From an uncultured Chlorobiaceae bacterium (GTDB lineage: Bacteria; Bacteroidota; Ignavibacteria; UBA10030; SZUA-254): a DNA stretch of 64,000 nucleotides. Below, piece after piece: positions 1 to 64,000 of this stretch. Under the pieces are notes generated by a model. The model was given only the letters and a program-made list of their open reading frames with translations. It made no database searches and was not told where the DNA came from. Within the stretch, counting starts at the first letter, position 1, and the number at the start of each line of letters is the position of its first letter. Made by a program: the position numbers and the translations under genes. Where the stretch lies: assembly GCA_964596065.1 (NCBI GenBank), contig CAZQSM010000004.1:6566-70565 (forward strand). Reading direction: 5' to 3'.

Positions 1-184
1 CGGAACGTTCGACAGCCGGGTTTCCGGGGTCCTGTTCGGGTAGACTTTTCCGGGGTCGTCAGGATCGGTGCAGCCGCCGAGAAGCAGGAGCAGGGAGAGA
101 AACAGGATGCCGGACGAAGCGAGGGGACGTCGGGGCGCTGTGGAAAAAATCATCTGGAGAGCTCCTCTGGAGAGAGAAAGAATG

Positions 185-774
185 TCATCGGATTTCGTTG
201 ATGGAAGAGATGCTGTAGAACGGCCTGAACTGATACGTGTTGGCCTTCCGGAGCAGTGTCGAATCGAGGTTGACTTCAAGAATGATCCGCGTCGTCGTCA
301 ATTCCTTGATGGAGAACGGGCTCCTGAAGCGGAGGCGCGGATCGAAGTCGGTTTCCCGCTCGACGGTGATGACCCGGTAACCGTCGAGGATCGCCTGGCG
401 CGCCGGCTCGAGGAGCAGGTCGATCCCCTTGTACGATCCCGGCGGAACGTAGGTCTGCCCGATGATCAGGGCCGAATCCCTCGCCCTGACGTCGAGCGTG
501 TTCAGCTTCGTGTCCTCCCGGTCGATCGCCTGGAGATCGCCGTACACGACCGCCCTCGCGTCGTCGTTCCTGATCGCCTCGACGGAGGAAACCGTGAGGA
601 TGAAATTGTTGAGGGGATCGAATTTGATGTTCCCCGAGATCGTCTTCAGGCGGACCTCGACGATGCCCGGCAGCGGCGAGGCGTATTCCGTCTGGCATCC
701 CAGGTTGATCATCGAAGAGAGCAACGGCATCGCGAGGAGAAGGACCACACCCGCGCGCGAGATCTTTGCGTTCA
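185..774 (-). CDS. hypothetical lipoprotein
   Basis: ATG at 774 (rc). N-terminus MNAKISRAGVVLLLAMPLLSSMINLGC has a signal peptide plus LGC lipobox. The ORF-track extension upstream to 1363 looks spurious. Third-codon positions are GC-rich. Confidence 0.5.
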
Positions 775-1130
775 TGACGAAGACCGATAGTAATAATGAG
801 AGGAAAAACTTGGCGGTATAGCTTGAATAACCGAGTATATGAAATATTCCCAAGAAGGTCAAGTTTTTACCCCCTGAAAACGCAGGCTTTCGGCCCATCC
901 AACCCCGACACCACCTCCCCCGCTTCCCGGCATCAACCCTCCATCCCGGCCCCCGGAGGACGCCGCTAACCCCATGGATATCATCCGGATAAGTTCTAGG
1001 ATGAGCGGTTTGGTTTCCGTAAATTGATGACCGGGGGTTCGCCGGAAACCAATCCCGCGCGATCCACGTTGAAACTCCATCGAAGCCCTTGCGTATACGA
1101 CAATCAAAACCAACCGGTATCACGCGTCCA

Positions 1131-2210
1131 ATGATGAAATCGATTTCCGCCCGTTGTTCCGGTCTCGCACCCCTCCTCCTTCTCTCCCTCGTCATGCTGG
1201 TCCCGGGGTGTAAAAAGGCCGCGGATATCGTCATACCTCCCCCGGGCCCGCCCTGGGTCACCTTCTCGCTGCCGGGCACATCGCAACTCCTGGCGAACGA
1301 GATCAACTCCATCCACGCCGACCAGTCGGGACGGGTCTGGATCGCCACCGACAGCGGGGCCAACTACTTCCAGCGCGGGTCATGGGGCCGGATCCGGGAT
1401 TCCATCAGGTTCGGCAGTCCGGGGAATTACCGGTACGCGGTGAACACAATCTCGTCGGGGAAATTTTCAACCATCTGGTTCGGACTCGACGGCGGGGGCG
1501 TGCGGAGGTACCGGGAGGGCGCGTCGAGGTCGGTCTGGACGACGTACGATTACCCCGACCTGACCTACCCTGTCGTCCAGTCGATCTCCGCGGATCTCGT
1601 GGTCAACGGGGACGTCTGGTTCGCCACGACCAACGGCGTGAGCCGCTTCCTGCCCAGTTCCGCCGACCCGGAATTCGGGACGTGGCAGACGTTCCTCATG
1701 CCGTACATCCCGTCGAACCAGGTTTACGCGAGCGCGATCAATTTCAACGACAACACGGCGTGGTTCGGGACGCAGAACGGCTTCGCGCTCTACAATGACA
1801 ATCTTGGCGACTGGACGAAATTCGACCTCCCCCCTGCCTACAACTACAAGATCAACTCGATGGCGTTCGACAAGGCGGGCACGGTCTGGCTGGCGAAGCT
1901 CGAGGGGGTGACGCGCTTTAACAAGGAGTCGGGGGAGTGGACGCACTACACCAATGCGAACACCGGCGGACGGCTTCCCGCCGGGCCGGTCAACGCCGTG
2001 ACCACCGACCTTGTGTCAACCCGCTGGTTCGGAACCGACCAGGGCCTCGTGAGGCTCCGGGACACCAGCTGGACCACCCTCACGATGTCGAACACGCCGG
2101 AACTGCCCGACGACGTGATCACGGCGCTGACCTACGACAAGCTCGGGAACCTCTGGATCGGGACGAAAAACGGGATCGCCGTCTTTAATGAAGCGGGCAC
2201 CCGGTTCTGA
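1131..2210 (+). CDS. lipoprotein with two-component-regulator-type beta-propeller repeats, no kinase domain
   Basis: MMKS start; signal peptide with LVPGC lipobox. Repeated W/F-aromatic blades (WIATDSGANYF, WFGLDGGGVRRY, WFATTNGVSRF, WFGTQNGFALY, WLAKLEGVTRF, WFGTDQGLVRL, WIGTKNGIAVF) typical of Reg_prop repeats. Confidence 0.6.
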   Translation: MMKSISARCSGLAPLLLLSLVMLVPGCKKAADIVIPPPGPPWVTFSLPGTSQLLANEINSIHADQSGRVWIATDSGANYFQRGSWGRIRDSIRFGSPGNYRYAVNTISSGKFSTIWFGLDGGGVRRYREGASRSVWTTYDYPDLTYPVVQSISADLVVNGDVWFATTNGVSRFLPSSADPEFGTWQTFLMPYIPSNQVYASAINFNDNTAWFGTQNGFALYNDNLGDWTKFDLPPAYNYKINSMAFDKAGTVWLAKLEGVTRFNKESGEWTHYTNANTGGRLPAGPVNAVTTDLVSTRWFGTDQGLVRLRDTSWTTLTMSNTPELPDDVITALTYDKLGNLWIGTKNGIAVFNEAGTRF

Positions 2211-2218
2211 ACCGGTGA

Positions 2219-3064
2219 TCAGCCCCCACCCGTTTTCCGGAAGACTCCGATGTAGCCCCACCCCGCGCGGCCAAGCCGCCGGATGGGCACCGCCATCATC
2301 ATTCTCTCGAGGAACCTCTCCATCCTGACGATCGTTCCGCCGCTGACCCCCAGCCGCGACAGGGGCCTCAACTCGTAACCAAACGTCACTCCCTCGATCC
2401 TCTCGAAACCGTTTGACGCGATCAGCGATTCCAGCCTCCTGATGTCGTAGGCCCTGCTCGTCCAGCCTCCGTCCCGGGTGTGCGTCGCGAGGGATACGCA
2501 CTCCCTGAACCGTCTCCAGCCATGTCGGATCAGGTACTTGTATTTCAATCTGGCGCTGTAATGCCATGACGTCAGGGCGTTGAGATTTCTCACGTTGAGT
2601 ACCAGGTGACCTCCCGGGCGCAGGAGCCTGCCCATCTCGGAAATTGCACGTTCGTCCCGGTGCAGGTACCCGATGACGCCGATGCAAATGACCGCCGAGA
2701 ACGAGGCGTCCCGGAACGGTATATTTTCGATATCGCCGCGGACCAGCGGGGGCGGACCTGACCATCCGTTCTCCCTGAGCGTATCGACGGCCGAGCCGAG
2801 CATCACCTCCGAGGCGTCCATCCCGACGAGTTGCACACCGGCGCCGGCAAGTTCACGGAGATATTCCCCCGGACCGCATCCGGCATCAAATATCGCCCCG
2901 TTCTCCTTCCTGATGTACCTGCCCACCAGTCGGAGCACGTGTTCCTTCCTTCGCACCAGCATCTGGCCGAACGGATTATCAATGTCCCGGTAAAATTTTC
3001 CCTTCCAGCCGTCGCTGGTATTGAAAAAGTCGCGGACCTGATTCTTCTGCGTTGAATTCTTCAT
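2219..3064 (-). CDS. class I SAM-dependent methyltransferase
   Basis: Motif I DAGCGPGEY and the downstream methyltransferase motifs (LRPGGHLVL). 281 aa. Confidence 0.75.
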   Translation of the reverse strand: MKNSTQKNQVRDFFNTSDGWKGKFYRDIDNPFGQMLVRRKEHVLRLVGRYIRKENGAIFDAGCGPGEYLRELAGAGVQLVGMDASEVMLGSAVDTLRENGWSGPPPLVRGDIENIPFRDASFSAVICIGVIGYLHRDERAISEMGRLLRPGGHLVLNVRNLNALTSWHYSARLKYKYLIRHGWRRFRECVSLATHTRDGGWTSRAYDIRRLESLIASNGFERIEGVTFGYELRPLSRLGVSGGTIVRMERFLERMMMAVPIRRLGRAGWGYIGVFRKTGGG

Positions 3065-3119
3065 CCCGCCATCTGTGCGATCAATGAACGATGATTGGGC
3101 TGCCCGGGAGGCCGGTCTG

Positions 3120-5366
3120 CTACCGCCTCATGTCGCGTAGGAAGGCCTCCCACCGAGTCGCCGAGCCCTCGATGATGACCCGCGGTCCGTTTTTAATGGC
3201 CGTCACCGGGCTGATCGTATCGAACCGGAAATTCGGGGCGAGCACCCTCGGCAGCTCCACCGACCTGAGCGGCGGCGCCTTCTCCGGGTTGACGGGCTCC
3301 CGGATAAAGGTCATCTTCCAGGTGCGGGCGTCCACCGGTTCGAGCGACACGCTCACGAACCCCCAGCGGGTCGGCGTGCGCTCGAGCCTGAGCGGCTTCG
3401 CGTCGGCCAGGTCAGCGCCGGCGATCCCGTCGAAGAGCCTGAGCACGTCGTCATCCTCCATCACCATCGCGTGCCGCAGGTATCGGACCGATTCTGCCTG
3501 GGCCCTGAGATCGACGGGGACGAGCCCGCTTCCCGGGGCGCGTTCCCGCCAGCCGGGCGGGCGCCAGGTATAGACGGGAGCCGCGTGGTTCAGGAAGCCG
3601 ACGAAGATGGTCCGGGCCTCCTCCGGGAGGTTGAACCATACGAGCGCCTGGGCTGCCAGTGCCGCATCGACCGGATCGGACTCCCCGGCCTGGTCCGGTC
3701 CCGTGCCCGACGGTATCTGGTTCTGCAGCGAGGCATCCACCCATCGTGGAAAATCCTTTATGATCCTGTCATCCTTGTCGAAAAGCAGCCCCGGGAACAG
3801 GCCGAACGAAAGGGTTCCAAGGCCCGCGTGGGGACCTGACGGCGTATCACCCCCGGCGGAGGATCCTGCCGGTGCGGTCACCACCGGGAACCAGGAATAA
3901 CCGGCCGGGTCCTGGCGCTGGGTGTCGCGGGCGGCCTGCCTCACCGCCAGACGCAGCTGCCCATAAAATTCCCTGATTTCCGATTTTTTCTGGAGATAGT
4001 GTCGATCTGAAATTTCCAGCAGCGGTTTCAGCGCGATGAGCGTCCAGAGCGAATTGGTCAGCTCCTCATAGGTCCCGCGCCAACCGGTCCCGGGTGATCC
4101 CTCGGGAAGGAGCGACCGGCGCGTGTTCGCCGTCGGTTCGGACAGCGCCGCGGCCTTGTCCCGTTTAAGGCGCAGGGACTTCAGGGCGTTGAACGCGTCG
4201 GGATAGAGTTCATTGAAGAGGGTCCAGTCGCCGGTCAGTTCGGCCTGTCTGCAGAGCGAATAGACGGCTGCGCTCATCTCCTTCATGTTCGCCTCGCCGC
4301 CCGCCCCGACCAGAACACCCCTGTCATCCTCCAGGTCCCACACCGACTCCAGCCTGGATTTCGCCTCTTTCTCCCGCCCGAGGTAGAGTTCCGCCTCCGC
4401 GATGCAGTGTTGATCGACCAGGTCCGGGACGACGGTCGGGGCCGGCATCGATCCTCCGTCCGGGCGCCCCGGGTCGGCGGGGGTCATCTGGTCGATCACT
4501 CTCGATGCCGCGACGGCGAACTCCCCGTAGATTCCCGGGAGGTCCCAGCCGGCCGGTGCCCTCCGGGTGTTCCATTCATCCCAGCGGGCTCTCTCTCCCG
4601 CTGTCCGTGCCGGCATCTCCCGGATCCCCGAGATGATATCGTCCGAATCCCCCTCTCCCCGGGGGACGCGGAGGTGGAAGACCTCCGGCACCGGTCCGGC
4701 GCCGGGCGTGACCTGGAGGGTGAGAGTCAGCGCCTCGTCGTCGTGCGAGACGGCGGGGTCGGCGTCGATGAAGAGCAGCGGACCGCCCGCCTTCTCTTCC
4801 CGTTCAACGATGCAGACCCTTCCCCGCGGCAGGTCATCGTCGTCCTTCACCGAGGCGCGAAGCGCGCCTCCGGCCCGGACGACGAACCGGAGCGTCAGGA
4901 CCTCTCCCGCCGGCGTCACCTCGATGGAAATATTGTCGACGAGGCCTTCATCCTCGTGCCAGGATGAGAACGAGCTCATCGTGACGGCGGCGTCACCGTA
5001 CGATACGGAAGTCCGGAGCACCGGGATGTGCGGCGCCTCACACCGTTGGTCCCGTGCCGTGACCGGTCCGGCCCCGTCGACCCGCAGTTCCACCGATTCG
5101 ACCCGATTGCCGGCGGCGCTCCGCACGAGCCCGCCCTGGCGGGCGATGAACGACACGGCCCCGTTTCCCGGCGGCGATACCGGAGAGTACCACTCCTCCG
5201 GCGCGTAACGGAAATCGACCGTCTCCGGCGCCCCTTCCGCGGCGCTCCGGCGCAGCGTGGTGGTTTTCTGGTAGAGAAATGCCGCCGTCTGGTCCACGCC
5301 GATCGTCAGTGCGCCGACCGTGAGGCCTATCTGTCTGAGGAACGTTCTCCTGTTCGCCTGCTTCAT
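3120..5366 (-). CDS. Tat-signal secreted hypothetical protein
   Basis: Internal ATG at 5366 gives MKQANRRTFLRQIGLTVGALTIGV, a twin-arginine signal. The ORF extension upstream to 5690 is probably not translated. About 749 aa, no motif I can name; possibly alpha/alpha-toroid glycosidase-like, which is speculation. Confidence 0.5.
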   Translation of the reverse strand: MKQANRRTFLRQIGLTVGALTIGVDQTAAFLYQKTTTLRRSAAEGAPETVDFRYAPEEWYSPVSPPGNGAVSFIARQGGLVRSAAGNRVESVELRVDGAGPVTARDQRCEAPHIPVLRTSVSYGDAAVTMSSFSSWHEDEGLVDNISIEVTPAGEVLTLRFVVRAGGALRASVKDDDDLPRGRVCIVEREEKAGGPLLFIDADPAVSHDDEALTLTLQVTPGAGPVPEVFHLRVPRGEGDSDDIISGIREMPARTAGERARWDEWNTRRAPAGWDLPGIYGEFAVAASRVIDQMTPADPGRPDGGSMPAPTVVPDLVDQHCIAEAELYLGREKEAKSRLESVWDLEDDRGVLVGAGGEANMKEMSAAVYSLCRQAELTGDWTLFNELYPDAFNALKSLRLKRDKAAALSEPTANTRRSLLPEGSPGTGWRGTYEELTNSLWTLIALKPLLEISDRHYLQKKSEIREFYGQLRLAVRQAARDTQRQDPAGYSWFPVVTAPAGSSAGGDTPSGPHAGLGTLSFGLFPGLLFDKDDRIIKDFPRWVDASLQNQIPSGTGPDQAGESDPVDAALAAQALVWFNLPEEARTIFVGFLNHAAPVYTWRPPGWRERAPGSGLVPVDLRAQAESVRYLRHAMVMEDDDVLRLFDGIAGADLADAKPLRLERTPTRWGFVSVSLEPVDARTWKMTFIREPVNPEKAPPLRSVELPRVLAPNFRFDTISPVTAIKNGPRVIIEGSATRWEAFLRDMRR

Positions 5367-5410
5367 TCGTGGTCCCCGGTGCTCGTTGATGGTTGGTGTG
5401 GTGGAAATGG

Positions 5411-7741
5411 TTATCGTATAACAGCGAAGGTCCCGATCTGGGTTCCGAAATCCGATTCGACGGAAAACACGTAGACACCGGAGGCGATGACCCGTCCGCT
5501 TTCGCTCAGCATGTCCCACTCCTCCTGGCCGCGGGGCCTCCCCGGTTCCGTGCGGCCGCCGTCGTCGTGGCGGATGGTGGCGACGATGTCGCCGGTGAGG
5601 CTGAAGATACGGATCACCGCGACGGGCGGGAGGTGGATGAACCAGATCGTGCGTTTCCATTCGTTCCAGTCGATCGACCGTCCCTCCCACCCACCCGACT
5701 CGAAGGTGTAATTGCCGTCCACCCTGTAGGGGTTCGGCACCACGATCGTTTTTCCCGCCGATGACGACGGCGCGAACGGCAGCTGCACGAGCGTCGCGTT
5801 CCGGCCGATCGCCGATTCGAGGGGTTCGGTGTAGAGCGTGTCGGTCCTGAACGAACCGGGGTTGTCGGGGAGCGGGATGACGTTCACGGTCACACCCGGG
5901 ATGCCGAACGACGTGACGGCGTACCAGTATTTTTTCCCGTGAAGGAGGTTCGAATCGGTGAATGAATACTCGAGCCCGGTCCCGAACTCGAACCCGAGGT
6001 CGTCGTCGACGTCGTACTGCCTGAGGAGGCTGAACGACGCCGGATCGAATTCCGGCGACTCGCTCCGCCAGAGGCGGAACCCCTCGAAGATCCTGCCGCC
6101 GCTCACGCGGCCGGCCGGGGGGTCGGCCCGCCGCCAGTGCGTGTCGGGCAGCGACGAGAGAAAGGCGCTGGAGTCGTCCCAGGCGGAGAGGGGATCGGGA
6201 TCGGCCGCTCCCGGGCGCCAGCTCCAGTCGAGCCGGACGAGGACCGGCCCCTCCCCGACGGCGAGCGGCGGGGAGGGGGGAACGACCGGCAGCCTGTAGC
6301 CCGACGCGTAGAGCGAGTAGGCGGCGCGCGCGTTCGCCATCAGCGAGTTCGGTCCGATCTCGATACCGTCGCCCGAAATCAGCGCCACGGCGACGGTAAG
6401 CGAGTCGCCGGGGGCCACCGTTTCAAACGGCCCGAACGCCAGGAGGAATTGTGAGTCGGAACCCGGGGTCTGGGGTTCGTCGGGTTTGATCCTGCCGCTG
6501 GACATCAGCCGGTAGTGTTCGTCATCGGTCCCGGGGTTGTCTTCGAACCTGTTCCAGTTGAACGTGTACCGGAGCAGGTTGAGCGGCTTCGGGGTCCCGA
6601 GCACGACGACCCCGACCGGCGTGGCCCCGCGGTCATAGACATTGTGGGCGTACCCCGTCCTGAGCTCCGGGATGTAGGCGGAATATTTTCTCGTCGCGAT
6701 GTCGGGCAGGTTCACGTTTCCCAGGAGCGGATCGACGAAAAAGCCGATGTAGAGGCTGTCGAGGGTCTTCGTCCCGGCGTTCACGATGACGTACTCCAGC
6801 GGGAGGATCGGTTGCCGGAACAGGTTCTGCCAGGCGTACGATTTCTGCACCACCCGGAGGCCGAGCGGGACATGGCCCGGTACGAGGGGGTCCGTGAAGA
6901 CGTCCGAGTACACCATCGTCACGTCGCGTTCCGAGACGGCCCCGAAATCCTCGTCCACCCCCGGTTCCCCCGCGTCGCCGAACCCGTTCAGTTCGGTGTA
7001 CCGGTACACGTCGTTCTGCCGGGGATAGACGCCGGCCGCGTCGGGTCGGCAGACGTCGCGCATCGCGGGCGAGTAGTTGTCGTGGGCCGGGTCGGGGTTC
7101 CGGGCCGCGTCAAATCCGCCGCCGCACCCCACCTCGAGCGAATCGGGGACGCCGTCGGAACCGACGTCGTGCAGGTCGGGCCGCCAGTCGCCGTCGTTGT
7201 CGCGGCCGTCAGGCTGGTCTTCATCGATCCGGCCGTCGCCGTCGTCGTCGAATCCGGCCAGGTTCGGCTGGCCCTGCTGGAGCACTCCCGTAACGAAGAA
7301 GGTGTCCCTCGGGGTCTGGTACCCGTAGAGTTCGTGCTGGACCCCCGTTTCACCCCAGTTGTACGCCTTCGTGACTGCGTGGATCTTCGCCGGGGCCGAC
7401 GGCGTCCCGGTGTCGACGATCGCCCCGATCCAGATGCCCGCGCCGTAGAGGTGCTCGACGCGCGAACCGATCGGGTACTCCATCCCGATCCCGTCGGGAG
7501 GGAGAAAATTATCGAAGGCCCCCTGCCCGATGGTTCCGTTGGCCCCGATCCAGGCCTTCAGGTGGAACCCCTGGCTGATCTGCAGGTCCCCCACCGCCCC
7601 CGTCCCCGAGGGGAGCGGCGCGACGGCGTGGCGGCCGCCACCCCCGCCCGGCGACGACCGGGCGGGAGCGACCGATGCGACGATCCAGAGGATGAGCGCC
7701 GCCGAGACGGCACGAGGGTCACAACCTGCCGCCGTCATCAT
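5411..7741 (-). CDS. secreted Asp-rich calcium-binding-repeat protein with T9SS-type C-terminal sorting domain
   Basis: N-terminal signal peptide. Thrombospondin-type-3-like runs (DDDGDGRIDEDQPDGRDNDGDWRPD). C-terminal ~90 aa (NPYRV...VIRIFSLTGDIVATI...GVYVFSVES...FAVIR) resemble a Por/T9SS CTD beta-sandwich. Confidence 0.5.
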   Translation of the reverse strand: MMTAAGCDPRAVSAALILWIVASVAPARSSPGGGGGRHAVAPLPSGTGAVGDLQISQGFHLKAWIGANGTIGQGAFDNFLPPDGIGMEYPIGSRVEHLYGAGIWIGAIVDTGTPSAPAKIHAVTKAYNWGETGVQHELYGYQTPRDTFFVTGVLQQGQPNLAGFDDDGDGRIDEDQPDGRDNDGDWRPDLHDVGSDGVPDSLEVGCGGGFDAARNPDPAHDNYSPAMRDVCRPDAAGVYPRQNDVYRYTELNGFGDAGEPGVDEDFGAVSERDVTMVYSDVFTDPLVPGHVPLGLRVVQKSYAWQNLFRQPILPLEYVIVNAGTKTLDSLYIGFFVDPLLGNVNLPDIATRKYSAYIPELRTGYAHNVYDRGATPVGVVVLGTPKPLNLLRYTFNWNRFEDNPGTDDEHYRLMSSGRIKPDEPQTPGSDSQFLLAFGPFETVAPGDSLTVAVALISGDGIEIGPNSLMANARAAYSLYASGYRLPVVPPSPPLAVGEGPVLVRLDWSWRPGAADPDPLSAWDDSSAFLSSLPDTHWRRADPPAGRVSGGRIFEGFRLWRSESPEFDPASFSLLRQYDVDDDLGFEFGTGLEYSFTDSNLLHGKKYWYAVTSFGIPGVTVNVIPLPDNPGSFRTDTLYTEPLESAIGRNATLVQLPFAPSSSAGKTIVVPNPYRVDGNYTFESGGWEGRSIDWNEWKRTIWFIHLPPVAVIRIFSLTGDIVATIRHDDGGRTEPGRPRGQEEWDMLSESGRVIASGVYVFSVESDFGTQIGTFAVIR

Positions 7742-8507
7742 CCTCGTCGGCGGTGGAATCGTCGTCCCCCTCCCCCTCGTCCCCCATCGATTTCATCATC
7801 TCCTCGAACATCTTCTCGAAGTTCAGGTCCACCACCTGTTTCTCGTATCCCGCGGGCGCTTCGAAGGTCGAGACGGGCACCGTTGTTTTCTCGACGGCGG
7901 TCACCTCCTCCGTCTCCGTCACCTCCCCGTCGGTGGAGCGGACCACGACGAGCGGAAAGAGTTTTTTATCGGCAAGTTCACGTTCCCACCGGGTCCCGTC
8001 GGTCGCCGACTCCATGCTCATCCCGTCGAACCACTTCACGATCCCCTCATACATGTTCCCGAGCCCGGCAGTGGCCCAGATCGACGCCGTTTCACCGCCT
8101 CCTTCATCGGCGGTCCACTCCTCGCATCGATACCCGATGATCGTGCGGCTTTTCCCGGTTTTGGCGAGAGTGTACGACTTCGATCCGGCGCCCCGCGTCC
8201 CGGAATCGGGCGAGCGGCCCCCGTCGGCGAGCGGGATCTCCATGTATTTCTTTTCCTGATCGACGACGATCCACATGACGTTCTTGTCGCCGCGCAGGAT
8301 GAATTTCCCGCCGCTCCCCTCCGACATGTCGGACGAGTCGATGACCGCGGCGAAGAGCTGGCCCTTGAAATAGACCGACGACGAGACGACGGACGAATCA
8401 GCGTCGCCGAAGGTGACGGCGCGCATCCGGACGACGCCTTCGAACTGGGCCTGCGCCGCTCCCGCCTGGATGACGATAGCGGCGGCGATCGAGAGTAACG
8501 TTTTCAT
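7719..8507 (-). CDS. DUF4412-like secreted protein with acidic C-terminal tail
   Basis: Signal peptide MKTLLSIAAAIVIQAGAAQA. GYRCEEW and FEAPAGYEK motifs typical of DUF4412. C-terminal D/E-rich tail. Confidence 0.5.
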   Translation of the reverse strand: MKTLLSIAAAIVIQAGAAQAQFEGVVRMRAVTFGDADSSVVSSSVYFKGQLFAAVIDSSDMSEGSGGKFILRGDKNVMWIVVDQEKKYMEIPLADGGRSPDSGTRGAGSKSYTLAKTGKSRTIIGYRCEEWTADEGGGETASIWATAGLGNMYEGIVKWFDGMSMESATDGTRWERELADKKLFPLVVVRSTDGEVTETEEVTAVEKTTVPVSTFEAPAGYEKQVVDLNFEKMFEEMMKSMGDEGEGDDDSTADEDDDGGRL

Positions 8508-8537
8508 GATTGCTCCCTGGTGATTGTCTGGTGGGGT

Positions 8538-8768
8538 TTATTTTGCCGCCGGCGGCGGCAGCGACTTCGCCCTGACCTCGGAACTGAACGCGCCGTTTTT
8601 ATGCGACGAATCGCAGAACGGCTTGTCCCTGCTCAGGCCGCAGCGGCAGAGGCTGATGGCGGTCCGGCCCGCCAGGTCGAAACGGCCACCCTCGCCGTCG
8701 TAGAGTTCGAAATCCCCTTCGATCCGGAGGCTTCCGTTGGGGCGGACCGTGATCTTGACTGGTGGCAT
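8538..8768 (-). CDS. small CDGSH-type iron-sulfur domain protein
   Basis: Internal ATG start MPPVKITVRPNGSLRIEGDFELYDGEGG. Motif CRCGLSRDKPFCDSSH (C-x-C-x8-C-D-S-S-H) is a variant of the CDGSH [2Fe-2S] motif. 76 aa. The longer track ORF start upstream looks spurious. Confidence 0.6.
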   Translation of the reverse strand: MPPVKITVRPNGSLRIEGDFELYDGEGGRFDLAGRTAISLCRCGLSRDKPFCDSSHKNGAFSSEVRAKSLPPPAAK

Positions 8769-8782
8769 CGGTGATCCTTTCG

Positions 8783-10888
8783 TTATTTGATCAGAAGCGT
8801 CTTGATGAAATCCCGCCGCCCGTCGACCGTAACGCGGCAGTAGTAGACGCCGCTCGGCAGACCGGTCGGACTCCAGGGGATGCGGTGGAATCCGGGGCCG
8901 CGCTGTTCCCCGCCGATGCGGCCGACGCGGCTGCCGTGCACGTCGAAGAACTCGACCCCGACCCATCCCGGGGATGAGAGTTCCACGCCGATGACCGTCG
9001 TCGCGTTGAACGGATTGGGGAAATTCCGCGTGAGGCGGAACTCCCCAGGGTGGCGGCGCGCTTCCTCCACTCCGGTTCCGCCGTCGTTCCTGTAATAGAC
9101 CAGGCCGCCCTTCGATGTGCCGACGAGCAGGTCGTCGTCACCGTCGCCGTCGAGGTCGGTGAACGCGATCGCCGGTTCGTACGGCATTCCGGGCCCGAAC
9201 CGGTCGTTGTCCAGGGCATAGGGCGTGTCGCCCCCGCTCCCGGTATTGCTGTAGGCCACGATGAGGCTCCGGCCTCCGGGGGCCGTGTCGCCGGCCGCCG
9301 GGGCGACATACAGGTCCGCCCGGCCCGTCGCGGCGTTCCACCGGAACGCCGGCCTCGCGTTGCTCCCGAAGTCCCTCCCCAGGAAGGTTTCGCTGACGAG
9401 ATCCGGCACGAACGTCGAGGCGTCGCCCGAATTCCTGTAGAAGCTCAGCGTGCCGTTTCCCTTCCCGACGACCAGGTCGGGATCGCCGTCCCCGTCCACG
9501 TCGGCCGCGGCGGGGACGGCGTACTGGCCCGTGACGATCGTGTCGACCGGCTGGAAACCGCCCGGGCCCGCGTTCCGGTAGACGATCACCCTCCCGTCGA
9601 ACCTCCCGAGGAGCAGGTCCGGGTCTCCGTCGTCGTCGAGGTCGGCGAAGGCGGGGGCGTACGAGTAATTCCCCGTGATGCCCGCGAAGGCGGTGTCGAC
9701 GAGGTGGAACAGCGGCGAGAGCGGGCTCCCCTCGTTCCTGAAATGCCAGAGCTGTCCGTCGTTGTTGCCGATGACGAGGTCGAGGTCGAGGTCCCCGTCG
9801 AGATCGGCCAGCGCGGGCGCGGCATTCTGCCCGACGTCGAGCGTGGCGGCGAAGTCCCGGGTGACGAGCGTGTAGGCGGGCGCGCCGGGGGTTCCGTTGT
9901 TCTCATAATGCCAGAAGGAGTTCCGGGTCCTGGAGTTCAACACGCCGACGAACAGGTCCGGGTCTCCATCGGCGTCGATGTCGGCGAAGGAGGCCTGATT
10001 GAATCCGACGGTCGACAGCGAGCCGTCCGGCGGGAACACGTTGGACGCGCACTCCAGCGCGGGGTCCTGGGCGGTCCCGGCATTCCGGAGGTGGAAGAGG
10101 CTGTGTGAAAAGAGGTCGCCGTACACAAGGTCGGTGGTGCCGTTGCCGTCCAGGTCGCTCAGCGCGACCGCGCCGAGCCCGTGCGCCGGGTTCTTGTCCG
10201 CGGCCGGCAGCCCCGCGCCACCCTGCGTGCAGGTGTCGCCCGTGATGGTGATGTCGCTGAGCCGCGTCGAGACCAGGGCGTACGCCGGGACGCCCGCGAT
10301 GCCGGTGTTACGGTAATAGTTGAACGACCCGTCGGCGGAGTTGCCCGAGAGAAAATCGGGAAGCCCGTCGCCGGTCATGTCGGCGATACCGGGCAGACCA
10401 CCGAAACCGGCGAACAGCGGAGCGCCGGACGTGTCGCGAAGATCGTTCAACCGCACCGACCAGGAGGGATCGGCCGGAGTCGCGTCGTTCCTCCAGACGC
10501 GGACACCGCTCGACCCGTCGTCGGTGAGGAGGTCGACGATGCCGTCGGCGTCGAAATCGACGAATCGGAACCAGTAACTGAATGCCGCCCCGCGGAAACC
10601 CCCCTCCGGCTCGAGTGAGAACACGGGGGCGCCGGCGTCGCCGACGTTCCGGAAATAATACCGTTCGGCGTAAAAATCGGAATCGAGGATGAAGAGGTCG
10701 AGGTCGCCGTCGCCGTCGAGGTCCGCGAACTGCTGCATCGGGGCGTTCAATCCGCCGGAGAGGGGTTCACGGTAGGGGACCTGGTCGCGGAAAAAGGCGA
10801 TTCCCGCGAGGTCCCGGACGAAATTCTGCCCCGCGGCCGGGCCGGCGAACGGGAACAGGGCGAGCCCCGCGACCAGGGCGTTACGCAT
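8783..10888 (-). CDS. FG-GAP/VCBS-repeat (integrin-alpha-like beta-propeller) protein with T9SS C-terminal sorting domain
   Basis: Signal peptide. At least 9 repeats of the D-x-D/N-G-D-G-x-x-D-L Ca-binding FG-GAP signature. C-terminus LTRNFPNPFNATTVIGVEL...SGVYYCRVTVDGRRDFIKTLLIK matches the Por_Secre_tail consensus. Confidence 0.7.
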   Translation of the reverse strand: MRNALVAGLALFPFAGPAAGQNFVRDLAGIAFFRDQVPYREPLSGGLNAPMQQFADLDGDGDLDLFILDSDFYAERYYFRNVGDAGAPVFSLEPEGGFRGAAFSYWFRFVDFDADGIVDLLTDDGSSGVRVWRNDATPADPSWSVRLNDLRDTSGAPLFAGFGGLPGIADMTGDGLPDFLSGNSADGSFNYYRNTGIAGVPAYALVSTRLSDITITGDTCTQGGAGLPAADKNPAHGLGAVALSDLDGNGTTDLVYGDLFSHSLFHLRNAGTAQDPALECASNVFPPDGSLSTVGFNQASFADIDADGDPDLFVGVLNSRTRNSFWHYENNGTPGAPAYTLVTRDFAATLDVGQNAAPALADLDGDLDLDLVIGNNDGQLWHFRNEGSPLSPLFHLVDTAFAGITGNYSYAPAFADLDDDGDPDLLLGRFDGRVIVYRNAGPGGFQPVDTIVTGQYAVPAAADVDGDGDPDLVVGKGNGTLSFYRNSGDASTFVPDLVSETFLGRDFGSNARPAFRWNAATGRADLYVAPAAGDTAPGGRSLIVAYSNTGSGGDTPYALDNDRFGPGMPYEPAIAFTDLDGDGDDDLLVGTSKGGLVYYRNDGGTGVEEARRHPGEFRLTRNFPNPFNATTVIGVELSSPGWVGVEFFDVHGSRVGRIGGEQRGPGFHRIPWSPTGLPSGVYYCRVTVDGRRDFIKTLLIK

Positions 10889-12086
10889 GGAGCGCGTCGG
10901 ATCGTTCCACCGGTTCCGCGTGGCGATGGTGAAATCGTTCGATCGTCACGGCCGAGAGCGCCATCCGCGTGAGCTCCCGGAGGTCGAGCTTCGCCTCCTC
11001 GCCGAGGACCTGCGCGGGGTCCGCCCAGGTTCGGGGGCTCCGGGGTGCCAGGAACGAGCAGCAATCGTCGTACGGCTGGCTCGAAAAGTCGTGCGTGCCG
11101 ATCCGGCGCGACGTCGCGATCGTCTCCTCCTTGTCGGCGCCGGACAACGGTCGCAGGACCGCGATGGTCGCCGCCGCGTCGATCACGCGGATGTTTCTGA
11201 GCGTCTGGGACGCCACCTGCCCGACCGCCTCCCCGGTGACGAGGCCCTCGGCTTTTTCCCGGCCGGCGATCCTCTCGGCGATCCGGAGCATCATCCTCCG
11301 GTACAGGATGATCCGGAGCGAGGGTTCCGTCCTGAGCACGATCTCGTTCTGCACGGGGGCGAACGGGACAAGATAGAGTTTCGACCGGTACTGGTACGGT
11401 GTGAGCACCCTGACAACGTCCCGGACGAGCCCGACGGATTGTTCGCCGGTGTAGGGCATGCTGTGGAAATGGACGAACACGACGTTGCATCCCCTCTTCA
11501 TCATCTGCCAGCACGCGACCGGGGAGTCGAAGCCGGCAGAAAGCAGGCCGACCACCCGCCCGCTCACCCCGGCCGGCAGCCCGCCGGCCCCGGGGAGCCT
11601 CCGGGAATAGACATAGGCGGTCCCGTCGGCGATTTCGACCGACACCGTCACGTCGGGATCCGAGAGGTCGGCGCGGACGCCGTACGTGCCGCACAGGCGG
11701 GCCCCGATGCGCGCGTTGGTCTCCATCGACGTGAGCGGAAACCGCTTGTCGACGCGCCGGGTGTCGACGCGGAGGGTTGCGAACTTCAGGCCGGCGAGGG
11801 ACGCCTCCGAAGCCTCGCAGAGCGCCCCGACATCCTGCGCGACGCGAACGCCGGGGCAGATGTTCGCCAGTCCGAACACCCGCCCGAGCTCGCCGGCCAG
11901 CAGTCCGGCGTCCGCCGCGGATCCGGGGGTCAGTATGAATTTTCCATACCCTCCGCTGACGGAGCATTTCACGCCGGCCGCCGCGGCCGTCGCGCGGACG
12001 TTCCGCATGAGCGTCTGTTCGAAGTATTTCCGGTTTCCACCCTTGAGGACGATCTCGTGGTGGTGGAGAACGATGACGGGGTGCAT
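10881..12086 (-). CDS. thiI: tRNA 4-thiouridine(8) synthase ThiI (short form, no rhodanese domain)
   Basis: THUMP-like N-terminal region plus PP-loop SAGFDSPVA. 401 aa. Confidence 0.8.
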   Translation of the reverse strand: MHPVIVLHHHEIVLKGGNRKYFEQTLMRNVRATAAAAGVKCSVSGGYGKFILTPGSAADAGLLAGELGRVFGLANICPGVRVAQDVGALCEASEASLAGLKFATLRVDTRRVDKRFPLTSMETNARIGARLCGTYGVRADLSDPDVTVSVEIADGTAYVYSRRLPGAGGLPAGVSGRVVGLLSAGFDSPVACWQMMKRGCNVVFVHFHSMPYTGEQSVGLVRDVVRVLTPYQYRSKLYLVPFAPVQNEIVLRTEPSLRIILYRRMMLRIAERIAGREKAEGLVTGEAVGQVASQTLRNIRVIDAAATIAVLRPLSGADKEETIATSRRIGTHDFSSQPYDDCCSFLAPRSPRTWADPAQVLGEEAKLDLRELTRMALSAVTIERFHHRHAEPVERSDALHA

Positions 12087-12173
12087 TCGTAAAAGATATC
12101 ATTTACCGGAGGGAAAACCAAAATCAGGGACCGCCGGGGGGATGAAGTCCCGATCGCGGCGGCCGGCCGGGCG

Positions 12174-13478
12174 TCAATCCCCGGACGACCGCGACGCGCC
12201 GTGCGCGGTGAGCGCCCTCTGGAGGAGCGTCACGGGATGGATGACCTCCACCGCCGACCCCGCCTCGAGCAGGCCCCGTTGGATCTGGAGGTGGCATCCC
12301 GGGTTTCCCGTCACGACGGTCCCGGCCCCGCACCCGAGGATGTTCGCGATCTTCCGCCGGAGCAGTTCGTCGGCATCGTCGGGCCGGATGAGGTTGTAGA
12401 TGCCGGCGCTCCCGCAGCAGCGCGAGGCGTCGGGGAGTTCGACGAACCGCACGCCCGGGATCGTTTGGATAAGCGCCCGGGGTTGTTTCGACACGCCCTG
12501 GCCGTGGACCAGGTGGCACGCCTCGTGGTAGGTGACCGACGCCGCCACCGACCCGCCGGACGCACCGATTCCCCGGGCGTGGAGGAATTCCGACACGTCC
12601 GCGACCGTCGCCGAAAATCGGGCGGCCCGGTCCGCCATCGCCGGATCGTCCGCGAACAGGCGCCCGTACCCCTTCATGAAGGAGCCGCAGCCGGCGGCGT
12701 TCACGACGACCGCGTCCAACCCGTCAGGAAAGAGGCCGATCGTGTCCGCGGCGAGCTCTCGGGCCCGGGTGTCATCGCCGTTGTGGCCGTGGAGTGAACC
12801 GCAGCAGAATTGCCCCCGCGGAACGACCACGTCGAACCCGGAGCGCCTCAGGAGGTCCGCGGTACCGGAGTGGACCGAGGGGAACGTCTCATTCATCACG
12901 CAGCCCGTGAAGAGCCCCGTCCGGCCGGCCGGCGCGCCGCGGCCCCGCAGGAGGTCGGGCACCGCGGAAAGGTAGGAGCGGTCGGCGACGTCGGGGAGCG
13001 ACAGGACGATCCGGCGGATGGCGTCCGGGAAGACGTTCAGGATTCCGGAGCGTTCAACCGCCTCCCTCAGCCCCGACCGGCGGTAGCCCCGCATCAACCG
13101 GGCGAAGAGCCCGAAGCCGGCCGCAGACCCGAAAATGACCCGGAGGAGGACAAATTTCCTGAACCGGAGAGTGAACGGTTCGAGCTTCCGGTCGCGGACG
13201 ATGCCGCGCGCCATCTCCACGATTTCTCCGTACCGGACCCCCGCCGGGCAGGCTGGCTCGCACGCCCGGCAGTCGAGGCAGAAATTCATCTCGTCGGCGA
13301 ACGCCCGTCCCGGCACCAGCGAACCATCGAGCACCGACCGCACGAGGCGGATCCTCCCGCGGGGGGACGAGGCCTCGTCGAGCGTCATCTCGTAGGTGGG
13401 GCACGAGGGGAGGCAGAGACCGCAGTGGAGGCAGGTGTTGAGCACGGCGTCGATATGTTCCCGGCCCGGTCCCCTCAC
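12174..13478 (-). CDS. glcF: glycolate oxidase iron-sulfur subunit GlcF-like (Fe-S)-binding protein
   Basis: Two 4Fe-4S ferredoxin motifs (CLHCGLCLPSCP, CLDCRACEPACP). Two CCG cysteine-rich domains (QFCCGS, RCCGSAG). Confidence 0.75.
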   Translation of the reverse strand: MRGPGREHIDAVLNTCLHCGLCLPSCPTYEMTLDEASSPRGRIRLVRSVLDGSLVPGRAFADEMNFCLDCRACEPACPAGVRYGEIVEMARGIVRDRKLEPFTLRFRKFVLLRVIFGSAAGFGLFARLMRGYRRSGLREAVERSGILNVFPDAIRRIVLSLPDVADRSYLSAVPDLLRGRGAPAGRTGLFTGCVMNETFPSVHSGTADLLRRSGFDVVVPRGQFCCGSLHGHNGDDTRARELAADTIGLFPDGLDAVVVNAAGCGSFMKGYGRLFADDPAMADRAARFSATVADVSEFLHARGIGASGGSVAASVTYHEACHLVHGQGVSKQPRALIQTIPGVRFVELPDASRCCGSAGIYNLIRPDDADELLRRKIANILGCGAGTVVTGNPGCHLQIQRGLLEAGSAVEVIHPVTLLQRALTAHGASRSSGD

Positions 13479-13479
13479 C

Positions 13480-14148
13480 TCAGGCGCGCCTCCCGAGCAG
13501 CGGCAGAAGCGCGGCCCCCGCGACGAAGCCCCCGATATGGGCCCACCACGCGACCCCTCCGGCGTCGGCCCCGATCTGCAGCGCGAGGAGCCCGCTCCCG
13601 ATCTGCATCAGGAACCAGAGCCCGAGAAAGACGAACGCGGGGAGTTCGATCAGCTGGAAAAAGACGAAGATCGGGATGAGCGTCAGTACCCTCGCGCGCG
13701 GGAAGAGGATGACGTAGGCCCCCAGCACCCCGGCGATGGCGCCGCTCGCCCCCACCATCGGGACGACCGAGGTCGGTTCGATGTACACCTGCGTCGCCGC
13801 GGCCGCGGCGCCCGTCATCAGGTAGAACAGGACGAATCGGCCGTGCCCGAACCGGTCCTCGATGTTGTCCCCGAAGACGTAGAGAAAGACCATGTTGCCC
13901 AGGAGGTGCATCCATCCCCCGTGGAGAAACATCGAGGTGAAGAACGAGAGGTAGGCGACCGGGTCGTCCGCGTAGGTGTCCAGCGCTTCGCTCACGCGAG
14001 AGGGAACCACGCCCAGCGACGCGAAGAGCCGTCCGAGATCCTCCCCGAGCGAAAGTTCGAAGAGAAAGACCGCGGCGTTCAGGCCGATCAGCGCATAGAC
14101 GACGTACGGGACCGAACGGGACGGGTTGGTGTCTCTCAGGGGGATCAT
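13480..14148 (-). CDS. rhomboid family intramembrane serine protease
   Basis: Six predicted TM segments. Catalytic GASGAIAG serine motif and His in AHIGGF. 222 aa. Confidence 0.75.
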   Translation of the reverse strand: MIPLRDTNPSRSVPYVVYALIGLNAAVFLFELSLGEDLGRLFASLGVVPSRVSEALDTYADDPVAYLSFFTSMFLHGGWMHLLGNMVFLYVFGDNIEDRFGHGRFVLFYLMTGAAAAATQVYIEPTSVVPMVGASGAIAGVLGAYVILFPRARVLTLIPIFVFFQLIELPAFVFLGLWFLMQIGSGLLALQIGADAGGVAWWAHIGGFVAGAALLPLLGRRA

Positions 14149-14157
14149 CGCGGGGGT

Positions 14158-14814
14158 TCAGCGGTCGAGGAGCGGGGCGAACCACGCCATCATGTCGCCG
14201 AGGCTCTCCTCGTTGATCTGATGCCCCATGTCGTATTCGCGGTAGGTGACGACTGCGCCGTGAGATTCCAGCAGCTCCTTCGCCCGCCTGCTGTAGGCGA
14301 ACGGGATCACGGGGTCGTAAATGCCGTGGGCGACGAAGAAGGGCTTCCCCTTCACTCCCTCCCACCGGAACGTGAGCCCGGCATCCTCGGGCACGTACCC
14401 GCTGTTCGCGATCACGCCGGCGAGCAGTTCCGGCCGGGTGAGCGCGACCGCGAGGGACATGATCGATCCCATGCTGAATCCCCCGCAGTAGAGCCTGCCC
14501 GGATCGATGCCATGGCGTTCGACCGCTTCGGCGATGAACGCCAGCAGCGTGTCGTAACTCGACCGGAACATCGCGGCGTCCGGCCTGCCGATCTCCTCCA
14601 GGTCGTACCAGGTGTACCCGCCCCCGTTCGCGAACGGGTGCGGCGCCCGGGGCGCGATGATAAGCAGCCGGTCGTCGAAGTACTCGGAGAGGCCGAGCAG
14701 GTCGTCTTCGTCGGCGCCCCGGCCGTGGAGGAGGATCAGCGCCGGCGGTTTGCCGGGGCCGCTCCTCCTGGGCTGGAGGAATTTATAGACAAGGGAACGT
14801 TGTTCGCGGCTCAC
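14158..14814 (-). CDS. alpha/beta hydrolase (phospholipase/carboxylesterase family)
   Basis: LILLHGRGADEDDL and GFSMGS nucleophile elbow. C-terminal His (MGHQI). Confidence 0.7.
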   Translation of the reverse strand: MSREQRSLVYKFLQPRRSGPGKPPALILLHGRGADEDDLLGLSEYFDDRLLIIAPRAPHPFANGGGYTWYDLEEIGRPDAAMFRSSYDTLLAFIAEAVERHGIDPGRLYCGGFSMGSIMSLAVALTRPELLAGVIANSGYVPEDAGLTFRWEGVKGKPFFVAHGIYDPVIPFAYSRRAKELLESHGAVVTYREYDMGHQINEESLGDMMAWFAPLLDR

Positions 14815-14818
14815 GGCG

Positions 14819-16273
14819 TCATACCCACGCCACGTCTTCGAATTTCCGTATCTGCTCGCGGGAGCTCGGCATCCGCCCCTCGCACCGCGGTTCGCAGTCG
14901 AGGATCTTCCCGGGGTTGAGGATGAGATTCGGGTCGAGCGCCTCCTTCAGCTTTCGCATCATCATCATCGAGGGGGACCCCACCATTTTTTCAAGCAACG
15001 GTTTCTTGAACAGGCCGACGCCGTGCTCGCCGGTGATCGTCCCGCCGAGGGCGATCGCCGCCTCCTCGACCTCCATCACCGTCCTGTGCGCCCTCCGGAA
15101 TTCCCCGGCGTCGCGTTCGTCGGTGAGGTAGTTCGGGTGGAGGTTCCCGTCACCGGCGTGGCCGAAGGTGCCGATCCTGATGTCGTTCCTCCGCCCGATC
15201 TCCCCGATCTTCCGTACAAGGGCGGCCAGCTCGGTCCGCGGGACGGCCACGTCTTCCATGATGGTGGTCGGCCTGACGCGGGCGAGCGAGGTGAACGCCG
15301 ATCGGCGCGCGACCTTCAACCTGTCGGATTCGGCGGCCCCCGAGGCCACCGTCACCGACGAGGCTCCGCACTCCGTGAAAATGGCCGCGATCCTGGCGCT
15401 GTCCCGCCCGACCACCTCCGGATGGCCGTCAGTCTCCGCGAGCAGGAGGGCGCCCGCGTCCGTGGGCAGGCCGAGGCGGGCGTATTCCTCGACGCAGCGG
15501 ATCGTGGTGTTGTCGAGGAATTCGAGCATCGCCGGGAGGATCCGGGCCGACACCACCGCGGAGACGGCGGCCGCCGCCGATTCCATCCGCGGAAACGCCG
15601 CCAGGAGTGTCCGTGAAGCTTCCGGTTTGGGGAGGATCCGGAGGAGGATTTTGGTGATGATGCCGAGCGTGCCCTCGGACCCGACGAGCACGTCCCGCAG
15701 ATTGTAGCCGGCCACGTCCTTCGCCGACTTCCCCCCCGTCCAGAGGATTTCGCCCGTCGGGAGGACCACTTCGAGCCCCATCACGTAGTTCTTCGTGACC
15801 CCGTATTTGAGCCCCCGGAGCCCCCCTGAGTTCTCGGCGACGTTCCCCCCGATGGTGGAGATCGCCGCGCTCCCGGGATCGGGCGGATAGAGGAAGCCGA
15901 GGGCATCGACCTCACGCTGCAGCTTCGCGGTGATCACGCCGGGTTCGACGGTGACGGTCTGGTTGTCGGCGTCGATTTCGAGGATCCGGTTCCGGTGGGC
16001 CATCAGGACGACGACCGAGCCTTTCACCGGCAGGGCCCCCCCGCTCAGTCCTGTCCCGGAGCCGCGGGGAACGAGCGGCGTCCCGGTCTCGTTGGCGAGC
16101 CTGACGATGGAGGAGATTTCGGCCGGCGAGTTCGGCCTGACGACGCAGAGCGGGAGCTGCGGAGGCAGGGCGGTCGCGTCGTACGAATGGGCGACGAGCG
16201 CCTCCGGCGAATCGAACACGTTGTCGTGCCCGACGATTTCTCCCAGGCGGCGTGCGATCGTGCGCGAGGTCAT
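14819..16273 (-). CDS. glcD: FAD-linked oxidase, glycolate oxidase subunit GlcD-like
   Basis: FAD_binding_4 N-terminus (VVRPNSPAEISSIVRLANETGTPLVPRGSGTGLSGG) and FAD-oxidase C-terminal domain. 484 aa. Confidence 0.8.
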   Translation of the reverse strand: MTSRTIARRLGEIVGHDNVFDSPEALVAHSYDATALPPQLPLCVVRPNSPAEISSIVRLANETGTPLVPRGSGTGLSGGALPVKGSVVVLMAHRNRILEIDADNQTVTVEPGVITAKLQREVDALGFLYPPDPGSAAISTIGGNVAENSGGLRGLKYGVTKNYVMGLEVVLPTGEILWTGGKSAKDVAGYNLRDVLVGSEGTLGIITKILLRILPKPEASRTLLAAFPRMESAAAAVSAVVSARILPAMLEFLDNTTIRCVEEYARLGLPTDAGALLLAETDGHPEVVGRDSARIAAIFTECGASSVTVASGAAESDRLKVARRSAFTSLARVRPTTIMEDVAVPRTELAALVRKIGEIGRRNDIRIGTFGHAGDGNLHPNYLTDERDAGEFRRAHRTVMEVEEAAIALGGTITGEHGVGLFKKPLLEKMVGSPSMMMMRKLKEALDPNLILNPGKILDCEPRCEGRMPSSREQIRKFEDVAWV

Positions 16274-16344
16274 GCTTCAGGGAACGTACGCAGAGGTGGG
16301 CTGAAATGCAAGGAGGGTGGGTCCGGGTCCGGCCACCCGGCGTT

Positions 16345-17367
16345 TCAGGATCCCGGGAAGGAACGGCCGACGGCCCGGGCCACGACGGCCACTTCCCGCA
16401 CGAGCCTCCCGAACCGTTCGGGGTCGAGCGATTGTTCCCCGTCGGAGAACGACTCCGCAGGCCGCGGATGGACCTCGACCATCAGGCCGTCCGCGCCGGC
16501 GGCGACCGCGGCGCGGCTCATGGGGACGATGAGGTCGTGCCTGCCGGTGCCGTGGCTCGGATCGACGATGATCGGGAGGTGCGAAACACCCTTCACCGCC
16601 GGTACGATGTTGAGATCGAGCGTGTTCCGGGAATATTCGACGAACGTCCTGATTCCCCGTTCGCAGAGGACGACATTCGGGTTGCCGCCCGAAAGGATGT
16701 ATTCGGCGCTCATAAGGAATTCCGTCATGGTGGCCGAAAAATGTCGTTTCAGCAGGACCGGCTTCCGGATCCGCGAGAGGGCCCTCAGCAGGTTCGTGTT
16801 GTGCATGTTCCGGGCGCCCACCTGCAGCATGTCGGCGTAGTCGGCCACGATCGCCACGTCGCCCGATTCCATCACCTCGGTCACGACCGGGAGGCCGGTG
16901 CGTTCGCGGGCGGCCGCGAGGTGTTTCAGTCCGGCCTCGCCCAGGCCCTGGAACGCGTACGGGCTGGTCCGGGGTTTGTAGGCGCCCCCCCGCAGGAGCG
17001 TGGCGCCCGCCGCCTGCACCGCGGCGGCCGTCGAGACCACCTGTTCCTCCGACTCGACCGAGCAGGGGCCCGCGATGACGACGATGGCGGTGCCGCCGAT
17101 CGGGACACCGCGGACGTCCACGACCGTGTCCTCCGGTCTCAGTTCCCTGCTGGCGAGCTTGTACGGCTTCAGGATGGCGATGACGTTTTCCACCCCCGGC
17201 AGCAGCAGGAACGACTCCCGCCTCACCTTCCGTTCATCCCCGATGATGCCGACGATCGTGCGTTCCACACCCTTCGAGACGTGCGGGGTGAGCCCCGCCT
17301 CGCCGATCCTCCGGACCACCCCGGCGATCTGGCCTTCGGTGGCGGACGCCTTGAGAACGATGATCAT
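16345..17367 (-). CDS. aroG: 3-deoxy-7-phosphoheptulonate (DAHP) synthase, class I-beta with N-terminal regulatory domain
   Basis: KDSR/DAHP synthase core (GPCSVES, KPRTSPY, LLKRHF...IVDPSHG). Preceded by a ~75-aa ACT/ferredoxin-like regulatory domain. Confidence 0.8.
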   Translation of the reverse strand: MIIVLKASATEGQIAGVVRRIGEAGLTPHVSKGVERTIVGIIGDERKVRRESFLLLPGVENVIAILKPYKLASRELRPEDTVVDVRGVPIGGTAIVVIAGPCSVESEEQVVSTAAAVQAAGATLLRGGAYKPRTSPYAFQGLGEAGLKHLAAARERTGLPVVTEVMESGDVAIVADYADMLQVGARNMHNTNLLRALSRIRKPVLLKRHFSATMTEFLMSAEYILSGGNPNVVLCERGIRTFVEYSRNTLDLNIVPAVKGVSHLPIIVDPSHGTGRHDLIVPMSRAAVAAGADGLMVEVHPRPAESFSDGEQSLDPERFGRLVREVAVVARAVGRSFPGS

Positions 17368-17380
17368 CCCCGGCGGCCGG

Positions 17381-17408
17381 AAAAGAAAACCCCGCCCCGG
17401 GAGGGCAG
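17381..17408 (-). terminator. possible intrinsic terminator downstream of 17455..18606
   Basis: On the minus strand, a short GC stem (ctcccggggcgggg) is followed by ttttctttt, 47 nt past the stop codon. Weak stem. Confidence 0.25.
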
Positions 17409-17454
17409 GGTGGAGACGTGCCGATGGGGCGCGGGCGCGTGTTCCGCAGCGGGT

Positions 17455-18606
17455 CTATTTGAGGACATTCAGCTTCTTCACGTTGACGTATGCGCCGTAG
17501 ACGATCCGGCAGAGATAGACGCCGCTCGGGAGGCCGGCGGCGTCAAAGGTCGCCTCGTACGATCCCGGGCTCAATTCGTCGTCGACGAGCAGCGCCGCTT
17601 CCCGTCCGATCAGATCGTAGACCCTGAGGGACACGCGCCCGGTCGTCGGAATCATGAACGGGATCACCGTTGAGGGATTGAACGGGTTCGGATAGTTCTG
17701 GGAAAGGGTGAACCGCTCCGGCGCGGTCGGCGAGGTCTGCCGCACGCCGGTGGCGGCACCGACGTTCCGGCTGAGCGTCAGCGTGGAGATCTCGGCGATG
17801 CCCCCGGCGTATCCCGTGTCCGCCTGTTCCGGTGAGACGACCGTCCCGTCCCCCGTGATGAAGGTGACCTGGACCGATTTATCGCGGCCCGCGAATGAAT
17901 TTCCGGCATAATATTCATACACCTCCGTTCCGGTGGTGCGCAGGGCCGGCAGGAGGATCGTCTTCCTCGCCCCGGGGCTCGCGACCGCCTCGGGCAGGAC
18001 GATCTCCCCCCAGCCGTCGCACTCCACGGTGGTCGTCGTGACGGTAAAATCGCCCCCCGCCGAATCGGAGTAGAGGGTATCGATGCCGGTCCTGGACGTT
18101 CCGATCGTCAGCGGGAGGGGCATCACCAGGCGCATCGGGAGGTACCGTTCCACGATGATCGTGTCGATGAACGGAAGCCAGAACTGGCGGGAGTACCGTC
18201 CGAGCAGGTACAATCCGTCAGCCCGGAGGAGTGAGTAGGTAACCTGCGAAATTTCCGCGCCACTGTCGGGTTGCCAGACGTAGGGCAGACAGAGGTTCGC
18301 GTTCGGAAATTCCTCCGCGCCGGGCTGTCCGGCGGGCGCCCGGTAGGTCATCGACGCCGAATCCCTGAAATCCGGCGTGGGAAATCCGCTGAGATCGAAC
18401 GTCTGCTCCGACGGGGCGGCCTGGCCGAGATCGACCATCGGGTAGGGGAAATAGGTGGCATGGTACGACATCCGCTCGCCGTTGAGATAGATGCTCACGT
18501 CGGTCTGGTTGATGGTGATCTGGGCGTCCGCGGGTGACACGGGCAGGAGCGACGCGGCGAGGATCAGGACGACCGGTACCAATGTTCTCGTCGGCATTTC
18601 CTTCAA
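17455..18606 (-). CDS. secreted protein with T9SS C-terminal sorting domain
   Basis: Signal peptide MKEMPTRTLVPVVLILAASLLPVSPADAQ. C-terminus LSQNYPNPFNPSTVIPFMIP...SGVYLCRIVYGAYVNVKKLNVLK matches the Por_Secre_tail consensus. Confidence 0.65.
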   Translation of the reverse strand: MKEMPTRTLVPVVLILAASLLPVSPADAQITINQTDVSIYLNGERMSYHATYFPYPMVDLGQAAPSEQTFDLSGFPTPDFRDSASMTYRAPAGQPGAEEFPNANLCLPYVWQPDSGAEISQVTYSLLRADGLYLLGRYSRQFWLPFIDTIIVERYLPMRLVMPLPLTIGTSRTGIDTLYSDSAGGDFTVTTTTVECDGWGEIVLPEAVASPGARKTILLPALRTTGTEVYEYYAGNSFAGRDKSVQVTFITGDGTVVSPEQADTGYAGGIAEISTLTLSRNVGAATGVRQTSPTAPERFTLSQNYPNPFNPSTVIPFMIPTTGRVSLRVYDLIGREAALLVDDELSPGSYEATFDAAGLPSGVYLCRIVYGAYVNVKKLNVLK

Positions 18607-18712
18607 TCTACCGGATGGTGAGTCACCGCAATCACGCGCGGAGGTTCCCGCAGGGACCCGGAAGTATAGGAAAGAAGGGCGTGAAAATCAAACACCGGGA
18701 CGACGCCCCGTG

Positions 18713-19744
18713 TCAGGCGGGATATGATCCCCCCTGCGACGGGCGAGCCGCGTCGGGGGACGCGGACGCCTCCGCGACACCCGAGGGATGTTCGTGGTGG
18801 CCGTGGAGACAGTTCCGGCAGGTCGACCGCGAATCGAGGAAGGTCGTCGAGTGTTGCCAGATGTCGCGGAAATCGTACCCGGTATCGCGCAGGGTGGCGC
18901 GTTCCCCGCCGCTGCCGCCGCAGGGCCGGACCCGGCCCTCCTCGTCGATGAACGCAAACGACTTGCCGCCGAGGCAGGAATAGTCCCAGGATCCCCCGGA
19001 GTGCGCCGTCCGGCCATACCTGGAGCTGTTCGGGATGAATTTGACGCACTGGGGGGAGATGATCATCGAAGAGGGGCTGTACTCCTTCATCGTGGCGAAC
19101 CGCCCGATGAACTCGTCCACGCCGCGCCCGTTGCGCGCCCCGGCGGGGCCGCCCTGGCCGAAGCGCAGGTGGCAGTAGAGTCCGCGCACGGACCGCCGGA
19201 CAGCGTAATCGTGGAGAATCGCCAGCATCCTGATGTCGGGACGGGTGGCGGTGAAGACCACGTGCGACTCGTAACCATGCGACCCGAGACGGTCGAGCGC
19301 CGCTTCAAGCGCCGCGAACTGCGGAGCGTCTTCCAGGCGCCCGCCCTCCAGCCCGTCGGCCGGGTCACCGATCTTCACCCTGAAGATCCGCTCCCCGAAC
19401 CGGGAATATTTGACCACGATCTCCTCGGTGAGTTCCTCCGGTGCGGCCTCCACGATCATTTTGAGGCCGAGCGCCCGGCCGTAATCGAGGATCTCCATGA
19501 GCCGCGGATAGCGGTGCAGGACCCCGTCCCCCGTCAGTACGACGATCGGCTTCGCGGTCCTGGCGATCGAGTCGATCACCAGCATGCACTCGGTCGTGTT
19601 GAGCGGCTCGGCCCTCTGACCGGCGCGTTTCCCTCTCGGGGGTTCGTGGTCCAGGGGGGCGATCTGCCAGATGATGATGCGGGGAAGTTCCGGGGCCGCC
19701 GCGGTGGGACGTTTCATGCCGGCGGGGGGTGACGGATAGTCCAT
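18713..19744 (-). CDS. radical-SAM-fold / SPASM-domain homolog lacking the CxxxCxxC cluster motif
   Basis: The middle region aligns with the radical SAM core (IVVLTGDGVLHRYPRLMEILDYGRALGLKMIVE resembles the GGEPLL...region of AnSME-type enzymes). C-terminal CVKF...CLGGKSFAFIDEEGRVRPCG...CRNCLHGHH is SPASM/twitch-like. No CxxxCxxC in this or any other frame. Strong GC3 bias supports real coding. Confidence 0.5.
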   Translation of the reverse strand: MDYPSPPAGMKRPTAAAPELPRIIIWQIAPLDHEPPRGKRAGQRAEPLNTTECMLVIDSIARTAKPIVVLTGDGVLHRYPRLMEILDYGRALGLKMIVEAAPEELTEEIVVKYSRFGERIFRVKIGDPADGLEGGRLEDAPQFAALEAALDRLGSHGYESHVVFTATRPDIRMLAILHDYAVRRSVRGLYCHLRFGQGGPAGARNGRGVDEFIGRFATMKEYSPSSMIISPQCVKFIPNSSRYGRTAHSGGSWDYSCLGGKSFAFIDEEGRVRPCGGSGGERATLRDTGYDFRDIWQHSTTFLDSRSTCRNCLHGHHEHPSGVAEASASPDAARPSQGGSYPA

Positions 19745-19915
19745 GATCGGGTCCGGTCTGATTGAGATTCGTACAGACTGGAGTACCTCAATTTTTATGC
19801 CAGAATAAATCGGTCAGATCGGGCCCGATTCGCGTGGGCCGGACGGCCCCATCTCATACCTGAGATGCCCGGTTGGGTCTATGCCCCAAAAATCTGAGAT
19901 TGGAGGAGGGCCGGT

Positions 19916-21205
19916 CTACGTGAGACGAACGAGCGTGTAGGTCTTGTTTCCCTTCCGCAGGACGAGGAATTTCCCGTGCAGGCTTTCCCCCTCCCCCACG
20001 ATGTCCGACGGGGAGGCCACTCTCCTGTTATTGATGTAGATGCCGCCTCCCTCGATGGCCCTCCTCGCCTCCCCCCTCGACGCGGCGACACCCGTCGCAA
20101 CCAGGAGGTCGGTCACCGAGACGTTTCCCCCGGCGAGATCCGACCGTGGGAAACCGGAGGATGGCACATCGGAGAAGATCTCCAGCAGGAGATCCTCCGG
20201 CACGCCGGCGATTTCGGCGCCGAAGAAGATCTCCGACGCCCGGGCCGCCTGCGCGAGCCCCGTGGTTCCGTGGAGCATGGCGGTCACCTCGGAGGCGAGT
20301 TTCCGCTGCGCGGCGCGTTTTCCCGGTTCCCGTTCCAGCGAGCCGGCCAGCTCCGCGATCTCGTCGCGGGAAAGAAGGGTGAAGAATTTCAGAAAGGGAA
20401 TGACGTCCCTGTCGCCCGCGTTGAGCCAGAACTGGTAGAAGCGGTATGGCGAGGTCCTCGCGGGATCGAGCCAGACGGTGCCGGCCTCCGTCTTCCCGAA
20501 TTTTGCGCCGCCCGACGTGGTGATGAGGGGATAAACGATGCCGTGGACCTCCCTCGACCTCGTCCGCCGGATCAGGTCGATCCCCGAAACGATGTTGCCC
20601 CACTGGTCGCTCCCCCCCATCTGGAGCGTGCACGCGTGCCGGTCGAAGAGCGCGAGATAGTCGTACGACTGGAGCACCGAGTAGCTGAATTCCGTGAAGG
20701 AGATGCCCGCTTCCTTCGCGAGGCGGGATTTGACCGAATCCCGGGAGAGCATTTCGTTCACCGAGAAATGCTTCCCCACCTCACGCAGGAAGTCCATCAT
20801 CCCCAGGGACGAGAGCCAGTCGGCGTTGTTGACGATCAGCGCCGGGTTGCCCGGCCGCCTGAAATCCAGGAATTGTTCCAGCTGCCGGCGGATCCCCTCC
20901 AGGTTCTCGCGGATCTCCCCAGCCCCGATCAGGTTCCGTTCCTGCGATTTGCCGCTCGGGTCTCCGATCATGCCGGTTCCGCCGCCGGCGATGGCGATCG
21001 GAACGTGGCCGTTGCGCTGAAAGTGGACCAGACCCATGATCGGCAGGAGTGAACCGACGTGGAGGCTCGGCGCCGTCGGATCGAAGCCGATGTAGCCGGT
21101 GACCCGGCCGGAGGCGAGATGGGCCTCGACGCCCGGCGTGGCGGTGTGAATGAAGCCCCGCCAGGCGAGTTCTTTCAGGAAATTATCGTGGGACGGGCTG
21201 TTCAT
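19916..21205 (-). CDS. tyrS: tyrosine--tRNA ligase
   Basis: HIGH-type motif (PSLHVGSLLPI), KMSKS-like KFGKT, C-terminal S4 domain. Start is either ATG 21205 (MNSP..) or ATG 21223. Confidence 0.85.
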   Translation of the reverse strand: MNSPSHDNFLKELAWRGFIHTATPGVEAHLASGRVTGYIGFDPTAPSLHVGSLLPIMGLVHFQRNGHVPIAIAGGGTGMIGDPSGKSQERNLIGAGEIRENLEGIRRQLEQFLDFRRPGNPALIVNNADWLSSLGMMDFLREVGKHFSVNEMLSRDSVKSRLAKEAGISFTEFSYSVLQSYDYLALFDRHACTLQMGGSDQWGNIVSGIDLIRRTRSREVHGIVYPLITTSGGAKFGKTEAGTVWLDPARTSPYRFYQFWLNAGDRDVIPFLKFFTLLSRDEIAELAGSLEREPGKRAAQRKLASEVTAMLHGTTGLAQAARASEIFFGAEIAGVPEDLLLEIFSDVPSSGFPRSDLAGGNVSVTDLLVATGVAASRGEARRAIEGGGIYINNRRVASPSDIVGEGESLHGKFLVLRKGNKTYTLVRLT

Positions 21206-21317
21206 CGCCGACCAAAGTACCATCTTCGGCTTGAAAATGCAACAGGCGGGTTGCGCGTGTCGGGGGAATTCCGTACCATAAGCGGTTTGTCACCGACACA
21301 CGACACGGAACGATTCG

Positions 21318-21935
21318 ATGGCCTTGCTCCAGGACGAACCAACCATCTCCCGCGGAACGCTCCTGCTGGCGGGGATCCCTTCATTCATCCTCGCCGTGGC
21401 GATCTCCCTCCTCTCCCATCAGCAGGCCCACCGCCTCGGCGAGAAGAGCTTCTGCGGTGACCGGGGGGCGGCCGTCATCCCCGCGGCGTCGATGCTGAAC
21501 CTCGAGACGCCCCCGGGGGACTGCGGATTGTCGGCGCTCACGGGACAGATCTGGACCTTTGGCCTCGCGATCGTTTCGTTCGCGCTGCTCCTCCGTTTCC
21601 CGAGGAACCTCTTCCTCATGTCGATGGCATTCGTCAACGCGACCGCCCGGCTGCCGGAGGCGATCACCCTCTTCCTCCAGTACCTGATCAACAGCCAGGC
21701 CTCGCTCCGCGTCGACGAATCGGTTTCCCTCTCCCTGATGGGACTGACCGACCCGACGATCCCCACCGTGATCATGTGTTTCTATTCGATCCTCCTCCTC
21801 TTCTTCTCGATCATCGTGGTCCACGATGTCAGGGCCGTCCGGTACAAGTGGCCGATTGCCCTTGGGCTCTTCCTCGCCACCGGGTTCATCGAGAGCGGCA
21901 TCGTCCGGCTCCTCGGGCCCGGGTCCGGGGCCTGA
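21318..21935 (+). CDS. hypothetical integral membrane protein
   Basis: Five or six hydrophobic helices, no recognizable motif. The only plus-strand gene in a 20-kb minus-strand stretch. 205 aa. Confidence 0.45.
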   Translation: MALLQDEPTISRGTLLLAGIPSFILAVAISLLSHQQAHRLGEKSFCGDRGAAVIPAASMLNLETPPGDCGLSALTGQIWTFGLAIVSFALLLRFPRNLFLMSMAFVNATARLPEAITLFLQYLINSQASLRVDESVSLSLMGLTDPTIPTVIMCFYSILLLFFSIIVVHDVRAVRYKWPIALGLFLATGFIESGIVRLLGPGSGA

Positions 21936-21954
21936 GCCGGCGTCACCCGGGAGT

Positions 21955-23294
21955 TCACGACGTCCTGACGAGGTCGGCCGCCCTGTACCCGCTGATCACG
22001 GCGCCTTCGATCGTGGCTGGGAGCCCGGTATCCGTCCAGTCCCCCGCGAGATAGAACCGTTCCACCGCCGTCGCGGTCCCCGGGCGCGCGCGTTCCGTCT
22101 CCGGCGTCGCCGAGAACGTGGCCCGTTTCTCCTTGATGACCACGGAGTGGGTCACCTCCGCGCCACCGGCCGCCGGGAAGACCTCCCGAAGCTCCCGCGC
22201 GGCGGTCGCGACGAGCGCCGCCGCCGGATCGCCGATGACGTCGTACGCCGCGCTGATGACGCAGGCGACGCACGCCCCCGCCCCCTTTTCCTCCGGGAGG
22301 ATCGATCGGCGGTTGAACGCCCACTGCACCGTTTTTCCGATGAGGCCCACGAGGTCCCCCTCCATGAACTCCCTGTCGAACCAGATGTTGACCGACACGA
22401 TCGGCGAGTGGGCGATCGAGCGCGCGGCGGCCAGCAGGCCCGCCGTCCGTTCCCCTTGCGGGACGAAACCCGGGAGGGCCCACGGCGGAACGCCGGAAAT
22501 GACGGCGCCTCCCCTCAGCGTGGTCCCGTCCCTGAGGCGGATGCCGGCGGCCCGACCGTCCTCCAGGACCAGCCCCGACGCGGCGGCGTTCACCATCACG
22601 ACCGACCCGCGCGATTCGAGGAACCTGAGGGCGCCCGCGACGTAGAGTTCCGACTGCCCGATGGTCGGGATGAGCATGCGGCTGTCCGCATCGTCGCCGA
22701 GGAACGCCATCCTGAGGGCGCGGGCGAAGAGGAGCGCCGATGCGGCGCCCGGACGCTCGTTCATCACCGAGAGGGCGATCGGGTCCCAGAAGCATCTCCT
22801 GGAACGCTCGCTCTGACCCGACCCGTCGAGCCATTCCCCGACCGTGGCGCCGGCGATCGACCGTTCCTTTTCCTCCGACCAGGAGGCGAGCCATCTCCCC
22901 GCCCTGAGCAGCCCGGCTTTCTCCCCGACACCGAGAAGGCCGTAGGTCAGGATCCCTGCGGTCAGGTCGAGGGGGGCCGGGAGCCGGGGGAGGCGCAGCG
23001 TCGCGAACCCCTCCACGGGATGGTGGAACGGCAGCGTCAGCGACGGCTCGGCCCGGAGGTACCCGCCGGTCCCGATCGTCGAGAGGTAGTGGAGGAGTGA
23101 GCGATACGAACCGAGCAGGACATGCTGTCCGTTGTCGACCGTTTCGCCGGTGGTACGGTCGCGGTAGGAGTAGCATCGTCCCCCGGGCCTCGGAGACTGT
23201 TCCACGAGCGCGACGCGGCCGCCCGCCGCCGAGATCCTCACCGCGGCGGCGAGGCCGCTCAGTCCGCCGCCGACGATCACCGCGTCGTGGATCA
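21955..23294 (-). CDS. hpnE: hydroxysqualene dehydroxylase (squalene-associated FAD-dependent desaturase)
   Basis: ATG at 23294 gives MIHDAVIVGGGLSGLAAA..E, a Rossmann FAD motif. Amine-oxidase fold throughout. 4-nt overlap with hpnD. The long upstream extension in the ORF track is spurious. Confidence 0.75.
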
Positions 23295-24146
23295 TCGTCC
23301 CAGGAACCTTTCGAGCAACCCCTGCCGGAGGGCGATCCCGAGCTGGGCCGGCTTCGAAAGCCGGATGGTCCTCCCGAGGACGTCGTACCCCGAGTCCCGG
23401 ATCTTCCGGAGCGTGCCGTGGTAGACCGCTTCCATGATCCTCGCCGGGCGCATCGCCGGCAGGTCGTCGTCCGCGAGGGCGGAACGGGCCGCGGCGTAGA
23501 AGTCGTCCGCACGCGACGCCTGCGTGGCCAGCAGCCGGCGGAAGCGGTCTGAATCGCGGCGGGAGAGGATCTCCTCCTCGGTGCAGCCGGCCGCCCTGAG
23601 GTCGTCGAGCGGGATGTAGATCCGGCCCATCGCCGCGTCGGGGCCGACGTCCCTGATGATGTTGGTGAGCTGGAGCGCGATGCCAAGGTTCGAGGCGTAT
23701 GCCTCCGTTCCCGGGTTCCGGCGGCCGAAGATATCGATGCAGATGAGCCCGACGGTGGAGGCCACCAGGTGGCAATATTCCCGCAGGGCCTCGAAGGTGT
23801 CGTACCGCGCGACGGAGAGATCCATTCCCACGCCGCGAACGAGGTCGTGAAAAAGCCCCCGGGGGATCGACCAGGTCCGGGCGACGGCCGCGACATCATT
23901 CAACAGCGGTTCGGACGAACCCGCCCCGAAGGCGGCGGTCAACTCCCCGCTCCAGTGTTGCAGTCGGGCGCGTTTTCCCCCGACGTTCCCGGGTTCGTCG
24001 ACGATGTCGTCCGTCGCCCGGCAGAACGCGTAGACCGTCCCGAGCGCCCGGCGGCGGTCGGACCGGAGGAAAGGGAACGAGTAACGGAAACTGGTCCCGA
24101 CGGGCGGGGACCCTCCGGCGGCGAGGAGGCTCACGTCAGGTCCCAC
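23292..24146 (-). CDS. hpnD: presqualene diphosphate synthase
   Basis: Squalene/phytoene synthase fold with Asp-rich motifs (YAFCRATDDIVDE; NIIRDVGPDAAMGRIYIP). Confidence 0.75.
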   Translation of the reverse strand: MGPDVSLLAAGGSPPVGTSFRYSFPFLRSDRRRALGTVYAFCRATDDIVDEPGNVGGKRARLQHWSGELTAAFGAGSSEPLLNDVAAVARTWSIPRGLFHDLVRGVGMDLSVARYDTFEALREYCHLVASTVGLICIDIFGRRNPGTEAYASNLGIALQLTNIIRDVGPDAAMGRIYIPLDDLRAAGCTEEEILSRRDSDRFRRLLATQASRADDFYAAARSALADDDLPAMRPARIMEAVYHGTLRKIRDSGYDVLGRTIRLSKPAQLGIALRQGLLERFLGR

Positions 24147-25057
24147 GGTTTTTTCCTCCGTCCGGGCCGGCCAAACCGGTCGAGGTCGCGCATGAAGAAC
24201 CCCCGGAGGAGAATCCCGAGCTTCCGCCGCGTTCCCAGCGTCGGGCGGGAATCGAAGACTTCATAACCGGAACGGTCCAGCTCGCGGAGGATCGTCATCC
24301 CCCCGAGCCAGACGAGCCTCAGTTCGAGGGCGATCTCCCTCTCCGCCAGGGCGGGAAGCGCGACGCCCGCCCGGAATTTCTCCCTCGCCACCGAGACCAG
24401 CGACCGCATGAGCGCGCGGAACCGGTCGTTCACCACCCTCCCCTTCCAGTCGGCCTCGCTGTACCCGTGCCGCTCCATCTCGGCACGCGGGAGATAGAGC
24501 CGGTCGTGTCCGAGGTCGACGCCGACGTCCTGCCAGAAATTTGTCAGCTGGAGCGCGGTGCAGATTTCGTCGGAGAGGAGGGAAAGCGCTTCGTCGCGGT
24601 GGCCGAAGATGTGGAGGACGATCCGGCCGACCGGATTCGCCGAACGTGAGCAGTAGTCGAGGAGGTCCGGGAGGGTTTCGTACCGTCGCCGCACCACGTC
24701 CTGCCGGAACGCCGAGAGGAGGTCGGCGAGGTATTGCCGCGGAATGGAGTTCCTCTTCACGGTCTCGGCGAGGGCGACGAAGACCGGGTGATCGGCCTCC
24801 CCCTCGTAACACCGGTCGAGCTTGCGCTCCCAGTCGTCGAGGAGTTCCAGCCTGGCCGGCGCGGGCAGGGAGCCCTCGTCGGCGAAATCGTCGGCGCACC
24901 GGCTGAACGCGTAGATCGCCTGGACGTAGGGCCGTTTTTCCTCCGGCAGGAAGAGCGAGGCCACGGGAAAATTTTCGTAATGGGCCGCGGTCAGCCTCGC
25001 GCAATATTCGAATGCGGCGTCGGAAGCGCGGGCGTCGATCACCGTCGACGGGTCCAT
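24131..25057 (-). CDS. hpnC: hydroxysqualene synthase
   Basis: Second squalene-synthase-family paralog (YAFSRCADDFADE; NFWQDVGVDLGHDRLYLP) directly upstream of hpnD. Confidence 0.75.
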   Translation of the reverse strand: MDPSTVIDARASDAAFEYCARLTAAHYENFPVASLFLPEEKRPYVQAIYAFSRCADDFADEGSLPAPARLELLDDWERKLDRCYEGEADHPVFVALAETVKRNSIPRQYLADLLSAFRQDVVRRRYETLPDLLDYCSRSANPVGRIVLHIFGHRDEALSLLSDEICTALQLTNFWQDVGVDLGHDRLYLPRAEMERHGYSEADWKGRVVNDRFRALMRSLVSVAREKFRAGVALPALAEREIALELRLVWLGGMTILRELDRSGYEVFDSRPTLGTRRKLGILLRGFFMRDLDRFGRPGRRKKPWDLT

Positions 25058-25058
25058 C

Positions 25059-26753
25059 TCACTCCGGGAGGCGGAAGACGAACCTGCCGTCCACCATCGT
25101 GGCGCGGACTTCGGTCGAGAGGATCTCCTCCTCCGGAACGCTCAAGATGTCCTTCGACAGGACCACCAGGTCGGCGAGCTTCCCGGCCGTCAGGGAGCCC
25201 CGTTCCCGCTCCGCGAAGATGCCGTACGCGGCGTCGATCGTGTACGACCTGAGGGCTTCCCCCCTGCTCATCCGCTGATCGGGGTCGAACCCGCCCCGCG
25301 GTGTTCCATCGGGCAGCATGCGGGTGACCGAGGCGTAGAAGCATTTCAGCGGGTCGACCGGCTCGACCGGGGCGTCGGTCCCGTTGACGATCACCGCGCC
25401 CGACCGGCGGAGTTTCTCCCACGCGTACGCGCCCTCGGCGATCCTGGCCGCCCCGAGCCTCTCCGGCGCCCACGGCCTGTCCGAGGGGCAATGGACGCCC
25501 TGGACCGAGGCGATGACCCCGAGCCGTCCGAAGCGCGCGATGTCACGTTCGTCGAGGATCTGGGCGTGTTCGATGCGGAAACGAGCGGTGGCGGCCGCGG
25601 CCGGTTGCTCTGCGAACGCCTTCTCGAACGCGTCGAGCGTTTCGCGGTTGGCCCTGTCGCCGATCGCGTGGACGCAGACCTGGTATCCGGTCCGGAGGGC
25701 CCGGGCCGCGATCTGGTAGAGTTCGTCGGTCCCGAGCGTTTCGTGTCCGGTGGTTGTGGAGTCGTCGGTATACGGTTCGATCAGCCAGGCGCTCCTCGAT
25801 CCGAGCGCGCCGTCAATGGAGAGCTTGAGCGCCCGAACCGCCAGGAAGCCGCCGGGTGTGCCCGTGTCGGGCGGGGCTGTGAAGAGTTCTTCCCTCCCGC
25901 CGTCCTCCCGGCCCCCCACCATCGCGTACAATCTCATCAGGGGTTTCCCCTGTGCCGCGGCGTCCCTGTACATCGCGATCACCGAGCGCTCCGCGCCGGC
26001 GTCGACGAACGTCGTCACCCCCTTCGAAACGCATTCCGCGACGGCGATCTCATACGCCCGCCGGTCAGACTCGACGGTCGGAGGGGCGATCGCGTCAGCG
26101 ATGAGCGCCTGCGCGAGCTCCACGAAGACGCCTGTCGCGCGTCCGAGCGAGTCCCGTATGATCTCCCCCCCCGGGGGCGACGGTGTTTCGTCCGTGATAC
26201 CCGCCAGTTCCATCGCCCGGGCGTTGGCGATGCCGGCGTGGCCGCTCGCGTGCCTGAGCCATACGGGGTTGTCGGGCGATACGTTGCTCAGCGCGTCGTG
26301 GGTCTGGAACCCCTTCACCTCGGGGTCGGGCCGGCCCGCCCACTTGCTCTGGTGCCATCCGCGGCCCTGGATCCATTCACCCGGCCGCGCCGATTTCACA
26401 GCCCCGGCGACCATCCGGATCAGTCCGTCGTAGTCCCGGGTGTCCCCCAGCTCGAGTCGCTGCCGGGAATATCCGAGGCCGAGGAGATGCCCGTGGCTCT
26501 CGATGAACCCGGGGAGAACGGTGGAGCCGCGAAGGTCGACCACCTCCGTCCGATCGCCGGCCAGCGCACGGGCGCCGCTGTCGGTCCCGACGTAGACGAT
26601 CCGGTTTCCCGCGACGGCGACCGCGCTCGCGGCGGGCCTGGTTTCATCCGCGGTGTGGACGACGGCGTTGAGCAGGACCACGTCTGCCGTCTGGGCGGGC
26701 GCCTTCCCCGCGAATGCCGCGACCACCGGGATCCAGAGGAGGAGGCGGTTCAT
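25059..26753 (-). CDS. amidohydrolase-3 family metal-dependent hydrolase, secreted
   Basis: Signal peptide. GFIESHGH metal-binding His pair, HAIGDRA and the C-terminal GTDAPVEP Asp motif. 564 aa. Confidence 0.75.
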   Translation of the reverse strand: MNRLLLWIPVVAAFAGKAPAQTADVVLLNAVVHTADETRPAASAVAVAGNRIVYVGTDSGARALAGDRTEVVDLRGSTVLPGFIESHGHLLGLGYSRQRLELGDTRDYDGLIRMVAGAVKSARPGEWIQGRGWHQSKWAGRPDPEVKGFQTHDALSNVSPDNPVWLRHASGHAGIANARAMELAGITDETPSPPGGEIIRDSLGRATGVFVELAQALIADAIAPPTVESDRRAYEIAVAECVSKGVTTFVDAGAERSVIAMYRDAAAQGKPLMRLYAMVGGREDGGREELFTAPPDTGTPGGFLAVRALKLSIDGALGSRSAWLIEPYTDDSTTTGHETLGTDELYQIAARALRTGYQVCVHAIGDRANRETLDAFEKAFAEQPAAAATARFRIEHAQILDERDIARFGRLGVIASVQGVHCPSDRPWAPERLGAARIAEGAYAWEKLRRSGAVIVNGTDAPVEPVDPLKCFYASVTRMLPDGTPRGGFDPDQRMSRGEALRSYTIDAAYGIFAERERGSLTAGKLADLVVLSKDILSVPEEEILSTEVRATMVDGRFVFRLPE

Positions 26754-27508
26754 GAGAAGCTCCTCCCCGTGAGGACCGTGTAATGCTCCACCATCACGTC
26801 GCCGGTGCCGTGCGACCTCCCCGGATCGGCGGCGCCGCCGAGCAGCTTCTCCTGCGCGTGGCCGGAAAGCGTCTCCTTCTGGATGTCGATCAGCTTCTCG
26901 AACTTGCCGCTTTGCTCATAGGCGGCCGCCTGCTCCCTCGAATCCCAGATGGTGATGGAGAAGACCTCGTCGTTCCCCTGATCATTCTCCAGCAGGTAGA
27001 CGTGCCGGCATCCCGGCTCGGCGCGCAGGACCGGGATCGAATGCCGCACGTAGAGCTGCTTGAACTGTTCCATTTTCCCGGGCAGAATTTTAAGCGACAC
27101 GATCCGCAGCCACACCGCCTGCGAGAGATCGCGCCCTTTCTTCCCGGGACCGCTCTGCGCCGCGACCGGGTACGCGCGGGCGACCGGCCCGGTGCTCACC
27201 GGGACATATTCCACCTGCAGGTCTTCCGAGAGTTTGATCGTGTATTCCACCGGCTGGGAGAAGAAGATCTTCGATTCCTCGAGCAGCCGGCCGTAGAGCC
27301 CCGAGCGTTCGTAGGCGAGCGCGTGGCCGGGCGAATCCCAGAGCGTGAGCGAGATGCACCGTTCCGGCTTGGCGACGCTCTGCATCAGCCCGGCGTACCG
27401 GCACCCCTCCACCTGCTGCAGCGCCGTAATCACTTTTTCGTCGTACAGCTTCCGGAGGAGACCCGCGCCGTCGCGGTCGATCTCCACGTTCAGGAGTCTC
27501 ATGTACAT
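26750..27508 (-). CDS. tandem ABM (antibiotic-biosynthesis-monooxygenase/Dabb-like) domain protein
   Basis: Two ~110-aa repeats with parallel motifs (ISLTLWDSPGHALAYERSGLYGRL / FSITIWDSREQAAAYEQSGKFEKL). 4-nt overlap with the amidohydrolase. Confidence 0.55.
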   Translation of the reverse strand: MYMRLLNVEIDRDGAGLLRKLYDEKVITALQQVEGCRYAGLMQSVAKPERCISLTLWDSPGHALAYERSGLYGRLLEESKIFFSQPVEYTIKLSEDLQVEYVPVSTGPVARAYPVAAQSGPGKKGRDLSQAVWLRIVSLKILPGKMEQFKQLYVRHSIPVLRAEPGCRHVYLLENDQGNDEVFSITIWDSREQAAAYEQSGKFEKLIDIQKETLSGHAQEKLLGGAADPGRSHGTGDVMVEHYTVLTGRSFS

Positions 27509-27533
27509 GGCGGACCTTCCCGTTCTGTCCGGT

Positions 27534-29375
27534 TCATCGCCGCGGTTCGGCGTAAAATTTCCACGCAGGGCGGTGGCCGGCGGCCGGGCCCTCGCCGGTG
27601 AGGACCGCCCTCACCATCTCGATCGGCATGCTGTTGTTCCTGAGGATGGTGTCGTGGAAGTCGCGGTTCGTCATTCTCCCCGATTCGACCAACTCCCGGT
27701 GGAGCGAACGGATCTGGAGCCCCCCCAGGAGGTAGGCGCACTGGTAGAGCGGGCCGTAGTCTCCGCGGAACGACCGCCGCACCTCCGCCGTCGCGTTGTC
27801 ACGTTCGTGCCCCACCCGGTCGACGAGGAATTCGACGCACTCCGCGGGCGTCATTGTTTCAAGATGGAAGCTGAGGGAGAAGATGATCCTCGCGCACCGG
27901 TGCATCCTCCAGAAGAGCATCCCGACCCTGTCCTCCGGCGACCGGGGGAAGTCGAGGTCCCAGAGGAGCAGTTCCCAGTAGAGCGCCCACCCCTCGGTCC
28001 AGAACGGGGTGCTGAAGACCCAGCGGTACGGCCTGTAGCGCTGGGTCATGAATCCCTGGAGGTGGTGCCCCGGGATCAGCTCGTGGTGGACGGTGGCGCG
28101 GGCGAAGTGGACGTTGTTCCCCCTCATGCTCATCAGCTTCTGCTCGTGGCCCATCCCGCTCGTGGGGAACGATACCTGGATCACCTCGCCGCCGAGGAAG
28201 AACGGGGAGACGAGCTGCTGTTCGGGGCTCAGCATCTCCATCCTCCATGTCTCCTTCGCGAGCGGCGGAATGGTCAGCAGGTCGCGCGCCTCCAGGAACG
28301 AGACGGCCTCGGCGGCCAGCGTCCGGATCACCTCCGGCTGCCCCCCCGGCTCCGCGTGGAGCGTCTTGACCTTTTCGAGCGCCAGTTTCCACTCGTCGCC
28401 GTAACCCATCTCGCGGGAGGCCTTCCGCATCTGCTCCTCGCACCACGCCATCTCCTTGCGCGCGACGGCGATCAGCTCCTCCGGGGTGTACGGGATCATC
28501 TCGAACCGTAGCTCCTCCAGGAGGGCCTCGCGGCCGATCGGGTCCCCGATGATCGTGGTCTTGTCGTCCGGCGCCACGCCGACGAGCTTCTCGCGAAGAA
28601 ACGCGGCATAATCGCCGAGGAGCGAGTCGAACCGGGCATAGGGGGCCTTCACCCACCATGAGAAGAGCGGGTCGTAACCGTCGTGGTAGGCGAACCATCC
28701 GGAGAGCATCCTCCGGATGTCGCCCACGGCGCGGGCCGCCCGGTTGGCGACGGTGTTCCTGACCGCCGGCGCCCGGCCCGCGGTCGACGTCCCATACTTC
28801 GCCTTCGTCTCCAGGAGCGATTGCGTCAACCGCGCCAGGAGCGCGGCGCTCTCTTCAGGCCTGACCGGCAGAAGCGCGCGGCGCTCCTCCTCGAGCGACA
28901 CGAGAGCCGGGGCGAAGGGGATGAGGGGAAGCATCTCGGCGAACCGCTGCCCCGACAGCTCGAGTTCCTTCACCTCGTGTCCCAGCGTGTTCCTGAAGAG
29001 TGTCGCGTCGACTTGATCCTGGGTGCCGAGCGACGCGAACGGGAGAGCATCGAGAGCGGACTCCCACGAGTGGAAGAATTCCCTGAAGCGGGCGGCCCGG
29101 ACGGTGGAAAAGGGGGCGCTATGGAAACGGTCGAGGCTTCCGTAATCCTCCGCGTAACGCCTCACCATCCCGGCGACGACCCCCTCCGCCCCGCCGGTGT
29201 CGACGATTCCCGTCGCCACGACCGTCTTGCCTCCCGGAGAAGTCGCCACGCCGGCCTGGCGCCCCAGCGCGGTGCCGGCGCCGCCGGCGAGCGGGACGAG
29301 GATGATCATCGCCCCGATCAACGGCAGACGCCGGGCCCTGCCCGGGAACGATGGAATGTTCGGATGGTCGCTCAT
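27534..29375 (-). CDS. DUF885 family protein (putative metallopeptidase), secreted
   Basis: ATG at 29375 gives MSDHPNIPSFPGRARRLPLIGAMIILVPLAGGAG, a signal peptide. HExxH-like HELIPGHHLQ. 614 aa. Confidence 0.65.
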   Translation of the reverse strand: MSDHPNIPSFPGRARRLPLIGAMIILVPLAGGAGTALGRQAGVATSPGGKTVVATGIVDTGGAEGVVAGMVRRYAEDYGSLDRFHSAPFSTVRAARFREFFHSWESALDALPFASLGTQDQVDATLFRNTLGHEVKELELSGQRFAEMLPLIPFAPALVSLEEERRALLPVRPEESAALLARLTQSLLETKAKYGTSTAGRAPAVRNTVANRAARAVGDIRRMLSGWFAYHDGYDPLFSWWVKAPYARFDSLLGDYAAFLREKLVGVAPDDKTTIIGDPIGREALLEELRFEMIPYTPEELIAVARKEMAWCEEQMRKASREMGYGDEWKLALEKVKTLHAEPGGQPEVIRTLAAEAVSFLEARDLLTIPPLAKETWRMEMLSPEQQLVSPFFLGGEVIQVSFPTSGMGHEQKLMSMRGNNVHFARATVHHELIPGHHLQGFMTQRYRPYRWVFSTPFWTEGWALYWELLLWDLDFPRSPEDRVGMLFWRMHRCARIIFSLSFHLETMTPAECVEFLVDRVGHERDNATAEVRRSFRGDYGPLYQCAYLLGGLQIRSLHRELVESGRMTNRDFHDTILRNNSMPIEMVRAVLTGEGPAAGHRPAWKFYAEPRR

Positions 29376-29434
29376 GTCCTGGTGTCCGGTGCGGCCTGGT
29401 TCAAAGGGTGGGACGGGCGGGGAGACGGCTGGGG

Positions 29435-29782
29435 TCAGTTCAGCGCTTCCCTGCGGAACAGCGTGATCCGGACGGCTTCCGTCGTGATCAACCTGTTGCC
29501 GAATTCGATGCGGAGACCGATGGCCGCGAGCAGGTCCACCTTGATGACGCTTCCGCCCCAGGTACACCCGGCCACGGTGGTTTCCATCGGTGACTTTCCC
29601 CTGCGATCAAACCAGCCGCCCCAAACCCTGCACCCGCCTCCGTTCCCGAGGTGGATCGTGTAGAGGGAGTTCCTTGTCTTGACCAGCAGCCAGTCCCCTT
29701 CGCGGGCATCGTCCCGCCTGACCCGGGGGACGCGGTCCGAACTCCGGAGAATGGCATCGAGTGAAATCCCCGGTCGATTCAT
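29435..29782 (-). CDS. hypothetical protein
   Basis: Internal ATG gives MNRPGISLDAIL.., 116 aa. GC3-rich, no recognizable motif. Confidence 0.35.
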   Translation of the reverse strand: MNRPGISLDAILRSSDRVPRVRRDDAREGDWLLVKTRNSLYTIHLGNGGGCRVWGGWFDRRGKSPMETTVAGCTWGGSVIKVDLLAAIGLRIEFGNRLITTEAVRITLFRREALN

Positions 29783-29927
29783 GGCGCGCGGTTCGCGGTT
29801 ACCGTAAGAGCGTCTTTCACACCGATCATGATCCTGATCCCCGATACTGTGTGGAGCCGATGTTCGAATCAACAACCGCAAGGTATTAAGAATATCGAGC
29901 AGAATCAAATGAAAATCATTGAAAATC

Positions 29928-29956
29928 TTGCATATCATGGGTTTTTCCCGTATCTT
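29928..29956 (+). promoter_or_regulatory. candidate sigma70-like promoter for the tRNA
   Basis: ttgcat, 17-nt spacer, tatctt. It ends 15 nt before the tRNA 5' end. Local AT-rich island (29870-29960) in a high-GC genome. Confidence 0.3.
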
Positions 29957-29970
29957 TTCAGGCGGTTTTC

Positions 29971-30044
29971 GGCGGAGTAGCTCAGTTGGTTAGAGCAACG
30001 GAATCATAATCCGTGTGTCGGGGGTTCGACTCCCTCCTCCGCTA
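29971..30044 (+). tRNA. tRNA with CAU anticodon (elongator tRNA-Met or tRNA-Ile2/lysidine)
   Basis: Cloverleaf: acceptor GGCGGAG/CTCCGCT. D-arm AGCTCAGTTGGTTAGAGC. Anticodon stem ACGGA/TCCGT with loop ATCATAA. T-arm GGGGGTTCGACTCCCTC. No encoded CCA. Confidence 0.8.
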
Positions 30045-30105
30045 CAGAAGCACCACCTCCTTCAGACATCTGTTCTGGGGGTTTTTTTCACGCGGGCAGG
30101 CAGCC

Positions 30106-31488
30106 GTGAAACCATCCGGACTGGAACACTCCTTCGTTGAATTCGTCCGCCGCCACGGCCTCATCCTCCCGGCCGACCGGGTGATCGCCGCGGTGAGCGG
30201 CGGGATCGATTCGGTGGTCCTGCTCCGGCTCCTGACAGCGCTCCGCTCGACCCTCCCGTTCGATCTCTCCATCGCCCACGTCAACCACCGCCTGCGGGGC
30301 TCCGAATCGGACGACGACGAGCTGTTCGTCCGCACGATGGCCCGGGAATCGGGGCTGGAATTCCATCTGCGCCGGAGCGGGGAAGGCGCCGGTCCGGCGG
30401 GCGCGGGCGGCGTCCAGGAACGGGCGCGCGAAGAACGGTACGCGTTTTTCGAGACCCTGCGCGCGGGCCCCGGGCGCGCGCGGGTCGCGACGGCCCACCA
30501 TCGCGACGACAACGCCGAAACGGTGCTCTTCAATTTTTTACGGGGCAGCGGGATCGCCGGCCTCGCGGGCATCCCTCCCGGGCGTGCCGACGGCCTGGTG
30601 ATCCGGCCGTTGCTCTTCGCCGCGAGGAGGGAGATCGAACGATACGCCCGCGAACGGGGGCTGCGTCACCGTGAAGACGCGAGCAACGCGGGGACCCGCT
30701 ACACCAGGAACGCGTTGAGGCACGACCTGATCCCGCTCATCGAATCGAGGATCAATCCGGGGATCCGGCAGACCCTCGCGCGCACGGCCCGCCTCTTCGC
30801 GGGGGTGGACGCGTACGTCGACCTGGAGGTCGACAAGGTCCTGCCGGGGCTACTGGCGCGATCGGCCGGCGACGATGTGAGGCTTCACGCGGAACGACTC
30901 GCCTCCCTTCCCCCATTCCTGAAGGAGTCGGTCCTCGTCCGGACGGCCAAAACGTTCTCGCCCGCCGGGATTGCCTCCTCCCACGTGCTGGCCCTCGTCG
31001 CGCTGCTCGACGCCGCCCCCGGTGCGGCCTGCCGGCTGTCGAAACAACTCCACGCCCGGAGGGAAGGCGGATTCCTCGTGCTGAGCGGAGGGGCGCCCCC
31101 CGGGGAACCGTTCGATTTTCCGGTGACGGTCGGCGAATCGTACGACTTCGAGGCGTTCGCCTTCTCTTCCGAGTCGGACGTCGACATGCGCCCGGACGCC
31201 GCGCCATTCGAGGAATACGTCGACGGCGACCGGCTCGGCCCCGGCCTCCGGCTCCGGAGCTGGTCGGACGGCGACTGGTTCATCCCCCTCGGGATGTCGG
31301 AGAGAAAAAAGCTGAGCGACTACTTCATCGACCGGAAGATCCCCGTCGCCGAGAAGCGTCGCATCCCGCTGCTGGTTTCCGGCGACGCCGTCGTCTGGAT
31401 CTGCGGCGAGCGTCTCGACGATCGGTTCCGGATCGCCCCCGGAACCCGCCGGATCGTCCGACTGCGATACGAGCCGGCGAGTGGATAG
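30106..31488 (+). CDS. tilS: tRNA(Ile)-lysidine synthetase
   Basis: PP-loop [11 protein letters not shown] plus HVNHRLRG. C-terminal TilS substrate-binding region. Start provisionally GTG 30106, because the ORF-track N-terminus overlaps the tRNA. Confidence 0.7.
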
Positions 31489-31521
31489 GCCGGACCCGGC
31501 GGATCCCGCCCGGCGCAGCCA

Positions 31522-31553
31522 TTCTCGCATTTTTTCCCAAATTTCGTTATAAT
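31522..31553 (+). promoter_or_regulatory. candidate promoter for ftsH
   Basis: Perfect TATAAT at 31548-31553 with a weak -35 (tcgcat) 17 nt upstream. AT-rich 144-nt spacer between tilS and ftsH. Confidence 0.3.
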
Positions 31554-31631
31554 ATCATTGATCCTGCCGATCGGCCGGAAGCGTCCAATCCCGCAGGGAA
31601 CATCAGGAATCGCATACCATCAGGAAACGGA

Positions 31632-33650
31632 ATGAGCGAAGAGAAGCAGGGGTCGAGGAACAGGAAGAACACACGGCCGAGGAAACCGCGGATGCCCAGG
31701 AACCAGTTCCGGAACGACGATGACTTCAACTGGGGAAAGGTCCTCAAGGTCGTCCTCAGCTGGTCGGCGATCATCTTCGGCGTGTTCGTCCTCGTCACCC
31801 TCTTCCGGACGCCGGAAGTCAACCAGGTGGAGATCGAGTATACCCGCTACCAGGAATTCCTCAAGGCCGATAAAATCACCGCGGCGACGATCAAAAAATC
31901 GGAACTGAACAACTACGAGTTTCATGGCACGCTCCGCGGGGCGGAATCGATCGAGGTCCCCGGCGGCAAGCGCGTGAACGTCGAACGGTTCTTCGTGCTG
32001 CTCCCCTTCATCGACAACTCCGTCGTCCAGGAATGGACCGACCGGGGAATCCGGTTCACCATCACCAGGGAGGACAACACCTGGATGAACGCGCTCCTCG
32101 GCGCGCTCCCCTGGGTCCTGCTCCTGGTCATCTGGCTGATCGTGATGCGGCGCATGCAGGGCGTCGGCACCAAGGGCATTTTCTCCTTCGGGAAGAGCCG
32201 CGCGAAAATGATGGCCGAGGGGACGACCAAGGTCACCTTCCAGGATGTCGCGGGAGCGGACGAGGCAAAATATGAGCTGCAGGAGATCATCGAATTCCTG
32301 AAGGAACCGTCGAAGTTCCAGCGGCTCGGCGGCAAGATCCCCCGCGGGGTCCTCCTCCTGGGCCCTCCCGGCACCGGGAAGACCCTCCTGGCGAGGGCCG
32401 TCGCCGGCGAGGCGGGCGTACCGTTTTTCTCCATCTCGGGCGCGGAATTCGTGGAGATGTTCGTCGGCGTCGGCGCGAGCCGGGTCCGCGACCTCTTCGA
32501 GACGGGAAAGAAAAGCGCGCCGGCCATCATCTTCATCGATGAAATCGACGCGGTCGGACGGCATCGCGGGGCCGGGCTCGGCGGGGGCCACGACGAACGC
32601 GAACAGACGCTCAACCAGCTCCTCGTCGAGATGGACGGGTTCGAACAGAACAGCGGCGTGATCATCATCGCGGCGACCAACCGCCCCGACGTCCTCGACC
32701 CGGCGCTGCTGCGCCCCGGCCGCTTCGACCGCCAGGTCGTCGTCGACCGCCCCGACGTGCGGGGCAGGGAGGGAATCCTCAAGGTGCACACGAAGAACAT
32801 CCCCCTCGAGGAGAGCGTCAAGCTCGACATCCTCGCGAAGGGGACCCCGGGTCTGGCCGGAGCGGACCTCGCGAACCTGGTGAACGAGGCGGCCCTCCTC
32901 GCCGCGCGGCAGAACTGCCGCGAAGTCGGGATGCGGCACTTCGAGGAGGCCAAGGACAAGGTGATGATGGGGATGGAACGAAAGAGCCTTATCATTTCCG
33001 ACAAGGAAAAGAAGGTGACCGCCTACCACGAATCGGGGCACGTGCTGGTCGCGAAAATGATCCCGGAAGCCGACCCGGTCCACAAGGTCACGATCATTCC
33101 CCGCGGGCGCGCCCTCGGCGTGACGACGTACCTCCCGATCGACGAGAAACACACCTACTCCAAGGAGTACCTCGAGGCGATGATCGCGTACGCCCTCGGC
33201 GGCCGCGCGGCGGAAAAGCTGATCTACAACCAGTTCACCACCGGCGCGGGGAACGACATCGAACGCGCCACGAAGCTGGCGCGGAAAATGGTCTGCGAGT
33301 GGGGCATGAGCGAGAGGATCGGTCCGATGGCGTACGGCGCGAAGGAGGAGGAACTCTTCCTCGGCCGTGAAATCACGAAGACGACGAATTATTCCGAAAA
33401 CACCGCGATCCTCATCGACGAGGAGGTCAAGAAAATCATGACCGATGGCATGGCCAGGGCGGAATCGCTCCTGCAGACCAACATCGACGCCCTCCACAAC
33501 CTCGCGGCCGCCCTCCTCGAACGGGAAATCCTCGACGGCGAGGAGATCGACGCGATCCTTCGCGGAGAGTCACTGCCGCCCGTCGTGGAACGGGGCAACG
33601 GCAGCAGCAAGGCCGCCGGGGGAGCGGCAAGGCCGGCCCCAGGTGCCTGA
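31632..33650 (+). CDS. ftsH: ATP-dependent zinc metalloprotease FtsH
   Basis: Two N-terminal TM segments. Walker A GPPGTGKT, Walker [17 protein letters not shown] zinc site. 672 aa. Confidence 0.9.
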
Positions 33651-33717
33651 CGCCTCACGGGGCGCGGCGCCCCGGCACGAGCCTCCCCCCCCCGCTGCCG
33701 TCGATTTCCGGAGCGAA

Positions 33718-34332
33718 CTGCTCCGGAAGGGGATCCACCTCTCCTCGATCGTGATCCCCATTTTTTATTTTTATACGCCGCGGCACACCGCCCTCGTGGT
33801 CGCCGCGGCGCTCACTGCCGTCGCGCTGGCCCTCGACGTCGGCCGCCACTATTACCCGCCACTCTTCCGCTTCTACGACCTCAAGTTCGGCGCGATGCTG
33901 AGGAGCCACGAGAGCGACAGCAGCGTCAAGAGGCTCAACGGCGGCACCTACGTGCTCATCGCCGCCACGCTTTCGATTTTCCTCTTTCCGAAGCTGATCG
34001 CGATCTCCGCGTTCCTGGTCCTGATCGTGTCCGACCTCTGCGCCGCGCTGGTGGGGCGGAAATTCGGCAGGCGGCGGTTCCTCGGCAAATCGGTGGAAGG
34101 GAGCCTCGCCTTCCTCGTCACGGCCCTCCTGATCGTCGCCGCGACCCCGAAGATCGCCTACCTCCCGGCCGAATACGCGGTGGGGGCCGCCGCGGCGCTC
34201 GCGGCCACCATCGTGGAAGCGTCTCCGACCGGGATTGACGACAACCTCTCGATCCCCCTCACGTTCGGGGGCGCGCTCTGGGCCGGCTACGCGTTGGCGC
34301 TCCCCCACCTCGATCTGTATAAATTCGGCTGA
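33718..34332 (+). CDS. CTP_transf_1-family small membrane protein (dolichol/phytol/polyprenol kinase-like)
   Basis: Multi-TM. LIVSDLCAALVGRKFGRRRFLGKSVEGSLAFL resembles the polyprenol/phytol kinase signature. No ATG start exists; CTG 33718 or GTG 33751 is possible. Confidence 0.45.
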   Translation: MLRKGIHLSSIVIPIFYFYTPRHTALVVAAALTAVALALDVGRHYYPPLFRFYDLKFGAMLRSHESDSSVKRLNGGTYVLIAATLSIFLFPKLIAISAFLVLIVSDLCAALVGRKFGRRRFLGKSVEGSLAFLVTALLIVAATPKIAYLPAEYAVGAAAALAATIVEASPTGIDDNLSIPLTFGGALWAGYALALPHLDLYKFG

Positions 34333-34337
34333 GCGGA

Positions 34338-34766
34338 ATGACGGAAGAGACGGGCATGGGACGACAACCGGGGTCGCGAAACCGCCAGATGCTGGTGGTG
34401 GGAGACCGCGTCCTGATCATTCCAGACACCGACCGGGACAGGTCCGAGCACGGGCTCTACCTCCCGCCCGGCGTGAAGGAGAAGGAAAAGGTTCAGAGCG
34501 GCTATATCGTCAAGGTCGGCCCGGGGTACCCGGTCCCGAACCCGAACTACCTCGACCAGGAATCGTGGTCCGCGGCGCCCCGCGAACCGGTGAAGTACCT
34601 TCCGCTGCAGGCCGAGGAGGGCGATTACGCCATTTTCCTCAGAGACCAGGCGATCGAGATCGAATACGACGGGACAAAATACCTGATCGTGTCGCAGGCG
34701 GGGGTGTTGATGCTGATCAGGGCGAGGCCGATGGCGGACCTCGGCGGGGAAGAGCGGGAAGGCTAA
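34338..34766 (+). CDS. GroES (Cpn10)-like co-chaperonin fold protein, orphan
   Basis: LVVGDRVLIIPDTD...GLYLP...GYIVKVGPG...GDYAIFLRDQAIEIEYDGTKYLIVSQAGVLMLI aligns with GroES blocks, with a ~25-aa insertion. No groEL nearby. Confidence 0.5.
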   Translation: MTEETGMGRQPGSRNRQMLVVGDRVLIIPDTDRDRSEHGLYLPPGVKEKEKVQSGYIVKVGPGYPVPNPNYLDQESWSAAPREPVKYLPLQAEEGDYAIFLRDQAIEIEYDGTKYLIVSQAGVLMLIRARPMADLGGEEREG

Positions 34767-35512
34767 CGGGCGCTGAAGCGTTCGAGGAACGCCACTTCCC
34801 CCGGCGAGAGACTCCCGGTCCCGCCGGTGTCGAGCTTCATCATGATCCTCCGGTACTCCTCCCTGTTGACCTCGTGCATCCCGTCGGTGGCGATCGCCCG
34901 CCACCGCTGCAGTGCCACGGGATCGACCACCGGACGCCCGGCTGCCGGCATCGTGACCCTGACCTCCCGCCCCGGCGCCGCCGACCGGATATAGAGATAC
35001 CCCCCCAGGAACCCTCCGAGATGGGCGAAATGCGCGATGCCGTCCCCGCCCCCGCCGGCGCCGCCGAACACCGAGAGGGCCGCCATTCCCGCGACCAGCC
35101 AGCGGGCCTCGACGGGCAGGATCCCCCAGATGTAGATCTGTGAGCGGGGCCAGAACCAGGTGAATCCGATCAGAACGCCGTACACCGCGGCCGACGCCCC
35201 GACGATCGCAGCGTCGAACGAAAAGAGGAACGAGAGCGCCGCGCCGGAGAGCCCGCTGACGAAGTAGAGCCAGAGGAAGCGCCGCTCACCCAGTTCCGCC
35301 TCGAGCCGAGGTCCGAAGAAATAGAGCCCCAGCATGTTGAACAGGATGTGCCCGAGTCCCGCGTGGAGGAACATGTAGGTGACTGCGGTCCAGGGCCGCA
35401 GAAGCGCGTAGGCGGGGACGAACATCAGCTCGCGGTCGATCCCGGGGACCATCGCCGTGACCAGGAACATCACCGCGTTCGCGGCGATGATCCGCATGAC
35501 CCAGGGCGTCAT
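34763..35512 (-). CDS. rhomboid family intramembrane serine protease (second copy)
   Basis: TM helices. GASAAVYG serine motif and FAHLGGFLGG His motif. 4-nt overlaps on both sides. Confidence 0.7.
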   Translation of the reverse strand: MTPWVMRIIAANAVMFLVTAMVPGIDRELMFVPAYALLRPWTAVTYMFLHAGLGHILFNMLGLYFFGPRLEAELGERRFLWLYFVSGLSGAALSFLFSFDAAIVGASAAVYGVLIGFTWFWPRSQIYIWGILPVEARWLVAGMAALSVFGGAGGGGDGIAHFAHLGGFLGGYLYIRSAAPGREVRVTMPAAGRPVVDPVALQRWRAIATDGMHEVNREEYRRIMMKLDTGGTGSLSPGEVAFLERFSAR

Positions 35513-37527
35513 CGGCCCGTCCCGGTCTCTCCGACGGCCTCGAGGATGATCTCGGCGATGTCCTTCACCGCGACCCGTTCCGAGGCCTCCTTCTCCTTGA
35601 CGCCGTCGGTCATCATGGTCATGCAGAAGGGACAGGCCGTGCCGATCACGTCGGGCGCGAGCCGGAGCGCCTCCTCGGTCCGTTCGACGTTGACCCTCTT
35701 CCCCGTGCTCTCCTCCATGAACATTCTCGCTCCCCCCGCCCCGCAGCAGAACCCCCGGTCGCGGTTCCGGGGCATCTCCGACAATTCGACCCCGGGGACC
35801 GACGTGAGGACGTTCCTCGGTTCATCGTAGACCTGGTTGTACCGGCCCAGGTAGCAGGAATCGTGGTAGGTGATCTTCGCCCGCTGTTCGCCCGTCAGGC
35901 GGAGCTTTCCCGATTCGATCAGGCCGAGGAGGAACCCGCTGTGGTGGACCACTTCGTAGCGCCCGCCCAGCTGGGGGTACTCGTTCAGGAGGATGTTGAG
36001 GCAGTGCGGGCAGGTCGTGACGATCTTCGTCACGCCGTGGCCGTTCAGGACCCGGACGTTTTCCGCCATCAACGTCTGCGCGAGGTAGTCGTTCCCGGCC
36101 CTGCGCGCCGGGTCGCCGGTGCATTTCTCCTCCGGCCCGAGGATGGCGAAATCGACGCCCGCGATCTTCATGAGCGTGGCGAAGGCCTTCGTCACCTTCG
36201 TGTACCGGGCGTCGTACGCCCCGGCGCAGCCCACCCAGAAGAGGATCCGGTCAGCGCCGGCCGGCGCCGCCGCCGACATCAGCGGGATGTCGAGTCCCTC
36301 CGCCCAGTCGCTCCTCGACGAATGGCTGAAGCCCCAGGGGGTGAAATTGCGTTCGAGGTTCTGGAACGTCGCCTGCATCTCCTTCGGGAAGCGGGATTCG
36401 TTCAGGACGAGATGGCGGCGCATGTCGACGATGGCGTCGACGTGCTCGATCTGCACCGGGCACTCCTGGACGCAGGCCATGCAGGTCGTGCACGCCCAGA
36501 GTTCATCCTCGGTGATGTACCCGTCGACGAGCTGCCGGTCGGCCTCCGGGGCCGCGGCGGCGGCGCCGGCCACGAGCCGCGGGGCCTTCTCCACGAGACG
36601 CTGGCGAATGTCGACGATGATCTTCTTCGGTGAGAGCGGCTTTCCCGTGTTCGCGGCGGGGCACACGGCGGTGCAGCGCCCGCATTCCGTGCAGGTATAC
36701 CCGTCGAGGAGCTGCTTCCAGGTCAGGTCTTCGACGTCGGCCGCTCCGTACCTCGGCAGCGTCTCGTCCTGGAGGTCCAGGTTTTTCAGCGTCCCGCGGC
36801 GGCCGAGCTTCGCGAAGTAGACGTTCGGCACGGAAGAGATGACGTGCAGGTGTTTCGAGTAGGGAAGGTAGTTCAGGAACCCGAGGACGAGCGCCACGTG
36901 AAACCACCAGAAGGCGGTGAACCAGGCCGCGGCGTCGCCGCCCTCACCCCCGTCGAACAGCGAGGCCGCCGCGGTCGAAACGAAGCGCGCCTCGTTCGCC
37001 ATCCGCGCGCCGCCCGCGATGTTCGAGCCGTTCTGGCCGAACATCGAGACGATGATCAGCAGGATCCAGAGGAGGATCAGCGTCGCGTCGAACCGGGAAT
37101 GCCCACCCACGTCCAGGCGCGCGGGCGGCCTGATGTATCGCCTGAAGAGGGCGAAGATCGTCGAGAGCGCGACGAGGAGCCCGATCAGGTCCTGGAGGAA
37201 GGCCAGCGGAGGGTAGAGCGGGCCGAGGAAACCGAACGTGAACCCCGGCGCGATCCCCTCCCCGAACGTCTCGAGGATGGCGCTCAGCAGGATGACGAAC
37301 CCCCAGAAGATGAAGAAGTGGAGGATCCCGGCGAGCGGTTCCCGGAGGAGCTTCGTCTGTCCGAAGGCCACCGTCAGCACGTTCCGGAGCCGTTCGACCG
37401 GACGGTCCGTCCGCCCCTCCTTTCTGCCGATGCGGAGGTACCCCGCGAGCCGGCGCACGTTCAGGGCGAACAAGAGCAGCGAACCCGCCAGGACTGCGAT
37501 GAAGATGAGTGATTCGGTTGCGATCAT
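35509..37527 (-). CDS. membrane-anchored (Fe-S)-binding oxidoreductase, HdrD/DsrK/GlpC-like with NarI-like N-terminal TM domain
   Basis: About 230-aa N-terminal multi-TM domain. Two 4Fe-4S motifs (CTECGRCTAVCP, CTTCMACVQECP). Two CCG domains (GFCCGAGG, TCPHC...CPFC). Confidence 0.7.
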   Translation of the reverse strand: MIATESLIFIAVLAGSLLLFALNVRRLAGYLRIGRKEGRTDRPVERLRNVLTVAFGQTKLLREPLAGILHFFIFWGFVILLSAILETFGEGIAPGFTFGFLGPLYPPLAFLQDLIGLLVALSTIFALFRRYIRPPARLDVGGHSRFDATLILLWILLIIVSMFGQNGSNIAGGARMANEARFVSTAAASLFDGGEGGDAAAWFTAFWWFHVALVLGFLNYLPYSKHLHVISSVPNVYFAKLGRRGTLKNLDLQDETLPRYGAADVEDLTWKQLLDGYTCTECGRCTAVCPAANTGKPLSPKKIIVDIRQRLVEKAPRLVAGAAAAAPEADRQLVDGYITEDELWACTTCMACVQECPVQIEHVDAIVDMRRHLVLNESRFPKEMQATFQNLERNFTPWGFSHSSRSDWAEGLDIPLMSAAAPAGADRILFWVGCAGAYDARYTKVTKAFATLMKIAGVDFAILGPEEKCTGDPARRAGNDYLAQTLMAENVRVLNGHGVTKIVTTCPHCLNILLNEYPQLGGRYEVVHHSGFLLGLIESGKLRLTGEQRAKITYHDSCYLGRYNQVYDEPRNVLTSVPGVELSEMPRNRDRGFCCGAGGARMFMEESTGKRVNVERTEEALRLAPDVIGTACPFCMTMMTDGVKEKEASERVAVKDIAEIILEAVGETGTGR

Positions 37528-37541
37528 AATCCGGCCGGTCC

Positions 37542-38447
37542 TTAGTCGTGAACGATCATCTCGCCGCGCAGCACGGTGACCGCGGGCCCTCCGATCCGCA
37601 CGGAGTTCGCCTTCCCGTCCTGCCCCGTGACGTCGACGAAGACCCGGCCCCTCCGGGCGATCGCGTCCCCCTGTTCGCCCTGGAAGGAGCAGACCCCGTC
37701 AGCGGGGGTGAGGAGACCGTGATCGTGGAGGATCACTCCCAGCGGGCCGTGCGAGGAGCCCGTGACGGGATCCTCGTTGATGCCGCAGTTGGGCGCGAAA
37801 AACCTCGAATGGACCTTCGAATCGCGGTCGATCGTCTCGAGCGTGTAGAGGCAGAGCCCCGACAGGTTCCGGGCCGTGAGGAACGCGGAGATGTTGAGAA
37901 AGTTTGGCTTCAGCGTGAAGAGCGTGTGCAGCCTCCTGATCATGACGTACAGGTACGTCTCCTTCATGATCGGCACCCGGTTGTCGAATTCCACCGACGG
38001 GACCGCCAGGAGCCGGACGAGGTCGACCTTCAGGTGCGGCACCTTCTCGAACGCCGGCACGCGCAGGCCGAGGTAGACGATCGTCGACGATTCCCCCCGC
38101 TCGACCTTCACCGGCAGGTTGCCGTCTGCGGTCTCGAGGCTGAACGCGTAGGTTCCGGGGGCGGTCATCCCGAGGCGTCGCTCCTCCGCGAGCACGTGGA
38201 ACGCGGCCACCGTCGCGTGGCCGCAGAGCGGGACCTCGACCGTCGGCGTGAACCACCGGACCCTGACGTCGGCGCCAGGCTTTGTCGGAGGGAGGACGAA
38301 CGCCGTTTCCGAGAGGTTCATTTCGCGCGCGATCGACTGCATCTGGGCCTGGCTCAGCGCCGCCCCTTCGAGCACGACCCCGGCCGGGTTCCCGGTATGG
38401 GGAACGGACGTGAACGCGTCAACCTGCCTGATGTCGACCGATATCAT
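37542..38447 (-). CDS. PhzF-family (phenazine-biosynthesis-like) isomerase
   Basis: ATG 38447 gives MISVDIRQVDAFTSVPHTGNPAGVVL; SETAFVL motif. Diaminopimelate-epimerase-like fold. 302 aa. Confidence 0.7.
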   Translation of the reverse strand: MISVDIRQVDAFTSVPHTGNPAGVVLEGAALSQAQMQSIAREMNLSETAFVLPPTKPGADVRVRWFTPTVEVPLCGHATVAAFHVLAEERRLGMTAPGTYAFSLETADGNLPVKVERGESSTIVYLGLRVPAFEKVPHLKVDLVRLLAVPSVEFDNRVPIMKETYLYVMIRRLHTLFTLKPNFLNISAFLTARNLSGLCLYTLETIDRDSKVHSRFFAPNCGINEDPVTGSSHGPLGVILHDHGLLTPADGVCSFQGEQGDAIARRGRVFVDVTGQDGKANSVRIGGPAVTVLRGEMIVHD

Positions 38448-39277
38448 GTGGCACCTGCGGTGGAAAGAGAAAATGACCTGATGGTCGTCCGGTTCCTGAC
38501 GTACACGATCCGGTCGTCCGCCCGGAAAAAGGTCGCGCCCGCCGGCAGCGAGAGCCCGTCGCACACCAGGTCGCGGAAGAGTATTTCCCCCGTCGGGGCG
38601 TCGAGGACGAACAGGTGTTCCCGGAGCGTCCGCGCCTGACCGGCCCCCTGGACCGTCTCGTACCAGTTACTGATTTCCGCGCCGCCCACGAGCATCGCGC
38701 CGCCCGGTTCGAGCAGTGCTCCTGCCGGAAACGCGCCCGCGACCGTGGGGTGCAGTTCGGGGACGAGGTCCGCGTTCCCGACGTCGATCCCCCATGTCGT
38801 CGCGTGGTCCGGACGGAACGCGGGGAGCTCCCCGGCGGGTACCTCACGGACCACTCCGCCGGTGAGCAGGTCGATCTCGTAATACGCCCTGCGATCGAAC
38901 AGCTCCTTCGACGCGAAGACGGAGCCGCCGCTGGCGAATCCGAATGCGAGGTCGGGGTTCTCCCAGATCGGATCGCCGCTCGAAGCATCGATCGCCACGA
39001 TCTTCCCGTGGTCCGGCATGCTGGGGACCGGATAGTCGTGGAGGAAGAGGATCCCCCCGTGTACGGCTTCGATCCCGGTCCACCAGGGCTGCGAAACCCC
39101 TTTCCCCTGCCAGTGGACGCGGCCGTCGTCGAGCGAGACGCAGAAGAACGTGACGCGTTTGTTCCCGAGGTCCCGCGCTTCGCCGATGATCCTCCGGTCC
39201 TCGAGTGGGACGATCTTCCATACGTTGGCCCGGGCGTCGTAGTCCCAGAGGCCGCGGACGCCCCTCCCGCTACCCAT
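38444..39277 (-). CDS. hypothetical protein (possible beta-propeller)
   Basis: ORF with GC3 bias, 4-nt overlap with the PhzF gene. No motif recognized. Confidence 0.4.
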   Translation of the reverse strand: MGSGRGVRGLWDYDARANVWKIVPLEDRRIIGEARDLGNKRVTFFCVSLDDGRVHWQGKGVSQPWWTGIEAVHGGILFLHDYPVPSMPDHGKIVAIDASSGDPIWENPDLAFGFASGGSVFASKELFDRRAYYEIDLLTGGVVREVPAGELPAFRPDHATTWGIDVGNADLVPELHPTVAGAFPAGALLEPGGAMLVGGAEISNWYETVQGAGQARTLREHLFVLDAPTGEILFRDLVCDGLSLPAGATFFRADDRIVYVRNRTTIRSFSLSTAGAT

Positions 39278-39389
39278 ACCGTGCCTGCTGATCGATGTGG
39301 ATGATGATGTCGGTGATAAGATACACATCGAGGGGGGAAATATCAATTGTTTCCTACGCGTAAATAAATAATTGCGAAGCCGGCGCGGG

Positions 39390-40040
39390 TCACCCCTGCA
39401 ATGATGGAGTCAGAGATTTGAGAAATTCCCTCATCCCGGAAAAGGCGGCCCGGCGGTGGCTGATCGCATTTTTTTCTGCGAAGGAAAGCGAGGCGAACGA
39501 AACGTCGTACCCGTCAGGAATGAACAACGGATCATAACCGAACCCTCCCCCCCCGAGCGGCTCGTCGGCGATCCTCCCGTGGCAGTTCCCCTGCGTGACC
39601 TTCTCCATTCCCGGACCGACGCAGGCGGCGACGCATCGGAACCGCGCCCGCCGCGCCGCCGGCCCTCGCGCCCGCGACAGGAGCGAGAGCAGTTTCCTGT
39701 TGTTGTCGTCGTAGGTCGCGTCATCGCCGGCAAAGCGCGCGGAGCGGACACCCGGCGCGCCGCCGAGGAAATCGACTTCCAGCCCGGAATCATCCGACAG
39801 CGTCATGAGGCCGGTCAGCGCGTAGACCGTCCTGGCCTTGATCAGCGCGTTCTCTTCGAGCGTTTCGCCCGTCTCCGGGATTTCAGGGATCTCCGGGAAT
39901 GGCGACCGGCCCGGGATACCAGCGATCTCGTCCAGACCGTGGATCGGCGCCGGAAGCGACGACAGGAGGGCGCGGATCTCCCGGAGTTTCCCCGGATTGC
40001 GCGTGGCGAGGATGATCAGACCGGATCCGGGACGGGACAT
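39390..40040 (-). CDS. rdgB: dITP/XTP pyrophosphatase (non-canonical purine NTP pyrophosphatase, RdgB/HAM1)
   Basis: ATG 40040 gives MSRPGSGLIILATRNPGKLREI... Motifs FGYDPLF and SLSFAEKNAISHR. The ORF-track extension upstream overlaps radA out of frame and is spurious. Confidence 0.75.
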   Translation of the reverse strand: MSRPGSGLIILATRNPGKLREIRALLSSLPAPIHGLDEIAGIPGRSPFPEIPEIPETGETLEENALIKARTVYALTGLMTLSDDSGLEVDFLGGAPGVRSARFAGDDATYDDNNRKLLSLLSRARGPAARRARFRCVAACVGPGMEKVTQGNCHGRIADEPLGGGGFGYDPLFIPDGYDVSFASLSFAEKNAISHRRAAFSGMREFLKSLTPSLQG

Positions 40041-40054
40041 CGCGGGGCGCCGGG

Positions 40055-41425
40055 TCACCGGAGCAGGTATTCCCTCAGGTCCTCCACCCGCTCCACGCCG
40101 TGGAGGGCGATCCGCCCCTTCGGGGCGTTCCTGAGGTTGTTCAGCGGGAGGATGAAATGCTCGAACCCGAGTTTGTCCGCCTCCTGGATCCGTTTTTCGA
40201 TCTGCCCGACGCTCCTGATTTCCCCGCCGAGGCCGATCTCCCCGACCGCGACCGTCTGCGATCCGACGGCGACGTCCTTCAGGCTCGAAATGATGGAGGC
40301 CGCGATGCCGAGGTCGAGGCCCGGCTCGTCGATGCGGACACCGCCGGCGATGTTCACGAAGACGTCGTATCCCCCCATGTTCATCCCGAGACGCTTCTCG
40401 AGGACTGCCAGGAGGTGGCCCAGGCGCCGGTAATCGAACCCGGTGGTGTTCCGCTGGGGGACGGTAAAGTTCGTCGACGAAACGAGCGCCTGCACCTCCA
40501 CGAGGATCGGCCGGGTCCCCTCGAGCGCGGCCACGACGGTGGAACCGGAGGCGCCGACCGAGCGCTCCGAGAGGAAGACCTCGGACGGGTTGAGGACCTC
40601 CCGCAGGCCCGCGGCGCGCATTTCGAACACCCCGATCTCGTTGGTGGAGCCGAAACGGTTTTTCGATGCTCGCAGGATCCTGTAGGCGAAATGCCGGTCG
40701 CCCTCGAACTGGATCACCGTGTCGACCATGTGCTCGATGACCTTCGGCCCGGCGATGAATCCGTCCTTGGTGACGTGGCCGATGAGAAAGAGGGGGATGC
40801 CGAGCTCCTTGGCCGCCCTCGTCAGGAGGGCCGCCGATTCCCGCACCTGCGCGACGCTTCCCGGCGAGCCGTCCAGGACAGGACGGTACATCGTCTGGAT
40901 CGAATCGATCACGATCAGCCCGGGGGCCGATCGCGCGACCACCTCCGCGACCGCGTCCGCGTCGGTTTCCGTGAAGACCAGGAGGTTCGAGGCGCCGGCG
41001 AAACCGAGCCGGCCGGCGCGGAGCTTGATCTGCGTGGGGGATTCCTCGCCCGAAACGTAGAGGATCGGCAGCGGCGAGATCGCCGCCGCCAGCTGCATCA
41101 TGAGCGTCGATTTTCCGATCCCCGGGTCCCCGCCGAGCAGCGTGACCGAGCCGGGAACGATACCCCCTCCCAGCACCCGGTCGAACTCGCCGATCCCCGT
41201 CGATAGCCGCGCCCCCTCGGCCGACGCCACCTCCGAGAGGGGCACCGGACGGGCCGCCCCGCGCGAAGGCGCTGGGCGCGACGCCCGCGGGGGGCTTTTC
41301 AGCTCCTCCACGAGTGTGTTCCACCCCTCGCAGTTCGGACAGCGGCCGATCCATCGGGGGGATTCGTATCCGCACGCCTGGCAGGCGTAGACCGATCGGG
41401 GCTTCGCGGGTCCGGACTTCTTCAG
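40055..41425 (-). CDS. radA: DNA repair protein RadA
   Basis: N-terminal zinc ribbon CQACGYESPRWIGRCPNC. Walker A GDPGIGKST, KNRFG motif, Lon-like C-terminal domain. No in-frame ATG precedes the zinc ribbon; provisional CTG 41425 start, overlapping the nadK stop. Confidence 0.75.
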   Translation of the reverse strand: MKKSGPAKPRSVYACQACGYESPRWIGRCPNCEGWNTLVEELKSPPRASRPAPSRGAARPVPLSEVASAEGARLSTGIGEFDRVLGGGIVPGSVTLLGGDPGIGKSTLMMQLAAAISPLPILYVSGEESPTQIKLRAGRLGFAGASNLLVFTETDADAVAEVVARSAPGLIVIDSIQTMYRPVLDGSPGSVAQVRESAALLTRAAKELGIPLFLIGHVTKDGFIAGPKVIEHMVDTVIQFEGDRHFAYRILRASKNRFGSTNEIGVFEMRAAGLREVLNPSEVFLSERSVGASGSTVVAALEGTRPILVEVQALVSSTNFTVPQRNTTGFDYRRLGHLLAVLEKRLGMNMGGYDVFVNIAGGVRIDEPGLDLGIAASIISSLKDVAVGSQTVAVGEIGLGGEIRSVGQIEKRIQEADKLGFEHFILPLNNLRNAPKGRIALHGVERVEDLREYLLR

Positions 41426-42309
41426 CGGCGATCCTCCCTCCCGGTCCGGAGGTCCCTTCCCCACATCAACTTCGACCGGAGCAGGTCGAAAAACGAACCC
41501 TTCCTCCACCGGACGAGCCGGACGACGAACCGGGCGCGCCGGATGGTGCATTCCACCGGGGTCCGGCAGAATTTTTCCACCTGGCCGTCGGCGGTGATAT
41601 GGACCTCGGGCGGACCCTCGCGGACGTTGACGCGGACGACGCTGTCGGACGGGATGATCACGGGCCGCGCGGTCAGCGTGTGGGGGGAAATGGCGACCAG
41701 CGTGATCACGTCGCTCTTCGGCGAGACGATCGGCCCCCCGGTGGCGAGGGAATACCCGGTGGAGCCCGTCGGGGTCGTCACGATGATGCCGTTGGCCTCG
41801 TAGGTGACGAGGTAATCGTCGTTCACGTGCGTTTCGAAGTCGATGACGCGGGCCGAGGCGCCCCGGTCGATCGCGATTTCGTTCAGCGCTGTCAGCGGCT
41901 CCGGGTCTCCCCCGACGTACGCCTCCAGGGCGAGGCGTTCCTCGACCTCGTACCGGCCGTTTCCGATGTCGGCGAGGCATCCCTCGACCTCCGACACCGA
42001 CACCTCCGCCAGGAAACCAAGCTTTCCGAGGTTGATGCCGAGGATGGGGAGTTCCTTCGGTCCGATCGCCCTCGCGGCCGCGAGGATCGTCCCGTCCCCG
42101 CCGAGCACGATCACCATCGTCGCGCGTTCGAGCAGTTCCCCCATCGGCACGCCGGGTCCCGCCGCGGCGATCCCCGCGCGGAGCGCGGGCCCCCCGATCT
42201 CCTCGTGGACGCAGAAGGGGGCCCCGGTCGAACCGAGCGCCGCGACGAGCGTCGAGAGCACCTTCAGGCTCTCCGCCTTCGTGGGATTGCCGATGATGCC
42301 GTAGGTCAT
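41422..42309 (-). CDS. nadK: NAD+ kinase
   Basis: GGDGT motif (VIVLGGDGTILAAAR), NE/D motif, TPTGSTGYSLA. 295 aa. Confidence 0.8.
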   Translation of the reverse strand: MTYGIIGNPTKAESLKVLSTLVAALGSTGAPFCVHEEIGGPALRAGIAAAGPGVPMGELLERATMVIVLGGDGTILAAARAIGPKELPILGINLGKLGFLAEVSVSEVEGCLADIGNGRYEVEERLALEAYVGGDPEPLTALNEIAIDRGASARVIDFETHVNDDYLVTYEANGIIVTTPTGSTGYSLATGGPIVSPKSDVITLVAISPHTLTARPVIIPSDSVVRVNVREGPPEVHITADGQVEKFCRTPVECTIRRARFVVRLVRWRKGSFFDLLRSKLMWGRDLRTGREDRR

Positions 42310-42689
42310 CGGCTGCTCCCGGACCCGGGAGCGGGAGGGTCGGGCGCCGGAGATTCGGGATCGTGAGGCCCGGGTGCCGTAGAGCCGGGCGCCGGAGGCC
42401 CGGGCGCCGGAGGGGCGGGCGCCGCCGGCTTCGACGCCTCGTCGACGTAATTCAGCCTGAGGTCCCGGAGGAGCGTCGTAAACATCTGTTCCTCGGAGGG
42501 AGAGAGGTTACCCTTCATCCTCCTGTGCAAGACGTCGAGGATGTCGATCGAAATCCGCGCCTGGTCGAGGTCGCGCTCCACGGTCCCGGTCACGGGGCTC
42601 CGGAGCTTCCCCATCTGCTGGAGGGCGGCGGTCTGAAACATCAGCGCGACCTGCGTCAGCAGGAGTTCGTCTTTTTCCCGTTCGTTCAT
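42306..42689 (-). CDS. DUF1844-like protein with Pro/Ala-rich C-terminal tail
   Basis: MNEREKDELLLTQVALMFQTAALQQMG resembles the DUF1844 N-terminus. C-terminus APAPPAPGPPAPGS repeats. Confidence 0.45.
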   Translation of the reverse strand: MNEREKDELLLTQVALMFQTAALQQMGKLRSPVTGTVERDLDQARISIDILDVLHRRMKGNLSPSEEQMFTTLLRDLRLNYVDEASKPAAPAPPAPGPPAPGSTAPGPHDPESPAPDPPAPGSGSSR

Positions 42690-42734
42690 CGTCGTGTGCT
42701 GTGGTTTCAAGTGTATACAAAATGGGCGTGAATA

Positions 42735-43508
42735 TCAACGTGGCGGAGCCATGCTCCGTTCCGCCAGCTTCGCGTATTTCACGAAGACGTATGACGCCGA
42801 GAGCAGGCAGAGCGTGAGCCCGTGCACGCCGTCCAGGAACCCGAGCCGGAAGAAGTACATTTTCAGGAACTGGAACGGCGGCCTGAGGACGAGGTCGGAG
42901 ATCGAGGCCCGGCGGCCCCGCTCCAGGAGGTCCTCCGCTCCGAGCGTCGTGTACCGGTCGAACTTGCTGAAGTAGTGGAACAGGTTGTCGTCGGTGTGAT
43001 GCTCGAGGTCATTCCGGAGCCTGCCCGGCTCGCCGTCGAACAGCAGCCGTTCGTGCACGCGGGCCGCGTCGTACCGTGCCTCCCCGTTCCTGAACAGCCG
43101 GGGGACGAATCCGGGATACCACCCGCAGTGGCGGATCCAGCGGCCGAGGAAATAGGCCCGCCTCGCCACCTCGTACACCCCCGGCGCGGTGCGGGCAGCG
43201 CCCGAGACGATCCCGCCGATCTCCCCGGCCAGCCCGGGAGTGACCCGCTCGTCGGCGTCGACGACCAGGACCCATTCCCCCGTCGCGCGATCCAGCGCCT
43301 CGTTCCTGGCGTGGCCGTACCCCTTCCAGGGCGCGACGACAACCTCCGCGCCCCGTTCACGCGCGATGGCGGCCGTGCGGTCCGTGCTGCCCGAATCGAG
43401 GACGATGACCTCGTCCGCCCATCCGAGCGCATCAAGGCAGGGGCCGATGTTCCGCTCTTCGTTCAGCGTGATGACGATCGCGGTGAGGGTCCGGGGCCGG
43501 ATCGTCAC
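42735..43508 (-). CDS. family 2 glycosyltransferase (LPS core, KdtX/WaaE-like)
   Basis: LTAIVITLNEERNI, VLDSGSTDRT, DADER motif. 257 aa. Confidence 0.7.
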   Translation of the reverse strand: MTIRPRTLTAIVITLNEERNIGPCLDALGWADEVIVLDSGSTDRTAAIARERGAEVVVAPWKGYGHARNEALDRATGEWVLVVDADERVTPGLAGEIGGIVSGAARTAPGVYEVARRAYFLGRWIRHCGWYPGFVPRLFRNGEARYDAARVHERLLFDGEPGRLRNDLEHHTDDNLFHYFSKFDRYTTLGAEDLLERGRRASISDLVLRPPFQFLKMYFFRLGFLDGVHGLTLCLLSASYVFVKYAKLAERSMAPPR

Positions 43509-44737
43509 GCGCCCTCCCCCTTCATGGCGGGCGCGGCCGCCGCCAGGCCGGTGAGGAACCAGACCAGGACCATCACTTCGTGATCGCCGAAATTGTATTC
43601 GAACAGTCCGAGGACGTGGAACCCGGCGTACGCGGCGAGCAGGCCGGTGGCGAGGGCGCCCCGGATCGAGCCCCGTTCCGCGCCGGCGCCGGCCCGCCGG
43701 ATCACGATCCCCATCATGACGAACAGGTAGACGACGGCGCAGAAACCCGGGGCCCCGAGCGTCACGAGCGCTTCCATCAGGTTGTTATGGAGGTGCCCCC
43801 CCTCGCCGGGCGTCATCGGCGTGACATAGCCCGCGTAGTAATTCCGGAGGCCGATGTCGCCCCATCCGAAGATCGGCCTGTCGAGGAACATTTTCCACCC
43901 GGTGGAGAGCATCTGGATCCGGGATACGTTCGACTCCGCCGTCGTGGTGACGCTGTCGGCGACGAACCCCCCAGCGTCGCGAACCTCGGCGACGCTCAAC
44001 GCCCGGTTCCGGAATTCTGCGGGGGCGAACAGCGCGAAGAGCGCGATCACGACCGCCAGCACCGCCAGCATCCGCCGGTCCCGGATCGTCCCCACGACGA
44101 GCATCCCCGCCACGAACCCGATCCAGGCGCTCCGGGTCTGGGTGATTACGAGGCCCGCGAGGAGCGCGAGCACCGCCCCGCCGAGCGCGATCCTCCATCG
44201 GAGCGCCAGCGCCGGCGCGACGGTGAACGGAATGACCGCGAGGATGATGAGCATCCTGACGCCCCCCTCGGTCATCGGCATCTGGAAGAGGCCCGGGCGC
44301 TCGATCTGGCCCCCGATCGTCCGCAGGCTCGAAAGTTCCGCCAGCGCCGCGACCGCCCCGAGCCCCGCCAGCGCGCCGAGGACGACCGTCACCCGCCGTT
44401 CGTCGCGGAAGGAGTAGGCGGTCGCGTAGACGATCCCGATGAGGAGGACACGCTTCGCGTTCAGGAACGAATCGGCGGGGTCGACCGAAAAGGCTGACGA
44501 CAGCAGTTCGGCCGCCGCGTAGAGCAGGAACGCCGCCCCCAGTCCGGTCCGCGGCACGACCGACACTCCCCCCCTGGCGATGACGGCGGCCATCGCGATG
44601 AAGGCCGAGGCCATGGCGATCGACGAAACGGCCACCGAAAAGGTCACGGAAACGACGGAGAGACCCGCCAGCAGGCAGATCAGCGCCCTGCCGCCGCCGT
44701 CGCGGACGCGCCCGTCAGGCCCGGAACTGGAGGTCAT
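43505..44737 (-). CDS. O-antigen ligase family (Wzy_C/WaaL-like) membrane protein
   Basis: About 10 TM helices with a periplasmic loop containing the QTRSAW...H motif typical of the Wzy_C family. The start may be internal (overlaps msbA). Confidence 0.6.
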   Translation of the reverse strand: MTSSSGPDGRVRDGGGRALICLLAGLSVVSVTFSVAVSSIAMASAFIAMAAVIARGGVSVVPRTGLGAAFLLYAAAELLSSAFSVDPADSFLNAKRVLLIGIVYATAYSFRDERRVTVVLGALAGLGAVAALAELSSLRTIGGQIERPGLFQMPMTEGGVRMLIILAVIPFTVAPALALRWRIALGGAVLALLAGLVITQTRSAWIGFVAGMLVVGTIRDRRMLAVLAVVIALFALFAPAEFRNRALSVAEVRDAGGFVADSVTTTAESNVSRIQMLSTGWKMFLDRPIFGWGDIGLRNYYAGYVTPMTPGEGGHLHNNLMEALVTLGAPGFCAVVYLFVMMGIVIRRAGAGAERGSIRGALATGLLAAYAGFHVLGLFEYNFGDHEVMVLVWFLTGLAAAAPAMKGEGA

Positions 44738-46574
44738 AGAGTTTACGGTACAGTCCCGCCCCGTCGGCGATGAGCTCCGCGTGCGTGCCCTGCCCCACGA
44801 TCCGTCCGCCGTCGACCACGTAGATCCGGGAGGCGCGCTGGATGGTCGACAGCCGGTGGGCGATGACGACCGACGTCCTCCCCGCCATCAGCCTGTCGAT
44901 CGCCTCCTGCACGAGGATTTCCGACTCCGTGTCGAGGGCGGAGGTGGCCTCATCGAGGATCAGGATCGGCGGGTTCTTCAGGATGGCCCTCGCCAGCGCC
45001 AGGCGCTGACGTTCGCCCCCGGAGAGCTTGACCCCCCGTTCGCCGACGACCGTTTCGTACCCCTCCTTCGTGTTCGTGATGAAACCGTGGGCGTTGGCCG
45101 CCTTCGCGGCCGCCTCGATCCCCGCCAGGGAGCACTCCGTCAGCCCGTACGCGATGTTGTTCCGGATCGTGTCGTTGAACAGGATCGTTTCCTGCGTGAC
45201 GATCCCGATCTTTTCCCGGAGGCTCCGGAGGTCGAGATCGCGCAGGTCGGTGCCGTCGACGCGGACCGAGCCACCCGTGGGATCGTAGAACCGCGGGATC
45301 AGGTCGACGATGGTGGTCTTGCCGGCTCCGCTCGGCCCGACGAGCGCCACCAGCTCGCCCTTCCCGATGGTGAGCGAGACGTCCCTGAGCACGGGGTGCG
45401 ACCCGCCGTAGGAGAAGGAGACGCGGTCGAACTCGAGCGAGGCGTCGAAGCCGGCGAGGCGCCGCGCGCCGGGGGCGGAGGTGACGGTCGGCTTCACGTC
45501 GATGATTTCGAACACGCGCTTCGCGGCGGCGGTGGCCTCCTGGATCCTGTTGGCGACGTTGGTCAGCTCCTTGACCGGCGGCATGATCTGGAAGATGATG
45601 AAGAGGAAGCCGAGGAATTCGCTCGCGCTGAGGGTGCCCTCCCTGAGGACCTGGTTCCCGCCGTACCAGACGATGACCGATCCCGCGATCACGCTCAGGA
45701 ACTCGGTCGACGGGGAGGAGATGTCCTTGATCCTGTTGATCCGGAGGACCGACCGGAGGTAGGCCTTCGTGTGCCGGACGAATTTCGCCGTTTCGAACTC
45801 CTCCATCCCGAACGCCTTCACCACCTTCACCCCCGAGATCGTCTCCTGCAGCACCGTCGTGATGTCGGCCATCCGCTCCTGGACGACCCCCCGTTCCCGG
45901 TGCAGCGTGAGCGCGATCCAGGCGACGATCGCCAGCGTGAACGGGAAGACGACGAGCGAGATCAGCGTCAGCTTCCAGCTCAGCGAGAGCGCGAGCCCCA
46001 GGTAGACGGCGATCAGGAGCGGCTGGCGCATCATCGTCACGAAGAAGGCGCTGATGCCGCCGTTGAGCACCGACACGTCACTCACCACGCGGGAAATCAG
46101 GTCCCCCGTCCGTTCGTTGGTGAAAAATCCGAGCGGGAGGGAATGGAGGTGGCGGTAGAGGCTGTTCCGGAGGTCCCTGATGATCGACTCCTCCGAGTAG
46201 TTCATCAGGAAGAACTGCAGGTACCCGAAGATGTTCTTCAGGAGGAACGTCACGACAATGATCACCGAGATCCGCAGGAGCGCGTCCGTCTGCGAACCTG
46301 CCAGGATCGATCCGATCGCGTCCTCCTTGAGCGCCGTGAACCATGTGCCGAGCCCCTGGGCGACCTCCCCCATGCCGTCTCCGGCGGCGCCTCGCATTTT
46401 CTCCGGGTGGAAGAGGATGTCGAGCAGGGGGATGAAGAGGTAGATGGAGGCGCCGCTCAGGAGCGAGTAAAAGACCGTCAGGACGACCGAGGCGGAGATG
46501 TGTTTCCAGTAGGGTCTCGTGAGCCCGAGGATCCTGCGGAAGATCGAGAGGGATTCCGAAAGTTCATTCCGCAT
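44715..46574 (-). CDS. msbA: ABC transporter permease/ATPase, lipid A/LPS exporter MsbA-like
   Basis: Six-TM N-terminal domain plus NBD. Walker A GPSGAGKTT, signature LSGGERQR, Walker B ILILDEATSALD. 619 aa. Confidence 0.8.
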   Translation of the reverse strand: MRNELSESLSIFRRILGLTRPYWKHISASVVLTVFYSLLSGASIYLFIPLLDILFHPEKMRGAAGDGMGEVAQGLGTWFTALKEDAIGSILAGSQTDALLRISVIIVVTFLLKNIFGYLQFFLMNYSEESIIRDLRNSLYRHLHSLPLGFFTNERTGDLISRVVSDVSVLNGGISAFFVTMMRQPLLIAVYLGLALSLSWKLTLISLVVFPFTLAIVAWIALTLHRERGVVQERMADITTVLQETISGVKVVKAFGMEEFETAKFVRHTKAYLRSVLRINRIKDISSPSTEFLSVIAGSVIVWYGGNQVLREGTLSASEFLGFLFIIFQIMPPVKELTNVANRIQEATAAAKRVFEIIDVKPTVTSAPGARRLAGFDASLEFDRVSFSYGGSHPVLRDVSLTIGKGELVALVGPSGAGKTTIVDLIPRFYDPTGGSVRVDGTDLRDLDLRSLREKIGIVTQETILFNDTIRNNIAYGLTECSLAGIEAAAKAANAHGFITNTKEGYETVVGERGVKLSGGERQRLALARAILKNPPILILDEATSALDTESEILVQEAIDRLMAGRTSVVIAHRLSTIQRASRIYVVDGGRIVGQGTHAELIADGAGLYRKLYDLQFRA

Positions 46575-47427
46575 GGGGCGCCGTCGACGATTGGACCAGT
46601 CCGTTCCTGCAGGTCATTTCACGCGTCGCGACGACCCGCTCGAAGATCCTCCGGTTTGCCTCCCCCACCGCCGTCTTCGGGTGATGGAGGTGGAACAGGA
46701 CCGCCAGGTTCCGGAGGGACACCAGCCTCGCCCCGGCCAGGCCGAGCCGGTAGGCCACGTCGGAGTCCTCCCCGAGCCCCGGGGCCCGGTACTCCTCGTT
46801 GAATCCGTTGATGCGCTCCAGCCACTCGCGGCGGAGGGAGAAATTGCACCCCAGCATGGCCGGCGTCCCCCCGTGGAGCAGTTTTCTGATCATCGCGTTC
46901 TCGGTCCGGATGCCGTCCTCGATCCAGGTGCTCCTGCCCCTCAACCCGTCGGCGAGCAGCGCCGGCGTGATCTTCTCGAAGCGGCCTTCGCGCACCGAGT
47001 CCGCGTCGACTGCCGCCGAGAGTTCCCGCCCGAGGTTCACCCTCCGCCCGCAGAGGACCGCCTCCGGGCGCGCGTGCCGGTGGTGGTCTTCGAGGAACTT
47101 CCGGTGGGGAAGGCAGTCGCCGTCGATGAACACGAGGTATTCCGACCCTGCCGAGGCGACGGCCCTGTTGAGGATGGCGTTCTTCCTGAAGCCTCGGTCT
47201 TCGTGCCAGACGCGGGAGACCCGGTAGCGCGAGGCCCCGCTCCGCCGCTCCACCGCCTCCGCGACCCCGGGACCGGAGCCGTCGTCGGCGATCACCACCT
47301 CGAAGTCGTCGAACGTCTGACGGTCAAGTGCGTGGAAGATCAGCTCCAGTTCCCGCACGGCGTTGTACACCGCGATCACGAGCGTCAGGGCGGGTCCGCG
47401 CGCCCGCGCGCCGGCATGCCCGCTCAC
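46564..47427 (-). CDS. family 2 glycosyltransferase
   Basis: LTLVIAVYN, ADDGSGPG, FIDGDCLP (DxD). Confidence 0.7.
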   Translation of the reverse strand: MSGHAGARARGPALTLVIAVYNAVRELELIFHALDRQTFDDFEVVIADDGSGPGVAEAVERRSGASRYRVSRVWHEDRGFRKNAILNRAVASAGSEYLVFIDGDCLPHRKFLEDHHRHARPEAVLCGRRVNLGRELSAAVDADSVREGRFEKITPALLADGLRGRSTWIEDGIRTENAMIRKLLHGGTPAMLGCNFSLRREWLERINGFNEEYRAPGLGEDSDVAYRLGLAGARLVSLRNLAVLFHLHHPKTAVGEANRRIFERVVATREMTCRNGLVQSSTAPHAE

Positions 47428-48245
47428 GGGGCGTACCGCCGTTTCATCGTCCTGATCGCGTCCATGTCGATCGGGGGCCGTTCAGCGCCGGCCGGCGCTG
47501 TCGCGTATTCCCGGAGCTTGGCGTAGAGCGCGAGCGCGTAGATCGAATCGAGGACCGCCAGCAGGAACCCCTGGAGGCCGTCCCGGTATCCGCGGCGCGT
47601 CACGTAGTTCCTCACGAAGTGCGAGACGGGGCTGAAGAGGATCTTCGCGAACCCGGGGACGAATCCGGGCTTCGACCGGAGCAGGTTGGCCACCTGGAGC
47701 GACGTGTACTCGTTCATCTTCCGCAGGTAGTGCGATATGGAGTCGTAGGAATAGTGATACAGGGGGTTGCCGAGGAGCCCGGCGGGCCCCCTCACGGCGT
47801 ACCCGCCGTGGACCGCCGCGTCCTCCACCACGACGCGTTCCTTCCGGAAGAGGCGCATCGCGTGCCCCGGGTACCAGCCGCCGTTCCGGATCCACTTCCC
47901 CTGGAAACTCACCAGCCGCGCGACCAGGTATCCCTCTTCCGGTCCGCCGCGACTGATGGCGGCCCGGATTTCGTCCGCGAGCGGCGGCGGGACCTCTTCG
48001 TCGGCGTCGAGGACCAGGAGCCACTCACCCGTCGACCGATCGAACCCGCGCGAACGCTGCCGGAGGTCGGAATCATACTCGTGGGCGATCACCGTCGCGC
48101 CCAGCTCCCGGGCGATCTCCGTCGTGCGGTCCGTGCTGAACGAGTCGATGACGATGACCTCATCGGCCCAGCCGACGCTCCCGAGGCAGCGGCGGATGTT
48201 CCGCTCCTCGTTGAACGTGAGCACGATGACGCTGAGGCGCGACAT
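47424..48245 (-). CDS. family 2 glycosyltransferase (KdtX/WaaE-like, paralog of 42735..43508)
   Basis: LSVIVLTFNEERNI, VIDSFSTDRT, LDADEE. High similarity to the GT2 at 42735-43508. Confidence 0.7.
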   Translation of the reverse strand: MSRLSVIVLTFNEERNIRRCLGSVGWADEVIVIDSFSTDRTTEIARELGATVIAHEYDSDLRQRSRGFDRSTGEWLLVLDADEEVPPPLADEIRAAISRGGPEEGYLVARLVSFQGKWIRNGGWYPGHAMRLFRKERVVVEDAAVHGGYAVRGPAGLLGNPLYHYSYDSISHYLRKMNEYTSLQVANLLRSKPGFVPGFAKILFSPVSHFVRNYVTRRGYRDGLQGFLLAVLDSIYALALYAKLREYATAPAGAERPPIDMDAIRTMKRRYAP

Positions 48246-48248
48246 CGG

Positions 48249-50768
48249 TCATTTCACGACGATGCTGACGAGCCGGTTCTTCACGACCACCACGCGGACG
48301 ATCTCCTTCCCTTCGAGCCAGGGCCGGACGCCGGCCTCGGCGAGGGCCCTCTCCCGGACCCCCTCCTCGGGGCTGTCCGGCGGGACGTTGAATTTCGAAC
48401 GGACCTTGCCGTTGACCTGCACCACCAGCTCGACGCTTTCCTCCCGCGTCTTGTCCGGGTCGAACACCGGCCAGGCGGCGTAGGCGAGGGAGGAACGGTG
48501 CCCGAGCAGTTCCCACAGCTCCTCGGCGATATGGGGGGCGAACGGCGAGAGGAGCAGGACGAAGGCCTCCATGGCGTGCCTCGGCCGCTCGTCGGAGTTC
48601 AGGAATTCGTTCACGAAGATCATCAGCTGGGAGATCGCCGTGTTGAAGGCGAGCGACTCGACGTCCTCGGTCACCTTGCGGATCGTCTGGTGCAGGAGCC
48701 GCTCCCGCTCCGGGGTGCAGACCCCCTCCTTCACCGCCGGGTGGAGTTTCCCGTCCGGCCCGACGAGCATCCGCCACGACCGGTTCAGGAAACGGTGGAC
48801 CCCCTCGACGCCCCGGCTCGACCAGGGCTTCGTGTCGACGAGCGGCCCCATGAACATCTCGAAGAGCCGCATCGAATCGGCGCCGTACTTCGCCACGATG
48901 TCGTCGGGGTTGACCACGTTCCCTCGCGACTTCGACATCTTCTGCCCGTCCTCGCCGAGGATCGTCCCCTGGTTGACGAGCTTCGCGAACGGTTCGGGGG
49001 TCGAGACGTGGCCGAGGTCGAATAGGACCTTGTGCCAGAACCGCGCGTAGAGCAGGTGGAGGACGGCGTGCTCCGCCCCGCCGACGTAGAGGTCCACCGG
49101 CATCCAGTAGCGTTCCTTCTCGCGTGAGACGAACTCCGCGTCGTTGTGCGGGTCGATGTAGCGAAGGTAGTACCAGCACGACCCGGCCCACTGCGGCATC
49201 GTGTGCGTCTCGCGGCGCAGCCGCCCGTGCACGGGATGGTCGATGGTGAGCCAGTCGCCGGCGTTCGCCAGGGCGGACTCGCCCGACCCCGTCGGCTGGA
49301 ACGATTCGATCTCGGGGAGTTCCACCGGGAGGTCGGCGTCGTCGAGGGCGACCACGCCGCCGTCCTCGCGGTAGGCGAGCGGGAAGGGTTCGCCCCAGTA
49401 GCGCTGCCGCGAAAAGAGCCAGTCGCGGAGCTTGTACCGGACGGCGGCCCTCCCGATCCCGCGCGACACGACCCACGCCGTGATCCGCGTGATCGCCTCC
49501 GCCGTGGGGAGCCCGTCGATCGAGACGTCGGGCCCGCTTGAATTCACCGCGGTCCCCTCGCCGGTGAACGCCCCGCCGGACGGTCCGCCGCCCGACACCA
49601 CTTCGAGGATCGGGAGGCCGAACTGGCGGGCGAACTCGTGGTCGCGCTCGTCGTGGCCCGGGACGGCCATGATCGCCCCGGTGCCGTAACCGGGCAGCAC
49701 GTAATCCGCGATCCAGACCGGGATCGTCCCGCCCGTCGCGGGGTTGACGGCGTGGCCGCCGGTGAAGACGCCGCTCTTCGTTTTTTCGAGCGCGCTCCGT
49801 TCCATGTCGCTTTTCTTCGACGTCGCCGCGACGTAGGCGGCGACCGCCTCCGCCTGCGCGGCCGTCGTGACCGCGCCGACCATCGGGTGCTCCGGGGCGA
49901 GGACGAGGTAGGTCGCCCCGAAGAGCGTGTCGGGCCGGGTGGTGAACACCCTGACGGTCCCGCCGCCGTCCACCAGCAGGAAATCGATCTCCGCGCCCTC
50001 CGACCGACCGATCCAGTGCCGCTGCATCTCGAGGATCCCGGGGGGCCAGTCGAGCAGGCGGAGGTCGTCCGAGAGGCGCTCGGCGTACTTCGTGATCCTG
50101 AGCATCCACTGGCGCATCAGGCGCCGTTCGACCGTGTATCCCTTGCCGGTCCACTCCTCGACCTCCTCGTTCGCGAGGACCGTGCCGAGGGCCTGGCACC
50201 AGTTGACCGGCATGTCGCCGAGGTACGCCAGGCGCCGCCCGGCCCTGTACCGTTCCGCCTCCCCGGCATCGAGGCCCCCGGGGATCGGCAACTGGTCGAT
50301 CGGCCGCGCCCTGCCCTCCGCCTCGTCGAACCACGAATGGTACAGACGGAGGAAGATCCACTGCGTCCACCGGTAGTATTTCGGGTCGGTGGTGTCCACC
50401 TCGCGGGACCAGTCGTAGGAGAGCCCGAGCATCCTGATCTGCCGGCGGAACGTGGCCACGTTTTCCGCCGTCGTGATCCTGGGATGAATCCCGGTCTGCA
50501 TCGCGTACCGTTCGGCGGGGAGACCGAACGCGTCCCACCCCATCGGGTGGAGCACGTTGTACCCCCGCATCCGTTTATAACGGGTGTAGATGTCCGTCGC
50601 CGTATAGCCTTCGGGATGTCCGACGTGGAGGCCCGACCCGGACGGGTACGGGTACATATCGAGGACGTAGAGCTTCGGTTTCGACGGGTCCTCGGTGGCC
50701 GCGAAGGTGGAGTGTTCCTCCCAGTGGCGCTGCCACTTCGTCTCTATGCGCTGGAATTCGTACTGCAT
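48249..50768 (-). CDS. leuS: leucine--tRNA ligase
   Basis: HIGH motif (PYPSGSGLHVGHPEGY), KMSKS motif (QKMSKSRGN), CP1 editing domain. 839 aa. Confidence 0.9.
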   Translation of the reverse strand: MQYEFQRIETKWQRHWEEHSTFAATEDPSKPKLYVLDMYPYPSGSGLHVGHPEGYTATDIYTRYKRMRGYNVLHPMGWDAFGLPAERYAMQTGIHPRITTAENVATFRRQIRMLGLSYDWSREVDTTDPKYYRWTQWIFLRLYHSWFDEAEGRARPIDQLPIPGGLDAGEAERYRAGRRLAYLGDMPVNWCQALGTVLANEEVEEWTGKGYTVERRLMRQWMLRITKYAERLSDDLRLLDWPPGILEMQRHWIGRSEGAEIDFLLVDGGGTVRVFTTRPDTLFGATYLVLAPEHPMVGAVTTAAQAEAVAAYVAATSKKSDMERSALEKTKSGVFTGGHAVNPATGGTIPVWIADYVLPGYGTGAIMAVPGHDERDHEFARQFGLPILEVVSGGGPSGGAFTGEGTAVNSSGPDVSIDGLPTAEAITRITAWVVSRGIGRAAVRYKLRDWLFSRQRYWGEPFPLAYREDGGVVALDDADLPVELPEIESFQPTGSGESALANAGDWLTIDHPVHGRLRRETHTMPQWAGSCWYYLRYIDPHNDAEFVSREKERYWMPVDLYVGGAEHAVLHLLYARFWHKVLFDLGHVSTPEPFAKLVNQGTILGEDGQKMSKSRGNVVNPDDIVAKYGADSMRLFEMFMGPLVDTKPWSSRGVEGVHRFLNRSWRMLVGPDGKLHPAVKEGVCTPERERLLHQTIRKVTEDVESLAFNTAISQLMIFVNEFLNSDERPRHAMEAFVLLLSPFAPHIAEELWELLGHRSSLAYAAWPVFDPDKTREESVELVVQVNGKVRSKFNVPPDSPEEGVRERALAEAGVRPWLEGKEIVRVVVVKNRLVSIVVK

Positions 50769-50858
50769 GATCCTGGTGCGTGGACGAGGCGATGATGGTG
50801 GAAATGTTGAAAATAACGATTTCCGGCAGGAGAATCAAAAATACCCCGCCGGCAGGGG

Positions 50859-50890
50859 TAAAAAAAAAGGTTCCCGGTCGCCCGGAAACC
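50859..50890 (-). terminator. intrinsic terminator after rplQ
   Basis: Minus strand: ggtttccgggcgaccgggaacc hairpin followed by ttttttttt, about 30 nt after the rplQ stop. Confidence 0.45.
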
Positions 50891-50919
50891 TCGTCTCACG
50901 CTGACGCTCTCAACGTCCG

Positions 50920-51468
50920 TCAGGACGCGTTTGCTTCCGCGGCCTTCGCCTTCGAAGCGGCGGCGTCCTTCTTTCCGGCCGTTTTTTTCGGGGCCTTCTT
51001 CTCTTTCGCCTCTCCCTTGACCTTCGCGCCGCCTTCGGCGCCGGCGTTCTTTTCCGTCTTCGCCGGCTTGTCCGCCTTCACGACGCCCTGGAAGTCCACC
51101 AGTTCGAGGAGCGCCACCTCGGCGCCGTCGCCCTTCCGCCGCCCGAGCTTGACGATGCGGGTGTAGCCTCCGGGACGGGACGCTGTCTTCGACGCGATCT
51201 CGGTGAACAGCTCCCTCACCGCGTCCTTGTCCTTGATGGTCCTGGCGACCATCCGGCGTGCGTGGACGTTCTTCGCCTTGTCCCCGTCGCCGTGCACGCT
51301 GCGGGCCCGGGTGATCATCTTCTCGACGAACATCCTCGTCTCCTTCGCCTTCGTGACGGTGGTCTTGATTTTCTTGTGCTTGAACAGCGCGCTGCAGAGG
51401 GCCGCCAGCAGCGCCTTCCTGTGGCTTGCGGTGACTCCGAGCTTGCGATGCGATTTTCTGTGTCTCAT
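50920..51468 (-). CDS. rplQ: 50S ribosomal protein L17 with Lys/Ala-rich C-terminal extension
   Basis: MRHRKSHRKLGVTASHRKALL... conserved L17 core (~120 aa) plus a ~60-aa KA-rich tail. Confidence 0.85.
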   Translation of the reverse strand: MRHRKSHRKLGVTASHRKALLAALCSALFKHKKIKTTVTKAKETRMFVEKMITRARSVHGDGDKAKNVHARRMVARTIKDKDAVRELFTEIASKTASRPGGYTRIVKLGRRKGDGAEVALLELVDFQGVVKADKPAKTEKNAGAEGGAKVKGEAKEKKAPKKTAGKKDAAASKAKAAEANAS

Positions 51469-51487
51469 GGGTATGCCGGTTATTCAG

Positions 51488-52477
51488 TTATTCGCCGCTG
51501 GTGGTGAGGTACTTCTCGACGTCCATGCCGAACGTGAGTCCGAACTGGTCGATGATCTCTGAGAGTTCGGCGAGCGATTTCCTCCCGAAGTTCCTGAATT
51601 TCAGGAGCTCAGGTTCGTCCCTGCGGACCAGGTCCGCGATGGTCTTGATGCTGGCGGCGCGGAGGCAGTTGTGCGACCGGACGGACAGCTCCAGCTCGTC
51701 GACGCTCATTTCGAGGATCTTCCGGATGCGGGAGACCTCGGAGTCCTTCTCGGCCCCCTCCTCGCCGGCGTCCACTTCCACGTCGAAGCTCAGGAAGAGC
51801 TGGATGTGGTCCCGGAGGATGTTCGCGGCCTGCGCGATGGCGTCGTCGGGCGCGACCGAGCCGTCGGTCTCCACCTCGAGCACGAGTTTCTCGTAGTCGG
51901 TCTGCTGTCCCACGCGGGTGGTCTCGACGGCGTAGCGCACGTTGCGGATCGGCGTGAAGATGGAGTCCATCGCGATCAGGTTGACCGACGTCTCGAGCTG
52001 CTTGTTTTCTTCCGCGGGAACGTATCCCTTCCCCCGCCCGATCCGGAGTTCCATCTCGAAATCGGTGTCCCCGTTCAGCGTGGCGATGTGCTGCTCGGGG
52101 TTGAGGATCTCGAGCTCCGGGTTCGCCTTCTGGATGTCCCCCGCGGTGAATTCACGCCGGCCGTTGAGCCGGACCACGATCTTGTTCAGCTTCTTGTTGA
52201 TCAGCTTGATCCGGACGGCCTTCAGGTTGAGGATCACCTCGGCGACGTCCTCGACCACGCCCTTGATCGTCGAGAATTCGTGGAGCACGTTGTCGATCCT
52301 CACCCCCGTGAAGGCGGTTCCGGGGAGCGACGAGAGCAGCACGCGCCGGAAGGCGTTGCCGATCGTGACCCCGAATCCCTTCTCCAGCGGCTGGAGGATG
52401 AACCTGCCGAAGGTGTTCGTGTAACTCGCTTCATCGAGCTGAACTTTTTCCGGCATCTGAAAATTGATTCCCACCAT
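51488..52477 (-). CDS. rpoA: DNA-directed RNA polymerase subunit alpha
   Basis: N-terminal and C-terminal RpoA domains (GNAFRRVLLSS...; ELSVRSHNCLRAASIKTIADL). Confidence 0.9.
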   Translation of the reverse strand: MVGINFQMPEKVQLDEASYTNTFGRFILQPLEKGFGVTIGNAFRRVLLSSLPGTAFTGVRIDNVLHEFSTIKGVVEDVAEVILNLKAVRIKLINKKLNKIVVRLNGRREFTAGDIQKANPELEILNPEQHIATLNGDTDFEMELRIGRGKGYVPAEENKQLETSVNLIAMDSIFTPIRNVRYAVETTRVGQQTDYEKLVLEVETDGSVAPDDAIAQAANILRDHIQLFLSFDVEVDAGEEGAEKDSEVSRIRKILEMSVDELELSVRSHNCLRAASIKTIADLVRRDEPELLKFRNFGRKSLAELSEIIDQFGLTFGMDVEKYLTTSGE

Positions 52478-52525
52478 AGTTTCCTACTCCCAGGTTACGT
52501 TTCGAAAATGCGGTTCGTCGGGACT

Positions 52526-53155
52526 TTACTTCGAATAGAGTTCGACGATGAGCTGCTCGTTCGCGTTGAGCGGCACGTCCACCCGCTCGGGCATCGTCAG
52601 GAACGTTCCGGTCATCGACGCCTTGTCGAGGCTGAGCCAGGGCAGCATCGCGCTGTCCTTCACGCGTTTCATCGAGGCGTGGATGAGGTCGAGCTTCCTG
52701 CTCTTCTCCCTGATCTGGATGACGTCCCCCGCCTTCAGCTGGAACGACGGGATGGTGACGGGGTGGTTGTTGACCAGGATGTGGCCGTGGGCGACGAGCT
52801 GCCGGCCGGCCTTGCGCGACGGGGCGAAGCCGAGGCGGTAGACGGTGTTGTCGAGCCGCCGTTCGAGCATCCGGATCAGTGTCTCGCCCGTCCGGCCCGA
52901 CTGGCTCAGGGCCTTCTCGAAGTAGTTCCTGAACTGCTTTTCAAGCAGCCCGTAGGAACGGCGCACCTTCTGCTTCTCGCGGAGCTGGACGCCGTATTCC
53001 GAGATCTTCTGGCGCCGGCTCTGCCCGTGCTGTCCGGGGGGATATCCCCTCCGTTCGACGGGGCATTTCTCCGTGAAGCACTTCGTGCCCTTCAGGAATA
53101 ATTTCTGCCGTTCTCGCCGGCACTGTCTGCAACTCGGATCGATGTATCGTCCCAT
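52526..53155 (-). CDS. rpsD: 30S ribosomal protein S4
   Basis: N-terminal CRQCRRE..C..KC zinc finger. S4 domain. Confidence 0.9.
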   Translation of the reverse strand: MGRYIDPSCRQCRRERQKLFLKGTKCFTEKCPVERRGYPPGQHGQSRRQKISEYGVQLREKQKVRRSYGLLEKQFRNYFEKALSQSGRTGETLIRMLERRLDNTVYRLGFAPSRKAGRQLVAHGHILVNNHPVTIPSFQLKAGDVIQIREKSRKLDLIHASMKRVKDSAMLPWLSLDKASMTGTFLTMPERVDVPLNANEQLIVELYSK

Positions 53156-53188
53156 ACTGTCCTTTGGTTCGTAGAATGCGTTGCTGGT

Positions 53189-53602
53189 TCAGACTCTGCG
53201 TTTCTTCGGCGGTCTGCAGCCGTTGTGCGGGATCGGCGTGATGTCCCTGATGCTCAGGATCTCGATCCCGACGGACTGCAGCGAGCGGATGCCCGCTTCC
53301 CTTCCCGATCCGGGACCCTTGACGAACACGTCCACCTTGCGGAGGCCGAGGTCGTGGGCTTCCTTGCCGGCCGCCTGCGCGGTCACCTGCGAGGCGAAGG
53401 GCGTGTTCTTCCTCGAGCCCTTGAAGCCGTTGCGCCCCGCCGACGACCAGCTGATGACGTTTCCGTAGACGTCGGTGATGGTGATGACGACGTTGTTGAA
53501 CGTCGCCTTGATGAACACCTTGCCGGTGACGTCCACCTGGATTTTTTTCTTCTTCCGCGCGCCCGCCGCTGCGGAACCCGCCCCTGCTGCTGCTTTGGCC
53601 AT
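53189..53602 (-). CDS. rpsK: 30S ribosomal protein S11
   Basis: Conserved S11 core after a basic N-terminal tail. Confidence 0.9.
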
Positions 53603-53638
53603 TGACTGTCCTTGTGTGTGTGGTATCTGCCCTGCCGG

Positions 53639-54022
53639 TTACTTCTTGGCTGCCGCCTTCTTCTTGCCGGCGACGGTCTTGCGCTTGCCCTTCCTGGTCC
53701 GGGAGTTCGTCCTGGTCCGCTGCCCGCGCACGGGGAGCCCCTTCCGGTGGCGGAGGCCCCTGTACGAATTGATGTCCATCAGGCGCTTGATGTTGATCTG
53801 CGTCTCGCTGCGCAGGGCGCCCTCGACCTTGTAATCCGAGGTGATGATGGCGCGGATGCGCGCCACCTCCTCGTCGTTGAGTTCCGAGATGCGCTTGTGG
53901 GGATCCACCCGCGCTTCCGTGAGGATGTGCGCCGCGCTGGTCCTCCCGATCCCGAAGATGTAGGTCAGGCCGACGACGGCGCGCTTTCCCTTTGGTAAAT
54001 CGATGCCAGCTATTCGTGCCAC
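53639..54022 (-). CDS. rpsM: 30S ribosomal protein S13
   Basis: [10 protein letters not shown]... S13 signature. Confidence 0.9.
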
Positions 54023-54067
54023 TCCTGGTGTTCCTTTCTGCTTGGGTCTGAAATGGTGGTGGTCTGA

Positions 54068-54181
54068 TCAACCCTGGCGCTGCTTGTGCTTCGGGTTCTT
54101 GCAGATCACCCTCACCACGCCGTTGCGGCGGATGATCTTGCAGTTGTCGCATAATTTTTTTATCGACGAGCGGACCTTCAT
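54068..54181 (-). CDS. rpmJ: 50S ribosomal protein L36 (zinc-ribbon form)
   Basis: Not in the ORF track (37 aa). rc translates to [37 protein letters not shown]. Confidence 0.8.
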
Positions 54182-54190
54182 GACGTCTCC

Positions 54191-54409
54191 TTACTTGTAC
54201 CGGTACGTGATTCTTCCCTTCGTGAGGTCGTAGGGCGACATTTCGATCGTGACCTTGTCCCCGACCAGGATCTTGATGTAGTGCATCCGCATCTTCCCCG
54301 AGATGATCGCGAGGATTTCGTGGCCGTTGTCGAGCTTCACCCGGAACATCGCGTTGGGCAGGGTGTCGGTGATGACACCGTCCATCGTTATCGGGCCCTG
54401 TTTCGCCAT
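54191..54409 (-). CDS. infA: translation initiation factor IF-1
   Basis: S1-like fold; [32 protein letters not shown] matches IF-1. Confidence 0.9.
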
Positions 54410-54416
54410 CGTCCCG

Positions 54417-55181
54417 TCAGGCCGTCAGAATTTCAGCCGCGCCGGCCGTCACGAGCACCGTGTGCTCGAAGTGCGCCGACGGTTGCCGGTCGGACGTCCG
54501 GATCGTCCAGCCGTCCTTGTCCACGTCCACGCGGTACGCGCCGAAGTTGACCATCGGCTCGATCGCCAGCGTCATCCCCTCCTCGAGCGTCATCCCGGTG
54601 CCGGGGCTGCCGAAGTTCGGGACCGCGGGCTCCTCGTGGAGCTTCGTCCCGATCCCGTGGCCCACCAGGTCCCGCACCACGGAGAACCCGTCGGCCTCGA
54701 CGCGCCGCTGGACCGCCGCGGAAATGTCGTGGACCCGGTTCCCGGCGACGGTGGATTCGATCCCCCGCATCAGGGCCTCTTCGGTCACTCGCATCAGCCG
54801 CGCCTTGTCCGGGGAGATCTTCCCGACGGCGAACGTCCAGGCGCCGTCCCCGTAGTACCCGTTCTTCCTGACACCGACGTCGATCGCGACGATCTGCCCT
54901 TCGGCGAGGACCCTCTCCCCCGGTATCCCGTGGACGACTTCATCGTCGACCGAGGCGCAGATGCTCGCCGGGAAGAGGTTCCGCTTGTCGGTCCCGTAAC
55001 CCTTGAACGCCGGCTCGCCGCCCCGCGACCGGATGAGCGCCTCCGCGGCGGCGTCGAGTTCGATGGTGGACACTCCCGGCTTCACCATCGGCCGCAGGTG
55101 CCGCAGAACGTCCGCCACGATCGAGCAGCTCTCCCGCATGAGCTCGATCTCGCGGGGTGTCTTTCGGAGGCCCGCCTTCAT
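54417..55181 (-). CDS. map: type I methionine aminopeptidase
   Basis: Metal-ligand motifs (D...D...H...E...E) present. Start ATG 55181 ([16 protein letters not shown]) or 55208. Confidence 0.85.
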
Positions 55182-55227
55182 TCCTGCCGTAATTCGTCGT
55201 GTTCGCAATGGTCCCCGTCGTCGTTCC

Positions 55228-56565
55228 TCAGCCCCGCCGCCCCTTGAGCTTGCCGCTTTTCATGAACCCGTCGTAATGGCGCATCAGCAGGTGCGATTCG
55301 ATCTGCTGGAGCGTGTCGAGGCCCACGCCGACGATGATCAGGAGGCTCGTTCCGCCGAAGAAGCTGGCGAAGTTCGAGGTCACCCCCATCCGCATCATGA
55401 ACGCGGGCAGAATGGCGATGAGCGCGAGGAAGATCGAGCCCGGGAGCGTGATCTTCGTCAGGATGTTGTCGATGAAATCCGACGTGTGCTTCCCGGGGCG
55501 GATGCCCGGGATGAAGCCGCCCTGTTTCTGCATCGTGTCGGCGACGTCCTTCGGGTTGAAGGCGACCGCCGTGTAAAAATAGGTGAAAAAGATGATCATC
55601 AGGCCGTAGATCACCGAGTAGGTGATCGAGGTGTAGTTCAGGTACCCCGAGACCACCTGCAGGAAGTCGCTGTCGGGGAAGAACGTCAGGATCGTGTTCG
55701 GAATGAACATGATCGCCTGCGCGAAAATGATCGGCATGACTCCCGCCGTGTTGACCCGCATCGGGATGTACTGCGTCACCCCCCCGTAGACCTTCCGGCC
55801 GACCACGCGCTTGGCGTACTGGACCGGGATGCGGCGGGTGCCCTGGGTGATCAGCACGATGGCCGCCACCACCAGCACCATCACCGCGATGATGATCAGC
55901 TCCACGATCAGGCCGCGCGCCTCGGAGGCCACGAGCCGGTATTCATCGTAGACCGCGTGCGGAAACCGCGCGATGATCCCGATGAAGATGATGAGCGAAA
56001 TGCCGTTGCCGATGCCGCGTTCCGTGATCTGCTCCCCGAGCCACATCATGAAGACGGTCCCGGCGGTCAGGATGATCATCGTGGAAAGGTGGAAGCCGAC
56101 GCCCTGGACGGCCATGGGGATGATCGACATCCCGTTGACCGACATGCTCGCGAGCTGGACGCTCACCCCCCACGCCTGCAGGAGCGAGATGCCGACCGTG
56201 CCGTACCGCGTCAGCTGGGTGATCTTCTTCCTCCCCTCTTCCCCCTCTTTCGAGAGCTTCTGGAAGTAGGGAACGACCGCGCCGAGGAGCTGGATGATGA
56301 TCGAGGCGCTGATGTAGGGCATGATGCCGAGCGCGAGGACCGCGGCGTTGCTGAACGCGCCGCCGACGAACAGGTCGTAGAGGCCGAAGAGCGTGTTGTC
56401 CGCCTGGTTCTTCAGCGCTTCCTGCAAAACGCTCGCGTCGATGCCCGGCAGGGTGACATGGGAGCCGAACCGGACCACGATCAGGAGGCCCGCGGTGAAC
56501 AGGATCCGCTGCCGGAGCTCCTGGATCTTGAAGATGTTGCGGAAACTTTCGGAGATCTTTCCCAT
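55228..56565 (-). CDS. secY: preprotein translocase subunit SecY
   Basis: 10-TM SecY. 445 aa. Confidence 0.9.
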   Translation of the reverse strand: MGKISESFRNIFKIQELRQRILFTAGLLIVVRFGSHVTLPGIDASVLQEALKNQADNTLFGLYDLFVGGAFSNAAVLALGIMPYISASIIIQLLGAVVPYFQKLSKEGEEGRKKITQLTRYGTVGISLLQAWGVSVQLASMSVNGMSIIPMAVQGVGFHLSTMIILTAGTVFMMWLGEQITERGIGNGISLIIFIGIIARFPHAVYDEYRLVASEARGLIVELIIIAVMVLVVAAIVLITQGTRRIPVQYAKRVVGRKVYGGVTQYIPMRVNTAGVMPIIFAQAIMFIPNTILTFFPDSDFLQVVSGYLNYTSITYSVIYGLMIIFFTYFYTAVAFNPKDVADTMQKQGGFIPGIRPGKHTSDFIDNILTKITLPGSIFLALIAILPAFMMRMGVTSNFASFFGGTSLLIIVGVGLDTLQQIESHLLMRHYDGFMKSGKLKGRRG

Positions 56566-56568
56566 CGG

Positions 56569-57051
56569 TTAGTTGCCGGTGCGGTTGATGACCGTGGCCG
56601 TGCCTCCGGCCGTTTCGATTTTTTTCGACGCCGTGCCGCTGAAGGCGTGCGCGGCGACGGTGACGGGTTTCGCGATCTCGCCGACCCCCAGGATTTTCAC
56701 CGGTTTGTGCTTCTTCGACACAAGTCCCGAAGCATAGAGCGTGGCAGGGGTGATCTCCTTCGCCTGGAGTTTTCCGGCGTCGACAGCCTTCGCGAGGTCG
56801 TCCAGATTGACGACCTGGTACTCGACCCTGAACGGGCTGTGGAATCCGAACTTGGGGACGCGCCGGACGAGCGGCATCTGTCCGCCCTCGAACCAGGGGC
56901 GGTTGTGCGTGCCCGAACGGGCGCCTTCGCCCTTGTGGCCGCGGGTGGCGGTGCCGCCGTGTCCCGAGCCCTGGCCGCGCGCGATCCGCTTGACCCGCTT
57001 GCGCGAGCCCTTGGCGTATTTGAGATTGCTTAAGACCGGGGTGCTCATCAC
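56569..57051 (-). CDS. rplO: 50S ribosomal protein L15
   Basis: KRVKRIARGQGSGHGGTATRGHKG signature. Confidence 0.85.
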   Translation of the reverse strand: MMSTPVLSNLKYAKGSRKRVKRIARGQGSGHGGTATRGHKGEGARSGTHNRPWFEGGQMPLVRRVPKFGFHSPFRVEYQVVNLDDLAKAVDAGKLQAKEITPATLYASGLVSKKHKPVKILGVGEIAKPVTVAAHAFSGTASKKIETAGGTATVINRTGN

Positions 57052-57239
57052 TTGACCTCTTCGACGTTCACTAGGTGGCGCACGGTCCGGATCATCCCGC
57101 GGATCTGCGGCGAATCCTCCTTGACCACGCTGTAGTTCGGCCTGCCGAGGCCGAGGGCTCTGATCGTGCGTTTCTGCGCTTCAAGGCAGTCGAGCTGGCT
57201 GACCACTTGCGTAATTTTCAATTTGATCGGCATTGTCAT
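57048..57239 (-). CDS. rpmD: 50S ribosomal protein L30
   Basis: 63 aa; IKLKITQVVSQLDCLEAQKRTIRALGL matches L30. Confidence 0.8.
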   Translation of the reverse strand: MTMPIKLKITQVVSQLDCLEAQKRTIRALGLGRPNYSVVKEDSPQIRGMIRTVRHLVNVEEVK

Positions 57240-57246
57240 CTTCTCC

Positions 57247-57771
57247 TTACTGCACCGGTTCCTTCGCGGGCTGCCCGAACAGCTCCGTCAGCGTCAGGCC
57301 CCTGAGCCTGGCCGTGCCGCGCGCGTCCCTGAGGCTCATCAGCGCCTTGAGCGTGGCCTTGACGATGTTGTGCGGGTTGGTCGACCCGATCGACTTCGTG
57401 AGGATGTCCCGGACTCCCGCGGATTCGAGCACCGCGCGGACCCCGCCGCCGGCGATCACGCCGGTGCCGGGCGAGGCCGGCATCAGCATGACCCTCGAAG
57501 CGCTGAATTTCGACTGGACCGGGTGGGGGATCGTCCCGTTCACGACCCTGACCTCGACGATGTGCTTTTTCGCCTCGTCGACGCCCTTGGAGATCGCGTC
57601 CTGCACCTCGTTGGCCTTGCCGAGCCCGACGCCGACGTGCCCCTTCCCGTCGCCCACGACGACGATGGCGCTGAAGCTGAACCGGCGCCCTCCCTTGACC
57701 ACCTTGGCCACGCGGTTGATGTGGACCAGCCGGTCCTTGAGATCCATGTCACCTGCTTTTATCCGAGACAC
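57247..57771 (-). CDS. rpsE: 30S ribosomal protein S5
   Basis: [24 protein letters not shown] signature. Confidence 0.9.
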
Positions 57772-57806
57772 TGCGCTTCTCCGTTCTGTAATGGTTGCGT
57801 TGTCTG

Positions 57807-57877
57807 CTGCCGGGGGAGGAGTCGAACCTCCACTGACGGCTCCAAAGGCCGCTGTCCTGCCATTAGACGACCCGGCA
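57807..57877 (-). tRNA. tRNA-Gln (UUG) embedded between rpsE and rplR
   Basis: rc folds as acceptor TGCCGGG/CCCGGCA (U1:A72), D-arm GTC-TAATGGCAG-GAC, anticodon stem GCGGC/GCCGT with loop CTTTGGA (anticodon TTG), T-arm GGAGG-TTCGACT-CCTCC, discriminator G. 71 nt, short variable loop. Confidence 0.6.
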
Positions 57878-57913
57878 CTCCCGTCCCGTCAGCCGCCTGG
57901 GTCGACGGGCCCG

Positions 57914-58282
57914 TTAAAACTTCAACCCACCCTCGCGGGCCCCGTCGGCGAGCGACTTGACGATCCCGTGGTAGAGATAACCGTTCCGGTCGAAGACCAC
58001 GGTCGTGATCTTCTTTCCGATCGCCATTTTAGCGATGTGCTGCCCGAGCGATTTCGCCTTTTCCCGCTGCCCCTTCAGGGCGCTAAGCGCGTCCTTCAGC
58101 TCCTTGCTGAGCGACGAGGCGGCGACGAGCGTCTTCGACTGCGAATCGTCCACCACCTGCGCGTAGAGGTGCGACAGGCTGCGGTAGACGACCAGCCGCG
58201 GACGTTCCGTCGTGCCGCGGATTTTCTTGCGGACGCGCGACTTGACGCCAAGGCGTTTTTCGAGTCTCCTGTTCTTGATCAT
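57914..58282 (-). CDS. rplR: 50S ribosomal protein L18
   Basis: [20 protein letters not shown] signature. Confidence 0.9.
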
Positions 58283-58283
58283 A

Positions 58284-58835
58284 TTATGCCTTTCCGGCTG
58301 TGGCCGCGGCCTTGCCGGCTTTCCGCCTGATGTATTCGCCTTCGTATTTTACGCCCTTGCCCTTGTACGGTTCCGGCGGCCGGAAGGAACGGATCTTCGC
58401 GGCGACCTGCCCGACGAGCTGCTTGTCGATCCCCGAGATCAGGAGCGCGGTCGGCTGCGGCACCTCGACCTTGACCCCCGCCGGCGGCGTGAAGAGGATG
58501 GGGTGGGAAAACCCGAGCGCGAACTGGATATGCTTCCCCTTCGGTTCGGCCTTGTAGCCGACGCCGACGATTTCGAGCTTGCGCTGGAAGCCTTCCGAGA
58601 CGCCGCGCATCATGTTCGAGAGGAGCGCCCGCCAGGTCCCGTGCAGCACCCGGTCCGACTTCCTGTCGGAGGCCCGCTTCACCAGGACCTCGGCGTCGCC
58701 GACCTCGAATGTGATCGACACGGGGACGTCGGCCGAGAGTTCACCCTTCGGACCGGTGACTTTCAGGCGCGCGCCCTTGCGTTCGATTTTGACTCCCTTG
58801 ATTGCGGCGATCGGCCGCCTTCCGATTCTGGACAC
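58284..58835 (-). CDS. rplF: 50S ribosomal protein L6
   Basis: MSRIGRRPI...two L6 alpha/beta domains. Confidence 0.9.
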
Positions 58836-58859
58836 GTTGCTCTCCTTACCGTCGAATGA

Positions 58860-59255
58860 TTACCAAATGTAACAGAGGACTTCCCCGCCGACCTTCTTCG
58901 CCCGGGCGTCCCGGTCGGTCAGAATGCCCTGCGAGGTGGATATCAGGGCCAGGCCCAGGCCGTTCATCACCCTGGGGATCTCGCCGGCCTGCGTGTAGTG
59001 CCGCAGTCCCGGCCTGCTGATCCGCTTCAATCCCGTGATCGCGTTGACGCCCTCGGTGTACTTGAGGGCGATGTGCAGCACGCCCTGGCGGTTGTCCTTT
59101 GTCTCGGAAAAACCGGCGATGAGGCTCTTTGCCGCGAGGATCTTCGTGATCTCCCGCTTCAGGTTCGACGCCGGGACCTCGATCCTCTTGTGCCGGGCGT
59201 GGATGCCGTTCCGGATGCGGGTGAGATAGTCGGCGATGGGGTCTGTCGTCTGCAT
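58860..59255 (-). CDS. rpsH: 30S ribosomal protein S8
   Basis: MQTTDPIADYLTRIRNG signature. Confidence 0.9.
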   Translation of the reverse strand: MQTTDPIADYLTRIRNGIHARHKRIEVPASNLKREITKILAAKSLIAGFSETKDNRQGVLHIALKYTEGVNAITGLKRISRPGLRHYTQAGEIPRVMNGLGLALISTSQGILTDRDARAKKVGGEVLCYIW

Positions 59256-59273
59256 AATCGTCCTTAATGGTCC

Positions 59274-59459
59274 TTACCAGCTGGCCTTCACGACTCCGGG
59301 GATTTTCCCCTCGAGAGCCATTTTCCGGAAGCAGAGGCGGCAGATGCCGAATTTCCGCAGGAACGCCCGCGACCGTCCGCAGTTCTCGCAGCGGTTATGC
59401 ACGCGCACGGCGTACTTCGGCTTTCGTTTCGCTTTCACCCTCATTGCAAGTCGCGCCAA
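59274..59459 (-). CDS. rpsZ: 30S ribosomal protein S14 type Z (zinc-binding)
   Basis: 61 aa; [23 protein letters not shown] CxxC...CxxC ribbon. Confidence 0.85.
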
Positions 59460-59519
59460 CTGGAAGCTCCTCTCTGTCGTGATGGTATTGAATAATTCCG
59501 TCCGCCCGGGGCCGCCCCG

Positions 59520-60179
59520 TTACGCCGCCGCCTGTTCGTCGCGTTTCACGAACGGGAAGCCGAGCCCCTTGAGCAGCTCCATGGCCTCCTGGTCGGTTTC
59601 GGCGGTGGTGACGAACGTGATGTCCATCCCGAAGACGCGGGTCACCTTGTCCACGTCGATTTCGGGGAAGATGATCTGCTCCTTGACGCCGACCGTGTAA
59701 TTGCCGCGCCCGTCGAACGACTTGTCCGAGAACCCGCGGAAGTCGCGGATGCGGGGCACCGCGACCGACACGAACCGGTCCATGAATTCATACATCTTGT
59801 GCTTTCGAAGCGTCACCCTGACCCCGATCGGCAGCCCTTCGCGGAGCTTGAAGTTCGAGATCGCCTTCTTCGCCTTGGTGATGACGGGCTTCTGTCCGAC
59901 GATGGTCTCGAGTTCCTTCAGGACGGTGTCCAGGATCTTGGGATCCTGCGTCGCCGCCCCGACGCCGATGTTGACGGCGATCTTGTGGAGCCTCGGCACC
60001 TGCATCACGCTCTTGTACTTGAAGCGCTTCATCAGGTCCGGGGTCACCGTGGCCCGGTAGAGCGTGTCGAGCCGGGGCGCGACGCCCTTCTCCTCGACGT
60101 GGCTCTGCGCGGCCTTTTCGGCCTTCGGCGCCTGTTCAGATTTCGCTTTTTTCTCTTTTGCCATTGCCGGTTCTTTCAC
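59520..60179 (-). CDS. rplE: 50S ribosomal protein L5 with Lys-rich N-terminal extension
   Basis: Conserved L5 core from [15 protein letters not shown] onward, preceded by [17 protein letters not shown]. Alternative ATG at 60164. Confidence 0.85.
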
Positions 60180-60503
60180 TTAAAACATCTGTTCGCATTT
60201 TTTGCAGATCCGCATCGTGTGCCTGCGGCCGCTCGCCGCGTCGACGACCTGCCGCCGGCCGAGCCTCGAAGGCTTGTTGCACTTCGGGCAGACCACCATC
60301 ACGTTGGCGGTATGGATCGACCCTTCCCGCTGGACGATGCCGCCCTGCGGATTTTTCTGGGACGCCTTCGTGTGGCGCTTGATGATGTTGACGCCCTCGA
60401 CGACCGCGCGGCCCTTCTCGCGGAAAACCTTGAGGACCTTCCCCGACTTGCCGCGTGCGTTGCCCGCGACGACCATCACCATATCGTTTTTTTGGATGCT
60501 CAT
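60180..60503 (-). CDS. rplX: 50S ribosomal protein L24 (KOW) with CxxC...CxxC C-terminal zinc-ribbon variant
   Basis: KOW motif VMVVAGNARGKSGKV. C-terminus CPKCNKPSRLGRR...ICKKCEQ. Confidence 0.85.
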   Translation of the reverse strand: MSIQKNDMVMVVAGNARGKSGKVLKVFREKGRAVVEGVNIIKRHTKASQKNPQGGIVQREGSIHTANVMVVCPKCNKPSRLGRRQVVDAASGRRHTMRICKKCEQMF

Positions 60504-60522
60504 GACCGTACCGTATTCCCTG

Positions 60523-60891
60523 TTATAAAACTTCGGGCGCCAGTGATATGATTTTCATGTAATTCTTTTCCCGCAGCTCCCTGGCCACCGGGCCGAAGAT
60601 GCGCGTTCCACGCGGCTCGCCCTGCGGGGTGAGCAGGACCGCGGCGTTCTCGTCGAAGCGGATGAAGGACCCGTCCTTGCGGCGGACCTCCTTCCTCGTG
60701 CGGACGATGACGGCGCGGGACACCTCGCCCTTCTTCACCCCCGCGCCGGGAATGGCGCTCTTCACGGAGACCACGATCAGGTCGCCGATGCCGGCGTACC
60801 GGCGATCGTGCCCGCCGAGGACGCGGATGCAGCGGACCTTTTTCGCCCCCGAATTGTCCGCGACCACGAGATTAGTTTCTTCCTGGATCAT
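60523..60891 (-). CDS. rplN: 50S ribosomal protein L14
   Basis: [19 protein letters not shown] signature. Confidence 0.9.
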
Positions 60892-60904
60892 ATCGCACCG
60901 CCTG

Positions 60905-61177
60905 CTATTTGGCTTTCTCGATGATTTCCACTAGACGCCACCGCTTCGTCTTGCTGAGCGGCCGGGTTTCCATGACGCGGACCAGGTCGCCGATGCCGGC
61001 CTCCTGCTTCTCGTCGTGGGCCGTGAGTTTCACGGTGCGCTTGAAATACTTCCGGTACACCGGATGCGGCACTTTCCGTTCGATCGTCACCACGATGCTC
61101 TTCTGCATCTTGTTGCTGACGACCCGTCCCTGGCGTACTTTCCTGTGCGTGGTTCGTTCGTTCATGGTCTCTTCCAT
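60905..61177 (-). CDS. rpsQ: 30S ribosomal protein S17
   Basis: [18 protein letters not shown]...[16 protein letters not shown] signature. Confidence 0.85.
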
Positions 61178-61183
61178 CGTCGG

Positions 61184-61405
61184 TTATGCCGCGGTCGTCG
61201 GGGCGGCCGGTTCCGCCGCCGCCTGTTTCTGCCGCAGGATGGTTTTCATCCGCGCGATTTCGCGCCGGACGCTGCGGATCTTGATCGGGCTCTCCAGCTG
61301 GCTCGTCGCCTTCTGGAATTTCAGGTGGACGAGGTTTTCCTCCTCCTCCCGGATCCGTTTTTCGAGCTCGGGCGTCGCCAGGACGCGTATGTCAGATGCT
61401 TTCAT
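61184..61405 (-). CDS. rpmC: 50S ribosomal protein L29
   Basis: MKASDIRVLATPELEKRIREEEENL signature. Confidence 0.85.
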   Translation of the reverse strand: MKASDIRVLATPELEKRIREEEENLVHLKFQKATSQLESPIKIRSVRREIARMKTILRQKQAAAEPAAPTTAA

Positions 61406-61415
61406 GTTCGGTTCC

Positions 61416-61841
61416 TTATCCGGCGAGGCCCAGCGTGGGGCGCGCCACCATCCTCGTTTTGATCGGTAATTTCCGGGAGGCGAGCTTCAGGGCCTCCGAC
61501 GCCGTGGCCCTGTTGACGCCGCCGAGTTCGAACATCACCGTGCCGGGCTTCACCACCGCCACCCAGAATTCGGGGACGCCCTTTCCGCTTCCCATTCTCG
61601 TTTCCGCCGGCTTCTTGGTGACCGGCTTCGTCGGGAAAATGCGGATCCAGACCTTTCCTTCGCGCTTCATCAGCCTCGTGAGCGCCACGCGGGCGGCCTC
61701 GATCTGCCGCTGCGTGATCCAGCCCGGCTCCATCGCCTTGAGGCCGTAATCGCCAAAATTGATCGCCGCGCCTCGGGTGGCCTTGCCCTTCATCCGTCCG
61801 CGCTGCGCCTTACGGTATTTGACTCTCTTCGGTAATAACAT
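61416..61841 (-). CDS. rplP: 50S ribosomal protein L16
   Basis: [19 protein letters not shown] signature. Confidence 0.9.
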
Positions 61842-61884
61842 TTCGCTTCCTTAGTATTTCCGTTCGCCCGTCTTCGGGTCGGCG

Positions 61885-62526
61885 CTATTTCGCCGCGGGA
61901 CGTTCGAGCATCTCGCCCCGGCAGATCCAGACCTTGACGCCGATCGTCCCGTAGATGGTCATCGCCGTCGCCTGGGCGTAATCGATGTCCGCGCGGAGCG
62001 TGTGGAGCGGGATCCTCCCCTCCTTGTACTGTTCGGTCCGGGCGATCTCGGCGCCGCCGAGGCGGCCGGCGCACATGATGCGGATCCCCTCGGCGCCCAT
62101 CCTCATCGAGGAGGTGAGGCCCATTTTCATCGCGCGCCGGAACGAGGTCCTTCCCTCGAGCTGCCCGGCGATGTTTTCGGCCACGAGGAACGCGTCGAGT
62201 TCGGGACGTTTGACCTCGTGGATCAGGATCTTCACCTCCTTGGAGGTGAGCTGCTTGAGCTCCTCCTCGAGCTGCGAAATTTCCTTGCCGCTCCGGCCGA
62301 TGACGATGCCGGGCCGCGAGGTGTGGATCGTGATGACCGCTCGCTTCGGCGTCCGTTCGATGAGGACCCGGGAGATCCCCGCCTTCTTGAGGCGGTTCGA
62401 CACGTAGTTCCTGATCTTCAGGTCTTCCTGCAGCTTGTCCGCGAACGTCTTGTCGTCGTACCAGTTCGAATCCCACGTGCGCAGAATGCCGAGCCTGAAA
62501 CCGACCGGGTGTACCTTCTGTCCCAA
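61885..62526 (-). CDS. rpsC: 30S ribosomal protein S3
   Basis: [14 protein letters not shown]; KH domain. Confidence 0.9.
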
Positions 62527-62534
62527 AGGTCCTC

Positions 62535-62957
62535 CTATTCTTTCGCTGTTTTCTTGTTTGATTTGGCGGCCTGCGGCGGCGTCACCGGGGCGGCTTTCTT
62601 CTTCTGCCGTCCGGCCCGCTGGTCGACCACGATCGTCACGTGGTTCGATCGCTTCACGATGCGGAACGCCCGGCCCATCGGGGCGGGGAGGATCCGTTTC
62701 ATGCTGGGGCCCGGATCGACGAAGGCTTCCTTGACGAACAGCGACTCGACCTCGGTCCGTCCGTCCTGGTCCTTGTTCTGGTAGTTCGAGACCGCGGAGC
62801 GGAGCACCATTTCGGCGACCTTCGCGGGGTGCTTCGTTGAATAGTGGAGGATCGTCAGCGCCTCGGGTACCGATTTTCCGCGGATGAGGTCGATGACGAG
62901 CCTCATCTTCCGCGGCGAGGAGCCGATATAACGGTTGATCGCGCGAGCTTCAGCCAT
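62535..62957 (-). CDS. rplV: 50S ribosomal protein L22 with basic C-terminal tail
   Basis: L22 core plus [23 protein letters not shown] tail. Confidence 0.85.
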
Positions 62958-62961
62958 GGGG

Positions 62962-63252
62962 TCAGCCTCCCACCGAACTCGACGCTTCGCTCTTGAGCCC
63001 CGGGTGCGAGCGGAAGAGGCGCGTGGGGGCGAATTCCCCCAGCTTGTGCCCCACCATGCTTTCGTGGACGTAGACCGGGATGAACTTGTTCCCGTTGTGG
63101 ACCGCGAGCGTATGGCCCACGAACTCGGGCGTGATGGTGGAGGCCCGGGACCAGGTCTTGATCACCTTTTTCTGCCCGGACTGGGCCATCGCGTCGACCT
63201 TCGCCTGGAGCCTCGGATCGACATAGGGACCCTTTTTGAGTGAACGTGCCAT
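62962..63252 (-). CDS. rpsS: 30S ribosomal protein S19
   Basis: [12 protein letters not shown]...[17 protein letters not shown] signature. Confidence 0.9.
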
Positions 63253-63257
63253 GCGAT

Positions 63258-64000
63258 TTATTTCCTGCGTTTAACGATGTACTTGTTCGACGCGAGCTTG
63301 TGGCGGCGCGTCTTCTTCCCCTTCGTGTGCCAGCCCCACGGCGACACGGGGTGCGGATTGCCCTGCGGCGATTTGCCCTCACCGCCGCCGTGCGGATGGT
63401 CGACTGGGTTCTGGACCACGCCCCTGGACTGCGGCCTGATGCCGAGCCACCGGGAGCGTCCCGCCTTGCCCAGGCTGATGTTCTCGTGGTCGCGGTTGCT
63501 GACGATGCCGATCGTGGCGTACGACGTCACGGGGAAGTTCCTGATCTCGCCCGAGGGGAGCTTCAACTGTGCGAACCTACCCTCCTTCGCCATCAGCTGG
63601 ATGCCGGTGCCCGCGCTCCGGGCGATCTGCGCGCCGCGCCCGGGACGCATCTCGATGGCGTGCACCGTCGTGCCCACGGGGATGTTCGCGAGCGGCATCG
63701 CGTTGCCGACCTTGATCTCGGACTTGTCGCCCGACATCAGGACGTCGCCGACCTTGATCCCGTCGGCGGCGAGGATGTACCGCTTCTCCCCGTCGGCGTA
63801 GCAGAGCAGGGCGATCCGGGCCGAGCGGTTCGGATCGTACTCGATCGCCGTGACCTTCGCCGGGATGTTGCGCTTGTCCCGCTTGAAATCGATGATCCGG
63901 TAGAAGCGCTTGTGCCCACCGCCCCGGTGGCGGGAGGTGATGTGTCCGTTGGTATTCCGCCCGCCGGTCCTCCTGAGCGGTTCGATGAGGCCTTTTTCCG
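63258..64000 (-). CDS. rplB: 50S ribosomal protein L2 (partial, N-terminus beyond window end)
   Basis: L2 C-terminal signature ([22 protein letters not shown] region; [10 protein letters not shown]). The ORF continues past coordinate 64000. Confidence 0.85.

What the first reader, a model, noticed from the sequence alone, without database searches (positions are those of the whole stretch)
12174..16273. Split glycolate-oxidase-like operon: glcD - esterase - rhomboid protease - glcF, with no glcE
Four minus-strand genes sit within 1-9 nt of each other (16273 to 12174). The FAD subunit GlcD and the CCG-domain Fe-S subunit GlcF are separated by an alpha/beta-hydrolase (GFSMG) and a rhomboid intramembrane protease. 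In canonical glcDEF the three subunits are contiguous, and no GlcE-like FAD-binding subunit is present here. That a membrane protease and an esterase sit inside a dehydrogenase operon suggests a membrane-associated two-subunit 2-hydroxyacid dehydrogenase (GlcD-GlcF type) functionally coupled to lipid or membrane-protein processing.
Basis: partly seen in the sequence, partly recalled or inferred. Interest (0 to 1): 0.6.

Follow-up and report, generated by a model that had tools for sequence, protein, structure and literature searches.

The report
GlcD/GlcF dehydrogenase operon with embedded rhomboid
An uncultured Ignavibacteria-type bacterium has an esterase gene and a membrane-protease (rhomboid) gene sitting between the two genes of an ordinary two-subunit lactate/glycolate-type dehydrogenase; the rhomboid's position is conserved in many relatives, but nothing shows that it takes part in the enzyme's work.

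Summary
Four minus-strand genes lie 4, 9 and 1 nt apart: GlcD-like FAD oxidase 14819-16273, Abhydrolase_2 esterase 14158-14814, rhomboid 13480-14148 and GlcF-like Fe-S/CCG protein 12174-13478. No GlcE-like gene occurs in the 64 kb window.

I compared 80 species-level genomes carrying a GlcF relative.
- None has a GlcE-like gene within 8 kb, and glcD-glcF directly adjacent is the commonest layout (34 species). A GlcE-less, two-gene enzyme is therefore normal for this family.
- A rhomboid orthologue touches glcF in 34 of 80 species, in three orders (D-R-F, D-F-R, D-E-R-F), usually overlapping glcF. This persists where all other neighbours differ, so the linkage exceeds background synteny.
- The esterase occurs only in the window's own clade, where unrelated neighbours (DAHP synthase, ThiI, CDGSH) are equally conserved.

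The modules also separate. D-F, D-E-F and esterase-rhomboid without glcD/glcF all exist, and 79 of 80 equally similar rhomboids elsewhere are unlinked. GlcD, GlcF and the esterase have no transmembrane helix that could serve as a rhomboid substrate.

Verdict: this is a conserved operon variant and a modest lead on bacterial rhomboid biology. Coupling to lipid or membrane-protein processing is not demonstrated.

The parts
14819..16273 (-). glcD-like FAD-linked 2-hydroxyacid dehydrogenase subunit (484 aa)
   Evidence: Pfam PF01565 + PF02913. TIGR00387 glcD scores 497 bits, below its cut-off of 568. Best solved relatives are 9qgz 'glycolate oxidase' (E 1e-98), LctD 7qh2 and mammalian LDHD.
14158..14814 (-). 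Abhydrolase_2 carboxylesterase/lysophospholipase-type hydrolase (218 aa), no signal peptide evident in the N-terminal sequence
   Evidence: PF02230, 89.5 bits. Aligns over its full length with P. fluorescens carboxylesterase 1AUO. The triad Ser114/Asp167/His198 is conserved.
13480..14148 (-). Rhomboid-family intramembrane serine protease (222 aa), catalytic residues intact
   Evidence: PF01694, 124.6 bits. GASG Ser135, His204, and His76/His81/Asn85 are invariant in 22 glcF-linked orthologues. It does not reach the GlpG or rhombosortase equivalog cut-offs.
12174..13478 (-). glcF-like Fe-S subunit (434 aa): 2x[4Fe-4S] ferredoxin motifs plus 2 CCG domains
   Evidence: CX2CX2CX3CP motifs at residues 16-27 and 67-78. 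CCG cysteines at C193/C225-226/C264 and C321/C354-355/C395. NF008434 GlcF scores 242 bits, below its cut-off of 333. The only solved relatives are HdrB.
16345..17367 (-). DAHP synthase, upstream neighbour 71 nt away; context only, possibly the first gene of the same transcription unit
   Evidence: NF006421, 493 bits. Conserved upstream of glcD only in the window's own clade.
17389..17411 (-). Terminator-like GC-rich hairpin plus T-run between the T9SS-tail protein gene and the DAHP synthase gene
   Evidence: 10-bp stem with 7 GC pairs, followed by TTTCTTTTCC. This is a consensus match only. The total number of terminator-like sites in the region is no higher than in shuffled sequence.
10881..12086 (-). 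ThiI (tRNA 4-thiouridine synthase), downstream neighbour 87 nt away; context only
   Evidence: TIGR00342, 336 bits. No terminator-like site was detected between glcF and thiI. Conserved downstream only in the window's clade.

Best explanation
The locus encodes a two-subunit, GlcE-less GlcD/GlcF-type dehydrogenase.

Proposed enzyme mechanism:
- GlcD oxidises a D-2-hydroxyacid at its FAD. D-lactate or glycolate are the likeliest substrates, but specificity cannot be read from sequence.
- Electrons pass through GlcF's two [4Fe-4S] clusters and its CCG-domain clusters to the membrane quinone pool. This step is inferred from the family.

Proposed history of the gene order:
- In this family the two genes are normally adjacent.
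- In the Ignavibacteria/Kryptonia part of Bacteroidota, a housekeeping-type, catalytically intact rhomboid gene became embedded in the pair. It lies before or after glcF and usually overlaps it.
- In the window's own clade an Abhydrolase_2 esterase gene was added upstream of the rhomboid.

The four genes are most likely co-transcribed, perhaps together with DAHP synthase upstream. The rhomboid is probably translationally coupled to glcF, so it is co-expressed with the dehydrogenase. It is not a required part of the enzyme. The esterase's presence is explained by lineage synteny alone.

Shown: gene identities, absence of GlcE at the locus, the conservation patterns, and the separability of the modules. 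Inferred: substrate, electron acceptor, co-transcription, and the lack of direct biochemical interplay.
For: - Domain content and catalytic motifs of all four proteins.
- No GlcE-like ORF in the window or within about 8 kb of glcF in any of 88 loci.
- Architectures in 80 species-representative genomes:
  - 34 with glcD-glcF directly adjacent, at most 220 nt apart.
  - 5 D-F with some other insert.
  - 14 D-R-F, plus 1 truncated R-F.
  - 8 D-F-R.
  - 7 D-E-R-F, plus 4 truncated E-R-F.
  - 3 D-E-F.
  - 4 with glcF only.
- The rho and glcF ORFs overlap or lie at most 15 nt apart in 23 of 25 rho-then-glcF species loci; 12 have a 4-nt overlap.
- Background-synteny control: DAHPS, ThiI, CDGSH and DUF4412 neighbours are conserved only in the D-E-(R)-F clade. 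The rhomboid stays attached to glcDF in the D-R-F and D-F-R clades, where those neighbours are gone.
- The architecture classes form coherent clades in both the GlcF tree and the rhomboid tree.
- Evidence that the modules separate:
  - 79 of 80 metagenome contigs with equally similar rhomboids (45-59% identity) lack glcD/glcF, and their neighbours are diverse.
  - Locus L173 keeps TyrRS-T9SS-DAHPS-PAS kinase-esterase-rhomboid but has no glcD or glcF.
  - Only 3 of 42 rhomboid-less glcDF loci have any adjacent polytopic membrane protein.
- Two-gene glcDF/lutDF operons are already annotated in Bacillus and Desulfosporosinus (PMC12542772, PMC6372793).
Against: - The persistence of the rhomboid-glcF adjacency argues for some selective link, which this explanation leaves at the level of co-expression. 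The adjacency is found in three permutations, in several genomic backgrounds, down to about 42-45% GlcF identity, and often with overlapping ORFs.
- Only 64 kb of the genome is visible, so a glcE elsewhere cannot be excluded.
- No transcript data exist. The promoter scan is uninformative for Bacteroidota-type promoters.
- The trees are neighbour-joining trees without support values.
Confidence: 0.55

Rival explanations
1. The rhomboid is a dedicated partner of GlcDF. It could dock the otherwise anchor-less GlcF at the membrane. Alternatively it could act in quality control or regulated proteolysis of a membrane client tied to this respiratory dehydrogenase, as Shigella GlpG and Rhom7 do for orphan subunits of respiratory complexes.
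For: - Rhomboid-glcDF adjacency in 34 of 80 species, in three gene orders and beyond background synteny.
- Frequent ORF overlap with glcF, suggesting translational coupling.
- Strict conservation of the catalytic residues.
- A precedent for rhomboids acting on respiratory-complex subunits (PMC7232013).
- Two Verrucomicrobiota carry an unrelated 4-TM protein at the same position, between glcD and glcF.
Against: - About half of the related species have glcDF with no rhomboid within 8 kb.
- Three species within the D-E-R-F clade lack the rhomboid at the locus.
- Equally similar rhomboids are unlinked in 79 of 80 other contigs.
- L173 keeps the rhomboid without glcDF.
- GlcD, GlcF and the esterase have no TM helix (maximum KD19 1.6), and linked and unlinked GlcFs do not differ (medians 1.22 vs 1.11).
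- Rhomboid-less loci rarely encode another membrane partner (3 of 42).
Confidence: 0.25
2. The esterase and the rhomboid form their own functional pair in membrane or lipid/protein processing (for example a thioesterase/lysophospholipase plus an intramembrane protease). On this view they merely sit inside the glcDF operon. This is the first reader's 'lipid or membrane-protein processing' idea without the link to the dehydrogenase.
For: - Esterase and rhomboid are adjacent in every D-E-R-F locus, and in L173 where glcD/glcF are absent.
- The esterase belongs to the carboxylesterase/APT1/lysophospholipase family.
- In three D-R-F genomes a different alpha/beta hydrolase (DLH family) lies between glcD and the rhomboid, directly upstream of it in two.
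Against: - The esterase occurs only in the clade where unrelated flanking genes are equally conserved.
- Three genomes have D-E-F without the rhomboid, and 22 have the rhomboid without the esterase.
- In L029 and L172 the esterase instead follows a two-domain glyoxalase-type dioxygenase, resembling a dioxygenase/esterase detoxification pair.
- The DLH proteins carry signal peptides, whereas the esterase does not appear to.
Confidence: 0.12
3. The enzyme is a canonical trimeric GlcDEF glycolate oxidase whose glcE gene lies elsewhere in the genome.
For: - Only 64 kb of the genome is visible.
- From general knowledge (not tested here), cyanobacteria scatter their glcD, glcE and glcF genes.
Against: - No GlcE-like ORF within about 8 kb of glcF in any of 80 species from four phyla, nor in the window.
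- The tight two-gene glcD-glcF unit is the dominant layout.
- GlcD and GlcF both score below the NCBIfam equivalog cut-offs for E. coli-type GlcD and GlcF.
- Two-gene glcDF operons exist in Firmicutes.
Confidence: 0.1

Closest known systems
E. coli GlcDEF glycolate oxidase/dehydrogenase (glcDEFGBA operon)
   Same: GlcD has the same FAD_binding_4 + FAD-oxidase_C architecture. GlcF has the same 2x[4Fe-4S] + 2xCCG architecture. Full-length alignment to the NCBIfam GlcD and GlcF models.
   Different: No GlcE in the locus or the window. Scores fall below the equivalog cut-offs: 497 vs 568, 350 vs 897 and 242 vs 333. The two genes are separated by two unrelated genes.
Two-gene glcDF / lutDF operons of Firmicutes (Bacillus subtilis glcDF 'probable glycolate oxidase'; Desulfosporosinus lutDF/glcDF)
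   Same: A GlcD-type flavoprotein plus a GlcF-type Fe-S protein without GlcE. Substrate (glycolate, D-lactate or L-lactate) cannot be inferred from sequence (PMC6372793, PMC12542772).
   Different: In those operons the two genes are adjacent. Here, and in 34 of 80 relatives, a rhomboid is embedded or appended, and in one clade an esterase as well.
E. coli glpEGR operon (rhomboid GlpG encoded within the glycerol-3-phosphate regulon) and Shigella GlpG/Rhom7 quality control of orphan respiratory-complex subunits
   Same: A bacterial rhomboid gene embedded among genes of a membrane-associated dehydrogenase system. Rhomboids are known to act on respiratory-complex components (PMC7232013). The glpEGR organisation is stated from general knowledge.
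   Different: This rhomboid is not a GlpG equivalog (20 vs 250 bits). It has only a 6-TM core with no N-terminal cytoplasmic domain. No TM-anchored candidate substrate is encoded in the cluster.
Pseudomonas fluorescens carboxylesterase II (PDB 1AUO) and the APT1/LYPLA1 acyl-protein thioesterase family
   Same: Same length (218 aa), same fold family (PF02230), and a conserved Ser-Asp-His triad.
   Different: Only distant sequence similarity (E 3e-24). The substrate is unknown. It does not reach the YpfH or MhqD equivalog cut-offs.

Membership tests
GlcDEF glycolate oxidase (E. coli type) | GlcD subunit reaching the curated equivalog score | tested here: not met
   TIGR00387 scores 497.1 bits vs a cut-off of 567.9. 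NF008408 scores 350.5 vs 897. The domain architecture itself is met.
GlcDEF glycolate oxidase (E. coli type) | A second FAD-binding subunit, GlcE, encoded with GlcD and GlcF | tested here: not met
   No second FAD_binding_4 ORF in the 64 kb window or in 88 related loci. The rest of the genome is not visible.
GlcDEF glycolate oxidase (E. coli type) | GlcF Fe-S subunit reaching the curated equivalog score | tested here: not met
   NF008434 scores 241.6 bits vs a cut-off of 333. The 2x[4Fe-4S] + 2xCCG cysteine pattern is present and invariant.
GlcDEF glycolate oxidase (E. coli type) | Glycolate or D-lactate oxidising activity | not testable with these tools
   Needs an enzyme assay.
Two-subunit GlcD/GlcF-type 2-hydroxyacid dehydrogenase (glcDF/lutDF-like) | A GlcD-type flavoprotein gene and a GlcF-type CCG Fe-S gene in one co-directional unit, without GlcE | tested here: met
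   Seen in 75 of the 80 species loci (four contigs show glcF only and one is cut before glcD).
Rhomboid intramembrane serine proteases (PF01694) | Rhomboid domain above the gathering score, with a GxSG serine, the TM6 histidine and the TM2 H/N residues | tested here: met
   124.6 bits vs 22.6. Ser135, His204, His76, His81 and Asn85 are invariant.
GlpG / rhombosortase subfamilies | Equivalog score | tested here: not met
   TIGR04239 scores 20 vs 250. TIGR03902 scores 25.8 vs 84.
Abhydrolase_2 phospholipase/carboxylesterase (PF02230) | Family score plus a Ser-Asp-His triad aligned to a solved member | tested here: met
   89.5 bits vs 23. Ser114/Asp167/His198 align with the GFSQG serine and the matching Asp and His of 1AUO.

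The most novel reading that the evidence does not exclude
In Ignavibacteria and Kryptonia the rhomboid may be a dedicated partner of the GlcD/GlcF dehydrogenase, acting as membrane docking site, assembly or quality-control factor, or proteolytic regulator. That would make this one of the very few bacterial rhomboids whose physiological client system can be predicted from conserved genomic context.
Probability: 0.2. Interest if true: 0.65.

Novelty: new variant of a known kind. Interest (0 to 1): 0.35.

Why it matters
The physiological roles and substrates of bacterial rhomboids remain largely unknown. A rhomboid gene that has stayed attached to, and often overlapping, a respiratory-type dehydrogenase operon gives a concrete, testable candidate context. 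The attachment spans two classes of Bacteroidota, three gene orders and several genomic backgrounds. The comparison also shows that GlcE-less, two-gene GlcD/GlcF enzymes are the norm across Ignavibacteriota, Calditrichota, Acidobacteriota and Verrucomicrobiota, which should temper 'glycolate oxidase' annotations. If the linkage is only co-expression, the locus is an ordinary operon variant.

Tried and rejected
1. **A second CCG/rhomboid pair as evidence of a general link.** The window holds a membrane Fe-S/CCG protein (35509-37527) and rhomboid-2 (34763-35512) with a 4-nt overlap. The pair is kept only in an 88%-identical relative (L169). It is absent in L170 (upstream gene unrelated) and in L171. 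I rejected it as coincidence.
2. **GlcF as a rhomboid substrate or TM-anchored protein.** Hydropathy shows no TM helix and no difference between rhomboid-linked and unlinked GlcFs. Rejected.
3. **A cis-encoded membrane partner as a general need of glcDF.** Only 3 of 42 rhomboid-less loci have one. Rejected.
4. **Looking up the window's own contig** through the 100%-identical esterase cluster P0241. The protein is not on record.
5. **Sigma-70 promoter scan.** It gave 3 weak hits, none at a useful position, and the consensus is not appropriate for Bacteroidota.
6. **Literature searches** for rhomboid with glcF or glycolate oxidase. No relevant paper turned up.
7. **Sequence search of solved structures for GlcF.** Only distant HdrB hits, so there is no structural model of a GlcD-GlcF complex.
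8. **Structure prediction and fold search.** Not used. All four proteins are confidently assigned by sequence, and single-chain models would not test the coupling.


Full report
**Observation**

The window is about 66% G+C. Its closest relatives are uncultured Ignavibacteria (Bacteroidota) MAGs. Four minus-strand ORFs sit exactly at the stated coordinates. Their junctions are TGA-cgcc-GTG, TGA-acccccgcg-ATG and TGA-g-GTG, giving gaps of 4, 9 and 1 nt.

Pfam and NCBIfam identify the four products.
- **14819-16273:** a GlcD-type flavoprotein with FAD_binding_4 and FAD-oxidase_C. TIGR00387 scores 497 bits, below its cut-off of 568.
- **14158-14814:** an Abhydrolase_2 esterase. It has GFSMG with Ser114, plus Asp167 and His198, and these align with the triad of P. 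fluorescens carboxylesterase 1AUO.
- **13480-14148:** a 222-aa rhomboid with GASG Ser135 and His204.
- **12174-13478:** a GlcF-type protein with two CX2CX2CX3CP motifs and two CCG domains. NF008434 scores 242 bits, below its cut-off of 333.

No second FAD_binding_4 (GlcE-like) gene exists in the 64 kb window.

One caveat applies. The four genes belong to a long co-directional array (TyrRS, DAHP synthase, glcD ... glcF, ThiI, FG-GAP, CDGSH, DUF4412), in which the unrelated ThiI and FG-GAP genes overlap by 8 nt. Tight spacing alone therefore says little.

**Is the gene order conserved?**

Yes. GlcF homologues at 66-72% identity (L001-L005) and at about 50% identity (L006-L008) keep glcD ... esterase-rhomboid-glcF.

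A scan of one genome per GTDB species with a GlcF alignment returned 80 loci at 41-69% identity. tblastn with the four window proteins classifies them as follows.

| Architecture | Species loci |
|---|---|
| glcD-glcF directly adjacent (≤220 nt) | 34 |
| D-F with another insert | 5 |
| D-R-F | 14, plus 1 truncated R-F |
| D-F-R | 8 |
| D-E-R-F | 7, plus 4 truncated E-R-F |
| D-E-F | 3 |
| glcF only | 4 |

The D-F class with other inserts carries either a DNA methylase or, in two Verrucomicrobiota, a 165-aa 4-TM protein. The D-F-R class includes Kryptonium, Thermokryptus and Chrysopegis.

None of the 88 loci has a GlcE-like ORF. The default state of this family is therefore a contiguous, GlcE-less glcDF pair. 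That pair is found in Ignavibacterium, Caldithrix, Acidobacteriota and Verrucomicrobiota. The window shows a derived state with two inserted genes.

**Is the linkage more than background synteny?**

I used the window's other neighbours as a control. DAHP synthase, ThiI, CDGSH and DUF4412 are conserved next to the cluster only in the D-E-(R)-F clade. They are absent from the D-R-F and D-F-R loci, which have different conserved flanks of their own.

The two inserted genes behave differently against this control.
- **Rhomboid.** It remains attached to glcDF in all of these backgrounds and in two different positions. In 23 of 25 rho-then-glcF loci the two ORFs overlap or lie at most 15 nt apart, and 12 show a 4-nt overlap (start codons were chosen heuristically). 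The rhomboid's linkage therefore exceeds background synteny.
- **Esterase.** It is confined to the clade where everything else is also conserved. At least 25 of 43 esterase homologues on contigs of 5 kb or more lie on a contig whose length equals that of a top-120 GlcF hit's contig, i.e. probably the same contig. Its linkage therefore does not exceed background.

The space between glcD and the rhomboid is an insertion hot spot. It holds an N6/N4 DNA methylase in 9 loci (8 of them between glcD and glcF). It also holds a secreted DLH hydrolase, a PAS kinase, a two-domain glyoxalase-type dioxygenase, or NrfHA.

The architecture classes form coherent clades in neighbour-joining trees of both GlcF and the rhomboid. 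This is consistent with long vertical co-inheritance plus several gains or losses. These trees carry no support values.

**Evidence against obligatory functional coupling**

- A reciprocal scan of metagenome contigs with an alignment of glcF-linked rhomboids returned 80 rhomboids at 45-59% identity to the window protein. That is the same range as between the linked classes. Only one (L089) is next to glcD/glcF, and the others have diverse, non-recurrent neighbours. The rhomboid is therefore a widespread housekeeping type.
- About half of the related species have glcDF without it. Three genomes inside the D-E-R-F clade lack it at the locus.
- L173 retains TyrRS-T9SS-DAHPS-PAS kinase-esterase-rhomboid but has no glcD or glcF within 7 kb.
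- GlcD, GlcF and the esterase have no TM-grade hydrophobic segment (maximum KD19 1.6). Rhomboid-linked and unlinked GlcFs do not differ (medians 1.22 vs 1.11). No cluster-encoded rhomboid substrate is apparent.
- Only 3 of 42 rhomboid-less glcDF loci encode any adjacent polytopic membrane protein. This argues against a general need for a cis-encoded anchor.
- The window's second CCG-protein/rhomboid pair (34763-37527) looked like a striking parallel. It is conserved only in an 88%-identical relative.

**Most likely mechanism**

- GlcD oxidises a D-2-hydroxyacid at FAD. Its best solved relatives are a 'glycolate oxidase' (9qgz), LctD and LDHD.
- GlcF relays electrons through two cubane clusters and its HdrB-like CCG clusters to quinone (family inference).
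- The enzyme works as a GlcD/GlcF heteromer without GlcE, like the glcDF/lutDF operons annotated in Firmicutes, whose substrate specificity is likewise unresolved.
- A terminator-like hairpin lies upstream of DAHP synthase (17411-17389) and none was detected before ThiI. The transcription unit may therefore be larger than four genes. This is unproven.
- The rhomboid is predicted to be active (catalytic residues invariant) and co-expressed with glcF.

I give about 0.55 to 'co-expressed but not mechanistically part of the enzyme'. I give about 0.25 to a genuine rhomboid-GlcDF partnership. The precedent for that is rhomboid quality control of orphan respiratory subunits (PMC7232013). I give about 0.12 to an independent esterase-rhomboid pair and about 0.1 to a hidden GlcE.

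**Comparison with the known, and novelty**

All four proteins are members of known families. Membership of the E. coli-type GlcDEF is not met: there is no GlcE, and the scores fall below the equivalog cut-offs.

Two-gene glcDF is known. Rhomboid genes inside metabolic operons are also known (glpEGR in E. coli, from general knowledge), without an established functional link.

I found no paper describing a rhomboid-glcDF association. The conserved, permuted rhomboid-glcDF linkage in Ignavibacteria and Kryptonia is a new variant of a known kind. It is a modest but testable lead for bacterial rhomboid biology.

Noticed in passing
window 34763-37527 (-): A second Fe-S/CCG protein (672 aa, N-terminal polytopic membrane domain, 35509-37527) overlaps by 4 nt a second rhomboid-family gene (249 aa, 34763-35512, with a C-terminal extension). 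The pair is conserved only in an 88%-identical relative (L169), not in L170 or L171, so it is probably coincidental.
   Followed up: yes
L173:3022-8335: A related genome keeps TyrRS-T9SS protein-DAHP synthase-PAS kinase-esterase-rhomboid but has no glcD or glcF within 7 kb. The esterase-rhomboid pair can therefore exist without the dehydrogenase.
   Followed up: partly
L172:5930-7651; L029:5487-7193 (same genome as L006): A two-domain glyoxalase-type (ring-cleaving-like) dioxygenase sits directly upstream of the esterase, between glcD and the esterase. It resembles dioxygenase/carboxylesterase detoxification pairs such as B. subtilis mhq genes. The esterase hits MhqD only weakly (48 vs 325 bits).
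   Followed up: no
L072:6568-7065; L074:4793-5284: In two Verrucomicrobiota an unrelated ~165-aa protein with about four hydrophobic helices and no Pfam match lies between glcD and glcF, at the same position as the rhomboid.
   Followed up: partly
L021, L026, L032, L046, L049, L050, L052, L087 (between glcD and rho/glcF): An orphan N6/N4 DNA methylase gene (~390-430 aa; degraded to 94 aa in L087) recurs at the same spot, between glcD and the rhomboid (or glcF). The cluster has members in nine loci, eight of them at this spot. L026, L049 and L080 also carry a signal-peptide DLH (dienelactone hydrolase) gene there.
   Followed up: partly
window 50900-64000 (-): Strongly negative AT skew (-0.2 to -0.3) and slightly lower G+C here coincide with the ribosomal-protein/secY/map/rpoA/rplQ cluster on the minus strand, which is ordinary.
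   Followed up: partly
window 18713-19744 (-): A 343-aa ORF with no Pfam match and only weak NCBIfam similarity to radical-SAM heme/heme-d1 maturases (AhbD 57 bits vs cut-off 500). It is conserved in the closest relative, L009.
   Followed up: no
window 7719-12086 (-): ThiI, a T9SS-tailed FG-GAP repeat protein (overlapping ThiI by 8 nt), a 76-aa CDGSH iron-sulfur protein and a DUF4412 protein form a string. The string is conserved together with the cluster across the whole D-E-(R)-F clade, despite no obvious shared function.
   Followed up: partly

Follow-up and report, generated by a model that had tools for sequence, protein, structure and literature searches.

The gene designated X occupies positions 18713–19744 on the reverse strand (−) of the window, the 64-kb stretch of DNA analysed here. 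Its ORF begins with an ATG codon and encodes an AhbD-derived pseudo radical-SAM protein of 343 aa; the coding sequence is supported by the ORF, homologues, dN/dS, and GC3. X is separated from tyrS (19916–21223) by 171 nt, one nucleotide more than the 170 nt given in the earlier note, and by 106 nt, the same value as before, from a gene located downstream at 17455–18606 (−). The latter encodes a secreted protein with a C-terminal T9SS sorting domain (residues 305–379), and its previous designation as T9SS cargo holds, since both PF18962 (29.7 bits; cutoff 27) and TIGR04183 (31.3 bits; cutoff 23) scored above their cutoffs. A terminator-like hairpin with a T-rich tail immediately follows the X stop codon (18696–18710, −); the call comes from the consensus scan only, the RNA fold of the spacer being no better than those of shuffled sequences (z 0.41). 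A sigma-70-like promoter match (9/12) was located upstream of the T9SS-cargo gene (18663–18691, −) with a scan that used the sigma-70 consensus, Bacteroidota-type promoters lying outside its scope.

The GC contents of X by codon position (0.65/0.52/0.85) resemble those of the other window genes, in which GC3 is mostly 0.74–0.93. The dN/dS ratio of X, calculated against loci L029 and L030, was 0.15–0.22 and indicates purifying selection; for comparison, the values were 0.08–0.10 for tyrS and aroF and 0.28 for the T9SS gene. The GC3 and dN/dS values agree with the previous statement that the frame is genuinely coding. The strings quoted at that time were all found in the X translation: LPRIIIWQIAPLDHEPPRGK corresponds to residues 20–39, accompanied by SPQCVKF, CLGGKSFAFIDEEGRVRPCG, and CRNCLHGHH. 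X is a real, functional gene because its dN/dS is low and 33 alignment columns are at least 97% identical across the 76 sequences of its family.

The homology search retrieved 54 homologues of X at E ≤ 1e-3, and the family set of 76 sequences extends down to 28% identity. The family is compact, and all of its matches carrying a taxon name were Ignavibacteria/Bacteroidota MAGs. The Pfam search with X gave nothing at E ≤ 10, and the NCBIfam search gave weak matches only, namely AhbD (TIGR04545, 2.1e-15, 57 bits), far from the equivalog cutoff of 500 bits, and NirJ2 over residues 41–308. The profiles expected for a radical SAM/SPASM protein (PF04055, PF13186, and TIGR04085) were not matched by X. 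Among the relatives, PF04055 and PF13186 were detected at E ≤ 0.01 in only 7/33 and in 12/33 sequences, respectively. TIGR04545 was matched by all 33 aligned members (best 2.2e-31), in each case as the best-scoring known family and far below its cutoff. The X family is covered by no Pfam or NCBIfam model. The phmmer search of PDB sequences with X yielded nothing meaningful, the best match being an unrelated prenyl synthase (E 0.92). The AF2 model of X (pLDDT 77.9, pTM 0.79) displays alternating strands and helices, and Foldseek matched it to PqqE (4e-9), as well as to SuiB, SkfB, viperin, MoaA, and anSME, with TM scores of about 0.5. The radical SAM/SPASM fold proposed earlier is therefore supported by structure prediction, with a partial (β/α)6 TIM-barrel of the radical-SAM core type predicted for residues 21–227 (19064–19684, −) from AF2 secondary structure and Foldseek.

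When the X-family profile was used for searching, one Cys-less protein, P0072 of the P0072/P0319 clade, was the top non-family match (147 bits), followed by AhbD-like proteins with the canonical C.L.C.HC motif (314–473 bits on TIGR04545), some of them fused to AhbA/B. AhbD and the X family align over their full length (family profile positions about 6–311), have an identical spacing of the three AuxI cysteines, and, according to the model, share the half-barrel and the SPASM-type C-terminal fold. The NJ tree recovered the X family as monophyletic with 100% bootstrap. Judged from sequence, the family is a lineage-specific (Ignavibacteria) paralogue derived from the heme b synthase AhbD. In contrast to AhbD, X lacks the CX3CX2C, GGE, and AuxII motifs, and the residues lining its barrel have been replaced: only E52, I60, P66, G72, and G117 in the barrel half are common to both groups in the alignment with canonical AhbD-like proteins (alignment A2), and new invariant Lys, Arg, Glu, Asp, and His residues have appeared in the half-barrel. 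The family-invariant barrel residues include P21, W26, E52, K95, E99, R122, E159, R172, D179, and K220. The ahbA, ahbB, and ahbC genes were missing from the surroundings of X in about 50 homologous loci and from the scanned window ORFs (ten flanking and ten others).

The cysteines of X are located at positions 53, 191, 233, 257, 275, 309, and 312, and none of them form CX3CX2C, as stated in the earlier note. The position of the AhbD CX3CX2C [4Fe-4S]/SAM motif is occupied in alignment A2 by a Cys-free loop of variable length (residues 28–48, IAPLDHEPPRGKRAGQRAEPL; 19601–19663, −), of which residues 35–37 and 39–42 were modelled with pLDDT below 50. All 76 family sequences lack a cysteine triad in the interval W26–E52, so the loss is conserved among the collected orthologs. 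A sequencing or assembly artefact was rejected because none of these sequences, which come from independent assemblies, has a triad at the AhbD position. A frameshift or N-terminal truncation concealing the motif was rejected as well: the flanks are in frame, the 76 sequences agree, and the segment aligned to the AhbD triad falls within the ORF, indicating substitution rather than truncation. Thus, neither CX3CX2C nor a variant three-Cys motif follows β-1, and the GGE motif is missing from the end of β-2. The remnant of the SAM-binding GGE(P) motif, aligned to TGGEP of AhbD, reads TGDGV (residues 71–75; 19520–19534, −); G72 is kept in 70/76 sequences, positions 73–74 vary (D/E/P/N and R/D/G/H), and the Glu position is variable. 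Because both the radical-SAM [4Fe-4S] site and the GGE motif are lost, X would be unable to cleave SAM reductively, in line with the earlier expectation that it is incapable of canonical radical SAM chemistry. The non-canonical cluster ligation suggested at the same time is improbable because the barrel half lacks an alternative conserved set of cysteines.

The C-terminal part of X comprises a truncated, Twitch-like SPASM domain (residues 228–312; 18809–19063, −) with four cysteines, C233 (19046–19048, −), C257 (18974–18976, −), C275 (18920–18922, −), and C312 (18809–18811, −), each invariant in 76/76 sequences. By alignment and spacing, C233-X23-C257-X17-C275 corresponds to three of the four ligands of the AuxI site of AhbD; the motif is CX20-33CX17C in AhbD, and the spacing agrees with C223/C256/C274 of the M. 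barkeri enzyme (PMC10452713). The SPASM hairpin CX9-15GX4C, which contributes AuxI ligands, is present as C257-X12-G270-X4-C275 in 76/76 sequences. The CX2CX5CX2-3C motif and the distal Cys, which supply the ligands of AuxII and the fourth one of AuxI, are not present: the CX2CX5 stretch of AhbD falls in a 12-residue gap of X in alignment A2, and the distal Cys is absent. The AuxII region is replaced by a C-terminal tail (residues 313–343; 18716–18808, −) with low model confidence and poor conservation; alignment A1 shows no conservation past C312, and residues 315–343 have pLDDT below 50. Confidence around C312 is also low (pLDDT about 52), and C309 occurs in 23/76 sequences, as against the invariant C312. 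The auxiliary domain described before was therefore confirmed as a cysteine-rich AuxI-type site, whereas a full SPASM domain was not, AuxII being gone. Because of the conservation and spacing of these cysteines, X most likely binds one fully Cys-ligated AuxI-type Fe-S cluster beside a remodelled ligand pocket. The genuine AhbDs display the opposite pattern, since all of them contain the AuxII motif CX2CX5C...C and AuxI is sometimes lost (PMC10452713), whereas the X family has kept AuxI and lost AuxII.

Among other known systems, the Twitch-domain enzymes BtrN, MoaA, and SkfB resemble X in that their SPASM domain is truncated and has three or four cysteines for a single auxiliary cluster, but unlike X they keep the radical SAM cluster and the SAM-binding motifs; SkfB and MoaA were among the structural matches mentioned above. 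The halobacterial pseudo-SAM/SPASM family TIGR04347, whose members are presumably devoid of the radical SAM Cys triad as the family name implies, is similar in concept, being a radical-SAM/SPASM-like family from the AhbC/AhbD/NirJ neighbourhood; further SPASM-type proteins devoid of a radical SAM cluster site have also been catalogued. TIGR04347 was weakly matched by 16/33 X-family members and gave 11.8 bits (E 0.11) with X versus a cutoff of 525; the two families differ in their hosts (Halobacteria versus Ignavibacteria) and in the additional absence of AuxII from the X family. The P0072/P0319 clade (here X′; MGD0337711.1, labelled ‘SPASM domain-containing protein [Bacteroidota bacterium]’) is a second, separate Cys-less AhbD-like group. 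Its members likewise come from Bacteroidota MAGs, are derived from AhbD, and have a similar short loop in place of CX3CX2C. Unlike X, they retain the full SPASM motif (AuxI and AuxII), share about 45% identity with true heme b synthases but only about 22% with X, and are encoded in an nfnAB-like - X′ - hpnCDE context. A sister grouping of X and X′ received a bootstrap of 32% in the NJ tree. A third Cys-less AhbD-like protein, P0134, is encoded on a 3-kb contig. Literature searches on Cys-less AhbD-like, pseudo-SAM, and stand-alone SPASM proteins yielded no description of the X family.

In 32 of the 42 informative loci, a gene for a methionine-gamma-lyase (MGL)-like PLP enzyme lies directly 3′ of X on the same strand, with hit-to-hit distances of 20–140 nt and ORF gaps of −38 to +29 nt. 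These MGL-linked loci have several different contexts upstream of X and often carry a 2-oxoacid:ferredoxin oxidoreductase (OFOR) operon and feoAB. The link is missing in three lineages, including the clade of the window, and tblastn detected no MGL-like, OFOR-subunit, feoAB, 85-aa-protein, or extra radical SAM gene in the 64 kb. In the window clade, X seems to have been separated from the MGL-like partner and now lies between tyrS and the T9SS-cargo gene; which context is ancestral is judged from an NJ tree with long-branch rooting. The MGL-like/OFOR/feoAB neighbourhood suggests a role of X in anaerobic sulfur-amino-acid or 2-oxoacid metabolism, and the X-MGL link could also be synteny inherited within one class rather than a functional association. 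Adjacency of X and the T9SS gene was found only in the window clade (L001, L006, L007, L009, and L029; proteins 53–82% identical), where the entire hpnCDE-tyrS-X-T9SS-aroF-glcD region is syntenic, and no T9SS gene stood beside X in any more distant locus, including the 32 MGL-linked ones.

From these data, we lean towards X being a descendant of AhbD that has lost the SAM site and kept one AuxI-type site, and that would serve as an accessory protein in redox reactions or ligand binding, without radical chemistry. Its usual partner would be the divergent MGL-like PLP enzyme encoded next to it on the 3′ side in most loci. The cysteine-rich auxiliary domain without the triad also fits the earlier suggestion of a pseudoenzyme or scaffold. 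Heme metabolism offers an analogy, and an analogy only, in HemW: this heme chaperone evolved from HemN, so that a radical SAM enzyme of heme biosynthesis became non-catalytic. HemW, a member of another subfamily than X, still has its CX3CX2C cluster. By this comparison, X could be a binder, chaperone, or sensor of a tetrapyrrole (heme or Fe-coproporphyrin) without catalysis, which we consider unlikely. The closest relatives of X are the AhbD heme synthases, its invariant basic residues K95, R122, R136, R172, K220, and R306 could bind propionates, and feoAB iron-uptake genes lie downstream of X in many loci. AhbD binds Fe-coproporphyrin III independently of its auxiliary clusters (PMC10452713), and an AhbD-like protein would be dispensable for catalysis because the Ignavibacteriae possess ferrochelatase (PMC8529089). 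However, AhbD has in alignment A2 none of the invariant charged residues that characterise the barrel of the X family, no tetrapyrrole genes were found in about 50 X neighbourhoods, and feoAB is absent from both the most divergent (AlaDH-AcH-X-MGL) loci and the window clade. A redox or accessory function in the squalene pathway HpnC/D/E, for example in carrying electrons for HpnE, an FAD enzyme, appears to be a distinctly minor possibility. X of the window clade lies two genes downstream of hpnC-hpnD-hpnE, X′ occurs in nfnA-nfnB-like - X′ - hpnC - hpnD - hpnE arrays (L031, L032, and L034/L035), and a rough estimate makes two such proximities improbable by chance. Nevertheless, tyrS and an oppositely oriented gene intervene between X and hpnE, the 32 loci with the MGL-like gene have no hpn genes around X, a sister relationship of X and X′ has a bootstrap of just 32%, and within each clade the arrangement may be plain synteny.

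The remaining explanations are much less probable. The catalytic cluster that a maturase would require is lacking in X, and neither adjacency with the substrate gene across lineages nor a competent radical SAM cluster, as expected of anSME-sulfatase-type pairs, was found. It is thus highly improbable that X matures the neighbouring T9SS cargo or acts as its scaffold, as proposed previously, although the two genes share a strand and a 106-nt spacing and stay together in the five loci of the window clade. Those loci belong to close relatives with whole-region synteny, 32 more distant ones have the MGL-like gene instead, terminator-like and promoter-like signals separate the two genes, and Pfam recognised no domain in the cargo protein besides the sorting tail. 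The T9SS-cargo gene is not supported as a functional partner of X, and their adjacency is attributed to synteny. There is a very small probability that X is still a radical enzyme, either through non-canonical ligation, as in ThiC and Dph2, or with a radical or cluster function supplied in trans by a true radical SAM partner. The invariant E52, E99, E159, and D179 and the near-invariant H161 and H192 are possible metal ligands, and a canonical radical SAM gene (CNLACDGC) follows the MGL-like gene on the 3′ side in six loci (L016, L018–L020, L040, and L054). Such a gene is nevertheless confined to a minority of loci, the GGE motif is gone, and no three conserved cysteines exist beyond the AuxI set, C191 and C53 being present in 64/76 and 53/76 sequences. 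The loss of every catalytic motif and the disordered N- and C-terminal tails would also suit a decaying, pseudogene-like relic without function; this is extremely improbable, since the dN/dS of X is comparable with those of neighbouring genes, the ORFs are intact in all 76 sequences, and the near-invariant columns persist, and X as a pseudogene was excluded on these grounds.

Since pseudo-SAM/SPASM proteins have already been catalogued, the X family does not represent a new principle. It provides a clean natural example of how a radical SAM/SPASM enzyme with three clusters can decay step by step until a single AuxI-type site is left, and X could serve as a minimal system for studying an isolated AuxI cluster; it also draws attention to an as yet uncharacterised accessory factor for an MGL-like enzyme in anaerobic Ignavibacteria. 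Together with the P0072/P0319 clade, the family might reflect a recurrent loss of the AhbD-type SAM cluster and reuse of the remainder as SAM-independent Fe-S modules for unrelated pathways, a generalization that we regard as rather doubtful. If true, these modules would be electron carriers or ligand-binding subunits, the X module serving an MGL-like C-S lyase and the X′ module an NfnAB-like flavoprotein and HpnCDE, and a new, non-radical activity would be carried out by the AuxI cluster next to the remodelled pocket of the barrel. In public databases, members of the X family are labelled ‘MoaA/NifB/PqqE/SkfB family radical SAM enzyme’ and even ‘AdoMet-dependent heme synthase’, names that would wrongly suggest that Ignavibacteria use this protein for radical chemistry or make heme by a siroheme-dependent pathway.

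Gene X occupies positions 18713..19744 of the window (minus strand) and encodes a 343-aa protein with an ATG start; all sequence strings quoted for it in the earlier note were found in this ORF. The spacers to tyrS (19916..21223; PF00579) and to the downstream gene (17455..18606, minus strand), which encodes a secreted protein with a T9SS C-terminal sorting domain, are 171 and 106 nt, respectively. The codon-position GC contents of X (0.65/0.52/0.85) are usual for the window of 65.5% GC and bear out genuine coding. Its dN/dS against two close relatives was 0.15-0.22, compared with 0.08-0.10 for tyrS and aroF and 0.28 for the T9SS gene. No Pfam match to X was obtained at E ≤ 10, and the profile support expected for a radical SAM protein came from NCBIfam only weakly: AhbD heme b synthase (TIGR04545; 2.1e-15, 57 bits vs. 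a cutoff of 500), followed by TIGR04053 and NirJ2, the latter spanning residues 41-308. The AlphaFold2 model, built from 33 homologues (pLDDT 77.9, pTM 0.79), comprises a half-barrel of alternating strands and helices and a C-terminal domain rich in beta-hairpins. The top Foldseek matches in the PDB were radical SAM enzymes only, with a TM of about 0.5 (PqqE (4e-9), SuiB, SkfB, viperin, MoaA, and anSME). Since these matches are accompanied by the absence of CX3CX2C, X has a radical SAM/SPASM-type fold without the cluster triad, as had been proposed. It does not belong to the radical SAM family (no Cys triad, GGE, or HMM match), to full SPASM proteins (no CX2CX5C or distal Cys), to AhbD (score, clusters, and context), or to the haloarchaeal pseudo-SAM/SPASM family TIGR04347 (11.8 bits vs. 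a cutoff of 525), which it resembles in concept.

Among 5.8 billion proteins searched, 54 relatives of X were found, the named ones from Bacteroidota or Ignavibacteriales MAGs, and a scan limited to one genome for each species yielded 23 loci, labelled Ignavibacteria, Ignavibacteriota, or Bacteroidota except for a few MAGs that carry the label Chlorobiaceae. In the exhaustive family-profile search of 1.84 billion cluster representatives, the family was compact: full-length members scored 301-458 bits and the next full-length protein, past a gap, 147 bits. CX3CX2C was present in no member, and the canonical C(N/P)L.C.HC motif in every full-length match from 140 bits down. The 76-sequence family alignment has 33 columns at least 97% identical, and a Cys triad between W26 and E52 was found in 0/76 sequences; the cysteine loss is conserved among orthologs, and a sequencing or assembly error hiding CxxxCxxC, which the earlier note had allowed for, is excluded. 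N-terminal truncation and pseudogenisation are likewise excluded by the triad-free alignment and the dN/dS values. X represents a real, conserved family, restricted to Ignavibacteria, derived from AhbD, and kept by selection. No paper describing it was found in a literature search.

All 33 aligned family members match AhbD (TIGR04545; best 2.2e-31) and NirJ2. After the Cys-less protein P0072, the closest non-members reach 314-473 bits with the AhbD model, some of them being fused to siroheme decarboxylase AhbA/B, and the changes in X were read from the alignment with these AhbD-like proteins. In place of the AhbD stretch T..C.L.C.HC, the family has a Cys-free loop whose length varies (residues 28-48 of the window protein; pLDDT <50 at residues 35-42); TGGEP has become TG[D/E/P]x, and the conserved barrel motifs have given way to invariant K95, E99, R122, E159, R172, D179, and K220, with R136, H161, and H192 near-invariant. 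The cysteines of X are 53, 191, 233, 257, 275, 309, and 312. C233, C257, C275, and C312 are each invariant in 76/76 family sequences, and their columns remain so when the AhbD-like proteins are included in the C-terminal domain alignment; C191 (64/76), C53 (53/76), and a Cys located seven positions past C275 (40/76) are not invariant. The AhbD motif is CX20-33CX17CX36-37CX2CX5CX2CX17-35C, the ligands of M. barkeri AhbD being C223, C256, C274, and C324 for the auxiliary site AuxI and C312, C315, C321, and C342 for AuxII (PMC10452713). By alignment and spacing, C233-X23-C257-X17-C275 matches AuxI ligands one to three; in place of the stretch with CX2CX5 there is a 12-residue gap, the final Cys is absent, and C312, the one remaining invariant Cys, lies at the C321/C324 position. 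Because only four cysteines are invariant, with CX2CX5 gapped and the final Cys gone, the domain is a SPASM reduced to a Twitch-like single-site form. Overall, X has no Cys triad, no GGE motif, and none of the AuxII cysteines; its four invariant cysteines stand at AuxI positions, and its barrel is re-lined. True AhbDs retain AuxII without exception, and AuxI is missing from some (PMC10452713). The X family is the reverse, with the AuxI-type site kept and AuxII lost. In anSME-type crystal structures, AuxI lies nearer the active site, and AuxII is a surface-proximal relay. If this layout holds, the pattern in X would argue for a pocket-proximal role over a simple electron wire.

In the window, hpnC, hpnD, and hpnE (two SQS_PSY genes and an amine oxidase) are followed by an opposite-strand gene for a 205-aa protein of no known family, then by tyrS, X, the gene for the T9SS-tail protein, and those for DAHP synthase and a GlcD-like oxidase. 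This order is repeated at the homologous loci L001/L007, L006, L009, L010, L029, and L030, whose X proteins are 53-82% identical to that of the window, so the X-T9SS adjacency is plain whole-region synteny. Between the two genes, a consensus scan placed a hairpin resembling a terminator (18710-18696) and a match to a sigma-70-like promoter (18691-18663). No other lineage has a T9SS neighbour of X; the maturase-substrate pairing suggested earlier did not survive this co-occurrence check, an MGL-like (methionine-gamma-lyase-like) gene following X in most loci elsewhere. The latter lies directly downstream on the same strand in 32/42 loci with enough downstream sequence to score the next gene (ORF gaps from -38 to +29 nt, including 4-nt overlaps); the other ten are the window clade, L003/L004, and L014. 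It encodes a 433-aa Cys/Met-metabolism PLP enzyme (PF01053, 2.9e-91; best NCBIfam match methionine gamma-lyase, 318 bits vs. a cutoff of 550). The pairing persists across several upstream contexts: some have malic enzyme, the delta/alpha/beta/gamma subunits of 2-oxoacid:ferredoxin oxidoreductase, and a Cys-containing protein of 85 aa, others have alanine dehydrogenase with acetyl-CoA hydrolase, and further arrangements occur. Downstream, feoAB is common in the non-window lineages. The MGL-like, oxidoreductase, feoAB, and other conserved neighbour genes were not found within the 64-kb window, and in the NJ tree, whose root lies on a long branch, the window clade branches from within the MGL-linked lineages. 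An 85-86 aa protein occurs in most oxidoreductase-linked loci and a CxxC-rich protein of ~110 aa in several; the two small Cys-containing proteins between the oxidoreductase gamma gene and X (L002:7616-7873 and L005:7478-7810) have no Pfam or NCBIfam match. In L016 (9300-10556), L018, L019, L020, L040, and L054, the MGL-like gene is followed by a canonical 418-aa radical SAM protein (CNLACDGC; PF04055, 7e-17; no SPASM match or specific NCBIfam family), forming a triad of pseudo-radical SAM, MGL-like, and true radical SAM genes.

We infer that X cannot cleave SAM and that it is functionally partnered, in most of the family, with the MGL-like gene that shares its orientation and often overlaps it. 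X probably carries one fully Cys-ligated Fe-S cluster beside a new ligand pocket, and the partnership would place it in anaerobic sulfur-amino-acid/2-oxoacid metabolism, as an accessory protein with a redox or ligand-binding role. The AhbD ancestry would suit a tetrapyrrole binder or chaperone, an unlikely role given that about 50 neighbourhoods contained no tetrapyrrole gene and that AhbD has none of the family-specific invariant charged residues of the barrel. A partner of the squalene pathway, suggested by the nearby hpnCDE genes, is less likely still, the 32 MGL-linked loci having no hpn genes near X. A non-canonical radical enzyme is very improbable with GGE lost and no other conserved set of three cysteines; a T9SS maturase, which the window adjacency would suggest, is slightly more so with that adjacency confined to one syntenic clade. 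The lost motifs would also fit a relic, a reading that the dN/dS values and the conservation exclude. The family is not a new principle; it usefully corrects automatic annotation as "radical SAM" or "heme synthase" and is a neat case of cluster-by-cluster decay.

X also resembles a separate Cys-less, AhbD-like clade (P0072, P0201-P0205, and P0319; here X'), named "SPASM domain-containing protein [Bacteroidota bacterium]" at NCBI. X' proteins lack CX3CX2C, share about 45% identity with annotated heme b synthases, and have the full SPASM motif, keeping both auxiliary sites, whereas X keeps one. Their context is an nfnAB-like - X' - hpnCDE array. The X' gene (L031:2195-3115; L032:1106-2173; L033:7690-8741; L034/L035:10001-11050) always directly follows an NfnB/GltD-like Fe-S flavoprotein gene, preceded, where sequence extends, by an NfnA-like DHODB_Fe-S_bind gene, and directly precedes hpnC-hpnD-hpnE in the loci with downstream sequence (L031, L032, and L034/L035). 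The nfnAB-like - X' module may supply electrons for squalene synthesis. The window has an hpnC-hpnD-hpnE-type squalene synthesis cluster (21955-25057, minus strand; two SQS_PSY genes and a FAD amine-oxidase family gene) two genes upstream of X, mirroring this adjacency. Its 606-aa hpnE ORF is probably over-extended at the 5' end (homologues, 446-450 aa). The 205-aa predicted membrane protein between hpnE and tyrS (21318-21935, plus strand; no family match) is conserved in position in L001, L029, and L030.

Elsewhere in the window, a 776-aa ORF (5411-7741, minus strand) shows the codon bias of a gene (GC3 0.87) and has no Pfam match at 1e-5. Two GlcF/HdrD-like Fer4 + CCG-domain proteins (12174-13478 and 35509-37527, both minus strand) appear to be ordinary Fe-S subunits of the glycolate or lactate oxidase type; the former is the third gene downstream from the GlcD-like FAD oxidase (14819-16273), with two small ORFs (13480-14148 and 14158-14814) in between. 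The housekeeping block at 48249-57877, with leuS (48249-50768), rpoA (51488-52477), secY (55228-56565), short ribosomal-protein-sized ORFs, and tRNA-Gln (57806-57877), together with tRNA-Met (29971-30045) beside tilS and ftsH, confirms that the window is a core chromosomal region.

Follow-up and report, generated by a model that had tools for sequence, protein, structure and literature searches.

Two rhomboid protease genes adjoining CCG-domain Fe-S oxidoreductase genes in a 64-kb stretch of bacterial DNA: probably an older operon and a recent insertion

Gene content and junctions of the two loci

To define the gene content of the window, that is, the whole 64-kb stretch of DNA analyzed here, HMM scans were run in all six frames. 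The window contains two rhomboid genes and two genes for CCG-domain proteins, and none further, and each rhomboid gene abuts one CCG-domain Fe-S gene. The original prediction had pointed out these two adjacencies, and both were confirmed: the rhomboids scored 110 and 125 bits against Pfam Rhomboid PF01694 (gathering score, 22.6), and the CCG proteins scored 123 bits (EtfD-like) and 105 bits (GlcF-like) against CCG PF02754. Both CCG proteins have two stretches of PF02754 and a ferredoxin-type 4Fe-4S dicluster match, which upholds the CCG motifs reported earlier. Locus 1 consists of the following genes:

14819..16273, minus strand: GlcD-like FAD-linked 2-hydroxyacid oxidase/dehydrogenase subunit, 484 aa (Pfam FAD_binding_4 and FAD-oxidase_C)
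14158..14814, minus strand: Abhydrolase_2 carboxylesterase-like protein, 218 aa (Pfam PF02230, 89.5 bits)
13480..14148, minus strand: rhomboid 1, a minimal predicted 6-TM rhomboid serine protease, 222 aa (Pfam PF01694, 124.6 bits)
12174..13478, minus strand: GlcF-like Fe-S subunit, 434 aa, with two 4Fe-4S motifs and two CCG domains (Pfam)

Locus 2 consists of the following genes:

38444..39346, minus strand: DUF4905 protein, up to 300 aa (Pfam PF16248, 59.9 bits)
37542..38447, minus strand: PhzF-family isomerase, 301 aa (Pfam PF02567, 219 bits; NCBIfam TIGR00654, 209.6 bits, cut-off 76.2)
35509..37527, minus strand: EtfD-like membrane Fe-S oxidoreductase, 672 aa (Pfam CCG twice and Fer4)
34763..35512, minus strand: rhomboid 2, a predicted 6-TM rhomboid serine protease, 249 aa (Pfam PF01694, 110 bits)
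34338..34766, plus strand: Cpn10/GroES-like gene, convergent, 142 aa (Pfam PF00166, 40.8 bits)

The GlcD-like gene is the first of the locus-1 string, and the Abhydrolase_2 esterase lies between it and rhomboid 1, so that both belong to the same tight string as the rhomboid and GlcF-like genes. The spacings along this string are 4, 9 and 1 nt. The rhomboid-1 stop codon TGA is followed after 1 nt by a GTG, the earliest possible start within the GlcF-like ORF. The overlap of 2-4 nt expected at both loci is therefore present at locus 2, where the EtfD-like stop and the rhomboid-2 start share 4 nt (ATGA), but not at locus 1. Further upstream at locus 2, the PhzF gene ends 14 nt before the EtfD-like gene, and the DUF4905 and PhzF genes share 4 nt at their stop and start codons. 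These two genes had been described as a PhzF-family isomerase and an uncharacterized protein; both are present, with the PhzF start at 38447 and the second protein assignable to DUF4905, whose true start may be internal, e.g., near 39277. On the other side, the rhomboid-2 stop codon overlaps that of the Cpn10/GroES-like gene (CTAA, 34763-34766). Terminator-like sites showed no excess over chance.

The gene order of the two pairs is opposite, with the rhomboid gene upstream of the GlcF-like gene at locus 1 and downstream of the CCG gene at locus 2. Identity is 31% between rhomboids 1 and 2 and 23% between the two CCG proteins; in either case the two are therefore distinct paralogues, as had been proposed.

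Properties of the encoded proteins

As members of the rhomboid intramembrane serine proteases (MEROPS S54), both rhomboids carry the catalytic Ser (GxSx, TM4), the catalytic His (TM6) and the TM2 HxxxN motif. The corresponding residues are invariant in 26 homologues of rhomboid 1 (H76/H81/N85, G133-A-S135-G and H204) and in 21 homologues of rhomboid 2 (H50/H55/N59, S107 in GASA, and H164). The six TM segments of rhomboid 1 were derived from hydropathy only, and this protein has nearly no cytoplasmic surface. Rhomboid 2 has a C-terminal cytoplasmic extension of about 70 aa, which forms a conserved helical domain of three helices. Its AF2 model (pLDDT 84) has the six-TM GlpG-like fold, and the top 31 PDB matches of the model were all GlpG, with TM-scores (normalised to the target) of up to 0.75; E. 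coli GlpG, the best match, had 0.73. Rhomboid 2 fell below the NCBIfam equivalog cut-offs for GlpG (TIGR04239, 32.8 vs 250; NF008155, 31.4 vs 335) and for rhombosortase (TIGR03902, 28.9 vs 84), while rhomboid 1 scored 25.8 vs 84 for rhombosortase and had no NCBIfam GlpG match at E<=1e-5. Judged by their sequences, both are most likely ordinary 6-TM serine proteases, predicted to be catalytically competent.

The CCG protein of locus 2 was compared with proteins of known structure by phmmer, and it matched M. smegmatis EtfD (PDB 9ojn_A) with E=7.4e-150 across residues 13-665, in two stretches (13-320 and 329-665). Five hydrophobic segments correspond to the five TM helices of EtfD. In EtfD, His78 and His241 are the haem b ligands, and a linear [3Fe-4S] cluster, D1, is present (PMC13083937). 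H70 and H228 of the 672-aa protein align to the two ligands, and C434/469/506/509 align to the D1 cysteines C503/538/581/584. All of these residues are invariant in 30 homologues, as are the two cubane [4Fe-4S] motifs, C279/282/285/289 and C346/349/352/356. Together with the two CCG domains, these alignments identify the protein as a full-length homologue of mycobacterial EtfD, which goes beyond a generic HdrD/DsrK-like label. DsrK itself was rejected as an identity, the score against NF045796 being 53.8 bits vs a cut-off of 400, which indicates superfamily-level kinship only.

Mycobacterial EtfD (Rv0338c; M. smegmatis EtfD, PDB 9ojn) is an ETF:menaquinone oxidoreductase, related to B. subtilis FadF, P. 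aeruginosa DgcB and syntrophic EMO, and the 672-aa protein is a putative enzyme of the same activity. It is shorter than the 1042-aa EtfD and has no long disordered C-terminal region. Also unlike EtfD, its gene adjoins no etfAB or acyl-CoA dehydrogenase gene, the conserved neighbours being DUF4905 and PhzF. A Pfam scan of 20 ORFs of the window found no ETF or acyl-CoA dehydrogenase gene, and an acyl-CoA dehydrogenase gene lies within 8 kb of the EtfD orthologue in 11 of 80 loci. The paper describing EtfD names no rhomboid (PMC13083937).

Locus 1 resembles E. coli GlcDEF in that a GlcD-type FAD subunit and a GlcF-type subunit with two 4Fe-4S motifs and two CCG domains are encoded in one operon. 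It differs from the three-subunit glcD-glcE-glcF operon in that glcE is absent from the cluster and the esterase and rhomboid genes are intercalated between glcD and glcF. The GlcF-like protein scored 241.6 bits against NCBIfam GlcF NF008434 (cut-off 333), and the GlcD-like protein scored 497.1 bits against TIGR00387 (cut-off 567.9) and 350.5 bits against GlcD NF008408 (cut-off 897). Because both are under the equivalog cut-offs, glycolate, D-lactate or another 2-hydroxy acid are all candidate substrates.

The only hydrophobic stretch of the GlcF-like protein (residues 110-128) is amphipathic, is charged in orthologues, and is not a conserved TM helix. The protein is therefore not a canonical rhomboid substrate, which weakens the case for its direct processing, and we do not regard it as a rhomboid client. 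By hydropathy, no TM segment that a rhomboid could cleave is present in GlcF, GlcD or the group-A esterase.

As glcE is missing and rhomboid 1 is the sole TM subunit, encoded between both enzyme subunit genes and tightly coupled to glcF, rhomboid 1 might be a non-proteolytic membrane dock for soluble GlcD and GlcF, replacing GlcE or a membrane anchor. We find this scarcely credible. The catalytic Ser/His and HxxxN are invariant, as in an active protease, and the protein offers nearly no surface on the cytoplasmic side for docking. In addition, its subfamily is widespread without GlcF, and E. coli GlcDEF is membrane-associated although no rhomboid subunit is encoded in its operon.

Distribution of the two pairings among relatives

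Gene neighborhoods were compared at homologous loci (L numbers), and both pairings recur outside this genome. The order glcD, alpha/beta hydrolase, rhomboid, glcF was found at seven further loci (L081, L082, L083, L089, L090, L096 and L099), whose rhomboids and GlcFs are 55-74% and 45-69% identical, respectively, to those of the window. The esterase-rhomboid-glcF core with Abhydrolase_2 is kept in five relatives (L081, L082, L083, L089 and L090), and a DLH-type hydrolase variant occurs in two metagenome contigs. The G+C content of the cluster-bearing loci spans 40-66%, their flanking genes differ, and the rhomboid-glcF junction is at most 6 nt in six of the eight. All of their GlcFs belong to a single small subclade, which comprises 16 of 152 taxa. 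The neighborhood predicted for the GlcF partner thus exists at eight loci of one GlcF subclade, but a CCG neighbor is present in just two of 53 evaluable, more distant rhomboid-1-like homologues and absent from the other 51. The cluster is also lacking at L092, a locus whose rhomboid falls together with the cluster-bearing ones in 78% of bootstraps. The locus-1 string is probably an operon limited to a single bacterial lineage.

A hydrolase gene lies immediately upstream of the rhomboid gene in all eight cluster-bearing loci, although its family differs (Abhydrolase_2 in six, signal-peptide-bearing DLH in two), and foreign insertions fall only between glcD and the hydrolase gene, never within hydrolase-rhomboid-glcF. 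These observations would suit a unit of two serine hydrolases, the hydrolase and the rhomboid, acting in one pathway with GlcDF, for example, if a membrane-bound ester were turned over and the resulting 2-hydroxy acid oxidised by GlcDF; the CCG domain would then be incidental and locus 2 unrelated. We consider such a pathway very unlikely, since no known chemistry connects these families, one hydrolase type is seemingly cytosolic and the other secreted, and no hydrolase gene is beside the rhomboid gene in the other 78 rhomboid-1-like loci. The sample is also small, with only eight loci from perhaps two or three independent lineages.

When a tree of the rhomboids was built, the two groups from cluster-bearing loci were sisters in 0 of 200 bootstraps. 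The same arrangement could thus have come together on two occasions; in that case, selection on it would gain support. At L083 and L089, an EtfD gene is directly upstream of the glcD...rhomboid-glcF string, a third event joining EtfD and a rhomboid in one transcription unit.

At locus 2, the PhzF-EtfD order is common to L001, L002, L003, L015, L017, L020, L083, L091 and L173, and DUF4905 upstream of PhzF/EtfD is also found in relatives. A rhomboid gene follows EtfD only in close relatives with at least 72% identity: the 4-nt overlap is present in the window, L172 and L173, and the two genes are adjacent in L001. The same synteny occurs without a rhomboid at L091 (70%) and L003 (57%), whereas at L174 (71%) the rhomboid slot holds a PMT_2 gene (glycosyltransferase) and at L015 (69%) a Y1 transposase and a TIR-NACHT-TPR gene. 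The far side of this variable slot is bounded by the Cpn10/GroES-like gene, which comes directly after EtfD in the rhomboid-less L091. A rhomboid adjoins just one of 72 evaluable EtfD orthologues of different species, and rhomboid-2 orthologues at 55-60% identity have unrelated neighbors, none of them a CCG gene. The expectation that a rhomboid would accompany EtfD across lineages accordingly failed, and the locus-2 pairing is most likely a recent local insertion. The ftsH gene is 1.1 kb from rhomboid 2, in a convergent operon, and has the same position with or without the rhomboid.

Origin and possible role of the rhomboid genes

Most likely, the two pairings go back to separate events, of which one is older and the other recent, and have been passed on together within a single narrow clade. 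With one pairing a lineage-confined operon and the other a recent insertion, a general rhomboid-oxidoreductase module was therefore not found, and the recurrence within the window, offered earlier as independent evidence of a functional link, does not provide two samples of one module.

The reading that a dedicated module does exist in this lineage, in which the rhomboids specifically serve Fe-S quinone reductases of the CCG type that associate with the membrane (EtfD, GlcDF), was weighed against known systems. The rhomboids would clear unassembled or cofactor-less copies of EtfD or GlcDF, as GlpG and Rhom7 act on orphan HybA/FdoH/FdnH and as YqgP licenses FtsH degradation of MgtE. GlpG and Rhom7 of Shigella/E. 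coli perform quality control of orphan respiratory-complex subunits; the proteins on which they act are 4Fe-4S subunits, anchored in the membrane, of respiratory enzymes linked to quinone (PMC7232013). B. subtilis YqgP (GluP) cleaves the polytopic MgtE and is an adaptor for FtsH, so a multi-pass membrane protein can be the target of a bacterial rhomboid, and such targeting is tuned by extra cytoplasmic domains (PMC7231995). Rhomboid 2 has the GlpG fold in its predicted model, and E. coli glpG is located in glpEGR, beside the respiratory dehydrogenase gene glpD. However, the clients of GlpG cross the membrane once, in type I orientation, and their TM helix contains a proline, whereas GlcF lacks a TM helix and EtfD is a polytopic protein. 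GlpG clients are also encoded away from glpG, whereas both window rhomboids adjoin CCG genes. The conserved C-terminal helical domain of rhomboid 2 and the nearby ftsH recall YqgP, but rhomboid 2 has neither the N-terminal cytosolic domain nor the C-terminal TPR domain of that protein.

Besides these precedents for 4Fe-4S substrates, a polytopic client and FtsH cooperation, a dedicated partnership is favored by the overlapping or 1-nt junctions of both pairs, by the persistence of the rhomboid-glcF junction at 45% GlcF identity and over the whole G+C range and of the ATGA overlap within its clade, by the fusion of etfD to the string at L083 and L089, and by the non-sister rhomboid groups, which are compatible with repeated recruitment. 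Nevertheless, it is unlikely: 71 of the 72 EtfD orthologues and 51 of the 53 rhomboid-1-like loci lack the adjacency, close syntenic relatives have no rhomboid at etfD, L092 has the rhomboid without the cluster, and a TM segment to cleave is missing from GlcF, GlcD and the group-A esterase. Both rhomboid subfamilies are also widespread with variable neighbors, which implies a general role.

We favor, with a probability of roughly 0.55, the explanation that two ordinary active rhomboids joined the transcription units of respiratory dehydrogenase genes in two historically separate events. Rhomboid 1 would reside in an operon that is old and conserved within its lineage and belongs to a single GlcF subfamily of Ignavibacteria-like bacteria. 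The conserved DUF4905-phzF-etfD operon has a variable slot at its 3' end; rhomboid 2 would have entered this slot by insertion in the common ancestor of a narrow clade and then become translationally coupled to etfD through the ATGA overlap. Several points count against this explanation. By a rough estimate, which assumes a genome with a few rhomboids and about ten CCG genes, random placement would yield two rhomboid-CCG adjacencies with a probability of <1e-4. The rhomboid-glcF junction outlasts insertions elsewhere in the operon while the hydrolase family differs between groups, and the third EtfD event, the non-sister rhomboid groups and the 4Fe-4S clients of GlpG/Rhom7 (PMC7232013) point in the same direction.

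Under the favored explanation of two separate events, the rhomboids would be general membrane-protein quality-control or processing proteases like GlpG and YqgP, rather than dedicated CCG partners; EtfD, a polytopic haem/Fe-S protein, could conceivably be a client. Each string would be transcribed as one unit, and rhomboid dosage would therefore track the expression of membrane-associated, quinone-reducing Fe-S dehydrogenases.

Gene layout at the two rhomboid loci

The minus strand carries all genes of interest, and at a G+C content of 65.5% the window also contains many long spurious antisense ORFs. The genes are listed 5' to 3' within each locus, followed by those that converge on locus 2.

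Features of the two loci and the genes converging on locus 2
14819-16273, minus: GlcD-like FAD oxidase, locus 1, first gene
14158-14814, minus: Abhydrolase_2 esterase, locus 1, second gene
13480-14148, minus: rhomboid 1, 222 aa, locus 1, third gene (Pfam)
12174-13478, minus: GlcF-like Fe-S protein, locus 1, last gene (Pfam)
38444-39346, minus: DUF4905 protein, locus 2, first gene
37542-38447, minus: PhzF-family isomerase, locus 2, second gene
35509-37527, minus: EtfD-like Fe-S protein, 672 aa, locus 2, third gene (Pfam)
34763-35512, minus: rhomboid 2, 249 aa, locus 2, last gene (Pfam)
34338-34766, plus: stand-alone Cpn10/GroES-like protein, 142 aa, converging on rhomboid 2
33700-34332, plus: membrane protein, 210 aa, no Pfam match
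31632-33650: ftsH, upstream of the genes for the 210-aa membrane protein and the Cpn10-like protein

Pfam confirmed every domain that the original prediction had named at the two loci. Each rhomboid had also been described as adjoining and overlapping an Fe-S oxidoreductase with CCG domains (CCG protein); the adjacency held at both loci, but the overlap (ATGA) was found only at locus 2, rhomboid 1 and GlcF being separated by 1 nt. The remaining gaps at locus 1 are 4 nt (GlcD/esterase) and 9 nt (esterase/rhomboid 1). At locus 2, DUF4905 and PhzF likewise overlap (ATGA), and PhzF and the CCG gene are 14 nt apart. The two rhomboids are indeed distinct (31% identity), as are the two CCG proteins (23%), and HMM scans in six frames detected no rhomboid or CCG genes in the 64-kb window beyond these two pairs.

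The terminator scan detected no internal terminator at either locus; promoter and terminator counts at both equalled the shuffled expectation, the sigma-70 consensus being doubtful for this phylum. Scanned in full with Rfam and for tRNAs, the window revealed no hidden RNA features, only two tRNAs distant from both loci. The Cpn10-like stop codon overlaps that of rhomboid 2 on the opposite strand (CTAA), and the Cpn10-like gene is part of a conserved operon with TilS, FtsH and the 210-aa membrane protein. The locus-1 region is flanked by two predicted T9SS cargo proteins: a 701-aa FG-GAP/VCBS-repeat protein (8783-10888, minus), whose orthologues in two homologous loci from other genomes or metagenome contigs (L082, L090; other L numbers likewise) match Por_Secre_tail weakly, and a 383-aa protein (17455-18606, minus) that matches this sorting domain. 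Such cargo fits a Bacteroidota-type organism.

The EtfD-like protein and its variable neighbour

The 672-aa protein, previously labelled HdrD/DsrK-like, is better specified as EtfD-like: residues 13-665 align with M. smegmatis EtfD as solved by cryo-EM (PDB 9ojn, E=7e-150). It has five hydrophobic helices. Counterparts of the haem ligands His78 and His241 are present, as are both cubane motifs and the four cysteines for the unusual linear [3Fe-4S] cluster (PMC13083937), and all are invariant in 30 homologues. Through EtfD, menaquinone is connected with ETF and beta-oxidation (PMC8593149). In 11 of 80 species loci (L004, L007, L008, L012, L014, L027, L041, L044, L058, L066, L077) the EtfD orthologue has an acyl-CoA dehydrogenase gene no more than 8 kb away, which is consistent with a beta-oxidation/ETF role of the family outside mycobacteria.

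These 80 orthologous loci (39-80% identity) were obtained with a 30-sequence alignment and one genome per species, and were drawn from Ignavibacteria, Kapabacteria, Chlorobiota, Bacteroidia, Actinomycetota and others. All their six-frame ORFs were searched with the rhomboid HMM at E<=10, and at least 1 kb of downstream sequence was available in 72. A rhomboid adjoined EtfD only in the closest relative (L001, 80% identity); in L016 one lies 3.6 kb away on the other strand. Direct look-up found the pairing, with a 4-nt overlap, in two further close relatives (L172, L173), and it may also occur in four more, EtfD-like identity being at least 72% in all relatives that have it.

At 57-71% identity the synteny is kept, with RadA, Ham1, DUF4905, PhzF and EtfD converging on the Cpn10-like protein, membrane protein, FtsH and TilS, and the slot 3' of etfD varies. 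It is empty in L091, holds a PMT_2 glycosyltransferase in L174, and in L015 (10164-13230) holds an IS200-like Y1 transposase and an 801-aa TIR-NACHT/NB-ARC-TPR protein, defence-like in appearance; in L003 the FtsH operon follows etfD directly. Rhomboid-2 orthologues of 55-60% identity have unrelated gene surroundings. Rhomboid 2 is thus a lineage-specific occupant of a variable slot. No neighbour is conserved among its orthologues, the only recurrent one being a 696-aa protein without annotation or Pfam match, located just upstream in two of three places on unrelated contigs (L085 2905-4995, L088 2059-4149).

A DUF4905-PhzF-EtfD trio is conserved in the window (37542-39346) and in Ignavibacteria-like relatives (L001, L002, L003, L015, L017, L091, L173, L174); L016 has DUF4905-EtfD without PhzF, and L174 a YjbQ-family gene in the place of PhzF. 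The trio places a PhzF isomerase and a beta-propeller-like DUF4905 protein beside a putative ETF:quinone oxidoreductase. Bacteroidia (Flavobacterium, Pedobacter, Sphingobacterium, Chitinophagales, others) encode the EtfD orthologue as two neighbouring ORFs, with the TM and 4Fe-4S region on an ORF of ~440 aa and the CCG region on one of ~265 aa (L027, L029, L030, L033-L035, L037-L042, L044, L046-L048, L050-L055, L059-L070, L074, L076-L079), and an unannotated protein of ~170-210 aa comes next in 28 loci.

Distribution and origin of the rhomboid-GlcF pairing

All five relatives with 62-74% rhomboid identity share the esterase-rhomboid-GlcF order, preceded by a glcD-like gene. The flanking genes vary among them, and two of the five carry foreign genes inserted after glcD. 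Among 80 more distant rhomboid-1-like loci from a metagenome scan, 53 extended 1 kb or more downstream, and a CCG neighbour was present in just two of these (L096, L099). No neighbour was shared in general, the largest real neighbour family occurring in 5 of the 80 loci. Taken with the single EtfD-adjacent rhomboid in the species scan, these counts do not bear out the general recurring rhomboid-CCG module of the original prediction: the GlcF pairing extends to lineage relatives and the EtfD pairing to close relatives only, and nearly all wider homologues have neither. The evidence at present says that the pairing is lineage history.

In L096 and L099 (group B) the order is glcD, hydrolase, rhomboid, glcF, with an overlap or a 6-nt gap at the rhomboid-glcF junction. 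Their hydrolase is a dienelactone hydrolase with a signal peptide; common ancestry with the esterase of the other cluster-bearing loci (group A) was rejected, as no similarity is detectable. For the group B contigs, the names of cluster members offered a single taxonomic label, an unreliable 'Proteobacteria' tag on a 1.2-kb contig. Cluster-bearing loci range from 40 to 66% G+C, with GlcF identities of 45-69%. Groups A and B were sisters in 0 of 200 bootstraps of a neighbour-joining rhomboid tree (computed in numpy), and L092, whose rhomboid joins the cluster-bearing ones in 78% of bootstraps, has no cluster. A GlcF tree that included E. coli GlcF and 150 representatives of the family placed every cluster-bearing GlcF within one small subclade (16 of 152 taxa). 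Since the GlcFs share one subclade and the rhomboid groups are never sisters, the arrangement either goes back to one old operon that underwent replacements in situ and losses, or was assembled twice in the same order.

The genes directly after glcD are mutually unrelated, and common ancestry of this cargo was likewise rejected for lack of detectable similarity: DNA methyltransferases and an Mrr-type nuclease in L090 (1601-4147), a methyltransferase-like ORF in L099 (2872-4134) and a gene with a Nuc_deoxyrib_tr-like domain in L089 (3152-4069). The hydrolase-rhomboid-glcF part is uninterrupted in all three.

In L083 and L089 (1-6966 each; GCA_016214905.1, GCA_013824245.1) the two loci of the window are fused on one strand as PhzF, EtfD-like, glcD-like, (an extra gene in L089), esterase, rhomboid and glcF-like, which puts EtfD in a string with a rhomboid for a second time. 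The position of PhzF-EtfD directly upstream of glcD hints at related functions and suggests that EtfD-like and GlcDF are functionally tied, e.g. by a common electron route to menaquinone.

The architecture of the GlcD-like and GlcF-like proteins is as expected, but both score under the NCBIfam equivalog cut-offs and glcE is absent; the substrate may therefore be glycolate, D-lactate or another 2-hydroxy acid. That hydrolase, rhomboid and GlcDF form a pathway unit is very unlikely.

Candidate clients and significance

Both rhomboids retain the TM2 HxxxN motif, the GxSx serine and the TM6 histidine, residues invariant across homologues; that rhomboid 1 is a non-proteolytic dock is highly improbable. 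Rhomboid 2, as modelled by AlphaFold (pLDDT 84), matches structures of E. coli GlpG and has an extra C-terminal three-helix extension. Neither rhomboid reached the GlpG or rhombosortase equivalog scores.

The window's GlcF, GlcD and esterase have no TM segment, so direct rhomboid cleavage of locus-1 products is unlikely; GlcF was rejected as a TM substrate, its sole hydrophobic stretch (110-128) being charged and amphipathic in 7/7 orthologues. The EtfD-like protein is polytopic, and both polytopic clients (YqgP and MgtE; PMC7231995) and Fe-S respiratory clients (GlpG/Rhom7 with HybA, FdoH and FdnH; PMC7232013) have precedent. These precedents favour a dedicated quality-control link between rhomboids and CCG-type reductases; however, the EtfD-rhomboid adjacency has too narrow a distribution to speak for a dedicated pair and GlcF offers no TM segment, and we regard such a link as unlikely. 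In E. coli, glpG lies in glpEGR beside glpD, only a loose parallel to the rhomboid/dehydrogenase proximity here.

The best reading, with a probability of about 0.55, is that two general-purpose, predicted active rhomboids came to share transcripts with respiratory dehydrogenase genes in an old event and, separately, in a recent one; functional effects, if any, would arise via co-expression. It is decidedly improbable that the Ignavibacteria-like lineage repeatedly recruited rhomboids as hard-wired partners that are co-translated with membrane-associated CCG-type Fe-S quinone reductases and serve in their quality control or maturation. The cases would be GlcDF for rhomboid 1, EtfD for rhomboid 2 and the fused etfD-glcD...rhomboid-glcF string of L083/L089; in one variant of this reading the glcD-hydrolase-rhomboid-glcF order was assembled twice independently. 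If true, bacterial rhomboids would for the first time have enzyme-client pairs that are genetically linked.

Each component is an ordinary member of a known family. What is gained is the re-annotation of the 672-aa protein as EtfD-like and the recognition of the DUF4905-PhzF-EtfD trio, of a lineage-specific glcD-hydrolase-rhomboid-glcF operon and of a clade-specific etfD-rhomboid coupling. The literature searched yielded no relevant paper on rhomboids together with GlcF, glycolate oxidase or Ignavibacteria, and a 2025 rhomboid review does not discuss operons or gene neighbourhoods. To our knowledge, physiological substrates of bacterial rhomboids are known in a handful of species only, so a rhomboid gene kept between both subunit genes of a respiratory 2-hydroxy-acid dehydrogenase in genomes of 40-66% G+C is a cheap, testable lead; rhomboid 2, translationally coupled to an EtfD-type ETF:menaquinone oxidoreductase, is a second. 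If the link exists, rhomboid policing of Fe-S respiratory subunits would extend from enterobacteria to a distant phylum, with candidate clients named.
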